DNA of 63,841 bases, filler included, from Basidiobolus ranarum (Eukaryota), in assembly GCA_040143965.1 (NCBI GenBank). It is 25 parts of 25 records of this genome, joined end to end, with 100 filler letters (N's around TTAATTAATTAA, not from the genome) between each part and the next. Parts side by side here need not be neighbours in the genome. Positions count along the whole stretch, not along the records: positions 17,961 to 20,422 come from JASJQH010003314.1; 24 more parts are not named here. One strand, 5' to 3'. Each line of letters opens with the position of its first letter. Positions within the stretch are counted from its first letter, which is position 1. Positions 1 to 63,841 of the stretch are shown here, in pieces. Below the pieces are notes generated by a model that was given only the letters and a program-made list of their open reading frames with translations, ran no database searches and was not told where the DNA came from. A program made the position numbers and the translations under genes.

Positions 1-2345
1 TGATTTATTTTTGTTACGGGTAGTATATGGTCATATTGCTAAGCCTCTGGATGGGAAATTGTATAAAAAGGCAAATAAATGTATCCTATTAGGATATCAG
101 AACAAAGGCCATTAATTGCTGGTACAAATCAAATCTTCAACTCAGACATACTATATTTAGTGAAGAAAATCTCAAATCTTACAATCATGGGAACTTTATT
201 TTTGCTAAAAATCAATTTGTCAATAACTCAAACTCTAAGTTAACAAGTTCTGTAACCAATGTTGAGCTAACAAGTACTGAAACCAACTTGGTAAATGATA
301 CATTAGAAATAGATACTGGAATTAAGCAAAATTTGGAATCTGAAGCTATCTATTAACAGTATCCAAATTTAGAAAATATCACAACTGGGTCAAGGTCTAA
401 TACATCCGCAACTTATGAATATATGACAAAGCTCAAATCATCACCAATCCCTGTAGTGATTATTCCTAGCAGAAAACCAACAAACAATAATCTTGTCTCA
501 AACTTCACTACAAGTACTGAAACCAAGGAGAACACACTATTATGCGATATTCTGGAATCAAGCAGCAATATATATAGTCAAACATTAGGTAACACTGGAA
601 ATGTACCAATTTGTACCAGAAAACCTGATAATTACTCTGAGGATACTGCTAATTTGGAACTAGCTTGTGGAAATCAGAATATTATCTCTGACAATGCAAA
701 TTATGTTAATCAGTCAATGGATATTTTTCCTGCCAATCAGAATTTAGGAAGTTGGGGTCAGAAACAAGCAATAACTTTCTGACCAATTGTTTACCTAAGA
801 AATATCCTACTCTCAATATGGCTGATATTGGATGCATTCAATTATTAGTAGTATACAATCACTAACAATAAGTATTCAATCAATCATAAAGTTTGGGCAA
901 TTAGGTCTCAGAAATCACACTGATCGGAAACCAGAAACATCTTGTATGTGAAACATCTGACCATTCTACTAAGGACTTTGGATGTCTCAAATTGGATTGT
1001 GAAATCAACAGATTCAATTGAGAAAAAGGGTGGAGTATATCTGCACATATAGCATTCTCTAAATCAGAAAATTTGACACAAGTGTTGAAATCTGATGAAA
1101 CAACAGAATGGAGAAAAGCCACTGATGATGAAATTTGCTCTCTAATCAAGAATAATACAGGAGTTCTTGTGGATGTATCTACTACAAGAAAAACTCTTGC
1201 TAATGGATGTGTGCTGAAACTGAAACTTAACTCATATAAATCTAGCAACCAGTACAAAGCAAGATTAGTAGTGAAAGGCTATCATCCTCAGAGACATGGC
1301 ATTGACTGTGATGAAATGTTTTCTCCTGTTGCTAAGTTTTCCTCAATCAGAGTAATCTTAGCTTTGGCCATCCACCAAGGAATACTGACTGAACAAATGG
1401 ATGTCAAGACAGCATTTTTAATGGAAAAATTGATGAAGATGTATATATGGATCACCCAAAGGGATATATTGGAAATGGATATGAGCAATCAGTGCTTAAA
1501 CTACTCAAAAGTCTATGTGGTCTGACACAGGCTCCTTGCACATGGAATATTAAAAAACAATCCAATCTTCATCAAACATCTTTTCCTTTGCAGCAAAGTT
1601 TATCACTTCATATACTTCAAGACTATCAGAGCCACAAAAGGCATAATTGCACTCTATGTTGATGATATCATAATTGTTAGTAGTTATTCAAATCTGATGA
1701 AACAAACTAAGACCTGGCCAACTACCAAGTTTCAGATGCAAGATCTTGGATCACTAGCATATTATCTTGGAATGCAGATACTTCAAAATCCCAATTTTGG
1801 AACACTCAGTATTACAGAAGAAAAATATATTGGAGATATTTTAATCAGATTTGTAATGTCAGAATGTAAAACAGCTTCAAATCCACTATGAAACTGAAAC
1901 TCACTGAGGATATGGAACCAAAAACCTCTAAAGATATTGTAATCATGAAGCATATTACTTACAGTTGTGCAGTTGGAAGTCTTGTATATGCAACCACTGG
2001 TACCAGGCCTGATATTGCAACAGCAGTAAGCATAGTAAGCAAATATATGGAAAATCCTGCAATCAAACATTGGATAGCTGTGAAACAGATAATATGGTAT
2101 CTGAAAGGTACAATAAATCATGAAATTCAATTAAGTAAGTGGTACAGTATGTTGCTTATTTTGGAACAATATACTTATGCAGGCTGGGCTAACAATAAAG
2201 AAGACCTTAAGTCCAGAACTGGTTATGTTCTTAAGCTAGCAGGTGGGCTAATAAGTTGGATTAGTTTGAAACAACAAACTGTCACATTATTAACTGCAGA
2301 AGCTGAATATATGGCAAGCTCTATTGCTGTTCAAGAAGCCATATT
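1..2345 (+). mobile_element. Decayed Ty1/copia pol fragment (post-integrase region, RT, RNase H)
   Basis: Frameshifted motifs YKARLVVKGY, QMDVKTAFL, ALYVDD (1648-1665), RPDIATAVS, GYVLKLAGGLISWIS, TAEAEYMA. Confidence 0.95.
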
Positions 2346-2468
2346 TGCACTGCATTCTTCCCTTCATACTTTTGAAAATACTCCTCAAGCACTTTGACTA
2401 TTTTTGTACATCCTTGTAGTGTGACACTACTGAGGGTGCTTTGCGGTGTTTGTGCAGCTTTTTGCTTG

Positions 2469-2568
2469 NNNNNNNNNNNNNNNNNNNNNNNNNNNNNNNN
2501 NNNNNNNNNNNNTTAATTAATTAANNNNNNNNNNNNNNNNNNNNNNNNNNNNNNNNNNNNNNNNNNNN
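2469..2568. other. Artificial 100-bp contig linker N44-TTAATTAATTAA-N44 (first of 24; last at 61296-61395)
   Basis: Identical spacer about every 2.55 kb. The core is a palindrome with stops in all six frames. Flanking contig lengths fall monotonically from 2468 to 2446 bp. Confidence 0.99.
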
Positions 2569-3187
2569 TCCCCCCTAACCCTAAGAAAACTCTCTCTCTC
2601 TTCAAGTCACCAATTTTCTAAGAAATTACTACAGTAAACAAGCAGTAGAACTTCATTCCCCACTAGACTTTGACATTCAACATCTGTGGGAAATAGCAAA
2701 CTCTAAGGTTTTCAACTAACCTTAGTATTTCCATACTTTGTTATTTTCTTTTTATTTTAACTTCAGCTTTTATTGTTAGCATATTATGCTACGTTGGCTT
2801 ATTTGTTTAATAGTAGTTAATCTAGTTATTAAATAAATATTACACCCTGTGGTGTTTATCATCCCCCCTAACTATCTCAACCATCATGAGGGCTAGCTAC
2901 TTCACCGCCGTTGTGATTGCTATTATCTCCTCTATTGCCGGAACAAACCATTTCTAGCACCATTTCCACTACCACTCTTTCCAGAATTAGAAGTGCTAGC
3001 TCCATTATTGCTGTTACCATTGCAATTATCTCCTCCAATACCTTTACCACTGTTACTGTTGCTGCTTCCATTAATAACCTTACCAGCATCGTATGCACCA
3101 GCTCTAATGCCGCCATTTCCATTGCGATTGTCTCCTCCATTTCCAATCAAATGTACCGATTTTGCACTCTTGCAGAAAGCGTAGCAT

Positions 3188-3480
3188 GGGCTAATAGGTG
3201 GTAGGGCTAATAGGTGGTAGGGCTAATAGGTAGGATAAGTCCACACTTACCGTATGCACTCTTACCGGAATGGCTTTAACCCTAACCCATTTTGACCAAT
3301 CAAATGCTCTAGTTTTGCCTCTTACCGGAAAAGCATTCAATTATAAGCGGTAGGAAAATTGCACCTTACCGGAAAAGTATACAATATAAGCAGTAGAAAA
3401 ATTGCAACTTACCGGAAAGATCATAACCCTAAATCGACTTTGACCAATCAAATCGCTATGATTCTGCACTCTTACCGAAA
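3188..3480. repeat. Short-motif array: 3x 16-bp GGGCTAATAGGTGGTA, then 6x CTTACCG(GAA) with two TAACCCTAA..TTTGACCAATCAAAT units
   Basis: CTTACCG at 3246, 3261, 3321, 3365, 3408 and 3471, read directly from the sequence. Confidence 0.85.
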
Positions 3481-4032
3481 GAGCATAAGTCGTAGTACGA
3501 ACCAAATCAACATTGTATAGTCATCTATTTAGCCCTGACTTTACCATTAGTTCGTTCTAGACATTGCTTGCTTGAAATCTTCTTGCACATACCAAAAACG
3601 TTACAGGCAGAAGCATAGACTTGTACTATCCTGAAGGATTAAATTGACCTGTACTTACACACTCCGCCAAAAGCAACGCCTGTTTCTCTCGTTGTCTGCT
3701 TACACAGTAATTTCCCTAGCTATTTGTTCATTAATATTTTAGACAGCTGCGGATTTGAAATAGTTATCCAGACCATACCTCAGGATCTGATAGTTTCTAA
3801 TATATAAATGTCACGCTGCGGATGTCACTCCACTCATCCGAAATAAAAGCAACACTCATAGGATAAGACCTGCCACAACCAATCAATGCGTAATTGATGA
3901 CGTGACCTGCCTAGGTATTATTAAGCAATCTGATGTTTATGCTAGAGTTTAAGGCTGGACAACTCGGTTTTTGCATATAAAACTAGTTATGTTTCTTCTG
4001 ATTCTCAACTCACTAATTCTCCAATAACACAT

Positions 4033-5035
4033 ATGACTGAACTACCAAAAATGAGATATACGAGCTTCGGCTCCACTGGGCTCAAGGTAGAGTAATCCAG
4101 CCTTAAGTATTGGTTGACAATCGACGATATCAGACTAACTTGAGTTTCATCTGTAGGTTTCGAAACTGTGTCTAGGGTGTATGTCTTTTGGTTCTTCTGA
4201 ATGGCAGCCTTGGATTTTGAATGAAGAAGAAGGGAAGAAAATTGTGAAAAGAGCTTGGGATCTCGGGATCAATTTCTTCGATACTGCTGGTATTATCGTC
4301 AGTAAACAGCTCAGACACTTATTTATATTAAATAATCGCTCGATTTCTCTTTAGATGTCTACTCGAATGGAGAGAGTGAACGAGTTCTGGGTCTTGCTAT
4401 CAAGGAGCAGAAAATCCCTCGGGAAAGCGTCGTTATAGCTACCAAATGCTTCTTTCCTGTCTCGGATGACGTTTCATTCCAGACTTTAGCACAAGGAAAG
4501 GATGATGTCAAACTTCTCAACAAACGGGGATTAAGTCGGAAACATATTTTCGATGCAGTCAAAGCCAGTTTAAAGAGACTTGATGTCGAATATATTGACC
4601 TTTATCAGATTCACCGATGGGACTACGATACTCCCATTGAAGAGACCATGAAAGCCTTACATGACTTGGTTCAACTTGGTTTGGTTCGATACATCGGTGC
4701 CAGTTCCATGTATACTTGGCAATTCGCAAAAGCCAATGCTATTGCTGAACGTAATGGTTGGACAAAATTCGTTTCTATGCAAAACTTCTATAATTTGTTA
4801 TATCGTGAAGAAGAGAGAGAGATGATACCTTACTGCCTTGATCAAGGTATAGCCTGTATACCTTGGTCACCTTTAGCTCGTGGCAGATTGACAGGAAAAG
4901 ATCGAACCACCACCCGTAGTCAAAGTGATCATGCCCATCAAGCAGCATTTGGCTTAGATGCTGATTCTAAAATCATTGACCAAGTAGTCGAGATTGCTGA
5001 GAAAAGACAAGTTTCTCCCGCTAGAGTTGCACTTG
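4033..5035 (+). CDS. Aldo-keto reductase (aryl-alcohol dehydrogenase-like), 2 introns, 3' truncated
   Basis: Exons 4033-4086, 4157-4289 and 4355->5035; GT-AG introns 4087-4156 and 4290-4354. Spliced protein has GLKVSKLCLGCM, GINFFDTADVYSNGESE, VIATK, YIDLYQIHRWD, RYIGASS and PWSPLARG. Confidence 0.96.
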
Positions 5036-5135
5036 NNNNNNNNNNNNNNNNNNNNNNNNNNNNNNNNNNNNNNNNNNNNTTAATTAATTAANNNNNNNNN
5101 NNNNNNNNNNNNNNNNNNNNNNNNNNNNNNNNNNN

Positions 5136-7203
5136 CAAGATGTTATAGGTGAGCATTGAAAGGAATAAGGTACGACCAGTTGGGCACACACTCACTGTAC
5201 GAATGAATGAAGGGAAGATGGACATTGTGTAAATGGCAAAACCTAATCCAGCAACGAATCCTGGCGTTTCGGGAACATAGTACAAAGTCATAACGGAAGC
5301 AGTACCGAATGCCCACCATACAAAGCTAGTAACAAAAACTCTATGTGAAAGAGAGTATCCTACGGCCAAGGCAGCAATTACCAAAGCACCCCAAGGAACG
5401 GGGGCAGGCTCGTGGTGAGAGTATCCACGAGCGATCCATCGAGAAACAATAGAAGAGTCGGAGAACATACTATGAAGAATGAAAAAGACGGCACCAAGAC
5501 CTACAGAGACTCCACTCCAGCGAACATTGGGGTTAGGAGTAATGGAGCGTTTTTGGACAGGCTGTTTGTTTGAGAAATCCCTGATAATAAGGGCAAGGCA
5601 AGCCAAGACACCAATCAGAATACCAGTGGCGTTAGCACCTCCATTCTCTGCTCTCATAATGGGCCAGATAGGGTTGTTACTCTTCCACATAGCTTTTGCG
5701 ACAGTGTGGGCAATCAGGCCAAGTGATAATGAACCAATATCTCTTTCTAAACGACCAGTCTTCTCGTATTCATCGTACCATGTAGCGGCCCAAGTAGTCA
5801 AACTGATACCACAACCAATAGCAGCGTAGATAAGTCTATCAATAGGATCTTGCCACAAGTATGAAGCAACACCAATAAGGGAAATCAAGTGGAAGAAACC
5901 TCTGTAAGAGCGTACGGTATTGCGTACAAAAGAGATACCGAGAACGACTGGGACAAGGGTAATGAATAGGAAGGCTTCATATCCAGAAATACCCATATAC
6001 CACAATGGGAAGTACCAAATAAGTAAAGGTAAAGCAGTGAGCATCGACCAGAAGACGAAACCAAGATAGACATCAGCACTGAAGAAAATAGCCTCAGATA
6101 ACCACCCAGGCTTGGCGGCAACAGTTTCCTTCTTCAAAGGGCTCTTTTCAACGGTACTATAAGCGCCATCACGGTCTTGCTTCTCCATAATGTTTGCATC
6201 TAACACTTGAATGTGAAGAGTTTGGAAATCATATACGGAGACACCATCAAAGGCAATATCATAGAAAATAAGAGACCACTCGAGGAAAGCATAGATAGTA
6301 TAAGCACCGGGAACTTTTTCAACCTTATGTTGGATAAAGAAGTAGATCAAAGGAGCCAAGGTAAAAATAAACAATCCGCAAATAGTTTTACGAAGTCTAT
6401 TTGCTTTAAGAGCAACGGCTGGTTTGGAGCTGAGTAGACTGGAAGAAGCAGTACGGATGGTTCCAAACATATATGGGAAAGTCAATAGAATGTATAAAAT
6501 CATTCCTATATCATGAATCATATGATCATCGGTAGAAGTGATATACACGAAAACACCGCAGGAAACAGTACGAACGACACCAATAGCAAGAAGAATCTTC
6601 TTGAACAAATCGGATGTTCCTTGATGTTTAGAGGTGACATAATACCACAAAAATAGAAGCAAGAATCTAGGAGCTAAACATAATATTAACTTTTAAGTTT
6701 CAGTTTCAATATTTTAAGATGATACTTACTTGCGGTTGCGGCGATGAGAATCTGGAAGACAGGTCTGGCAGGATATCTATCCCCAACAGTGGCACTTACA
6801 CTGGGAAACCATTCCTGTTTAAAAATATTTAGAATACTATGAATACAAGAAAAATGAATTATAGGCTTACATCTGGATATCCAAAATATTCATTTTGAAC
6901 AATTTTCAAGTAATGTGTTTGACAAGCGACAACCAGAGCAATCAGGAACGCGCCTAAAAAAGATTAAGTTAATCTACCAACATCTTCATCCGTAGAACAA
7001 TAGAATAGACATACCACAAGCAAGAAGGGAGTGGGTATATGAGATATATTTGCCGCTGAACTTTTGAAAAACATAAGGATTAAACGGAGATTTGAAAAAA
7101 GATAGTACCATATACTTACACCCCCAAGCACAGCTGGGTTTGTTACTTCAGCGGCTTCAGTAGGGACAAGTGGTTCACGTTTTGAGCGTCGCGAAGCAGT
7201 CAT
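5136..7203 (-). CDS. CWH43: CWH43 / PGAP2-interacting GPI lipid-remodelling membrane protein, 4 introns, 3' truncated
   Basis: ATG at 7203. Four short GT-AG introns give [56 protein letters not shown], then [30 protein letters not shown] and NNPIWPIM, all typical of Cwh43. Confidence 0.93.
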
Positions 7204-7702
7204 CTTAAAAAATACTTTTGACCACGGAACCAAGCTTCAGCGTGTGAAGAGGGACGAAGACGATCAGAAGTAAAGGAGAGTAATTTTACAAATCGCTCTT
7301 ATAATTTCGAATCTACAATAAAATTTCATGGCTGTGTTGATTCTTTGTGGAACTTGACGTAATATGAATAAAATTTTGGCCTAATACCTAGTCTCTGATT
7401 GACACGAGTGAGTATGAAAATTATTCATCAGAAATAAATGCATAATATTTGTACCATAAGTAAGGCATCGGATTGGTAGAGTGAACAAGATGTCGATAAA
7501 TTAAGCCTATGACACTAGGCTTTCCATATTTACTTAGATCTAGAAGTTATTGCTAAGAAATCCATAATGAGCACCTGTCTGGATTGTAAAAGAGAAGTAG
7601 CANNNNNNNNNNNNNNNNNNNNNNNNNNNNNNNNNNNNNNNNNNNNTTAATTAATTAANNNNNNNNNNNNNNNNNNNNNNNNNNNNNNNNNNNNNNNNNN
7701 NN

Positions 7703-7820
7703 GATTTATTGAGTTGAAAGTTGACATTTATAGTTTTGTCAAGATATAAACAAACTAACATGTAGGATGTGATAAGGAAGGTCCCAGGAACATGTGAGCA
7801 AAGTTTGGGGCTTTTTTTTG
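7703..7820 (-). repeat. Fragment of copia LTR family A
   Basis: Matches ~46120-46235 and 25643-25715. Confidence 0.8.
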
Positions 7821-8139
7821 AATCCGCAAACTTTTTTAGGGTTATCTGGGTCCACAAATTCATCTGACTAGTCTGTGTAGATCTCCTCAGCAAACTCATC
7901 AATCAACAAAGAAGCTTTTACATCCATTAGATGGATAATAAACAGATATTTAGCTGAAATTGTCAAAATCAATCTAATTGAATTACACTTTAATATGGGA
8001 GCAAATATTTGATATCATACTTTGGGCACAAGTCTAGCCTTGTGCATATCTATATTAACACTAGATTTTTACTTAACTTTAAAAATGCTTTGCCAGCCAA
8101 TTAGTTTTCTGTCATCTGATGAGTTGGTTAAAAGCCAAA

Positions 8140-10168
8140 TTTCATTATTGATAAAAGCCTGGTACTCATCAGCCATTTCAGATCTCCAGAATTTTATGTG
8201 AGGGCTATGCAGGGCTTCTTTTGCCAACTAGGGCCAAATACTTGATCTGTGCAGGCATTGGCTCAATTTTTGAGACTCATTGTAATACACTAACACAAAT
8301 TTGAGGATTGTTGTTGCTAGAAAACCATCACAATTTTAATCCTTTTTGGATGACTGTTTACATACCATCCTAAAATTGTCAAGTTAGATTTGAATTTAAT
8401 CAATTTCTTCAGTTCCAGGAGTGAAATTTCAAGATCTTGCAAAATAGTTGTATGTGATTGGCTACAATTACAGAGAGCATAGATCAACATATGTGCAAAA
8501 AATGTAGTTTAAATTTCACACATTTAGCACACAAATTTTAATTTGTCACCTTCAAAATCCTTAGTTTCTTTTATGTATTCTCCTGAATATTGGTATAGAG
8601 TTCTTCATACCCAAGGTTTAGCTCATATCTAACATGAGTTTGTATCAATATTGTAATCAAAGTCCACTGGTTAGTTGTTCCCAGATATCTGTACTGTCAA
8701 CACCAGACTGAATGCCAAATTGAATATTCTTATTTGGAAGCCACTTTCTGCATACTTGCACTGTGTTTTTCCCTTGATACTTTTGAAAATGCTCCTCAAG
8801 CACTTTTACTATTCTTATATGCCATTGACCCTTGCAGAAATTAAATCAATTTGAACTGGATTGGATCCACCCTTCTGGATTGCAAAACCATCTGAGCACC
8901 ATCACTGTATTGATGGCTGGCATTCTGGCAGGGACTTTAGTTGTGAGATTGTAGCTTCTTGATGGTATTATGATGGTTTTCATACATGGTTAAATATTGT
9001 TCCTCTTATTTGGCATGCATTATTTCTTTTCCAACAATTTTTGCAAAAAACTATTTTACAAATGGCAACCTAGTGGGCTTACTGCTGTAGGAATTTGAAT
9101 TAATATGCATGTCTTTACTTAGCTATTTTGGGCTTTGTATTCCCGCCATAATGAGAATCAAAAATATAAGAATCTTGTTGTGTTTGGTCTCTATGTAAGA
9201 ATATACTGGGCTGATTGGACATAATTCACCAACAACAATATGCTTTACCAGCAAACTAGCAGTAAAAATATTGCTAAACATCCAAAATTTTCAAGAGCAC
9301 CAACACTTGGCAAACTGCTGACTCTTGTTACTGTTCACAACAACAATAAGCCCTTCCATTTTGCAAAATTTCCTTAACTAATTGAGCCAAACTATCCCTA
9401 ACTTGGAGTCAACAAATATTCTGCAACAAGTAAATATGTGATAGCTTGAATAGATTACCCCATGGCTAAAACAATAATACTATGTATCTCAATCTATCTC
9501 ACTAAGAAGTCTTTCTTGCATCTTTCCTGTATATGCCATCAGATTATCAAACGAATAAGTTAGCCCAAATTACAAAGGAACTTATTGCAAGTCCTTGGAT
9601 TAGGTTTTGTTACTGTTATTGTGCTCAAACAACGCAAAAACCGGTGACCGCATTGAAAGGAGCATTTTTTTGGAAGGTTAATATAGTCTGGAATCTCCTT
9701 AAGACCTTACAAAATAAAAACAATTTGATCCAGTTTGGATCGACCCTTCTGGATCACAAAACCATCAGACAACTGGCACAGTATTGGTGGCTTGCATTCT
9801 GCCAGGGATCTTGACAGCAAGATGGTAGCTTCTTGATAGTACACCATCTGGCACAATCTGTCAATTACCATGGCTGGGTCCTATAACACTCAATCAGACA
9901 CTATAAGGAACAATATGGCACTATCCCACCACAATTGGACACAATGATTTTATTGGAGATATTGTGCCAGCCCATACCAAGTAACCCAATTTAGTATTGG
10001 CAAATTAAGATTTTTTGGTAACTGACAAAGCAAGTTCATCCCCTAGTTTGTAACTTAAGAATTACTGAATGTGTAACAATAAACAATTTATACTGTAACT
10101 TACCCAATCAAATGTATAATCAAGACATTCACTTGCTTTTAGGCCAATCATTTGTCGCTCACTAATAC
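8140..10168. mobile_element. Mosaic of copia fragment, CACTA-like termini (8288, ~8829, ~9703) and Harbinger-like subterminal region (~9838-10168)
   Basis: Segments match 27340-27500, 30850-31442 (reverse complement), 23332-24140 and ~22420-22730 (reverse complement). Confidence 0.8.
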
Positions 10169-11164
10169 NNNNNNNNNNNNNNNNNNNNNNNNNNNNNNNN
10201 NNNNNNNNNNNNTTAATTAATTAANNNNNNNNNNNNNNNNNNNNNNNNNNNNNNNNNNNNNNNNNNNNATTCGTAATATCAGAAGTATTCTTCTTCATCT
10301 CTATCTTTTGGGGATATTTCCATTCTAGTTTAGCTCCAACAGTAGAATTAGGAGCAGTTTGGCCACCAAAAGGAATAGAACCATTAAATCCTTGGGAAGA
10401 TATGGGTTGATATTGGAACGATCCTGCGAGAATGCCTGGCACTACCAGAGTGAACTACGCGGTTTCTGAAGTGGCGGGTGCTTGAACTGATCGTTGCCAT
10501 CTTTGGGCTATAGTATGCATGATTCATGTGTGACTTGTACGAATTTGAAACCAGAGACTTCTTTTACTTAATTTTAGGCGGGCTCCCTCCACAATTTCAA
10601 TATTTGATGATCTCAAAATCCAGAAGTTACGTTATCATGTTTCTTATGGACCGTTTGTTTCTCGATACCCTGTGGTACGATACGGTGGTATGACTTTGCT
10701 AGCACCATTGGGGTTTTTCTCAGTTGCTTTTATGGCTTCGATACTCCTTGTGTAGCAGTCACCTTTAACAAATAAATTTTGCAAATCTCCCATATAGCAT
10801 TTCCGTACTTGGAAGGCTTCTTTTTAGGTAATACACACCATTATTGGCTATGAATTCCGCCATATGAGAGAACACCAGCATCACTGATTCCTATTCAATT
10901 AGCGGAATCCGGAGAAAACATCAGAATCACTGGTGGTATCTTGATCAATGGCCATTTGTAATTATGTTACCTTTTGACTTTCGAATGGTTATCTATTGCA
11001 TATCTGAATCCGCTCGGTAAAAGGAAAAGCAGACCGAATATTGATATACTAATACTTGCCATCTGTGCCACTTGATATCGTCTTTTTGGTGGTTCCTTTA
11101 TATTTTGTTTACACACACCTATACTTCCTGTCGACATTTAATCCTTTCTTGAACAACATTCAAC

Positions 11165-12184
11165 ATGATAGAACCAAACTTCATGACTTTCCTAGAATAT
11201 GCCCCTGATGCTACTTACCTTTTCGTTTCAGCTAACATAACTGAGGTGCTGGGCTTTCAACCTGAGGATGTTGTAGGTCAAAAATGGGATTTTTTATACC
11301 ATCCTGACGACAAAGAAGGCGTCAAAGTTGTGTATCATGCAGCGCTCAAAGAAGACAAATTGTTCTCGGTAATTTTATGTAGAGTCCAACATAAAGATGG
11401 GTTCTATGTCTACGTAGAGGTCATAGGTGTGATTTGTCACGACATGATGGTCGTTTTTTACGCATTGATATCGGGCCCTCCTCGCTTCAAGTGCCAACTT
11501 ATACGTAAGTACTTGATTATCTGTGACACTACAGTGATTAATGATTATGTACTTTCCTAACTTAGTGAATCAGCGTATAACACCTATCGAAAGAACGAGA
11601 ATTAGCAATGAAGGTTTAGAGACACTGGTATCATTTGTTTGAAGAGTTTTGTTCATAATTGTTATGGATTCTCATCAGCGTGTGGTGTTTTATAGGACTC
11701 GTTTAATAGACCGATTTCCTTAATAAAGTATCCCAACGTCGACGCCGCTTTTAGAGACCTTACTCCTGAACCAAGGGTATGTCTCATTATCAACCGATTT
11801 ACCTTAAGACATGCCATCTTGTTCGCTTCAAATGCCACTGAACATTTATTAGGTATAATGCCTGAAGATATGATTGGAATGCCTTTACTATCCTATATTA
11901 ACCCTGAGGATATGGATACTGTGGACCATGCTTTCTTTACTGTCAAGTCCCATCAATCCATGACATCTTTTCCAGTTATTTTTCTGTCACCAGGACTTGG
12001 TGAACTTAACCTTCACGCAGTGGCTATATCGTGTAGTGATGGGATTATATTGCTCCTTCGACCTGACAATAATCGGTATACTGTCAATGATGACGTTTTA
12101 AATTCCAAAAGATACTCATTCTCTTCACGAAAACGACACCCTCCTTTACTTCAAATGAAATCACACTCTCCAACCATCGCCTAG
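11165..12184 (+). CDS. Fungal two-PAS-domain protein, 2 introns
   Basis: PAS1 YLFVSANITEVLGFQPEDVVGQ..YHPDD; PAS2 EPRVCLIINRFT..ILFASNATEHLLG..INPED. Introns 11505-11565 and ~11627-11695 join the two ORF-track ORFs in frame. Confidence 0.88.
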
Positions 12185-12833
12185 AAACTCCCCATACATC
12201 ACCGGGCAAAGACAAGTCACAAGAGTTGTATTTATAGCAGCACATCTCTGTAAATATCTATCGAATAGCTTTTTGATTTTGATCTATGGAGCGTAATCAT
12301 CCATTTCTACTACCACTTCACTTTGATCAAACCCACCACCTATGTACAAGTTTAAATATGTTGGTTTATTTATGGCACAGCACACCCAATGCATCATAAA
12401 TTGGTAGTACCTTGAGCTAACTAGTCGCTTAGTATCATCCAACTATCACCAATAACTGTTCGTGCATGAGCTTTTCATGGATTTGTCATTTTGGAAGACA
12501 AGCGCCATTCTTTTCTTTTACGCCTTTATAAGTGGGTCCTAGAGTTGACGACCGTATTTTCATCCCATGTAACTATTGTGGTCATTTACCTGCATTCAAT
12601 TATTAAGATGTAGACGCACTTTTGTTGCTGATCACGTGGTGATTTAGATTACTCCAATAATGATTGAACAATTAAGAATAAATTATACGCTGTTTTATCA
12701 AGCCCTATTTGGCATACATACTTGCCTAATTACNNNNNNNNNNNNNNNNNNNNNNNNNNNNNNNNNNNNNNNNNNNNTTAATTAATTAANNNNNNNNNNN
12801 NNNNNNNNNNNNNNNNNNNNNNNNNNNNNNNNN

Positions 12834-13322
12834 CTATTTGCCAAGTGTCAGTGCTATTCAAAATTTCAGATGTTTAGCAATTTTTCCACCGTTAGTTTGC
12901 TGGTAAAGCATATTGATGTTGTTGAGTTATGTCTGATCAGTCAAGTATGTGCATATATAGAGACTAAACACAACAAGATTCTTGTATTTTTTGATTATCA
13001 TTATGGCTGGAACACAAAGCCTAAAATATCTAAATAAAGGCATGCATATTAATTTGAATTCCTACAGCAGTAAACCTAGTAATTTGCCGTTCAAAAATTA
13101 TATTTTTGCAAAAATTGCTGGATATTGAATAGTGCATGCTGAATTTGAGGATCAATATTTTAACATGTATGAATACCGCTAAGATACTGTCAAGAAACCA
13201 CCGTCATATCATCAAAATCCCTGGCAGAATGCAAGCCAACAATATTGTGACAGTTCTTGACGATTTTGCTATTTTGGAGGGTGGATCCAATCCAGATCAA
13301 ATTGATTTTATTTTTGTTAGGG
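12834..13322 (+). mobile_element. CACTA/EnSpm-like element end, terminal repeat ...TTTTTGTTAGGG
   Basis: Reverse complement of 23332-23800. Confidence 0.85.
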
Positions 13323-13504
13323 GTATGCTATGCCTATATTGCTAGTAAACCTTAACTTAGTCTGTCAATGTAAGGTACTTTGTCATTTCATCTATACAAG
13401 CAACTGATTGGCCTTAGACTTTGTGTTCAGATGCAGTCACCATACTCCATAATTTCCTCTTTTGGGAATTACTGCTGGTACCACAAGTCACTAGACTTTC
13501 AGCA
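13323..13504 (-). repeat. LTR-like family B fragment (tRNA-bearing repeat; tRNA part cut off by a CACTA insertion)
   Basis: Matches 23105-23285 and the reverse complement of 19105-19285. Ends CTTTCAGCA against gypsy integrase sequence. Confidence 0.85.
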
Positions 13505-14709
13505 GATATATCCTTGTCTGCCAAATATGATACAATTCTGGTAATTGTTGACTATTTAACAAAGATGGCCCAATTTGTGCCCTACAACAAGTCAATTGAT
13601 GCAAAACAAACAGCAGAATTGGTAACTCAAAACATCTTCCACCTATATGGACTCCCTGAAACTATCATCTCTGACCAAGGACCTCAGTTTGTGATACAAG
13701 AGCTTTGCTGATAGGAAAAGAAAGCCAAGACCAGATCTCAAGCCAGGAGATCATGTTTGGCTACCCTGGAAAATTATTGAAACCACTAGACCTTCTGGTA
13801 AACTTGATCATAAAAGACCAGGGCCTTTTTAGATTATTAAGCAAATCAACTTCAAAGCCTTCTGCCTTGAACTCTAATCACATTTCAAAGTCCACAATGT
13901 ATTCCATGTGTCTCTCCTAGAGCCACATGCCAGAAACACCTTCCAGGGGCAATCCATTGACCCACCCCCAGCAATCCAAGTGGAAAACATACTGAATACA
14001 AAAATAGCAAAATTCTAGATTCCAGAATTTATCAATGTAAATTGCAATATTTAGCGGACTGGAAGAGATATTCAACAAATGATCAATCATGGGAGCAAGC
14101 AACAAATCTTTCCAATTCTAAGAAACTTTGCCAAGAGTCTCATGAAGCCTACCCAGAAAAACCTGGCCCTATGATGTCTGGAAGACATCATTGAAGGAGA
14201 GGATACTGTCATGATTCTGATCTTGGCATACTGATCCACTGCAAATAGAACTGTTCTATTATTAGATTTTAACATCATATCTGCTATGCCATCCTTTCTT
14301 GACAATCTTGTGTTAGTTCATTTGGGTTACCTTATATTGCAGTAATGTTCTTTGGAACATTTCACAAAATCTAACCATTCATGTCATCCCACACATAGTG
14401 TATTTCCACCAAGACCTTCCATGTAAGGTCACCTGATCATCCTTACATCATCCCTCCTTTGAATTGGTCCTTATAGTCCCTAACACCCCAATACTAGAAC
14501 TTGCCACAGTATATTCCCTATTCAGTATATCTTGTTTTACCCTGCAATATCTATATAACCTCAGTCTGATCAATGCCCATTATCAATAAACATTCTTGCC
14601 AAATTATCTTCCATATCTAGTCTTGTCTTGTGGTCTACACCCAAGAACTCTCCTGCCTTCTAGCCTCTTGTTATTTATTCCAGTCCTTGTCCAGTTCCTT
14701 ATTGTGATA
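13505..14709 (+). mobile_element. Decayed Ty3/gypsy chromovirus 3' end: integrase, chromodomain, PPT, 3' LTR (14207-14709)
   Basis: VIVDYLTKMAQF and GLPETIISDQGPQF; chromodomain remnant KILDSR..QYLADWKRY..SWEQATNL..YPEKPGP; PPT GAAGGAGAGGA before TGTCATG. Confidence 0.88.
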
Positions 14710-14957
14710 GGGATGATGTAAGGATGACCAGGTTACCGTTCATGAAAGGTCTTGGCAGAAATACACTATGTTTGGGATAACATGATTAGTTAGAATTCAT
14801 GTAATATTCCAATGAACATGACTTCTATATAAGGTAACCTGGATGAACTAATACAAGATTGCCAAGAAGGGAGGGCATAGCAGATATGATGTCATAATCT
14901 AATAATAGAACAGTTCAATTTGCAGTGGATCAGTATGCCAAGATCACAATCATGACA
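14710..14957 (-). repeat. Inverted partial copy of the gypsy LTR
   Basis: Reverse complement of 14207-~14455, ending CATGACA. Confidence 0.88.
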
Positions 14958-15297
14958 CCAACTGTGCAAAGATTTTATAATTGGATATGAAATATTTATT
15001 ACAGGTCAAAGAAGATAGACTAAGTCTATGCTGGTTTTCAATACATTCCCTGCTCCATCTTTCACAAATCTTAGAGATTGTTAGCCCTTGCTATACATTC
15101 TGGGAGTTCCCAATGGATCACATCTGTGGTGAAATGATGCTCCATGTGAAATTGTCAGTATCACAATATGCTAATATGATTAAAAATGTATCAGCAAAAT
15201 CTTTGATGGATGTAATGCAATGGGTTAAGGAGCCTCCAGAGTATATTTACCTTCCAACAAAGGGCTCTTGTCAATGTGCTCATGGGCTTTTGCATTG
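14958..15297 (+). pseudogene. CACTA/EnSpm transposase C-terminal fragment
   Basis: IHSLLHLSQILEIVSPCYTFWEFPMDHICG resembles the H-L-LHL..GP....W.FP.ER motif of tnp2-type transposases. Confidence 0.8.
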
Positions 15298-15397
15298 NNN
15301 NNNNNNNNNNNNNNNNNNNNNNNNNNNNNNNNNNNNNNNNNTTAATTAATTAANNNNNNNNNNNNNNNNNNNNNNNNNNNNNNNNNNNNNNNNNNNN

Positions 15398-15506
15398 AAG
15401 TAAATTCCAATTGAGAATAATTGATAATATCTTAGTGAATTATAAGATAACTAAGTACTAAGCTATATATGACTATATAGGTGTTTAGGCAATGCTAATT
15501 TCAACA
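15398..15506 (-). repeat. Copia LTR family A end (TGTTGAAA on minus strand)
   Basis: Matches 25758-25867. Confidence 0.85.
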
Positions 15507-16300
15507 ATAACTGCACTATCTTAAGGGTTTTGTGAGATGTCTAAAGGGTGCACTAAATACTGTTGAAGAACTCAGGGATGTACTGTAATATGAGTCTGTC
15601 TCTTGCCTCTTGGGTCTTTGTGAAAGGGAATCAAGCCTCTAGAAGTGTTCTAAGGACTGATAAAGCACAATGCAATGTCCAGCTTTTGGTTGAATGATAT
15701 GGTAGTGCCTGACAAAAGAATATTCTGGCTTCAACATCCTTTGAGAATAATCAGATAAAAACAGTATATCCAATCAAGAACAACTGTAAACTTAGTCAGC
15801 AGGTTCTTTAACAAGGATGCACTGGTAATGATTTATCCAAGGATATGAAAAGTTCCTTGCCTATGCAGACAAAGGTAGGGAAAAAATATTAAGTATCAGA
15901 AATATAACACCTGCCTGTCAGTACTTCCTTTGAGCCAGTCAAGTCCTTTCTAGTCAGACAGTAGCCTGTAACTGTCTCTAGTAGTATTTCTTGAGCTTCC
16001 TCTTAAAAGATCTTGTAAGCAGTGATGAGAATAAGGGGGTGATTGTAAGTAGTAATTGCTAGTTGAACCCCAGGATGATTCTTATTGAAAAGATATGGTG
16101 CCTACTTATACTTTTCAGAAGGTAGAAATGATTAGTAATGAGATTTTCCAGAAAGCTCCAGAGAATTCTATTGGTAGGGATCTTGGGATTCAATATCCTC
16201 ATAAATCATAAGATTAGTAATCCATGGAATGTTCCAGAAGGTTGTAGAATAATCCATAAAGTCATGAAATATTTGGGCAAAGTCAGGTTTTGATATAACA
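15507..16300 (-). mobile_element. Possible LTR (about 15967-16300) and gag remnant of another LTR retroelement
   Basis: TGTTA...TTACA ends on the minus strand with an internal TATAAG; downstream EARDRL-like gag motif; CpG-depleted. Only one copy in the window. Confidence 0.35.
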
Positions 16301-16736
16301 TAAATGGATGTGTCCTATGTCAAATCAAACTACACTGGAATTGTGTTCCTCACTGGCAAGGTTAAAGATAATACTTGTGGTGTTCAGGTTTTGCAGAATA
16401 TTCAATTTCGTAACATTTCTCCATAGTGTTGCTTGGTATTTGCGGCTCTTCAAAGGCCACTATTCTGATCAACACAGAACCGAGCTACAGGCATCATTGG
16501 TTACTTTCCATTATCTACTGTGAGCAGCTGAGACATAAAATAGTAGAATGCAAAACTTTTATAGTGAATCCATTTGTTTATGATTCGTATCATAAGAGTA
16601 TGAGGGAAAGTTCATACATATACTCTAGAACTGACTAATATAATCATCCTAGCATCTAGGCATCACTCTGATCAAGTAGTTTCGCTGAATGGGACCAGCA
16701 GTATGTATTCTATCCACCTAGAACATAGCCAGTAAT

Positions 16737-16809
16737 GCCTTCTTGGCTCAGTTGGCAGAGCGTCTGCCTAGTAAGCAGAAGGTCGCTGGTTCAATTCCGG
16801 CAGAAGGCA
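16737..16809 (+). tRNA. tRNA-Thr(AGT)
   Basis: Full cloverleaf: acceptor GCCTTCT/AGAAGGC, anticodon arm TCTGC-CTAGTAA-GCAGA, T arm GCTGG-TTCAATT-CCGGC. Confidence 0.97.
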
Positions 16810-17473
16810 TTCCTATTTTGCAATTTATACTGTTGGATTTAATTCAATTTTGCTCATTACTCTGATAGTTTAATGGCAAAAAAAGAGTAGAGAAAAATCC
16901 ATGGGTTCATGTATTTCAGTCTTGGAGAGTTTGAGTACAATACTAGGTGTTTCCAAAATGAAGCAAAACTAAGGAGTAAAGATGGAAATGTCTCTAATGG
17001 TGAGCCTATGCGTTTACTCCTATCCATCAAAACCTCCGGTTACTTTTGTGGGGAGGTGATATAAAATGCAAATTATTCTTGAATGCGGGGTAAAGTTATA
17101 TACGCGCAAATAACTTCCTTTCTTAGGAAACTCCTTTAGCCATAACCAGAATTTCCTATTTGTCCCTAAGATGAGGCTACTCGATCTAACTCGAAGAAGA
17201 TAGGGGTAGTATGCACTCGCTTATGCACTCGCTTATGCAGTAACGGACAGTATGGTTAAATTTAAGACCTGTGCCTAACAAAACTTGAGTGAAAACTATA
17301 AAAACCATTTGTGATTTCTTCTTGTAAAGTATTATTAGTATTTCTCGCTTTCGTTACCTTCCTGACCACGCTTCAGATATACATCTCTTTTATCTATTTA
17401 TATTAGATTCTTCCTATAGATCCATTACTTTAACTCTCAATAGATTTCTCTACTCTACTTATAAGACTACAAT

Positions 17474-17860
17474 ATGCGTTTCTCTGCTTCCAAATTGATC
17501 TTTATACTTTCTGCTACCCAAATTGTTGCTGGAGCTAGTGTGAGAAGAAATTATGCTCCCTCCTTCAATGATGGAAAGAACTACAATGGTAACACCGGTG
17601 ACAGTAATAATGATCATGGTGCTGGAAATGGCAATGGGAATGGAAAAGACAATGATGGTAACGTTGATACTCCTGGTGGTGCACCAGGTACTCCAGCCGG
17701 TGGATCAAGTCCTTCAACGGATTCTCCAAATACTAATCCACCTGGAAACAATATTCCAGGAGGTACCGGATCTGGAGATAAAGTCCCATCTGCTGAAGAG
17801 TGCCGTATTATTCTCGCAAAAGTGAATTCTGGACTGTTGGATGGAGTTGCTGCTAAGCTC
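17474..17860 (+). CDS. Putative secreted Gly/Asn/Pro-rich protein, 3' truncated
   Basis: Signal-peptide-like MRFSASKLIFILSATQIVAGA, dibasic RR, low-complexity G/N/D/P region; TATAAAA at ~17297. Confidence 0.75.
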
Positions 17861-17960
17861 NNNNNNNNNNNNNNNNNNNNNNNNNNNNNNNNNNNNNNNN
17901 NNNNTTAATTAATTAANNNNNNNNNNNNNNNNNNNNNNNNNNNNNNNNNNNNNNNNNNNN

Positions 17961-19104
17961 GACCCAAACCACCTTGATATGGTCTGTAAGCTGCCACTAA
18001 CGCTGCCTGAGCGCAAGTAAGCCCCTAGGGTAAGGCACAGTCAGAACGATATCTATTTGGAATTGCTGTAATATTCAGAATGCATAGTAGATCAAAGTAT
18101 TTACACCAAAGCAACCAGAAATTTGATCAATATCTTGGCACTATATGTGGATGAATTGATCATGGCCACAAATAGTCTAGAAGCACTTAATCAGACTAAA
18201 AGCAATTTATCAAGCAAATGTCTGATGACTAACATGGGGGAATTGAGTTATTTTCTTGGAATCCAAAATAAGAGAGATATACCTAGTCAAAAAATCATGC
18301 TGAATCAGTCTATATACATCCTACACATCCTAAAATGCTTCAACATGGAGAATAACATGCCTGTATCAATACCAATGGATCCTAATGTCAAATTAATCAA
18401 AGCTTTATCCATTTTGGCCTCAAATGACCCAAATCAAAGCCATGAGTCCACTGATCAATCCATGGTTGGTGGCTTGATGTAAACAGTGGTTGGAACACAT
18501 CCAGACATTGCTATGGCAGTGAAACTGTAAGCCAATAACTCCAAAATTCAGGATCTAAGCATAAAACTGTAGTAACAAGAATGTTCAGGTTCTTAAGAGG
18601 AACAGTAGATTGAGTTCTGGAATACTCTGGCACTTCTGATGTACAAAATATTTATGGCTATAGTGATGCTGACTGGGGAAGAAATCTTGATGATAGTAGA
18701 TCCACAACTGGGAATCCTTTTCTCTATGGTAATGGAGCCATAACTTGGAATAGTCAGAAGCAACCAACTGTAGCACATTTCACTACAGAAGCAGAGTAAC
18801 ATGCTGCCTCTGCTACTACACAAGAAGCTATGTTGTTAAGGAAGTTTTTTACAGACTTAGGATTCATACATAAATACATGATTACTTTATTTGAAGCTAA
18901 TCAAAGTTGAATTTCATTTGCTAAAACCCTGCATTTCATGCTAGAACAAAACATATATATATTAGGCATCACTTTGGTAGAGAAATAATAGAGAATGATA
19001 TAATTGAACTTGTCTATTGCCCTACTTAAGTAACAATTGCTGATATCTTAAGCAAACCTTTGGCTCAAGCACAATTTGAATTATAAGATATAAGTTAGGC
19101 CTGA
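17961..19104 (+). mobile_element. Decayed Ty1/copia RT and RNase H
   Basis: LALYVDELI, MGELSYFLGI, GYSDADWG, RSTTG, FHARTKHIYIRHHF, IADILSKPL. Confidence 0.92.
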
Positions 19105-19355
19105 TGTTGAAAGTCCAGTGACTTGTGATTCAAGAAGTAATTCCCAAAGAGGAAAATATGGAATGTGGTGACTGCATCTGAACACAAAGTCTCAGGCCAA
19201 TCAGTTGCTTGTATAGCTGAAATGCCAAAGTACCATACATTGACAGAATAGGTTAAGGTTCCCTAGCAATATAGGCATAGCATAGAAGGACTGGTAGCTC
19301 AGTGGTTAGAGCACCTTGCTAGAGGTGCCAGGTTCAAATCCTGGCCAGACCAATA
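19105..19355 (+). repeat. LTR-like family B element (TGTTG...CAATA) with an internal tRNA-derived sequence
   Basis: Sharp TGTTGAAAG boundary shared with two other copies. The 3' end is inferred from CAATA (probable decayed CAACA) and from the copia frame resuming as ATT TCT CCC TAA. Confidence 0.7.
19288..19352 (+). pseudogene. tRNA-like sequence, 65 nt, about 8 nt missing from the anticodon arm
   Basis: GGACTGG/CCAGACC acceptor (6 of 7 pairs), D arm GCTC-AGTGGTTA-GAGC, T arm CCAGG-TTCAAAT-CCTGG; A box and B box present. Confidence 0.85.
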
Positions 19356-19719
19356 TTTCTCCCTAAATAATTTGAATACTTGAGAGAAATAAAAAATATT
19401 TTTTTCACTGGGAATGTTGAAGTTTGATAAATAGCAACTTTTTATTTAGTAGTTAGTTTATTCATATGACAAGAGTTTAAAACTCAATTCTGCCATTTAA
19501 AAAATGTGTGCTTGTTGCTCTGATTGATAGAAATATCAAGCAGATCACTTTTACCAATTTTCATTACTTTCTCAAAATTTCTTCAAATCACCTGATATTT
19601 TCACCCATGCATAACAGGCATGTTTTTTACAATCTCAGCATGTCCAATAGCTCTATTTTACAGTAAACCTTAAATTATAAACTTTCAATCCAACAAAACT
19701 GAAGTGTCAAGTTAACAAA

Positions 19720-20422
19720 TCTAAAACTTGTACAAATCACTTTCAATTCCACTAAATACTTTTCTCACTAAGTCATGTAAACATGAAGCATCAATAGAAT
19801 AACATTGACAAGTGCTTTCCACTGGTACCGGAACTTCAGAATGCTGTACTTGAGCTACAGCAACATGATGATCCCTCTGTCCATTATCATATGGGGTTTC
19901 AATTAATCCCACACCACACATACAAACATCACTATGCCAACATGGCCAAGCAGAATATGTGCTGGACCATTAAGCCTACACAATGACCCAAAATTGCTTG
20001 GGAACATGAAAGTAGAAATCTCATAGGAAAACCAGCAAACCACAGGATTCCAAATGTCAGAGCTGCTGTCACTTACTCTGATGATGAAAGGTTTAACAAT
20101 TTGGAAACTGAGTGGAAACTTGCCTTAAATCATCTTGATTTGGGCTAATTGTGCAAAAGCCTAAGACCAGTTTTTCTTTGTTGAAATTAGGTAAATCATC
20201 ATAATTAGGACTGAAGTTCTGTATGAGAATGGACAGAGGGAGCAGCATGTTGCTGTAGCTCAAGAACAGCATTCTGAAGATCTTGTATCATTGTTGAGTG
20301 ACTCTCTTACTATTGACTAGTTGCTTCCAAACGCTGCATGATTTGCAATATTGCAGCGTTATTGCTTGTCATGGCCTGTATAGCAACTTCATAGTTTTTA
20401 CTTATGATTGCATACAAATCAT
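19720..20422. mobile_element. Scrambled CACTA-like fragments (transposase and ORF2 pieces in both orientations)
   Basis: Match 41990-42020, 31740-31950 and 31890-32090. Confidence 0.7.
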
Positions 20423-20522
20423 NNNNNNNNNNNNNNNNNNNNNNNNNNNNNNNNNNNNNNNNNNNNTTAATTAATTAANNNNNNNNNNNNNNNNNNNNNN
20501 NNNNNNNNNNNNNNNNNNNNNN

Positions 20523-22780
20523 GATGGAGGTTGCAGAGTTCAAAACAACATTTCAGGACATAATGGCAAGAGTAATCAACAGAGGTGTAAAGGAAAAAGC
20601 AAGATAGTTTATTGAATTAGAAGATATTCCCAAAGGCAAATTGGAGCAGTCCAGACTGTTGCAGAGATGTAACAGATCACTCCAAAACAAAGAGACTCCT
20701 GACAGGGTATCTATTTTACAAGAAGAATCCACACAGCTCATCACCAGAATTGAAGTAACAGCTCCGGCAAGAGCAAGAGCCCAATGAGTTGGTTGATCAG
20801 CTAGTAGTAAACATTGACAGCAATGCCTGCTTGGAAGAGTCCACAATGTTTCTCACATTTTTCAAGCCACCAGAAGGACATACCTTTCACTTTGTTGAAT
20901 GAAGATCTGACACCTGGGAGCAATCTACCAAGACAGCAATCCATTACAATGCATACCCTCACAAGACCAAGACAACTAGTGTCTGAGAGAGATAGTGAAG
21001 CTCTTACTGAACTTGAAGAAGCCACAACAGTTGAACACATACCTCAAGATAGTCAATAAGCTCCAACACATTCTGTCATGCAACAGAGGTCACAGCAGCC
21101 AGTTAAAAGAGATGAAGCTTCTACCATGGTTGAAGAGGCAAGAACTGCCAAATACAAACCTCAAGATACACAACTTGCTTCAACATGTACTGGAAAGCAA
21201 CCATGGCAATGGCCAGTCAAAAGAAATGAAGCTTCCACTGTTGTTGAAGCAGGATTAACCACCAAACACCAACCACAAGGTAGACAACCTGCTCCAACAC
21301 ATACTGCCATGTGACCATGGCCATGGCCAGTCAAAAGATATGAAGCTTCAACTGTGGTTGAAGAGGCAGGAACTGCCAAACACAAACCTCAAGGTAGATG
21401 ACTTACTCCAGCACATACAGCCATGCAACTGTGGTCATGGCCAGTTCAAAGAGATAAAGATTCTACTGTGATTGAAGAAGAAATAATTGTTGAGCACAAA
21501 CCTCCAGGTAGAGGACTTGCTCCAACATGTACTGCCATGTGACCACGGTCATGGCCAGTCCAAAGAGATGAAGCTTCTACCATGGTTGAAGAAGAAGCAA
21601 TAATTGTCAAGCATAAACCTCAAGTGAAACATTCTGGGTTGATGCATAGAGCTGCATGCCAGCAACAATGGCTTGTTGGCCCATTAAGTGAAGGCTCCAC
21701 ATCTGAAGAAGAGACTGTAGACACAAACAAACCGCAAACTAGATGGGATGAGCCAATGCATATCAGAGCAGATCAACCTCAAGCCACAACTCATGCTGGC
21801 CAAGGCAGAGGAACTTCAGCAGGATCAAACCAACCAACTCAGTGCAGAGGTTCAGGCAAAGTCCTTTCCATGGAAATATCAAGGAGAAAACAAAAGTAAC
21901 AGAAGCAAATCTTCATGTACTGCTTTAAACCTAGGCAACTGCTGAATACTCTTGTTAATACTTATGTTATCCTATCATCACTGTTTAGCACATCATGCAA
22001 AATTGATATTGATTGCAGTTAAATATAGCTTAAATCACTTTAGTTGGATCACAATTGCTTATGTTAGTGTGCAATCATCATATATCAAAAAAATCAATGA
22101 TAGCCTATTAATACAAGCAATTTCACTACAATTGAATCAAAAATATCTATCAATAATAAGCTTGCACAGCTGTATTGGCTTAATATGGCTTAATCCGTGC
22201 ACATTCTCACCCAATTAGAAGCTTACGTGATTGAATGAATAATTTGCTGATTTTAAAATGATGAATTAAGCCATCCTGATCACTACTATTATACTGCAGA
22301 TTGATCCATCATCAAGTACTGTGATTTGTCAATGGTGTGCCAGAATTACTGGTGTTTCATAATGCAGGAGCCATTGGCCCAATTGAAAATCAACATACTG
22401 TGTTAGTTAGGGAGAAATGATTGGCCTAAAAACTTCTAAATGTCTTGGTCATATATTTGATTGAGTAAGTGACAGTATAAATTGTTTATAGTTACACATT
22501 CAGTAATTTGTAAGTTACAAACTAGGGGATGAACTTGCTTTGTCAGTTACCCAAAATCTTAATTTGGCAATATTAAATCGGGTAACCTGGTACAGGCAGG
22601 CATGATATCTCCAATAAAATCATTGTGTCTGATAGTGGTGGGATAGTGCCATATTGAGCATTATAGTGCCCAATTGAGTGTTATAGGATCCAGCCATGGT
22701 AATAGACAAATCAAGCCAGATGGTGTACTAGCATGCTGGATTGAACAGCACAATCTGACCTGGTCCAATGGAAGAAGTCT
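20523..22780 (+). mobile_element. Harbinger-like element, ORF2 half with ~6x 114-bp coding repeat, ending in a terminal repeat
   Basis: Collinear with 44753-45868. Repeat marker GATGAAGCTT and variants at 21111, 21225, 21339, 21453 and 21567. Ends AATGGAAGAAGTCT, close to AATGGAACAAGTCC. Confidence 0.75.
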
Positions 22781-23082
22781 ATTAGAGTAAATGTGATGAA
22801 ATTGGTCATGCCAGAGGGTGCTGGATAGTGCCAAATTGTGCCACATAAATTTTAGAATACTTTATCCAATATCTATCAACAAACAGCTGACTAAGTTGAA
22901 TCCTAAGTCTCCCTTGGGTCTTGTCTTTGTAAGTTAACGTAAATATTACTGCCGGCCTAGTCATAGCGTTACTAATCTCACGNNNNNNNNNNNNNNNNNN
23001 NNNNNNNNNNNNNNNNNNNNNNNNNNTTAATTAATTAANNNNNNNNNNNNNNNNNNNNNNNNNNNNNNNNNNNNNNNNNNNN

Positions 23083-23285
23083 AACCACTGAGCTACCAGT
23101 CCTTGTATGCTATGCCTATATTGCCAGGGAACCTTAACCTAGTCTGTCAATGTATGGTACTTTGGCATTTCAGCTATACAAGCAACTGATTGGGCTTAGA
23201 CTTTGTGTTCAGATGCAGTCACCATACTCCATATTTTCCTCTTTGGGAATTACTGCTTGTACCACAAGTCACCAGACTTTCAACA
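23083..23285 (-). repeat. LTR-like family B copy including the 5' part of the tRNA-like sequence
   Basis: 23083-23102 AACCACTGAGCTACCAGTCC is the reverse complement of GGACTGGTAGCTCAGTGGTT; ends CTTTCAACA. Confidence 0.9.
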
Positions 23286-23331
23286 TAAAGGAATCAACTC
23301 ACATTGCAGATTGCAGGCTGATACAGTGACT

Positions 23332-25542
23332 CCCTAACAAAAATAAAATCAATTTGATCCGGATTGGATTCACCCTCCAAAATAGCAAGACCATCAGTGA
23401 ACCATCACATTATTGGTGGCTTGCATTCTGCCAGGGATTTTGCTGATGTGATGGTGGTTTCTTGATGGTATCCTGATGGTATTCATACATGTTAAAGCAT
23501 TGATCCTCAAATTTGGCATGCATTATTCAATATTGCGCAATTTTTGAATGGCCATTACTGGGTTTACTGTAGTAGGAATTTGACTTAATATGCATGCCTT
23601 TATTTAGATATTTTAGGCTTTATATTTCAGCCATGATGAGAATCAAAAACAGAGGAATCTTGTTGTGTTTAGTCTCCACATATGCATATACTTGGCTGAT
23701 TAGATATTACTCAACAACATCAATATACGTTACCAGCAAACTAACAGTAGAAAAATTGCTAAACATCTGAAATTTTGAATAGCATTGATGCTTGGCAAAT
23801 AGCTGACTCTTGTTAACATTCACAATGAGGATAAGATCCTGGATTTTGGCGAGTTTCTGTAAAGAATTCAGCCAATATATCCGCAGCTTTTAGTGAAGAA
23901 ATGTCCTGCCACAAGTAGATATGTCATGGCTTGAATATATTACCCCATGGCTAAAACAATAGTACTGCATATCTTGATCTATCTCACCAAGAAGTGTGTC
24001 TAGAGGCTTTCCTAGGAATACCATAGATTATCACATAAGTAAATTAGTCTGATTATAGAGGTACTCTCTGTGTGTCCATGGATTGGGCTTAGTTGCTGCT
24101 ATTATGCTCAAACAATGCAGAAACCTGTGAGCACATTGAACTCTGGAGTCTCCTTAACTGATCACATTACATTCATCACTGAATATGCTGATGCATTGTT
24201 AATCAGTTTATCATGTGGTAATACTGACAATTTCATGCAGAGCATCATTTTACTGCAGGTGTGCTCCAATGGGAACACCGAGAATGTATAGCAAGGGCCT
24301 ATAATCTCTAAGCATTGTGAAAGATGCAGCAGGGAATGTATTGAATACCTGCATAGGCTTGGTCTATCTTCTTTAAACCTGTAACAAAGTTTTTCATGTC
24401 CAATTACAAAATCTTTGCCAATTGCTTTATCTGCCTGAGATCTGCCAATGTGAGTTGATGCCATAAGAATATATTAACAATTCTGACAAACAACTCCCAG
24501 TGTTGCCAACACTTATCAGACAGAAATCTTTTCAAAATTCTACTTAAATAAATACAATTCCAATGCTTCCAGTCTTTGCATTTGAATAAATGGCTAGACG
24601 AGTGGATTTTGATTGGAGTCCTGGTAAGATATGATGGTATCTTGATGTTTTCAAGCATTTTCACAATCAATTCAAACTTTGATCCTATATCAAATGGTGC
24701 AAATGTATTGAATTTTCACTATATAACTGAGTAAGCAGTATTCAAATGTTGTTGAATAGTAAGTTCATCATGCCTAATGGGAAGCTCTGGCTCCAGCTAA
24801 TCCCATGTAGCAATATAACATTACGCTTATGGCTAATACCAAGTTTGATGTTAGTTTGACTATTTGGTAAATTGATATCAGTGATCATGTTGAAATCTGA
24901 CCGGGCTCTTGATGGTAAAATCATGAAGTTTAGTGTTGTATTGGGATAGTAGTAAAGCATATGCCTGTTAGAGTAAACTCCATTGATTTGACAAAATCTA
25001 CAGCAAGATAGCACATTGTGCCTGCTCAAAACTCCAAATTTACTGATGGCAGGAGTGTCACCAACATGTTGAATAGTAAGTTCATCATGCCTAATGGGAA
25101 GCTCTGACTCCAGCTGATCCCCCTTAGCAATATAATCTTAGGCTTACGGCTAATACCAAGTTTGATGTTAGACTGACTATCTGGTGAAATGATATCAGTA
25201 ATCATGTTGAAATCTGGCCGGGCTCTTGATGGTAAAATCATGAAGTTTAGTGTTGTATTGGGATAGTAGTAAAGCATATGGCTGTTAGAGTAAACTCCAT
25301 TGAATTGACAAAATCTACAGCAAGATAGCACATTGTGCCTGCTCAAACCTCCAAGTTTACTGATGGCAGGAGTGTCACCAAAATATACAATGATATTAGC
25401 TTTAATAAAGTATTTACCCATCTGAACCCCTTTAGATAACCATTCAAATTCCTCAATCAAAGGCTCCAAGAAGCTATCTATAAGCACTGGTGATTTAGGT
25501 CCAGATATGATGGATAGTATCAAAATATTATGACTCTTATAC
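23332..25542 (-). mobile_element. CACTA/EnSpm-like element: tnp2-type transposase 3' half and terminal repeat
   Basis: ILSIISGPKSPVLIDSFLEPLIEEF, GDTPAISKL, CRFC, FKCKDWKHW, IHSLLHL..GPCYTF; terminus CCCTAACAAAAATAAAATC at 23332. Confidence 0.88.
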
Positions 25543-25642
25543 NNNNNNNNNNNNNNNNNNNNNNNNNNNNNNNNNNNNNNNNNNNNTTAATTAATTAANN
25601 NNNNNNNNNNNNNNNNNNNNNNNNNNNNNNNNNNNNNNNNNN

Positions 25643-28102
25643 AAACAAACTAACATGTAGAATGTGTTAAGGAAGGTCTCAGGAACATGTGTGCAAAGTT
25701 TGGGGCTTCTTTGAAAAATCTATATATCTGAGAACTTCTAAGTTGGTAAAAATGCTGTAAGTAAATTCTAATTGAGAATATTGGATAATATCTTAGTGAA
25801 ATATAAGATAACTGAGCACTAAACTATATATGACTATATAGGTGTTTAGGCCATGCTAGTTTCAACACTCTTCTCAACTAAATAGTCATATAAACTAATC
25901 CTAATAAAGGTCTAAATTTCTCAAATTTCTATCTAGCTAATGGCTTAATTGATATATCTGCAATCATGCCTTCTGTAGCATAATAATTGAGCCAATAAAT
26001 TGATTCCCTATAGTCTCTCTAATGAAGTGATGATTAATATCTATATATCTGCTTCTATTACAAAACATGGGATTTTTAGCCAATTTGATACAACTTTGAT
26101 TATCTTGAAATATTGTAATTGGTGAATTTTGAGAATAAGCTAAATCTGTTAAGAGTTTTCTTAACCATATTGCTTCTTTTGCTGCTTCAAAAGCAGCCAT
26201 GTATTCTGCTTCTGATGTTGAAAGTGCTATGGTTGGTTGTTTCTTTGAATTCCAAGAAATAGCTCCATTGCAGCAAAGAAATAAGTATCCTGTGGTAGAT
26301 CTCCTGTCTTCAATATAGCTTCCCCAATTTGCATCTGAATATCCTATCAGATCAAAGTTTGATCCAGAGTATGTGTATTTTAAGCACCGATCCACAGTAC
26401 CTTTGTAACATCTGAAAATCTACTTAACTGCTATGATTTGATTGGATCCATCACTTTGAAGATATTGGCACATAACTCCCACAGAATATGCAATATCTGG
26501 CCATGTTCTAACCATGATATACATAAGCTACCAACCATTGATTGCTAAGGAAATTTTGGCTTTTGTTTGAATCAAAAAACATCAGATTTGAGCCATTTTT
26601 ATTCAAGTCAAGATTTGTCTACATTGGGGCAGATACTGAATTACATTCTTCCATTTTAAGCTTCTTTAGTATATCTAAGATATACATAGTCTGGTTTAAA
26701 GTTATTGCTTTGGTACTTCTCTCTAACTTAATTTGATTCCAAGATAGTATGTTAGTTCACCAAGATCAGTCACTTTAAATTCAGCAGATTAGCTGGATTT
26801 GGTTTTCTCCAAAGTCTTCAAGTTCTTAGTTACTATAATAAGGTCATCTACATATAAGGCTAATAGAACTGGGTTTGTCTTATCTGGCCTGAAGTAGATA
26901 CTATAGTCTGCATCACTCATTTGGAATTTGAGTGTTTCCAAAAAAGTGTTTATCTTGCTATTCCAAGCTCTTGGAGATTGTTTTAAGCCACAGAGTGTTT
27001 TCTGGACTCTGCAAGCTTTTTTAGGTTTTGGTAGGTCCACAAATCCATCTGGCTGGTCCATATAGATCTCTACAGCAAGCTCACCATTCAAAAAAGCATT
27101 TTTAACATCCATTTGATGTATAACAAATTGATATTTAACTGAAATTCCTAAAATCAATCTGACTGAATAAGACTATGCTACAGGAGCAAGAGTTTCTGTA
27201 TAATCTATTCCTGGTGTTCAGGAATAGACTTTGGCTACTAGTCTAGCCATGTACCTTTCTATATTGCCACCAGAGTTGTACCTATTTTTAAACCCCTGTT
27301 GGCAGCCAATTGATTGTCTATCATCCGGTAAGTTGGTTAAAGTCCAAGTTTGATTATCAATCAAAGCCTCATACTCATCAGCCAAGGTAGATCTCCAAAA
27401 TCTCTTGTGAGGGTCTTCAAGGCCTCTTTAACAGTCAGGGGTTCATGCATTTGAGCTGTGCAGGTATTGGCCTAATTTTGGGACTCAATGATATGGTAAT
27501 CAGGCCTATTTCTAATCCAATTTGATTTCCTGGTTTGTGATAAAGGTACAACAACTTCTGGCATTGTATTGGGCACTTCAGTAGGAAAAATATGGGTTGA
27601 AGGGTACTTAGGAGTGCTATTTTCTTCAATGTTTTACTTTGAATCAATTTGAAAAATTAGATTAGAAGAAAATTGCTAATTGTTATCACCTGAGGTGATT
27701 TAGGGTGAAAATATTTCATTTTTATGAAACAAAACATCCCTGGACTTGATTAACTTGTTGATTTTGGTATCATAGAGTCAGTAGGCCTTAGTTTGAGTAA
27801 AATAACCCAGACATACTCATTTCTGACTTTTTGGATCAAATTTAGACCAATTTTTGGTCATAATTTTGATATAAGCAATGCATTCAAAGATCCGCAAATG
27901 TTTTACATCAGGTTTTGCTCAAAATCAAGCTTGAAATGGTGTAGAGTTAGACAGACTTATAGTGATACTCCTTTTCTTCAAATATACAGTGGTAGCAACA
28001 GATTCTGCCCAAAAGTTATGAGATAAATTTTGTGCATTTATCATGGATCTTGCCATTTCTATTATAGTCCTGTTAGCTCTTTCAGCAACTCCATTTTGTT
28101 GA
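25643..28102 (-). mobile_element. Decayed Ty1/copia element: integrase end, RT, RNase H, PPT, 3' LTR (25643-25867, family A)
   Basis: [56 protein letters not shown] precedes TGTTGAAAC on the minus strand. Confidence 0.95.
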
Positions 28103-28202
28103 NNNNNNNNNNNNNNNNNNNNNNNNNNNNNNNNNNNNNNNNNNNNTTAATTAATTAANNNNNNNNNNNNNNNNNNNNNNNNNNNNNNNNNNNNNNNNNN
28201 NN

Positions 28203-28719
28203 CGCAAAAAAAGCCTGCGCCAGGCAGCACTCCCCCATCGACCCGCTCCACAATAAGGGACTTTGCCTCGCCGACGAGCCCTCGGTTGACACAGTGCGAG
28301 ACTAAGGGAGAGTAATCCCGCGCGTTCTTGAACATACTTTTGGCATCCAATTGGTCTATACAAAAAACGACTTGTGCGCAACGCTGTTGAATTTCCCCGG
28401 ATCTCCCCTTGAATCCATTCAATAGCTGGAGCAAGCGAGACAGCTGATTTGCGGTCAATTTGCTTTCGAGTTTGTTATCCATCAGGTATTTGAAAGCGGA
28501 CCAAGCTGCGTCGGCATTTCTCTGCACGAGAGCCTTTTGAAAATTAGCAACCACAGAGCCATTGATGCTAAGACTGGAATTCTCGACTGTACTATGGGGG
28601 ATCTCGGTACGGTTTAGTATCAGTGGGGATTGAGTGGCGATATTCTTTTGATCCGAACGTTTCTTTAACAGAAGCGAAGGAATAGACCTCTCAGGAAATA
28701 GTGTGAAACGTTTGAACAT
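28203..28719 (-). CDS. Probable mitochondrial pentatricopeptide-repeat (PPR) protein, N-terminal part
   Basis: Basic presequence-like start and helical repeats. DYSPLVSHCVNRGLVGEAKSLIVERVDGGVLP fits the PPR consensus. CpG retained; open to the contig end. Confidence 0.65.
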
Positions 28720-30213
28720 TATTAAAAGTAGCAGTTCGTACCCTCAACAGTTTTATTTAAAAAATTCTTTCGAAGGAACAAGTCACCATACAGCTTCACT
28801 TAATCAGGGAATACTGAAATTAATAGTCTTTTTACATGGAATTCATCCCCATTGAATATCATTTACCCCGAGGAAGAGTGTCCAAATTGGTGTTCTGTCG
28901 TGAGATAGATATTAATTTAGTATCAATTTGGTAGTTTAAAAATTGAAATTTTTATGGAAGTTCGGTTTCTGTAAATCAACGATTTACGTGTCAGAGGTTA
29001 AATTTGGGGCCATTGGTATTTACAAATCGAGCGGTTTTCCATAGAAAACGGTAGATTTCTCTCGAATCAGTGGGAGTTACATTGTTTGTGCAACTAATGG
29101 AGCAAATGGTTCTTGGTATTTCAATATCTGAAATTGCGGATAAAAACATGGTATTTCTGGCATTTGATTCAATCTACTCTCACGAATCTCTCCGTCAATA
29201 CTTAACTAGTTCAGGATACATACAGGTATATGGAGGTGATACGGGAATTGTCGTGGAAATTCAACACCTTAACGCAGTAGCATCCGATTGATGAGAGCTG
29301 CGCCTTCTCCGCAGATCCTAGCTGGTGGCTTGGAAAAACAAATTGATAGCTAAATTGCCATTTTTCCTCTCAAAGCGACCTCTATCGGGGTGAAAAGAAT
29401 TCTACTTCGAAGTCATTGAGGGTAGATTCTGCGCAACAACTGGATCGATCAAAATTGCCTCACAAACGATGTGGTTATATTGCACAGCTCGGATGTCACC
29501 CAATGGTTGACGAGGAGATCTATACGAAATCAAATATAGTCAATAAACATCCAGGTGAACATGTGCTCTGTAGAATGAACAAAGATATCGTTCTCTGTGT
29601 TTAGGGGGTGTCAGTAATATACGAGTCCTCGTTATCTTCACACATATCTGTGTAGCGCGGGGTATAGAGTATGTAATAGGCCGGAATTCCGAAGAGTAGT
29701 TTGAATGTGAGAAAAGTTGATTTCAATTACTCGGTCTCTTTTTCGTGACCAGTGCTCTAATTTCATTGTTCGGAATATCTTTGTGGCACGATGCTTTTCA
29801 AAATGGCGTAGCTGGGGACATTTTGTGGCAACATAGCAGCTCTTCTCGAGTAAGCATCGTTCTTCAGATGTATTCGTACATCACCTGTTGTTCCATCAAA
29901 ATTCGTGCTAAGTCCCATGTAAACATTGGAATTTTTCATTACCTATGAAACTTCATTTGTGTTTCTTTGAATTACATGATGTTTATTACATTGAAATAAA
30001 TAAAGATTCAATAATGAGCCGAGTGCGTAAAGGCTGGTAGAGAAACAATAATACTCATAGATATTGTAATGAAAGGTTATCAAAAAGATTGCGAGTTGAA
30101 AGATAAAAAGTTAATAAACTTACAAAAACGTGTTCAAAAATCTATTGATCACAAACATATTACATCGATGTGTATAATATGTATTTGGACAATGGTGAGA
30201 TACAACGAAAATA

Positions 30214-30661
30214 TCAGCGATGACGCTTACCGCGGTGGTTACTAGCATTAGCGTTGGGAGGATCTCTAGCTTCTTTGGTCTCTTCATTAACCGACGTGTT
30301 GTTGTTTCGTTGTTGTCGTCGATCATTATCTCGTCGACGATTGTCCCGCCTTGGCTGATTCTGATCATCTTTGTTGACATTTGAAGTGGTGTTTTCTGAA
30401 TTTGCAATGTCTACACTAGCCGCACGCGAAGTTCTTCCACGTCTATTCCCTAGATCTGAATTTGCATTCCCATCATCGTTACGACGACGGTTGTTATTGC
30501 GAGCATTGTCTCGATTATCCCTAGGGGGTTTTTCATTATGACGATTGGTATCATCACGCTTATCTCTATCAAGGCGATCTTGTCGGCCCCTAGCATTATC
30601 ACGTGGGTTCTCATCTCCTCGTCTTCTTTTATTCACTCGATCGCTATTGTTTTGAACATCT
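30214..30661 (-). CDS. C-terminus of an Arg/Asp/Asn-rich low-complexity protein, 5' truncated
   Basis: Frame is open from the contig edge to TGA at 30214; CpG-rich; no recognisable domain. Confidence 0.6.
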
Positions 30662-30761
30662 NNNNNNNNNNNNNNNNNNNNNNNNNNNNNNNNNNNNNNN
30701 NNNNNTTAATTAATTAANNNNNNNNNNNNNNNNNNNNNNNNNNNNNNNNNNNNNNNNNNNN

Positions 30762-33218
30762 CCCAAAGGTAAAGGCAAGTAAAAAGCCACACAAACACCA
30801 CAAAGCACCCTCAGTAGTGTCACACTACAAGGACAGACAAAAATAGTCAAAGTGCTTGAGAAGTATTTTCAAAAGTATGAAGGGAAAAACGCAGTTCACT
30901 GATGCAGAAAGTGGCTTCAGAAGAAGAACATTCAACTTGACATTCAGTCTGGTGTTGACTGTGCAGATATCTGGGAAGAACTTGATACAGAGTGGCACAA
31001 TATTGCAGGGTATCTGCCAGATAGCTGGAAGAATGTTGATTTAGCAACGTTGATACAATGGTGGGCTTTGATGGAGATATTGACACAAACTTTTGTTGGG
31101 TATGAGCTAAACCTTGGGTATGAAGAACTCTACAAAAATCATCAGGAGAATATATAAAAGAGACTAGGGATTTTGAAGGTGACAATTTAGCATTCAAGTG
31201 GTAATTGTGTAAAATTTAAGTTACATTTTTTGCACATGTGTTGATCCATAGTTCTCTGAGATTTTAGCAAATCATGCGCAACTATTTTGCAAGATTTTGA
31301 AATTTCACTCCTGGAACTGAAAAAATTGATTAAAATCAAATCTAACTTGATGATTTTATGTCAGTAAGTAAACAGTCAATCCCAAATGGATTAAAATTGG
31401 GATGGTTTTCCTACAATAACAATCCTGTAATTTCTGTTAGGGTTTTGCCAGTATATCTGACTGTGGAAATGCAGATGTCAGTAATGGTGTGAAGAATTTG
31501 GTAAGTGGGACAGTAGGGCATAAACTCTCTGGCTTTTTTGCTTTTCCCTTGGGCTTTCTAACTTCCTGCTCCATGAGTACTTCTTTGGCTGCTTTTCTTT
31601 CTTTTACAAGTGGATGATTGCATACATTTTTGAGATGTTTCATGAATAGGCCTATACTAGCCCAATTGCCATTTGCTTCAAATAACCCAGGATAAGCCAC
31701 ATGAAATAAGTCAAGAACCTTCAGAGTAATGCCTGGTTTTTGGTTTGCCAGTTTTCCTATCAGATTTCTACTCTCACATGTCAAAGCAATTTTGGGTTGT
31801 TGTGTATGTTTAATAGTCCAACACAATCTGCTCTGCTAGATTGTCATGGTGATGTTCATATGTATGATGTGGGATTGATTGAAATCCCATATAAAAATGG
31901 ACAGAGGGAGCAGCAAGTTACTGTAGCTCAAGTACAGCATTCTGAAGGTCTTGTATTGTTGTTGAGTGACTCTCTAACTGTTGACTAGTTGCTACCAAAG
32001 GCTGCATTAATGGCAATATTGCAGCATTATTGCTTGTCAAGGCCTGTATATGAGCATTGTAGCTTTTACTTATGATCTCATACAAATCATCATGGTGCTC
32101 TCCCTGTAATTTCCTTGTTGTAATAATTCTATCCAAATTATCTATGGAGGGTTGAAGGTCTTGATGGTATTTTGGTTGAACTTTGCTCAACTATTGATTT
32201 ATTATATGATTGGGGGATTACAATCTCTTCACTTGCACTATTGCTGGAAAAGAAAACATTTGGTAAATTGATTAGTGCTTCATCATTACTTCAGTCAGTT
32301 CCCAGCATGTTAATGCCATTCAAAGTGGATAGTGGATTACTAGACTGCTCATCAATTTCGTCCTCTGTTCTTGCTGGTTTTCTTCCTGTTATGCCAGCAG
32401 GCTTTTGCTTGGAAGCCAATTTTGATTTTGATTGTGAATACCTTTTGAATGGCACAGAAATTTTGAGATGGTAAACTTGGTGTAGTGAAATTAATTAGAA
32501 ACAGCTTATAATGAACTAAAATTGCCATCCATTGCTGGATATATCTTGTAAATCCCCTGAAGACTCATCAGTGACGCCATCTCAGAATCAGCTGATAATA
32601 TTGATGTGCTATACCCAAAATACTACCCTTACATGGGAGAAGTGTTCTCTTTTCTATAATATATCTCTCATGCTGCAACACAGATGTTTAAAGAAGCCTT
32701 GCAATTATTGTCACAAATTCTTGTGCTATGAAAGCTTGAGGCTTCACAAAAAAAATATTCACAAGCACATTCACTGCACAAAGCCACCAGCTGTGCAAAG
32801 CCATGTTAATATCAACAGTATAAATGCATAATTTTGACTTTAGTTTTGCCCATTGAGTCCACTGGCTGTGCTTTGCCTCAAAGTTTTGGTAACACTGCCA
32901 ACCTTGGTTATTCCAGTACTGATGGTAGCATATCAGAAGTTGAAGAATAAGATGTTGGCATTGTATGGACTCTCTGTTATTGGCAAGCATTGGTTCACTC
33001 ATAACACTTAATTTAAAGGAAGCAGCTTTGATTATTGAGGAGTGGAGAGTTCAAACTATTCATTGCTCCTAACAAAAATAAAATCAATTTGATCCAGATT
33101 GGATCCAACCTCTGAAATAGCAAAACTGGCAGAGAACCATCACAATATTGGTGGCTTGCATTCTGCCAGGGATTTTGATGGTGTGATGGCAGTTTCTTGA
33201 TGGTATTTTGATGTTATT
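30762..33218. mobile_element. Self-nested CACTA-like copies: end at 31442, ORF2 (minus, 31443-~32470), transposase 5' end (plus, ~32670-33060), new terminus at 33067
   Basis: TTTCTGTTAGGG interrupts ORF2 (uninterrupted at 33470-33500); CCTAACAAAAATAAAATC interrupts the transposase (uninterrupted near 60590). Confidence 0.82.
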
Positions 33219-33318
33219 NNNNNNNNNNNNNNNNNNNNNNNNNNNNNNNNNNNNNNNNNNNNTTAATTAATTAANNNNNNNNNNNNNNNNNNNNNNNNNN
33301 NNNNNNNNNNNNNNNNNN

Positions 33319-34285
33319 GAAAAGAAAGAAAAGCAGCAAAAGAAGTACACAAGGAGTAGAAAGTTAGTAAACCCCAGGGAAAAGCAAAGGAGCCAGTGAG
33401 TTTAAGCTCTACTGTCCCACTTGCCAAATTCTTTACACCATTACAAAGATCTGCATTTCCAGAGTCAGATATACTGGCAAAAAACTTAATTTCACCATGG
33501 AACCTGGTACACCAGCTGGAAGAGTGCTAAATTTAGAAGTTTATTTAACACCTGGCACCTCTCAACAAGCCAAAACAACAGCAAACAAAACTCATGGCTC
33601 TCCATCCTCAACTGGTACTTTTCAAAGTGTTGAAATTAGCCCCAAAGTTAAAGGCAACCAGAAAGGCACACAAACACCACCAAGTACCCTTGGTAGTGTA
33701 ACACTGTGAGGATGTATGAAAATAGTAAAGTGCTTGAGGAGCATTTTCAAAATTCTGAAGGGAAAAATGCAATGTAAGTATGCAGAGAGTGGCTTCAGAA
33801 GAAGAATATTCAACTTGTTATTCAGTCTGGTGTTGGCCATGCAGATATCTGGGAAGAACTTAATACAGAGTGGCACAATATTGCAGGGTAACTGTCAGAT
33901 AGCAAGAAGATTGTTGATTCAGCAATGTTAATACAATGGCGGGCTTTGATGGAGATATTGATACAAACATGTGTTGGATATGAGCTAAACCTTGGGTATG
34001 ATGAACTCTATAAAAATATTCAGGAGAATATATCAAAGAAACTTGGAATTTCAATGATGACAAATTAGCATTCAAGTGATATATGTGTAAAATTTTAGTT
34101 ATGTATTTAATACATGTGTTGATCCAAAGTTCTCTGAGACTGTAGCCAATCATGTGCAACTATTTTGCAAGATCTTGAAATTTCACCCCTGAAACTGAAA
34201 AAATTGACTAATATCAAATCTAGCTTGATGATTTATGATGGTAAGCAAACAGACCATCCCAAATGGATTAAAATTGTGATTGTTT
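33319..34285 (+). mobile_element. CACTA-like ORF2 3' end and subterminal region
   Basis: Reverse complement of 31443-31605, then collinear with 30762-31410. Confidence 0.8.
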
Positions 34286-34429
34286 TAAATATACAACAAC
34301 TTCTGGCATAGTATTAGGCACTTCAGTAGGCAAAATCTGGCTGAAGTATCCACCGGAATGCTATTTTCTTCATTGTTTTGGTTTGAATCAATATGAATGA
34401 TTGGATCAGAAATAGCCCTGTTTACTATA

Positions 34430-35775
34430 TCAATGAGTCTCAAAATTGGGCCTATGCCTGAACAACTCAAATACATGAACCCCAGACTATAAAAGAGGCC
34501 CTGAATGGCCCTCACCCAAAATTTTGGTGATCTGCAATGGCTGATGAGTACCAGGCTTTGATTGATAATCAAAGTTGGATTTTAACCAACTTACCTGATG
34601 ATAGAAATCTATTGGCTGCCAATGGATGTTTAAAGATAAATACAACTGTGATAGCAATATATAAAGGTACAAGGCTAAACTAGTATCCAACTGTTATTCC
34701 CAAATACCAGGAATAGATTATACAGAAGCTTTTGCTCCTGTAGTAAAGTTTTACTCAATTATAATGATTTTAGTAATTTCAGCTGAGCATCAGTTTGTTA
34801 TACATCAAATGGATGTTAAAGCTACTTTTTTGAATGGTGAGCTTGCTGAGGAGATCTATATGGATCAGCCAGATGGATTTATAGACCCAGAAAACCCTAA
34901 AAAAGTTTGCAGACTCCAGAAAACACTCTATAGCTTAAAACAATCTCCAAGAGCTTGGAATAGCAAGGTAGATGCTTTTTTTGGAAACACCCAAATTCCA
35001 AAAGAGTAATGGTGACTGTAGTATCTACTTCAGGCCAGATAAGACAAACCCAGCTTTATTAGTATTTCCTATAGATGACCTTATTATAGCAACTAATGAC
35101 TTGGAGACTTAGGAGAAAACCAAATCCAGCTTATCTGCCAAATTTAAAATGACAGAGCTTGGTGAACTGACATACTTGGAATCCAAATTAAGATAGATAG
35201 AGCTACCAAAAAAATAGCTTTAAACCAGTCTAAGTAAATCCTAGATATACCAAAGAAGTTTAAAGTGGAAGAATGTAATCCAGTATCTGTGCCAATGGAG
35301 ACAAATCTTAACTTGACCAAAAATGGCTCAAATCAGATGTTTTTGGAATCAAATGAAAGCCAGAAATTTTCTTATCAATCTATAGTTGATAGTTTGATGT
35401 ATATCATGGCTGGAACATGGCCAGATATTGCATATTCTGTAGGGGTTATGGGCTAATGTGTTCAAAGTTACGGATCTGATGAAATCATAGCAGTAAAGCA
35501 GATTTTCAGATATTTGAAAGGTACTGTGGATCTGTGCTTAAAATACACATCTTTTGGATCAAATATTCAGCTGATGGGATATTCTGATGCAAATTGGGGA
35601 AGAGATATAGAAAACAGGAGATCTACAACAGGATACTTATTTCTTTGCTGTAATGGAGCTATTTCTTGGAATTCAAAGAAACAACCTACCATAGCACTTT
35701 CAACAGCAGAGGCTGAGTATATGGCTGCCTGTGAAACAACAAAAGAAGCAATATGATTAAGAAAACTCTTAACAG
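34430..35775 (+). mobile_element. Decayed Ty1/copia RT and RNase H (same family as 25868-27500)
   Basis: [47 protein letters not shown]. Confidence 0.95.
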
Positions 35776-35959
35776 NNNNNNNNNNNNNNNNNNNNNNNNN
35801 NNNNNNNNNNNNNNNNNNNTTAATTAATTAANNNNNNNNNNNNNNNNNNNNNNNNNNNNNNNNNNNNNNNNNNNNCTATCTCCCTTTGAATATAGTGAGC
35901 ATAGGATTAGGTTGAATATCTCGTTTCTCATTTTATTCCGGCGCTAGTTGGGATGTTAT

Positions 35960-37545
35960 CGTGATTATAGTTCAAGTCCTATAAAAGTTGAAAACCTCTG
36001 GTTTCTATGCTAAACTTGACAAATGTGAATTTGACCAAGCTCAAGTTGAAATCCTTTGATATACAATCAGCTAATCAGTCATCTCCATGGACCCTAAGAA
36101 GGTGGAATCTGTTCTGTCTTGGTATACTCCTAAGAATGTGAAGGATGTCCTACCTTTCCTTGGATTTGCAAGCTTTTACTAATGGTTTAACAAGATCTAC
36201 TTTGAAACATCTGCTCCCATTGGACAGGAACCCATCTTGCCAACAAGCATTTGTAACTTCAAGAAATGCTTTTATCTCAGCACCAATCCTGGTATATCCC
36301 AAGCTAGCCAAGCCTTTTATTGTTAAAATGATGCATCTGCCTTTGCTCTAGGAGCAGTACTATCATAGTATGATGATGAAAACTTACTGCACCCTTTTGT
36401 CTTTTATTCAAGAAAGTTCTCTGCAGCAGCAATCAACTATGACATATATGACAGGGAACTTTTAGCAATTATTGCTGCATTTGTACAATGACAACAATAC
36501 TTGGATGAAGCAAATCACACAATCACAGTCTATTGTGATGAAGAGAATATTCAGTATTTTAGTACAACTAAAGTTCTCAACCACCATCAAGCAAGATAGT
36601 CATTATTTCTTGCCAGCTTTGATTTTCTGAGTACATATCAACCAGGTAGCCAGCTAGGAAAGCCTATAGCCTTATCATGTAGAGCAGAATATTAGCCCAA
36701 AGAAGGGGATGAGGCCTTTAGCAAACAAACTACTTCTCTACTGAAGCCCCTCCTACTTCAAGTTAGTGAAACTGCTCTCTCTCTACCTGGTTCAAGCATA
36801 TTCCATGAAGACATCCACAAATGTCAATCTGAAGACTCATTGGTCATATCAATCAAGAAAGCTCAGGATACACTGAATGGCCTCTCAGACTTGAACATGT
36901 ACTGCCATTTCTCTATCATAAACAATCTCTTGCTTGTTAAGAAGTATCCTTTACATTCCAGACCACACTTCCAGACTAAAAATCATGGAAGAAAGACATG
37001 ACTCACCACTTGGAGGACACTTTGGTATTGCAAAATTGTATGTGTTGGCATCCAGGGACTAATGGTGGCCCAAAATGTTGGCATTGGTCAAGAATTATAT
37101 TTCCACATGTGATACTTGTGCTTGAGTGAAGGCTCAAAGACATCAGCCCTAAGGCTTCCTACAGCCACTTCTGATACCAGATCAGCAGTAGAAATACATA
37201 TCCCTGGATTTCATAACTGATATGCCCTTGTCTGCCAAATATGATTCAATTCTGATAATCATTGACTATCTAACAAAGATGGCCCACTTTGTGCCCTGCA
37301 ACAAGTCAATTAATGCAAAACAAATAGCAGAATTGGTAACTCAAAATATCTTCCACCTGCATGAACTCCCTGAAACTATCATCTCTGACAGAGCACCTCA
37401 GTTTGCCTCCAAATTTGGGAAAAGTCTTCTCCAAACCTTGGGTATCTCTACCAACCTATCCACTGCCTCCCATCCCCAATTTGATGGCCAAACAGAAAGA
37501 GTCAATCAAGCTTTAGAGCAATATTTTGAATGCACTATCAACTAT
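35960..37545 (+). mobile_element. Decayed Ty3/gypsy pol (RT end, RNase H, integrase)
   Basis: KLDKCEF, MDPKKVESV, DASAFALGAVL, NYDIYDRELLAI, HDSPLGGHFG, ISDRAPQF, HPQFDGQTERVNQ. Confidence 0.93.
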
Positions 37546-38302
37546 AGACTTGTTCCATTTTCTTGAGCCAGATCAGGCCAGATAAAAAGTGTGCCAGCAC
37601 AAATTGGCACAACTGGGCACTATCCAGTACATAGTTATTTACCATTTTTTAAAAAGTTTACTTTACTTATGTGGTATTTTTAGGAAAAGTACTTTTTGAC
37701 ATTACTGCACATTCAAAAGATGATGAAAGCTTTATTAATAGTGTATTAAGTCTGGAGCTCTCAATGTATTTCTTTGAGTATGAATGTATTAAGAATTAAT
37801 GAAGATTTTGACCATGTTGCCTAACTTTGATTGAGGCCTACAAAATGATTTTCCTCTATACTTTCCTGCTACAACATTATATCTCTTTAGGAAACCAAAG
37901 CTATGTTCAACCCTTGCTCTGAAGTGGGAAAAATTATCATTATAAAGCTTTTGCCTCTCTGTGAGTATCCTGCATCTGAGCCTCTTGTTAGCTGTGCCAT
38001 ATCTTAGCCTTCTGCATTTGTCCCCAACTTATGCAAATCAGCCATAGTCTTCTCATATCTTACCAATGGTGCATGCTTCTTATCCCAAATCCTTTTTTAT
38101 GGTGTTTTCCTGGATGTTGCCCACAAAACTGAATGATATTTCTTTCCAAATCTCTCATAGCCTGGAACTTTACACAATGAGCTTGGTACTTGCTGAAATA
38201 GTATAGCTTTTGGTTGCTTTTGGCACTGTTAATTCTGACTAGAAATGTATTGTGAATACTTCTAATATGAACTCTATTGGGAAATACTCCAGGAAATGGA
38301 AG
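37546..38302 (-). mobile_element. PIF/Harbinger (DDE_Tnp_4-like) transposase 3' half and terminal repeat
   Basis: YYFSKYQAHCVKFQAMRD..GQHPGKH and QKLYNDNFSHFRARVEHSFGFLKRY. Terminus (A/G)GACTTGTTCCATT at 37546 interrupts gypsy integrase. Confidence 0.8.
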
Positions 38303-38331
38303 CCCTAACAAAAATAAAATCGATTTGATCC
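38303..38331. repeat. CACTA-like terminal repeat inserted in the Harbinger transposase
   Basis: CCCTAACAAAAATAAAATCGATTTGATCC; the empty site is visible at 43543-43580. Confidence 0.85.
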
Positions 38332-38431
38332 NNNNNNNNNNNNNNNNNNNNNNNNNNNNNNNNNNNNNNNNNNNNTTAATTAATTAANNNNNNNNNNNNN
38401 NNNNNNNNNNNNNNNNNNNNNNNNNNNNNNN

Positions 38432-39008
38432 GCCCAAGCCCTTGTTGACTTGGAAAATAACGTTCCCGAATTGAAGAAGGATCTTCGTCCTATTCAAATT
38501 TCTGCTGCCAAGGAGGTACGACATATTGTTTGCTAGCTAAATCATTGGGTCAAATTTTAAATATTATTCATCATAGGTCGATATTGGCGCTGGTAAGAAG
38601 GCCGTCGTTGTTTTTATCCCCGTTCCTTTGTATAAGGCTTTCACTAAGGTTCAGCAAAGACTTACTCGTGAATTGGAGAAGAAGTTCTCTGACCGTCACG
38701 TCTTGTTCATCGCCCAACGTCGTATCATGCGCAAGCCTACTCGTCGCTCCCGCGCCAAACAAGCTCGCCCCAGATCTCGTACTTTGACTGCTGTCCACGA
38801 AAAGATCCTTGACGATATTGTTTACCCTACTGAAATTATTGGTAAGCGTACTCGTGTTAAGGTTGACGGTAGCAAAGTCACCAAGGTTTTCCTTGATAAC
38901 AAGGATTCCAGCTCCCTCGAATACAAGCTAGACACCTTCTCGGCTGTTTACAAGAAGTTGACTGGTAAGGATGTCGTTTTCGAGTTTCCTGCTCACCAAA
39001 TCGAATAA
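38432..39008 (+). CDS. RPS7: 40S ribosomal protein eS7, 5' truncated, intron 38516-38576
   Basis: [69 protein letters not shown]. Confidence 0.98.
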
Positions 39009-39534
39009 ATCTTCGAGCACATAAATTCTCTTTACATGACTCTGGGAAATTTCACTTGTTTGGATAGTATTCATTCTGATGGATAGATAGTTCCAAATAA
39101 ACATCAACTCGACTTTTACTAAGTATTAGGCTCATTTGTCAATGTCCTGTTAAACGTGTATTGCTAGGAAAATTCCTTGCTCAACCTTTATATTCGTGCT
39201 TTACTACGTAATGGACAATCTTTTATACTTGAAATTTTTGTATTTTATTTCTAGGTAGCTTATAAATAAATCTTTGGACACTAAATTTTGAGTAAGTAAT
39301 AAAGGTATGGTAACATAATATTCATGATAGATAAAATCTCTTATCATCGTGAGTATATTTTTGATTTCATACCAGGAAATGAATCGATAACTTGATATAT
39401 TTGTATCAAGAGGAAAATATTCTAGCTGTTAATAGGAGAACTAGTATCAATATTTTACAACTCGATTAGCATAGGAATAATACATAAATATAGTACAACA
39501 GTAACAATGATATTGTGCAATATTAATAATTATT

Positions 39535-40887
39535 TCACTCCAGTAAGATAGTATTACTATCGTTTTCACTCCTAGGACCTTTGTTTCTATTGCTCTTTTT
39601 TCTCCTTCTAGGCTTCGACGACTGGGAACTAGACTTGGAGTCTGTGGATATGTTGGGTTGAATACGACTAGTACGATTTTCATCACTAGTAGGTGGAGTT
39701 ATGGGTTCCGCTTTCGTGCTAATTTTACCTCTGGAGCGTTTATTCGATTTAAATGACTTTTTTACGACGTTGCTAGGCGCCTGGTCACTTACATGTAGCC
39801 TTGTCTCATGGCTCCTATTGAGGTCTGCAGGGTTCTTAGCTTTAGTATTGTTGCCGTTTGGATTTCGACTTGTACTATCCTTTTGACCAACGCCCAAAGT
39901 CTTTAATTTATCTATCAAATCGTCAATGTTATTTGATGCGGGATTCTTAACTTTCCGTGGTGGCTTGGATGCCTCTACACCATTGCTTTTTTGAGGTTTC
40001 ACCGAGTTAATGACAGCCACGGGTTTGACATCTTTTCGTGTTGATAAACCAGGCTGCAGTTGCTCACTCGGAATAACCTCCGCATAGCCTGAATGTAGTA
40101 TAGGCTCACTCACACTAAAAGGGTTTTCTACTACCATCTGACGTGTCTTAGCATTCTTACGAGTTGATGCTTTAGCAGACACTACGTTGCGATTTTTTTG
40201 AGGCTTCACCAGATTGTTGTTAGCTATAGGTTTACTTTTATCTTTTCGCGCAGGTAGATGTTGCTCACTTGTAATTACCTCGGCATAACCTGAATATATC
40301 ATAGGCTCATCCATATCAAAAAGATCTTCTACTGCCATTTGGCGTGTCGTGGCATTCTTACGAAGTGATGATTTAGTAGACTCTATGCTGCGATGTTTCT
40401 GAGGCTTCATCAGGTTGTTGTTAACTACAGGCTTGCTCTTATCATTTCGTACAGGTTGATGTTGCTCACTTGTAATTACCTCCGCATAGCCTGAATATAG
40501 CATAGGTTCATCCATACTAAAAGGATCTTCCGTTGCTTTTCGATGAGTTTTGGTTTTGCTACGAGGTGATGGCTTAGCAGACTCTACATTGGGACCTACT
40601 GATGATTTTACAGAGTTGTTATCAGTTACAAGCTCAGCGATAAATCTTCAGGTAAATATAATAAGTTTTTGTTGCTTACTCAAAATCGTACTCGCGTACC
40701 CAGTATATGCTACAGGTTCATCCATACTAAAAGGATCCTCCGTTGCTTTTCGATGAGCTTTGGTTTTGCTACGAGATGATGGCTTAGCAGACTCTACATT
40801 GGGACCTACTGATGATTTTACAGAGTTGTTATCAGTTACAAGCTCAGCGATAAATCTTCAGGTAAATATAATAAGTTTTTGTTGCTT
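39535..40887 (-). CDS. Ser/Lys/Asn-rich tandem-repeat protein (67-70 codon units), 5' truncated, probable 54-nt intron at 40646-40699
   Basis: 326-aa ORF with three MDEP..YSGYAEVI..EQ units 201 bp apart. The frame continues upstream to a TGA inside a GT..AG segment; a near-identical 210-bp unit repeats to the contig end. Confidence 0.7.
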
Positions 40888-40987
40888 NNNNNNNNNNNNN
40901 NNNNNNNNNNNNNNNNNNNNNNNNNNNNNNNTTAATTAATTAANNNNNNNNNNNNNNNNNNNNNNNNNNNNNNNNNNNNNNNNNNNN

Positions 40988-43442
40988 TTGGGTATGAAGA
41001 ACTCTATAAAAATATTCAGGAGAATATATCAAAGAGACTAGGGATTTTGAAGGTGACAAATTAGCATTCAAGTGGTAAATGTGTAAAATTTGAGTTACAT
41101 TTTTTCCACATGTGTTAATCCATAGTTCTCTGAGATTGTAGCCAATCATGCACAACTATTTAGCAAGATCTTGAAATTTCACTCTGAAACTGAAAAAATT
41201 GACTAAAATCAAATTTAACCAGACAATGTTATAATGGTGAGTAAATGGTCAATCCCAAATGGATTAAAATTGTGATGGTTTTCCTACAATAACAATCCTA
41301 AAACTTTGTTAGAGAGAGTAAACTACATTAATTTGACAAAATCTACCACAAGAGAGCGCATTGGGCCCACAAAAACCTCCATGTTTACTGATGGCAGGAG
41401 TGTCACCAATACATACAATGATATTTGCTTTAATAAAACATTCACCTATCTAAATACCAATTTATAAACATTCAAACTCCACAATCAAAGGCTCCAATAA
41501 TCTATCTATAAGCACTGGTAATTTAGGTCCAGATATGTAGGATAGTATCAAAATATTATGACTCTTATACTACTCAGAAGGAGGAAGATATAAGTTGATT
41601 AAAATTATTGACCAGCAAGCCTTTCCTACTGTATATTTGTTTAGTGAGAAACCATCCTGGGCCAATGCAAATGCATGAACATATGTGCTCTCAAAGAAAC
41701 ATTGACTTTTCGGATTCTGGTAGTGAAATCAATCAAGTATATGAGTAATACCTTAAGCTTTATGGTAAGTACTTTGGTATTGAATCATTGATCTATATTT
41801 GAGCGATTTTGTCAAGAGTTTAAGATGGCAATTACTGATATGTAAGCCAAATATGAACAATATTTACCTGATTCAGTGAATGCCAATTGTGTGCAAACAG
41901 TACATGACTTCAGGTTTTTCAGATCATTGGTGAAAGCTAAAGAGCCATTGGGACATGAAGATAGTTTAATTACTGAATAATTATAAGTCATACAATTGAC
42001 AAGTGTTTTCCACTTGTACCAGGTCTGTGGCAAGCAACAGCTGCCAACCAATTGTGGTAAAAGTATAAGAAAACCAATAAACACCTGGTTGCCAAGATTG
42101 GATTGAACTCTCCACTCCTCAATAATCAAAGCTTCTTCCTTTATAGCAAGTGTTATGAGTGCACTAATGTTTGCTGAGCACAAAGATTCTGTAACAAAGC
42201 CATTGTCTTCTTCTTCAACTAGTGATATGCTACCATTAGTACTGGATTAACTAAGGTCAACATCTAGTAGCAAGTCCTCCAAGTTGTCTGGACTTACTGG
42301 TTCAACCATAGTTGCATTTCTACCTACATAATTCAGGCCATATAACTGTGTTAACTCCACAGTATCTTGACTTTTGGCAGTGTTACCAAAACTTTGCGGA
42401 AATGTGCAGTCAGTGGACTCAGTGGGCAAAACTGAAGTCAATTTTGGCCACTTATTACTGTTGATATTCACCAGGCTTTGTACAGTGATGATACTTGTGA
42501 TTATTTTTTCTATGAAGCCCCCAGCTTTCATATCACAAGAATGTGTGACAATAATAGCAGGGCTTCTATAAATGCTTGTGTTGCATCATGAAAAGGATAT
42601 TGTAGAAAAAGAGCACCTCCAATGTAAGGGTGGTATTTTAGATATAGCCCATCAATATCATCAGCTGATTTGGGATGGTGTCACAGATGAGTCATCAGGG
42701 GATTCACAAGATATTTCTGGTAGAGGATTGCAACTTTGGTTGATTATACATTGTTTCCAAGAAGTATTACTACATCAAGTTTACCACATGTAAACTTGAA
42801 TACCATTCAGAAAGCATTCAAAATCTAAATTGAAATTGGCTTCCAAGCCAAAGCCTGCTGGCACAAAAGGAAAAAAACCAGCAATAACAGAGGACCTAAT
42901 TGATGAGCAGTCTAGCAATCCACTATCAACTTTGGAAGGCATGAACATGCTGGAAAGTAACTCCAGTAATGTTGAAGTATTGATCCATTTACCAGATGTA
43001 TTCCTTTCCAGCAATAGTGCAAGTGAAGAGATTGTAATCACCCAATTATATAGTAAATCAATAGTTGTGCAAAGTTCAAATGAAACACTGCCAAGACTAT
43101 CAACTTCCTAAGTGGCTACTTTGCCCACTATCAAACAAATGTGTAAAAAACTTGGATAGAGTAACTACAACCAGAGAATTGCAGGCAGAACACCATAATG
43201 ATTTGTATACAATCATAAGTAAAAACTACAAAGTTGCTATATAGGTCATGACATGCAATAATGCTGCAACATCACAATTAATGCAGTGTTTGGAAGCAAC
43301 TAGCCAACAGTTAGAGAATCACTCAACAATGACACAAGAACTTCAGAATGCTGTACTTGAGCTACAGCAACATGTTGCTTCCTTCATCCATTTGCATACT
43401 GGATTCCCATCAATCCCACTCCATACATTTGAGCACACCATG
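40988..43442. mobile_element. CACTA-like copies: end at ~41313, transposase 5' half (minus, to ~42590), divergent ORF2 (plus, from ~42790)
   Basis: QDGFSLNK..CWSIILINLYLPPSE..ILILS..GPK on minus; reverse complement of the layout at 58960-61295. Confidence 0.85.
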
Positions 43443-43542
43443 NNNNNNNNNNNNNNNNNNNNNNNNNNNNNNNNNNNNNNNNNNNNTTAATTAATTAANN
43501 NNNNNNNNNNNNNNNNNNNNNNNNNNNNNNNNNNNNNNNNNN

Positions 43543-45868
43543 ATTGGGAAATACTCCAGGGAATGGAAGGAAATTAGAGTCTCTAAATCTTTTGTCCCAG
43601 GCATCTTCAACATCATTCATCAATGAAGCTAGATAATTCTCACTCACTTAAAGCCTGGTATGGAAGCTTCTCCCTCTTTTGCTACCATTAATAGTGCACT
43701 GAAATCTGATTTGACAATAGTTTTTGTAGTAACAAAACAAATTAACTAGCTGCTTTCTGGTAGGTATTGGAGTATATGAGCCACAGTATTCCTCAAATAT
43801 AGCCTCTAGGGTGATAATAGGAAAGCCAGTAGTTGCTTTTGGCTTAATGAGGAATAACCATTTAGAGTAGATGGAGAGCATTCATATATATCTTGTGTTG
43901 AGCTGGCATAATACTGAACAATCTGGTGCATGCAAGTTATTTAACCAAGAATTTCAATCATCATGGTAAAGTTCCCTACATTCTGTATAATAAAATTTCT
44001 GTTTGCATTTATTATCCTAATTATTTCAATTATGTGTAATTGCATGGAAATTATATAATAAGCTGCATCAGGAAAGTTAATCATAGTTCAATCAGAATCA
44101 ACTTATTTAGCATACTTATCAAAACGGCTCAAAGCGGAATGCATTATGCTTGATCACACTAAAGGAAATTAACTTTGACATTTAAACCAAAAATATAAAA
44201 AGATCCCTAATTCTGATTGAAACCAATAAAGTCTAACATCATAGATATATAGTAGTTATGGATCTTGTCAAAACAGATTCTTCCTGATTCACAACTTACT
44301 TTGGTATAGGAAACCACCACTTCCAAAATTTCATGTGCGCAGTCAAATGAAGGTGTGGGTGGCACAAAGCAGTGCATGCCTAATGATTTTACAGATGCCC
44401 AGGTATCCACTATGAGTTCTTGCTTGGATATATGGGAGTTATTGATAAACTTGACAGAAGCCGGAGAAGGGGGCATTAGACAAAAGTGGAAGCAACTTTC
44501 AACTCTGCTTTGAAGAGAATACTATATCTTCATGCTTTCAGAAGTCTGCAAGAAAATATACAATAAGACTCATGAGGATTGAAAATGTGAATTGAGAAAT
44601 AGGAATTTTGATTTTGAGTCTGCAAAGACACAATAGCAATTGCACTTTTGCTTGTATGGACCAGAAGCAACTGTTGCAGCCTCAATTTTAGAGACAAAAG
44701 ATGTTCTAAATAGATATCTACCACTACTCAATGAGACTTTGCAGCAACTGTTGATGGAGATTGCAGAGTTCAAAACAACATTTCAGGACACTATGGCAAG
44801 AGTAATCAACAGAGGTGTAAAGAGAAAAGCAAGACAATTTATTGAATCAGAAGATATTCCCAAAGGCAAATTGGAGCAGTCTAGACCATTGCAGAGATGT
44901 ACTAGATCACTCCAAATCAAAGAGACTCCTGACAAGGGAATTATCTCTCAAGAAGATTCTACACAACTCACCATTAGAATTGAGATAATACCTCCGACAA
45001 GTGCAAGAGCCCAACAAGTTGATTCATCAGCTATTAGTACATATCAACAACAATGCCAGCTTGGAAGAGTCCTTGATGTTTCTCCCAATTTTGATGAAGA
45101 GCAAGCAGTTGATGAAGAAACAGAAAGATAACAGCCTGCATTCTCACTCATCTTAGCATGCAACTTACCTGATTCAACCAAACCAACCAGTGAACTTTTT
45201 ATATCTGGAGAGAGTCAGCTCCAAGGAGCATGCCACCAGAAAGATATATTGGTTTAATACTTACTATTACACAATAGCAACAAAGGCCAACCACAAGAAT
45301 TATTGAACCTTCCACTTTGTTGGATGAAGATCTGACACCTGAGAGTGATCTACTAAGACAGCTATCTGTTACAATGCATACCCCCATGAGACCAAAACAA
45401 TGGTGTTTGAGAAAGATAGTGAAGCTCTTACTGAGCTTGAAGAAGATACAACTGTCAAACACAAACCTCAAGGTAGACAATATGCTGCAAAGTGTGCCAC
45501 CATGCATCAGAGGTGACAGTGGCCAGTCAAAAGAGATGAAGCTTCTACTGTGGCTGAAGAGGCAAGAACTGCCAAACGCAAACCTCAAGGTGGATGACTT
45601 GCTCCAAAACGTACTGCAATGAAACCATGGCAACAGCCAGTTGAAAGAGATGAAGCTTCAACTATGGTTGAAGAAGCAATAACTACCAAACACACACCAC
45701 AAGGTAGACCACTTTCTCCAACACATACTGCCATGCAACTGTGGCCACAGCCAGTCAAAAGAGATGAAGCTTCCACTGTGGTTGAAGAAGCAATAACTGT
45801 TGAGCACTATCCTCAAGTGAGACATTCCAGGTTGACACATAGAGCTGTGCCACAGCAGCAATGCTTGG
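43543..45868. mobile_element. Harbinger-like element centre: transposase 5' end (minus, start ~43881) and divergent ORF2 (plus) with ~4x 114-bp repeat
   Basis: 43543-43569 overlaps 38276-38302 (FPGVFPN); 44753-45868 is collinear with 20523-21675. Confidence 0.75.
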
Positions 45869-45996
45869 TGTCATGATTCTGATCATGGCATACTGATCCA
45901 CTGCATATGGAACTCTTCTATTATTAGATTATGACATCATATCTACTGTGCCATCCCTTCTTGGCAATCTGGTGTCAGTTCATCCAGATTACCTTA
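45869..45996 (+). repeat. Gypsy LTR start inserted into Harbinger ORF2
   Basis: TGTCATGATTCTGATC.. matches 14207-14335. Confidence 0.88.
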
Positions 45997-46096
45997 NNNN
46001 NNNNNNNNNNNNNNNNNNNNNNNNNNNNNNNNNNNNNNNNTTAATTAATTAANNNNNNNNNNNNNNNNNNNNNNNNNNNNNNNNNNNNNNNNNNNN

Positions 46097-46401
46097 AGAG
46101 GAATTGGTGGTTTTCACTTATTGATTTATTGAGTAGAAAGTTGACATTTATAGTTTTGTCAAGATGTAAACAAACTAACGTGTAGAATATGTTAAGGAAG
46201 GTCCCAGCAACATGTGTGCAAAGTTTCGGGCTTCTAGCACAAGTTTAAAAAATCTATATAACTAAGAACTTCTAAGTTGGTAAAAATATTCTAAGTAAAT
46301 TCCAATTGAGAATAATTGCTAATATCTTAGTTTATTTTAAGATAACTAAGTACTAAGCTATATATGACTATATAGGTGTTTAGACAATGCTAATTTCAAC
46401 A
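46097..46401 (-). repeat. Copia LTR family A
   Basis: Matches 25643-25867; ends TTTCAACA. Confidence 0.88.
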
Positions 46402-48549
46402 GTATCACACTACAAGGTTGTATCAAAATAGTAAAATTGCTTGAGGAGGATTTACAAAAGTATGAAGGTAAAATGTGATGCAAGTATGCAGAAAGTGGCT
46501 TCAGAAAAACAACATTCAACTTGAAATTCAGTCTGGTGTTGACCTTGCAGATATCTGGGAATAACTTAATACAGAGTGGCACAATACTGCAGGGTATCTG
46601 CAAGATAGCTGGAAGAATGTTGATTGAGCAATGTTAATACAATGGTGAGCTTTGATGGAGATATTGATACAAATTTATGTTGGATATAAGCTAAACCTTG
46701 GGTATGAAGAACTCTATAAAAATCTTCACAATAATATATCAAACAAACTGGGGATTTCAGAGGTGAAAAATATGCTTTCAAGTGGTGAATATATAAATTT
46801 GAATTATGTTTTTTGTACATATGTTGATCCATAGTTCTCTGAGATTTTAGCCAATCATGTGCAACTATTTTTCAAAATCTTGAAATTTCACTGCTGAAAC
46901 TGAAAAAATTGATTAAAATTAAATCTAATTTGACAATTTCATGATGGTAAGTCCATGATTCATCCCAAATGGATTAAAATTGTGATGGTTTTCCTATGAT
47001 AACAATTCTCAAAATTCTTATAGGTTTATTCAGTAAGGGCTATTTCTGATCTGCTTTGATATCCTGGTTTGGGATAAATGTACTACACCAATGGGTGTTG
47101 TATTGAGCACTTCAGTAGGCAAATTCTTGGTTGAAATGTCCAGAGGAATGCTATTTTCTTCATTGTTTTGGTTGGAATCAATATATATGAATGGATTAGG
47201 AGAAAATGGATTTTTGTCACCATCTGGGTCATTTTGGATGAAGAGCTTTTATTTTCATTAAACAAAACATCTCTAAACTTGATTAAGTTGCAAATTTTGG
47301 TATCATAGAGTCTATAGGCCTTAGTTTGAGTACAATAACCCAGAAATATGTATTTCTTTATTTTGAATTAATTTTGCACAAACTTTTGGTCATAGTTTTG
47401 AATTAAGCAAGGCTTCCAAAAATCCTCAAATGTTTGATATCAGGTTTAACTTCAAACTAAGCCTGATAAGGAGTAGAGTTAGAGAGACTTCTAGTCAAAC
47501 TCTTATTGATCACATATACAGCTGTATCAGCAGATTCTGCCAAATAATTAGGAGAAAATGTTGTACATTTATCATGGATCTTTGCATTTCTATTGTAGTC
47601 ATGTTAGCTCTTTCAGCAACTCCATCTTGTTGAGGGGAATAGAGGGCAGTAGTTTCTCGCTTAATTCCATGAGCTTTGTAGAAGTGCTTAAATATTGTTG
47701 AAGTACATTCTCTAACACTATTAGTACATTTTTTCTTGATTATAGTTCAGTTTCAGTCTCAACATTTGTCTCAAAATCTCTAAATATGCAGAGAGCTTCT
47801 TTTTTCTTTCCTTAAAGTGGACCCAAGTGTTTCTTGTGTAATTGTCAATATATATGATTAAATACCTTTTTCTACCTAAAGATAAATTTGCATAGGTCCA
47901 TACAAATCTGAATCAATTAGATCTAATTTTTTAACAGATTTGAACCAGAGCTCTTGAACAGTTGCCTGGCTTGTTTTCCATATATACATATATATAGGAG
48001 ACTTTCCCAGAATTTGGAAGCAAACTGAGGTCCTCAGTTAGAGATGATAGTTTCAGGGAGTCCATGTAGGTGAAAGATGTTTTGAGTCACCAATTCTGCT
48101 GTTTGTTTTGCATCAATTGACTTGTTGCAGTACACAAAGTGGGCCACCTTTGTCAGATGGTCAATAATTACCAGAATTGAACCATATTTGGCAGACAAGG
48201 GTAGATCAGTTATGAAATCCAGGGATATGGATTTCCACTGCTGATCAGGAATTGAAAGTGGCTGTAGGAGGCCATAGGGCTGATGTATTGGAGTCTTCAC
48301 TTGAGCACAGGTATCACAGGGGGAAACATAAGTCTTGACAAACACAAATATTTTGGGCCACCAATAATCCCTGGATGCCAACATATATGATTTGGCAACA
48401 CCAAAGTGTCCTGCTAGTGGTGAGTCATGTCTTTCCTGCATGATTTTGAGTCTGGAAGTGTGGTCTGGAATGTAAAGGTGCTTCTTATAAAACAAGAGAT
48501 CATTGATGATAGAGAAATGGTGGTACAAGTTCAAGCTTGAGAGGTCTTT
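46402..48549. mobile_element. Mosaic: CACTA-like end (46402-~47024), copia integrase (minus, ~47030-47990), gypsy integrase (minus, ~47995-48549)
   Basis: Matches 30815-31442; PQQDGVAERAN and IDSDLYGPM; HDSPLAGHFG..YWWP..CDTC..ISLDFITDLP. Confidence 0.88.
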
Positions 48550-50471
48550 NNNNNNNNNNNNNNNNNNNNNNNNNNNNNNNNNNNNNNNNNNNNTTAATTA
48601 ATTAANNNNNNNNNNNNNNNNNNNNNNNNNNNNNNNNNNNNNNNNNNNNAATCATCACTTATAATGCAGGCTTGACTAAATATAATTGTCATTTTGCCAG
48701 CAATGATTTGACAAATTTCAGTGCAGGCATCCACATTGCAGTTGTGGGCCATTCTTTTGCATTTTACTGCAGATTACCCAGTTCATCAGGGGACAGTTGG
48801 TTCAACCAGTAAGAGACTTGATATTAAAAATTATCAGTTTCCCAAGATATTATCCAGAGTTAGTATAGTTACAATGCCCCAAGGGTTGGCTTCAAACTTT
48901 AATTACTATTGGAAAGGATTTTAGCTGCTAGTGCAATGTTTCCATTCAAGGATTCATGAGTTATGTTTGCTTGTGCATTTGAGCACAGGCAAAGTGAAAT
49001 AATCTGCTGTGCTAACAAAATGTAACAACAGCTTGCAGATAGCTGTTGAAGCCAAGATACAGGTTCTCAACAAGTGATGCTCTCTCATCATCTTCATATA
49101 CCATTTAAATCAGCAAACTAAACAACTATCTACCAAGTTTCAAATCAAGATCAGACCAATTTTAGTTTGCAGGAATTAGTCAAAAGCATTCAGTATATTG
49201 TGTAGAGCAAGCCCTGACAGGCCTCTATTGGATGAGATGAAAAACTTCAAACTCAGAATAGCTCTGTGATTAATGACTCTGATCAGAATATCTTTGTAAG
49301 AACTCCATTGTCAGAAATTCTCAGTTGTTTTTTTTACTCAATAGGTATCAATATATTGGCAATCATCAAACAGCATGTCAAACTTGTCCACACAAAGTCA
49401 TGTTGGGGAAATAATAATGTTGTAAAGCTCTTACAGCCCAACATTACACTATCTAAAAGCAGATTAACCTACTTTTTTGGAAGCAAGTGGTGAATATACA
49501 AATCTTTAACAATGCAAATAGCAGGATAAATTGATAAAACTGTGATGCTTTGCTAGTCATAGCTGCCTAGGAATTAGTTAAGTTGCATAATATTTATTAT
49601 GATCAAAAAACTAGTACTCTCAGTATATTAACATTATCCCCAGATCAGTATCCTTGGTATCAATAGTTATCAGTCATTGACATATCATTCAGTATTAGTC
49701 AGCAGTTATTGGATCCACCAGCAATTAGTCATGATAGTGTGATGGAAGTCTTAGGATCATATTCCATGGAAAGTTATGTTATAATATTGGCAATGCCATG
49801 TTCCAGTAGCCAGTAATAGTAGGTCACATGATTGTATATCCTCTGCTCTGATGGGACACACAATCATCTTGCCTGTGCCATCATCAAAGGTATCAGCTGA
49901 TTGTTGTGCCAGCCCTGGATGTCTTGGCTAAGAATTTTGCCCCCGATTATGAAAAAGCTAGATTCTGGTATAGGAATTGAATCAATAATCAGTGGATGAG
50001 TTATTTTCATCTAATCATTGAGTTTAGATATGAATACACATGTAGCTCCCTTGATTAACTTCAGTCCAGTCATGGTGAGCACAATACTAGCTTACCCAAT
50101 CCCCAGTAAATCTAAGATATTCAAGAATTATAACAATATTTTGTTGTTCTGTAACATAGTATTGATGAAAGTGTTTTGGTTGTTCAGAAGTAGTTTACAC
50201 AAGAAACTGATATGTGATTAAGTTACTCAAAATCTGCTTATTTGAATGCATCTAACTTACAATTTACTGCTGAATGTAATGGTGGAGTCTACTTGGATTA
50301 ATACAAGAATGCCTTCCATACATAGGTGAGAGTCTGACACCAGTTAGACAGGTTTTAAGATATAAGTACTGATTGGTAAATGTGATCTGATTCATATACT
50401 TATCGATAAGAGCAACACACTTTTTTAGTGCCAAGTTTGAGAGTGAAGCATTAAGAATAAGAATCAGCAAA

Positions 50472-50653
50472 GGACTTGTTCTCTGTGATAGTGCCAGATT
50501 GTGCTGTATATATCATATCAAATGAAGTATTCAAAAATTTATGAGGCATAATTTGGCACTATCTATCACCCTCTGGCATGTTCAAAGTAAGTCACATTCA
50601 CTCTAATATTTCTATCTGAGGTCCAATAAATCCTGGCACAATGGAACAAGTCC
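50472..50653. mobile_element. 182-bp MITE with GGACTTGTTC / GAACAAGTCC terminal inverted repeats
   Basis: Perfect 10-bp TIR, AAA on both flanks, internal GTGCCA/TGGCAC motifs. The interior recurs at 22781-22860 (reverse complement). Confidence 0.8.
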
Positions 50654-51201
50654 AAAGTACTAAATAATGAGGTGCTACTTATCTGTTATTATTAATAATG
50701 ATCAGGGCATGCCATCAAATGTTGACAGAATATCAGCAGCAAATGCAACATTTATGTGCAACAATACATGATTTTGGCATTGAAATGACAGCATGCAGAT
50801 AGCTGTTGGTAACCTAGGGGCAAGATTTTACATAATCTAGAGTATCAGTTCACTATCAAATATTTATATAACTTACAAAATTCATAATAATACAGACTAA
50901 CTGGCTCAAGGTGTAGCATTCTGATGCACTATTGTAACTTCATAACCTCCATAACAAAAGCTATTTTCTATCAAAGCTGGCTCAAAATAGTTGCACTATG
51001 CTCAATATTGTTGATTAATAAACAAGAGCTGTTAAATTAGCAGAACTTCTTTATCTAAAAATAAAGATTGATAAGGGCTAACAGATAGCTATCACAGAAA
51101 CNNNNNNNNNNNNNNNNNNNNNNNNNNNNNNNNNNNNNNNNNNNNTTAATTAATTAANNNNNNNNNNNNNNNNNNNNNNNNNNNNNNNNNNNNNNNNNNN
51201 N

Positions 51202-51767
51202 TTATGCGCTTTATGTGTACGAAATATTGAGTTGATTGAGACATTATGTTGTCTCCAAAATTGCCATCGCTTTTGTCTGATAATCCAATTTCGTAACATT
51301 TACTGTATTGAGGCTGGTTCCTGAGGTGAGTGCAATTTCGGGACTTGATTCACTGATAAATTGACTTTGAAACATGTATATAACACTGACGGCCCGTTTC
51401 CGATATCTTGTAACTTTTGTCTCCGCTGTCGGTTCATTTTAAAATTTATACCTATAGTAGAACAATAATAGGGAATTGTCACCCTAAAGTTTAAGAATGA
51501 TTTGTTGAGTAGTTCTTGAGATATATGAATTTCTTTTCTTGTTTCGGTGATTGCAAGACGTGTGGGAAAGGTGTAGATATGAAACTGGGTGAAGGCCAAG
51601 GTTTGCTTATGCATTATATGTGTACGAAATATTGAGTTGATTGAGACATTATGTTGTCTCCAAAATTGCCATCGCTTTTGTCTGATAATCCAATTTCGTA
51701 ACACCTGGTGAGCTGGGTTCCTGAGAGGAGTACAATTTTGCGATATGATTTACTGATAAATTGACTG
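51202..51767. repeat. 405-bp-period direct repeat containing a 227-bp TGTCAC...GTAACA unit (candidate TRIM-like element)
   Basis: 51202-51298 is nearly identical to 51608-51703, with weaker similarity for ~65 bp beyond. Confidence 0.6.
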
Positions 51768-53751
51768 ATTAACCTTATTTCGATTGTGCTATTTATATAG
51801 GGTTGATCAGGGGAAAACCGAGTGACATTCCTGCCAGGCTCCTTAAAGGTTAGTAACGTTTTACCATTTAGTTCTCCAATTTAGACACTGCTTCATCGGC
51901 TATGGTAAATCTACAAATTGCATTCCAAAATGCAGAATGTTTATTCCCAGACAGCTCACCTTTTGTTCTATGTATATCATTTCTGGCCTCTGTCTTACTA
52001 AGACTGGCTCTCTAATGAAGCTATTGATGCTGAATAAACACCTTCATTGCCGACCCACAACACCTCTCCAACCATTGCTAATTTTTGCCCTTGGAAATAC
52101 CATTGATGTATCAATCAAGAAGGTCCGATATACAAAATGAAATGAGTAATTTGTCTTGGTAATGATGAACAATGTTGGGATGGGTTTAGTTGATGTCCCG
52201 ATGCTTAGGTATCATTGTATCATGGGTTTCCCGTCACAATGAGGTTTTACATACATCGATGTACGCTCTGGAGCAATGTCTGGCTATTTCTTTCATGGGT
52301 AAGCAAGAAATAGAATTAATTTGCCCTCATATATTCGTGAGATATACCGATGCAGTGAACATCAAAATTGAGTTTGTACTATCGCTTACATATGTGAAAT
52401 TATGGGATGACAAAGTATCCCTATATGACCGTACTAACGTATCCATTTATTAAACCATTTTGTTAAATCCACAGTTTTTCTCTGTTCCCTTCTGTGGATG
52501 AATCCTTCGCTAATTTAATATTATATCTTAGAATGAGTACCGGTTAACCTATCCCGTCGTCCATACCTTCGAAAGTACTTTTCTCTATAAACTCATTATT
52601 CAGTATTTTGCTAACTAGTACTACTAATTCCCGACCTATAAGCCCCATCCATACTGTCGTTAATTCCCTTTATTCTACATTGTAATCTCTCAGGTTTACG
52701 GTGTAGTGTCAACAATACTTGCTTCGATTAACTCTACTAGAAATATACTGATATTGTATTCCTAGGGTATACTTATCCTTCCTGGTGTAAGACAGAATAA
52801 CTGTAGCTAATAAGTCAAGGTTGAGAACTGACAATGATTAGAAGCCCACTTAAAATACGAAATCTCGAAATGTTTATGCTCAGATTCCAATAACATTCAT
52901 TTTCACTTAATTGAGAAGGAAAGGGCTACAAAGCAATGATCCTAAAGAAGCTAATGCGGAGTTTCAGGAGCAGAAGTAGTGCAGATATTAAAGATTCACT
53001 ATAGAATGCTTATCTATGCGGCATGAGGACCATAGGCCATACGGAGTTGACCAAACTGTTGAATTATCCAAGTGAATTTCAGATTCATGATGTATCATAC
53101 ATTCTAATGTAAGATCCGAGAACTGCGTTTAAACAACTAGAATCTGACGCCATCGAACTAAAATCAGAAGCTTAAATTTCATACTATGGAAAAGAACCAC
53201 AAACAAAAATTTAACAGTCGAGACACCCCTAAGGATGTTGGCGTCAGCTCCCCCTGCCAGGTAAGTATGCTTGTTACATATTGTGATAACCAAGTTTTAA
53301 TTCAAATCTACCGTTCTATATATTGTGGGATGAGGCGCAAATGGTAGGCACTTTAGCACAAAATCAAAAACTTCTTTAATTGACAGCCAGTATTAGTAGC
53401 CAATGATACCTTTGGTTTATGACATGAAACCCCTGCTCATTTCTCTTTAATGTGAACACTTTCAGCACTTCTGGTAAATTTCCTATAACGTCATAAGATT
53501 TATTAAGGTAAATGCTTGCCAATAAATCTCGAAAAGGAATGCAACATCATGAATTTAACAACCAGAGCCGAATGGAATATCCCAATATTTGGAGTGATTG
53601 CCGAAGTCTACAGGAAGAGCAACCCCTAAGATACAATTAGAATCCTCTTTGNNNNNNNNNNNNNNNNNNNNNNNNNNNNNNNNNNNNNNNNNNNNTTAAT
53701 TAATTAANNNNNNNNNNNNNNNNNNNNNNNNNNNNNNNNNNNNNNNNNNNN

Positions 53752-54780
53752 TAGACTCAGACACATTTGTGACTTTGTTGGAAACTTCCAGAACAGTGTC
53801 ACTGTGTTTTCCAGATCAAGAAATGTGATTTGAGAGGAAAAATTTGCTTTTTTATCAAAAATCACATCTGTACACAAAATCTTTGAGCTGGAATTAGGCT
53901 GTAAGCTATGCAACAAAAGAACCTAAGATGATCCACACTTGTTTTTGAACCATAAAAGGCTCCAAAGGTGTCAGTTTCTGTAGCAATCTTGTTGGGCATG
54001 TGTTCTTCATTGAGATCTCAGTGGAGAAAGATTCAGTCGAATGTTGGTGATCAAACTTTTGATAATGTAACAATGATCTTGCCATCTCTAAAACGGTCTC
54101 ATTAGCCCATTTTGCAACTCCAATTTGCCACAGAGTTCAAGGTACAGTAGTTTGTTCCTTAATTTGCTGCTTAGAAAAAACAACAGCAATGTCTTTCAAG
54201 CAGTATTCTCCACCATTGTCCATCCTTAATACTCTGGTTTTTGTGCCGCTTTTTTCTCTGCCATTGCTTGGCAGTACTGGAATGTAGTTATGGCTGAATA
54301 TTGTAATTTGAGAGAGAATACCTTACTATATCTTGTTTTGTCTTCAATAAAGATCAAATACCTTTTGCACCTAGTGAGATGTTTTCCATGGGCCCACCCA
54401 AGTCAGATTGAAGCAGGGCAAATGTTTGAGTAGAATTGATCTCTCCAGAGCTTAAAATTTGGTGTCTGTCATGTTTTCAATATATGCAACCTGAATGCTG
54501 CTTGTTATAATGATATTTTCAATTTCTAAGCCAGAAACAATCTGATTTTGGATTATTTGGGTCAGTTTTTCACCCTCCCATATGGCCTAAACTTCTCTGC
54601 CACCTTTGACAGCTTAGTTATTTGGTTATGGCCTGGTTTGCAGGCTCAGAAGGAATCTTTTCTGAGTTATAGCTGGTTTAAGTTTTGAGTTTGATTCGAG
54701 TGGCAGATCTGATTTTATTAAGATTTGTGATAATATATCCAGCCGTGCTAATCATACAACTTAGTCCTTGATCTGTTGCT
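53752..54780 (-). mobile_element. Highly decayed copia integrase region
   Basis: QSDLGGPMENISLGAK, WQRSLGH-like pre-integrase motif, CTDVIFD. Confidence 0.65.
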
Positions 54781-54789
54781 TTATGTATT

Positions 54790-56201
54790 GAGTGTTTTTT
54801 TTTCTATAATATCCTTCTCATGCTGCAACATAACATTTACAGAAGATCTACTATTATTGTACAAATCCTTATGCTATGGCAGCCTGAGTTTTCATATAAA
54901 AAATAAGCATAAGTGTAGTCACTGTTTAAAGCCATAGCTGTACAAATCCAATCCAGATCCAATCAATTTTATTTTTGTTAGGGTAACTGCTGACAAGTTG
55001 CTTAAGAATACTGCATTAAATGCAATATTGTGGCATAATTGCTTTTCATGGCATGCATAGCAACTTCACAGTTTTGACTTATGATTACACACATATCCTT
55101 ATGAGGAGTGGAGAGTTTAATCCAATCTTAGAAACCAGGTATTTATTGCTTTTCTTACACTTTTTCTACATTTGATTGGCAACTGTTGCTTGCCACAGAC
55201 CTGGTACAAGTGGAAAACACTTGTCAATCATATGACTTATAATCCTTCAATTAATAAACTACCTTGATGTCTAAATGGTGGTTTAGCTTTCACTGATGAA
55301 CTGAAAAACCCAAAGTCATGTACTGTTTGCACACAATTAGCAATCACTGAATCAGGTAGATATTGCTCATATTTGGCTTACATGCTGGTTATTTCCTGTC
55401 TTAAAGTTTTGAAGAAATCACCCATATATAGATCATTGATCCAATACCAAAGTATTCACTGTAAAGCTGATGATATTATCAATATACTTGATGGATTTCA
55501 TTACCAGACTCTGAAAAGTTAAGGTTTCTGTGAGAACACATATGAGCATGTATTTGCATTGGCTCTGGTTGGTTTCTCACTAAACAAACATACCATTGGA
55601 AAGGCTTGCTGGACAATAATTTGAATTAACTTTAATCTTCCTCCTTCTGAATGGTTTAAGAGTCATAATATTTTAACACTATGCATCATATCTAGACCTA
55701 AATCACCAGTGCCTACAGATAGCTTCTTGGAGCCTTTGATTGCAGAATTTGAATGGTTGTCCAATGGGGTTGAGATGTCTGAATATTTTACTAAAGCTAA
55801 TATCATTGTATGTATTGGTGACAGTCCTGCCATCAGTAAACTTGGAGGTTTTCATGGGCACAATGCACTATCTTGCTCTAGATTTTGTCAAATCAATGGA
55901 GTTTACTATAACAGGCATACACATTACGACTGTCCAAATACAACACTAAACTTCATGATTTTACCATCAAGAGCCCAGTCAGATTGCAACATGATCATTG
56001 ATAGCAATTCACCATTTAGTCAGTCTTACATCAAACATGGTTTTAGCCATAAGCCTGATATTATTTTGCTTAAGGGGATCAGCTGGAGCTAGAGCTTCCC
56101 ATTAGGCACCAGGCACTTACTATTCAACAACATTCCAATACTACTTACTCAGCTATATAGTGGAAAATTCAATATGAATGAGCCATTTGAGATAGGATCA
56201 A
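54790..56201 (+). mobile_element. CACTA-like fragments, terminus at 54945-54983 and transposase core (55100-56201)
   Basis: KACWTII.INFNLPPSE, DSFLEPLIAEF, CIGDSPAISKLGGFHGHNA. Confidence 0.88.
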
Positions 56202-56389
56202 NNNNNNNNNNNNNNNNNNNNNNNNNNNNNNNNNNNNNNNNNNNNTTAATTAATTAANNNNNNNNNNNNNNNNNNNNNNNNNNNNNNNNNNNNNNNNNNN
56301 NCAAGATCTGACAAGTTGTCTTTGGAGTTTGTGGTAGCAAGGCTAATGGATCAACATCTCAGAAGTAAGAATTTGGAAAAAGAATCTGA

Positions 56390-58749
56390 GCAAGTGGCTC
56401 TTTTTGGAGCTGAAATATGTGCTGTATGTGCCTGGGATAGCAAAAAATATGTTATCAGTGATTAAAGCTACATCTGAGGGATATAGCTTTAATTTTGATC
56501 AAAATGACTGCACAATCAGTGATCAAAAAGGGAATTACGTAGCTTCTGGAGCTAAGCAAAATAACTTGTACAAACTTCACTATATTAAGCCAATATATGA
56601 ACAAGTAAATACTGCCACAGCTGAAGAGATAAACTGGAAAATCTGGCATAAGAGATTGGGTTATCTAGGAGCTGAAAAATGATAAATTTAAACAAAAACA
56701 ATATGGTTTTGGGACTAAATTTGTGATTCCACTGGATCTTGAGCAATGTGAAGGTTGCATATATGGTAGGCAACACAGACAGCTATTTGTGGGCTCTGGA
56801 ATGAGCAAAATTGATCAGAAATTGGGCCTGATACACTCAGATCTGTGTGGCCCAATGCAGACAAAATTGTTAGGTGGAAAAAGGTATTTTATGACGTTTA
56901 TTGATGTTAAGACAAAGAATACTTGGGTGTACTTTCTGGCCAGTAAGGATGAAGCCTTTGACACCTTCCAGAAATTCAAAGTAATGGTGGAGACTGAAAT
57001 ACGTCTAAAGATTAAGATTATCAGGACTGATATTGGATGGGAATATATCTCAAAATTCTTCTCTAATATCTGCTCTACAAATGGGATAAAACAGTAGACT
57101 ACAGTGCCATATTTCCCACAGCAGAAAGGAGTAGCAGAAAGTACAAACAGATCAACAATGGTAAAGACAAGATCAATGCTTCATGATCAAGATTTACCAA
57201 AACAGTTCCGGGCTAAATTGGTTGCAACTGCAGTATATATTATGAATAGATGCCCTTCAAGATCTCTGTTGGGTATAACACCTTTTCATGCTTGATTTGG
57301 AAGTAAACCTGATGTGGCTAATCTCAGAGTTTTTGGAGGTATTGCATATGTAATGATTCCAGACCAGAAGAGATCCAAGTTTGACTAAAAAAGCCAGAAA
57401 TGTCTTTTTTTGGGTTTTTGTGACGGAACAAAAGGGTACAGGCTATATGACACTGAAAATAAGAGGCTCATCAAGTCAAGGGATGTGGAATTTGTGGAAG
57501 AAGAAAAATGTTCAATTAAAACAATCCAGGATCAAGAAAAACCACCAAAGATTGATGAATATTCTACATTCTCTCACCAGATCTTGATCAGTGAGAAAAA
57601 GATTGAAAATCTCTCACCTGCAGACTCCTCAACCAAGCCTGAGCTGGTTTCATTGTCTAAACTTGTACCAGAAGTTGTAGTGCTAGTTTCCCATATTAGG
57701 AGATCCAATTGGATGAGATCTCCACCTGATTACCACTCTCACACTAGCCAAAAGGAGCCTGGTGCTAATTTAGCCTTTTCTGAAGAGCCCAAATCAGTAC
57801 AGGAGGCTAAGGAGAGTCCCAACATGAAGTTTTGGAGTGCTGCAATGGCAGAGGAGTATCAGTCACTAATAGATATTCCAACTAGGACTTTGGTTTAGTT
57901 ACCTGATGACCAAAAATCAATTGGATGAAAATGGGTGTTTAAAGTTAAGCAGGCAGCTGATGGATCTGTAGAAAGATATAAAGCCTGACTTGTGGCTAAA
58001 GGATACTCTAAAATGGAAGGAGTGGACTACAATGAAACATTTGCTCCTGTAGCAAAGTTTAATTCCATCAGAACCATACTAGCAGTAGCAACAAAACACA
58101 ACTTGAAAATTTATCAAATGGATATTAAAGCTGCTTTTTTGAATGGAGACTTGGAAAAGGATATCATCATGGATCAACCAGATGGTTTTGTAGATCCTGA
58201 GCACCCTAAGGACATCTGTAAGCTTCAAAAATCACTATATGGACTTGAACAATCACCCAGGGCCTGGTACACTAAGATAGACACATACTTGGAATCACTT
58301 GACTTCCAAAAATGTACAGTAGATTTTGGGATCTACTTTATGACAGAAAAGGACAGTATGGTGATACTTGCTTAATATGTAGATGATCTGATTATAGCTA
58401 CCAATAATGATGAAGCTCTCAGGAACATCACAAGTGATCCATCAGTCCAATTCATGGTGACTGATTTTGGTGAACTTGCCTATTTTTTAGGTCTGCAGAT
58501 TCATACAGATATATTAAGCAAATATAATACTCTGAATCAATCTAAATACATCTCAGACACTCTCAGATGTTACAGGATGGTGAATTGCACGCCAGTAGCA
58601 ACCCTCATGGATCCAGGTGTGAAACTAGTCACAAGTCCGATCAAAAATGATAAAAATTGGCCAAATATGGCTCAAAATATGTCATTTGAAAGCCCTGAGT
58701 TCCCTTATCAATTTATGGTAGGTAGTGTGATATATGCTATGACTGAAAC
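56390..58749 (+). mobile_element. Decayed Ty1/copia pol (protease end, integrase, RT)
   Basis: VLYVPGIAKNMLSV, WHKRLGY, CEGC, IHSDLCGPM, IRTDIG, PQQKGVAE, QMDIKAAFLNGDL. Confidence 0.96.
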
Positions 58750-58959
58750 NNNNNNNNNNNNNNNNNNNNNNNNNNNNNNNNNNNNNNNNNNNNTTAATTA
58801 ATTAANNNNNNNNNNNNNNNNNNNNNNNNNNNNNNNNNNNNNNNNNNNNGTGCCAAGAAACACGCCGTATGAGAGGCACTGTAAGGAGAGTCTACATAGA
58901 GCTAAAGAATACTGTCAAATAACGAAAGGTATGGTGCCAAGAAACACGCCGTATGGGAA

Positions 58960-61295
58960 GAAGCAACATGAAATAAGTCAAGAACCCTCAGAGTGACACC
59001 TGGCTTTTGGTTTTTCACAATTGGCTCAAAATTAGGTGATTTTAGGCAATAATCCACACAGTTTCCAAGATGTTAAACCACTCATCATCAGAGCAAGTGA
59101 TGGCAGCTCTGACCTTCAGAATCTTTTGGTTTGCTGGTTTTCCTGTGAGGTATCTACTTTTCTGTGCTCAAGCAAATTCAGGTTGTTGTGTAGGCTTAAT
59201 GGTCTGACACATATTTTGCTCTGCTGGATTGTCACATTGATGTTTGTATGTATGATGTGGGATTGATTGAAATCCTGTATGAGAAAGGACAGATGGAGCG
59301 GCATGTGGCTGTAGCTCAAGTACAGCATTCTGATGGTCTTGTATCATTGTTGAGTGACTTTCTAACTATTACCTAGTTGTTTCCAAATGCTGCAATAATT
59401 GCATTATTGTGGCATTATTACTTGTCATGGCCTAAATAGCAACTTAGTAGCTTTTACTTACAATTGCATACAAATCATTATGGTGCTTGGCCTGCAATTT
59501 TCTTGTTGTAATAATTCTATCAAATTTTCTGTGGAGAGTTGTTAAATAGTGGGCAAAGTAGCCATTTTGGAAGTTGATGGTTTTTCTGGTGTTTTAGTTG
59601 AACTTTGTTGAACTATTGATTTACTACATGATTGGGGGATTATAATCTCTTAACTGGCACTATTGCTGGACAGGAACACATCTGGTAAGTTGATTAATGC
59701 TTCATCATTACTTGAGTTAGTTGCCAGCATGTTGCTGCTCTCCATAGTGCATAGTAGACTGCTAGACTGCTCATCAATTAAGTTCTTGGTTATTGCTGGT
59801 TGCTCTCCTTTCATGTAGGCAGGCTTTGGCTTGGAAGCCAATTTTGATTTAGATTTTGAATGCTTTTTGAATGGCATCACAATTTTCAGATGGTAAGTTT
59901 GGTGTAATGAAATTGCTTAGAAACAGCTTATAATAAACTAAAATTGCCATCCATTACCAGAAGTGTCTTATAAATCCCTTGATGACTCATCTGTGACACC
60001 ATCCCAGAAGCAGCTGATGCTATTGATGGGCTATACCTAAGATTTCTCCCTTAAATAAAAGGTTTTCTTTTTTCCACTATATCCTTCTTGTGCCACAGCA
60101 CAAACCGTTAAAGAAGCTCTGCTATTATTATCAAAAATTCTTGTGCTATGAAAGCCAGAGGCTTAACAGAAAAAATAAGCACAAACACAGTCACTGTAGA
60201 AAGCCACCGGTTGCACAAAGCCTGGTAAATATCAACAGTAATAAGTGCACAAAATCAACTTTAGTTTTGCCCACTAAGTCTGCTGACTGTATTTTGCTCA
60301 AAGTTTTAGTAAAACTGCCAAATCAAGAAAACATGGAGTTACCACATTTATATGACCAGAATGATGTAGATAAAATGCAACTTTGGTCAAACCAATTAAT
60401 CCAGACAACTTTGAGGGTGTGCTGCTGGAAATTGACCTTGGTTATTCCAGTACCTCTGGTAGTATGTCAGAAGTTAAAGAACATGATGCTGGTTTTGTTA
60501 CAGACTCTTGGTTGTTGGCAAAGATTAGTCCACTCATAACACTTATTGTAAAGGAAGCAGCTTTGATTATTAAGGAATCAAGAGTTCAATCCAATCTTAG
60601 CAACCGGGTGTTTATTGGTTTCCTACATTTTTACCACAGTTGATTGGCAATTGTTGCTTGCTACAGACCTGGTACCAGTGGAAAACACTTATTAATTGCA
60701 TGACTTATGATCCTTCAGTGAGTAAACTACCTTCATGTCCAAATGATTGTTTGGCTTTCACTGGTGATCTGAAAAGCCTAAAGTCATGCACTGTTTGCAC
60801 ACAATTGGCAAACACTGAATCAGGTAAATATCATTTATATTTTTGTACATACCAGTATTACCCAACTGAAAGTTTTGATGAAATCACTCAAATGTAGATC
60901 ATTGATCCAATACCATTGTACTCAATGTAGAGCTGATGGTATTACTAATATACTTGATGGATATCACTACCAGAATCTGTAAAGTGGAGGTTTCTTTGAG
61001 AACCTGTATGATCATGCATTTGCATTGGCTCAGGATGGTTTCTTACTTAACAAATATACCATTGGAAAGGCTTGCTAGCCATGAATTTTAACTAACTTAA
61101 ATCTTCCTCCTTCTGAATGGCATAACAGTCATAATATTCTGATACTATCCATCATATCTGGACCTAAATCACCAGTGCTAATAGATAGCTTCTTGGGGCC
61201 TTTGATTGCAGAACTTGAATGGCTATCAAATGGGGTTGAGGTTGGTGAATATTTTATTAAAGCTAATATCAATGTATGTATTGTTGACACTGCTG
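58960..61295. mobile_element. CACTA-like element centre: ORF2 (minus, to ~59890) and divergent transposase (plus, from ~60090)
   Basis: CPNDCLAF..CTVC, LAQDGF, NLNLPPSE, SIISGPKSPVLIDSFL. Confidence 0.88.
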
Positions 61296-61395
61296 NNNNN
61301 NNNNNNNNNNNNNNNNNNNNNNNNNNNNNNNNNNNNNNNTTAATTAATTAANNNNNNNNNNNNNNNNNNNNNNNNNNNNNNNNNNNNNNNNNNNN

Positions 61396-61453
61396 AGCGG
61401 TAGAATAACTGCCTTCCAAGCAGTTGGCCTGGGTTCGACTCCCAGCTAGCGCA
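61396..61453 (+). tRNA. tRNA-Gly(TCC), 5' truncated by the contig edge
   Basis: ACTGC-CTTCCAA-GCAGT anticodon arm; CTGGG-TTCGACT-CCCAG T arm. Confidence 0.92.
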
Positions 61454-61714
61454 CATTTATTTTCCTTTTTTATCAACTAAGCAACCATGGCAGATGGCTT
61501 TCAGGTCTATTCGAGAACAAGTTGCTTTTTAATCTCGAGTTTCTTTGGGTGATTTGGCAGCCTGCTCATATATTTACTTACTTGTGTGTCTACTTCAAGT
61601 TGAATTCATTTTGAAAATCGTAATGGCGCTGTGATGGTAGAAACAAACAAACTAAATCACAGCACTAGGTAATATATGATCAAATCAACATAATCTGACA
61701 TTTAGTATGAAAGT

Positions 61715-61786
61715 GGTTTCGTGGTGTAACGGTTAGCACCCAGGACTTTGAATCCTGTAATCCGAGTTCGATTCTCGGCGAGACCT
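61715..61786 (+). tRNA. tRNA-Gln(TTG)
   Basis: CAGGA-CTTTGAA-TCCTG; acceptor GGTTTCG/CGAGACC. Confidence 0.97.
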
Positions 61787-62021
61787 TATCTTTTGCCAGC
61801 ATTGGGCTCATAATATGCTCCTTCTACATATCCTTTTTTTGGTCGTTGTCATTTGTAAGAGTAGTTTGGTTTGCAGAATAATCTTTGGGAATGCACAGCT
61901 ATCTTCATCTTAGATGATTACTTGTGGCATTCGTTTCAGTGGGGCTATAGTATTTTCGAATCTTATTCATAATGAAATCATCAAGGTTGTGAATAAAGAT
62001 TAGTATACATCCGACAAGTAA

Positions 62022-62093
62022 TCTCGGATAGTATAGTGGTGAGTATCCCCGCCTGTCACGCGGGAGACCTGGGTTCAATTCCCAGTCCGAGAG
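62022..62093 (+). tRNA. tRNA-Asp(GTC)
   Basis: CCCGC-CTGTCAC-GCGGG; acceptor TCTCGGA/TCCGAGA; T-run terminator follows. Confidence 0.97.
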
Positions 62094-62288
62094 CTTTTAG
62101 TTTTATTTTTTTGATCGAAAAAGAAAGCATATTTTTACTTGATCTATTGAATTGGATCAAAATTAACTTAAATGGCTATAAATCTTCCAACACTTGCGAG
62201 GAATAAAGATATATGGTTTTGGGAGATCTATCAAAGCTTACTAAAGATCGAAAGTGATCTCAATCTTAAAGTTACCACTCCTAAATCA

Positions 62289-62360
62289 GGCTCTATGGTC
62301 TAGTAGTATGATTCTCGCTTTGGGTGCGAGAGGTCGCGGGTTCAATTCCCGCTGGAGCCC
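62289..62360 (+). tRNA. tRNA-Pro(TGG)
   Basis: CTCGC-TTTGGGT-GCGAG; acceptor GGCTCTA/TGGAGCC. The D loop reads AG instead of the conserved GG. Confidence 0.93.
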
Positions 62361-62642
62361 GATCTATTTTTTGGTTTTTGGTGAAATAGTCTGATTCCTA
62401 ACATAAACTCTGTATCTTATCACCAAGCAACAGTGTGTCTTCATATAGATCGTATGTGTGGTGAATACAGTCAGTGATTCCATTTCCATAAAGAAGAGGT
62501 TCGGTTCTTACTAATATTTGACATCGATGTGTATATAAATTCAATGGGAGCAGATGTTCTATTTATTAGTCATCGCCATATCTTCTTCCAGTCATGGACC
62601 ACAAAAGAACCAAATTATGCCATACTCACAAGTAACTTAGAA

Positions 62643-62715
62643 GCTTCCTTAGCGCAGTTGGCAGCGCGTTAGTCTCATAATCTGAAGGTCGCCAGTTCGA
62701 TCCTGGCAGGGAGCA
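62643..62715 (+). tRNA. tRNA-Met(CAT), elongator type
   Basis: TTAGT-CTCATAA-TCTGA with a T31:T39 mismatch, G1:C72 and a TTCGA T loop. Confidence 0.96.
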
Positions 62716-63079
62716 ATCTTTTGCTTATAAAGAGTTCTTTTATGCATTTTGTTTGAATTATATTTGGGATGAAGAAAGGAAATTAGCGCGAAATACTTAT
62801 CTTTTTATCTCTGTTCAGAATCGATAGATGTACCTACTGAATTACTCTCTTCGATATTCAAAATGTGAGATTGTAGCAAGCAGAGTATTCAGTGTATTCC
62901 AAGTATTTCAAGTACAGATCCATTATAGGCATGATTTTCCAGTATAAGTAAGCATATGAGCCAAATATGAGGAGAGTTCTCCACGTAGAATACTTGCAAT
63001 AACATGCCAGAGAACAAGGAAAGATGAATATCAGAACGGTTTACTCTTTATTGCGTAACCATTACTTTTATTACTAATT

Positions 63080-63153
63080 GCCCCCGTGGCCTAATTGGAT
63101 AAGGCATCAGACTTCTAATCTGAGGATTGTGGGTTCGAGTCCCACCGGGGGTG
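63080..63153 (+). tRNA. tRNA-Arg(TCT), intronless
   Basis: TCAGA-CTTCTAA-TCTGA; acceptor GCCCCCG/CGGGGGT. Confidence 0.97.
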
Positions 63154-63559
63154 CATTTTGTACTTTTAGACAAAAGTTATCGTTAGGAAGTAAACTTGTA
63201 CATACAAGCTTCTTGTGTTGCTTACTATACTGGGAGCACGTTTCGTCGTAGTGGCTGCTTCAGTACAGTATACTGGCTGAATAATGAATATGAAAAGCAT
63301 AGCCTATGAAATATTTATCTTGGCTTATTATCCATGGCATCTTGAAGCTCAGTCCCTCTCTTCTCATTATTGTCTACCATTGTGGCATCCACATATATAT
63401 GTATATATCCCTTGTACTTTCCATTCGCATCTCTTTCGGTCATCAAGACCCATTCCAGATGTATAGGAGAGTTGGTTCTAAAAGATGTGATTCCACGCTA
63501 CTATGATGAGCCATGTCTCTTTTGCATAAGGAAGAGGAGTGAGCAAATATAAAAGAATG

Positions 63560-63631
63560 TTCCCCATCGGGGAATCGAACCCCGGCCGTCTCGGTGAAAG
63601 CGAGAAATCCTAACCACTGGACCAATGAGGA
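63560..63631 (-). tRNA. tRNA-Glu(TTC)
   Basis: Reverse complement is TCCTCATTGGTCCAGTGGTTAGGATTTCTCGCTTTCACCGAGACGGCCGGGGTTCGATTCCCCGATGGGGAA. Confidence 0.97.
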
Positions 63632-63841
63632 ATTATATATTAACCTATCTCGTTTTGAACACTTATCGCACTTTTTTTAAAATTTATTCAACCTCCTTCC
63701 TTGGCGTGACTCATTGAAGTTCTGCCATTTCCCTTTACTCCTAAAGTTCACAGCTTACTTTGATGTTCTTTGTGGGTTCGTGCATATCTTGACATCTCAT
63801 CAGTAGTATAGGCATCTATAGCATCGTGGTCATACACCATA

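Follow-up and report, generated by a model that had tools for sequence, protein, structure and literature searches.

RESULTS

Layout of the window and the R locus

The sequence that we analyzed (the window, 63,841 bases in total) consists of 25 separate contigs of Basidiobolus ranarum, 2446–2468 nt apiece, ordered by size and joined by 100-nt spacers of the form N44-TTAATTAATTAA-N44 (for example, 2469–2568 and 5036–5135). Because the contigs were concatenated, features that run across spacers and distances between contigs are meaningless. Our evidence base was this 61 kb window, protein databases, and one paper, Kojima 2024 (PMC10886601). The window is ~35% GC and dense with nested transposon debris. 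Host genes are represented by an aldo/keto reductase fragment at 4336–5034 (+) and, on another contig, by a CWH43/PGAP2IP-type membrane protein at 5136–6692 (−) that is 100% identical to the NCBI entry 'Protein cwh43, partial [Basidiobolus ranarum]'. Two contigs (20979–21594 and 45403–45904) have tandem repeats with a period of 114 nt, and a 201–210-nt period is found at 40053–40874 inside a 370-aa open frame, with units of the type ..MDEPM.YSGYAEVI.SEQ..

The locus of interest lies at 17961–19794 and holds the following features, in order:

17961–19104 (+): decayed Ty1/copia pol, 3′ part (RT end, RNase H, and C-terminal tail ..ADILSKPLAQAQFEL..), from the contig start up to R
19105–19287 (+): R, copy 1, U3-like part of a putative LTR, 183 nt, starting TGTTGAAAG; its last 5 nt form the leader before the tRNA-like unit
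19288–19352 (+): tRNA-like unit, 65 nt, ending ..GACCA; Rfam tRNA match with 8 nt of the anticodon arm missing
19353–19794 (+): Z, the flank downstream of the unit, which aligns to a paralogue, Z′, and holds a T7 run

Two further copies of R were found:

23083–23285 (−): R, copy 2, with R at 23285–23105, followed by the leader and by 20 nt from the 5′ end of the tRNA-like unit; contig end at 23083
13323–13504 (−): R, copy 3, with R positions 1 to ~182, starting TGCTG; truncated 5 nt short of the position of the tRNA-like unit

Three copies of R share a sharp 5′ end

In pairwise alignments, copies 1 and 2 were 94.1% identical over 204 nt, copies 1 and 3 were 90.1% identical over 181 nt, and copies 2 and 3 were 92.9% identical over 182 nt. 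It is these 180–200-nt alignments that carry weight; the exact 11-mer by itself is weak, with 6 matches (≤1 mismatch) vs 2.2 expected. A conserved 26-mer of R yielded 0 matches in a metagenome scan. The 5′ flanks of all three copies differ, and the divergence sets in exactly at TG(T/C)TG, giving R the sharp TG start of an LTR. No T run of 4 or more is present inside R (19105–19287). The original prediction that the repeat occurs three times in unrelated contexts therefore stands as to the repeat, with three copies at 90–94% identity, but the 'contexts' are simply different contigs, because the window was made by joining separate contigs.

Both of the additional copies are cut on their 3′ side. 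Copy 2 is silent on the remainder of the tRNA part because its contig stops at 23083, with an N spacer directly after. In copy 3, R is met at position ~182 by the terminus of another repeat, X; this accounts for the missing tRNA part, and consequently the 3′ end of R is not defined by this copy. On their 5′ sides, copy 2 has a non-pol flank, with a 1087-nt X copy in 38-nt inverted repeats 1–46 nt upstream, while copy 3 adjoins a gypsy-type integrase, Y, which it interrupts:

12834–13322 (+): the end of repeat X that truncates copy 3; terminus ..TTTGTTAGGG
23332–24418: repeat X, ~1087 nt; other termini at 13322, 8829, 33068, 54983, and 38303
13505–13691 (+): Y, gypsy-type integrase fragment, interrupted by the 5′ end of copy 3

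There are at least six copies of the one sharp X terminus in the 61 kb; six of them end at the same base with six different flanks. Two uninterrupted Y copies (starting at 37219 and 48207) run on upstream of the point at which copy 3 breaks Y, and Integrase_H2C2 was detected on the 48037–48549 copy. We considered X as an LTR of the gypsy element Y and rejected it, since the orientation of X relative to Y varies between contigs; likewise, X as a gypsy integrase N-terminus was rejected, given six copies that end at one base with different flanks.

Several other features of these contigs were observed. The X copy at 23332–24418, on the contig 23083–25542, is bracketed by the 38-nt inverted repeats (23290–23326 and 24425–24462), as if it were inside a palindromic mini-element, and X lies within 0–46 nt of two of the three R copies, which is commoner than X density predicts. 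On the contig of copy 3, a 249-nt inverted repeat (14207–14455/14709–14957, 88% complementary, with a 253-nt loop) is located directly before an X terminus, and related sequence is present at 45865–45996. Upstream of copy 2, on the same contig, an open frame at 25029–25541 (−) matches Transposase_21 (tnp2/CACTA-type) with an E value of 2.5e-7.

The tRNA-like unit lacks part of its anticodon arm

The unit at 19288–19352 matched the Rfam tRNA model with a score of 45.8 bits, compared to a gathering score of 29 (E = 1.4e-6 for the whole window). Its anticodon arm comprises 7 nt vs 15 in the Rfam model, and ARAGORN made no call for 19288–19352; the complete cloverleaf and anticodon of a functional tRNA gene were thus not found at these positions. 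The minimum-energy fold retains the acceptor arm (with one A-A mismatch), the D arm, and the T arm, together with a short hairpin, CACCU-UGCU-AGGUG. The energy z-score of this fold, at only −1.56, is unremarkable. A 65-nt tRNA-like sequence with a short, refolded anticodon hairpin had been predicted, and this description is upheld by the Rfam match and by the fold, the ARAGORN search being negative. With 8 nt of the anticodon arm lost, the module would be unable to decode.

By regular expression, we located TAGCTCAGTGG at 19295–19305, which we take to be an A-box-like motif, and GGTTCAAATCC at 19331–19341, presumably a B-box-like motif, both judged against consensus motifs. Relative to an ordinary tRNA gene, the A box and the B box lie 8 nt closer together, a spacing that TFIIIC may or may not tolerate and that counts against the explanation that we favor below.

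Among 8 other tRNA sequences in the window, the closest to the unit was Thr(AGT), and the 8-nt gap falls directly after the CTAG of the anticodon loop. Since a gap at this position fits such an origin, the unit probably descends from an A34-type tRNA such as Thr(AGT). The 5′ acceptor strand, which is present in copies 1 and 2, pairs at 6 of 7 positions with the 3′ strand in copy 1; because these strands pair, the unit is one piece and not an assembly chimera. We found no other copy or relic of the unit in the 61 kb window, even at E up to 0.5, and a 27-mer over its deletion junction gave 0 matches in a metagenome scan. Canonical tRNA genes of the window include a cluster at 61396–63841, on one contig, with 7 genes in 2.4 kb and 230–370-nt spacers: a partial tRNA at the contig start, Gln(TTG), Asp(GTC), Pro(TGG), Met(CAT), and Arg(TCT) on the plus strand and Glu(TTC) on the minus strand.

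There is no T run inside the unit; the first is the T7 at 19399–19405, 47 nt into the flank. Beyond 19352, neither an A-rich nor a simple tail follows, and the shared unit begins 183 nt upstream, so the arrangement is not the head and tail of a SINE. We also considered the unit as a copy of a primer tRNA. This was rejected, since by the standard scheme of reverse transcription such a copy would be antisense and outside the LTR.

A decayed copia pol ends 13 nt before R

The sequence before copy 1 contains a Pfam RVT_2 match at 18072–18482 (E = 9.7e-14), and by tblastn six of six full-length copia polyproteins aligned from the contig start to 19062–19092. In the longest of these alignments, with P0124, residues 963–1339 of 1351 were covered and the last HSP ended at base 19092. 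R, at 19105, begins 13 nt past the last pol-homologous codon, which is itself 12 residues short of the end of the 1351-aa polyprotein; a 3′ LTR would be expected to begin at this place. The pol at 17961–19104 has in-frame stops and changes frame near 18521 and 18925; this decay is compatible with the 6–10% divergence among the R copies. When the decayed 136-aa RT piece was used to look for homologues among longer proteins, there was no match, and the 151-aa piece of a sister family was used instead.

That sister copia family, on the contig at 25643–28102, has a pol that is 65–70% identical in nucleotides to the pol of copy 1, and it is followed by its own LTR (LTR′):

25643–25867 (−): LTR′ of the sister copia family, starting TGTTGAAACTAGC at 25867, after the pol end and the purine run GAGAAGAG; cut by the contig end
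46401–46097, 15506–15398, and 7817–7703 (−): further LTR′ copies, from the repeat comparison within the window

The four copies of LTR′ start TGTTGAAA(C/T)TAGC, and LTR′ as a whole exceeds 305 nt in length, each copy being cut by a contig end; one of the three further copies has a non-pol 5′ flank. R and LTR′ have only the terminal TGTTGAAA in common. Similarity between them past the first 8 nt was rejected, since 181 of 200 shuffles were equally good. The terminus of an LTR is the part that is recognized by integrase.

An LTR-like repeat had been proposed at this locus from the repeat itself. This assignment is now supported on a new basis: because copy 1 is preceded, at a distance of 13 nt, by the end of a copia pol, and because a sister copia family has at the same place an LTR′ that also starts TGTTGAAA, R is, as judged by sequence and position, most likely an LTR of this copia lineage.

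The stretch before copy 1 is a poor polypurine tract (15 of 25 nt are purines, and CCTGA adjoins R), and the ~30 nt that lie between the pol end (..LGL) and the LTR in the sister family are absent before R, which leaves room for R to be at the pol end by chance. Thus, it is conceivable that R and its tRNA-like unit are not the LTR of this copia at all. They could belong to a small, non-autonomous TRIM of the Helenus type, as its LTR, or represent a solo LTR, inserted by chance where a copia pol that is older and unrelated comes to its end. The very dense nesting of insertions in these contigs would suit such an event, and Kojima (PMC10886601) argues against the sharing of Pol III-type LTRs by autonomous partners. 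We nevertheless regard a chance insertion of this kind as quite unlikely: it would have had to land within 13 nt of the pol end, exactly where the LTR of the sister family begins TGTTGAAA, and the state of decay of the pol is compatible with the divergence of the R copies.

The tRNA-like unit is likely to move with R

The junction of R with the leader is identical in all three copies, and the junction of R with the 5′ end of the tRNA-like unit is identical in the two copies that are informative. Relative to copy 1, copy 2 has 12 mismatches in 203 nt and none within the 20 nt of the tRNA part. If copy 2 were a solo LTR that ended before the tRNA, its 5′ flank (CTTTA or TCTTA) would be expected again after R; in copy 2, it does not recur there.

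For the other side of the unit, we used a paralogue of the downstream flank:

50141–50556 (−): Z′, paralogue of Z, with neither R nor the tRNA-like unit beside it and no tRNA match on its contig

Local alignment of 19350–19794 with 50556–50141 (−) gave a score of 135 vs a shuffle maximum of 53, at ~60% identity. The homology of Z and Z′ extends left to ~19354, with modest significance, as 8 of 200 shuffles score equally well. R plus the tRNA-like unit showed no similarity to the sequence upstream of Z′ (95 of 200 shuffles were as good). Z at 19481–19666 (+) and Z′ at 50264–50512 (−) have an open frame in common, with residues ..KKCV.ALID..NQITFTN..SPM.GRH.., and could belong to a diverged gene family or an old transposon.

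Taken together, the sequences make it quite likely that the tRNA-like unit moves with R. Furthermore, given the shared junction, the lack of a free copy of the unit in the window, and the absence of both R and the unit beside Z′, the tRNA relic most probably forms the 3′ end of the LTR. The sequence ..GACCA at 19348–19352 fits the CA end of an LTR, with the boundary resting on the homology of Z and Z′ to ~19354 (8 of 200 shuffles); an LTR that ended at 19352 would obey the TG...CA rule. The 3′ end may be at 19352 (..GACCA) or, if CAATA is read as a decayed CAACA, at 19355. Several observations count against this assignment. The whole tRNA module is visible in one copy only; paired LTRs, a TSD, or a PBS were not seen in contigs that reach 2468 nt at the most; and the X insertion in copy 3 falls within 5 nt of the R/tRNA junction, which a true element boundary would explain as well. 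As to the original prediction, its proposal that the tRNA is a part of the element, based on the same offset in copy 2, agrees with both informative copies, which share the leader and 20 nt from the 5′ end of the unit. Its proposal that the tRNA is flush with the LTR end is retained in a weaker form, in that the unit reaches the 3′ end or stops only a few nt short of it, as the modest Z/Z′ boundary suggests.

An alternative is that R, at ~180 nt, is already a complete LTR and ends before the tRNA-like unit. The latter would then be an independent Pol III gene or pseudogene, or the head of a SINE, upstream of which an integrase like that of Ty3 or Ty1 has inserted the element repeatedly at the same nucleotide. 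Yeast Ty elements do target the upstream side of tRNA genes, similarity in copy 3 does stop 5 nt short of the tRNA position, and the contig of copy 2 breaks inside the tRNA-like unit, as one would expect if other genomic contexts exist. However, independent tRNA paralogues rarely have common leaders, and here the leader is the same in three of three copies and the tRNA 5′ end in two of two. In addition, an R-free copy of the unit was not found in the window, the 8 canonical tRNA sequences have no R or LTR′ within 1.2 kb, R in copy 2 is not surrounded by a TSD, Z′ has no tRNA at the homologous place, and the end of copy 3 is the terminus of repeat X rather than a free end of R. Repeated targeting therefore seems unlikely to us.

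The LTR could instead run on through Z and be longer than 250 nt, a possibility that follows from the modest significance of the left end of the Z/Z′ homology; the tRNA-like unit would then be the head of a SINE-like insert, internal to the LTR and not flush with its end. Z is itself repeated, the LTR′ of the sister family exceeds 305 nt, and insertion of a SINE into an LTR is the model of origin put forward by Kojima (PMC10886601). Set against this, Z and Z′ are ~60% identical vs 90–94% for the copies of R, the sequence upstream of Z′ is neither R-like nor tRNA-like, and the unit ends in CA, as LTRs do. We consider an LTR that continues through Z very unlikely.

DISCUSSION

A candidate copia LTR that ends in a tRNA-derived module

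The explanation that we favor, and that on balance is probable, is that R and the tRNA-like unit together (19105 to ~19352–19355, ~250 nt) constitute the LTR of a Ty1/copia-lineage family, cognate pol included. The case is built on three partial copies of R and is suggestive, not established. Copy 1 would most likely be a 3′ LTR, belonging to the decayed copia with the pol that ends just upstream, and copies 2 and 3 would be 5′ or solo LTRs amid debris of other transposons. In its last 65 nt, the LTR would consist of a tRNA-derived module, which retains its acceptor, D, and T arms together with the two internal boxes of a Pol III promoter and would sit in the R/U5 position, beside the expected PBS. 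For the proposal in the original prediction that the family may encode its own primer RNA, we found no support in the window: a search for sites complementary to the tRNA-like 3′ end (≤3 mismatches) returned only the unit itself, but no contig holds a junction between a 5′ LTR and an internal part.

Solely from the intact A- and B-box-like motifs, we infer that such an LTR could be driven by Pol III. Were the module active, transcription by Pol III would presumably begin in the 5′ LTR, a few nt before the module. In short derivatives without genes, the polymerase could then read through the internal part, the 183-nt U3 of the 3′ LTR, which is free of T runs, and the module again. Termination in flanking T runs would yield a terminally redundant template, as in the TRIMp3 model outlined by Kojima 2024 (PMC10886601). 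Full-length copies that bear pol would still need Pol II; because a 5-kb AT-rich coding element is implausible for Pol III, the module in those copies is probably a passenger.

A more far-reaching interpretation is possible, although quite improbable. Either a coding, autonomous-type copia of an early-diverging fungus would have a tRNA-derived unit as its whole R/U5, flush with the PBS, which would be the progenitor state of TRIMp3 elements, or RNase P/Z or a tRNA-like RNA would define or prime the genomic RNA. If true, either reading contradicts the expectation that Pol III-type LTRs are not shared by autonomous partners.

Small-RNA-bearing LTRs (Cassandra, Helenus, and Ajax) have so far been described only as tiny gene-less elements, for which neither an origin nor an autonomous partner is known. 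A pol-bearing element whose LTR includes a tRNA module would, if true, be a candidate parent of such small elements, and it would widen the range of small-RNA-bearing LTRs to Zoopagomycota. It would also warn annotators that tRNA-like matches in Basidiobolus may be parts of LTRs, and it would offer a simple test of Pol III promoter use in LTRs.

Comparison with known systems

Our search of the literature on tRNA-like LTRs, TRIMp3, and transposable elements of Basidiobolus turned up one directly relevant paper, Kojima 2024 (PMC10886601), which a 2026 paper on sugar beet merely cites, and no other description of such an element. That Helenus LTRs are tRNA-like had been stated in the original prediction, and the paper substantiates it: Helenus elements (TRIMp3) are described as non-autonomous LTR retrotransposons with tRNA-like A and B boxes in the LTR (PMC10886601). 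The hosts given there are Pucciniales, three Agaricomycetes, several animal phyla, and Selaginella, and the fungal families have 5-bp TSDs, depend on Copia, and in many cases resemble tRNA-Thr(AGT) (PMC10886601). According to the same paper, 'not a few' LTRs in Repbase have tRNA-like parts, the analysis was restricted to TRIMs of <1000 bp, and Pol III transcription is unproven for Helenus too (PMC10886601). The family that we describe may already be catalogued in Repbase or in Table S1 of that paper.

The likeness of our element to Helenus is threefold. In both, tRNA-derived sequence with conserved A and B boxes lies inside the LTR, where 'inside' depends in our case on the 3′ boundary; in both, the tRNA-derived part is unlikely to encode a working tRNA; and just as fungal Helenus is linked to Copia and is often tRNA-Thr(AGT)-like, the lineage here is copia and the closest tRNA is Thr(AGT). 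The differences concern size, host, and perhaps layout. Helenus is a gene-less TRIM of 311–1263 bp, whereas the sole complete copy here follows a copia pol of >1.1 kb and so would not be a TRIM, the internal side of copies 2 and 3 not being visible. The host here is a zoopagomycete, whereas the fungi named in the paper are Pucciniales and three Agaricomycetes (PMC10886601). Finally, our module probably lies at the extreme 3′ end of the LTR, which may set it apart from Helenus.

Cassandra, a plant TRIM, likewise carries a small-RNA gene with an internal Pol III promoter in its LTR, and the idea of a template made by Pol III applies to both. However, Cassandra has 5S sequence, is found in plants, and has a conserved terminator inside the LTR (PMC10886601), whereas here the sequence is tRNA-derived, there is no T run in the unit, and the T7 is 47 nt into the flank.

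Like a tRNA-derived SINE (SINE2), the unit resembles a tRNA-related head with A and B boxes that is unable to decode. In contrast to a SINE2, the repeat here is without a body or tail, and on the upstream side it continues for 183 nt beyond the head, as far as a sharp TGTTG boundary.

Finally, the arrangement recalls Ty1 and Ty3 of yeast: in a fungus, a copia-type element has a tRNA-like Pol III unit beside it. The Ty elements of yeast, however, target the tRNA gene, which stays outside the TSD, at a variable distance for Ty1 and at ~17 nt for Ty3. In our case, the copies have one and the same junction, and the unit apparently travels with the LTR.
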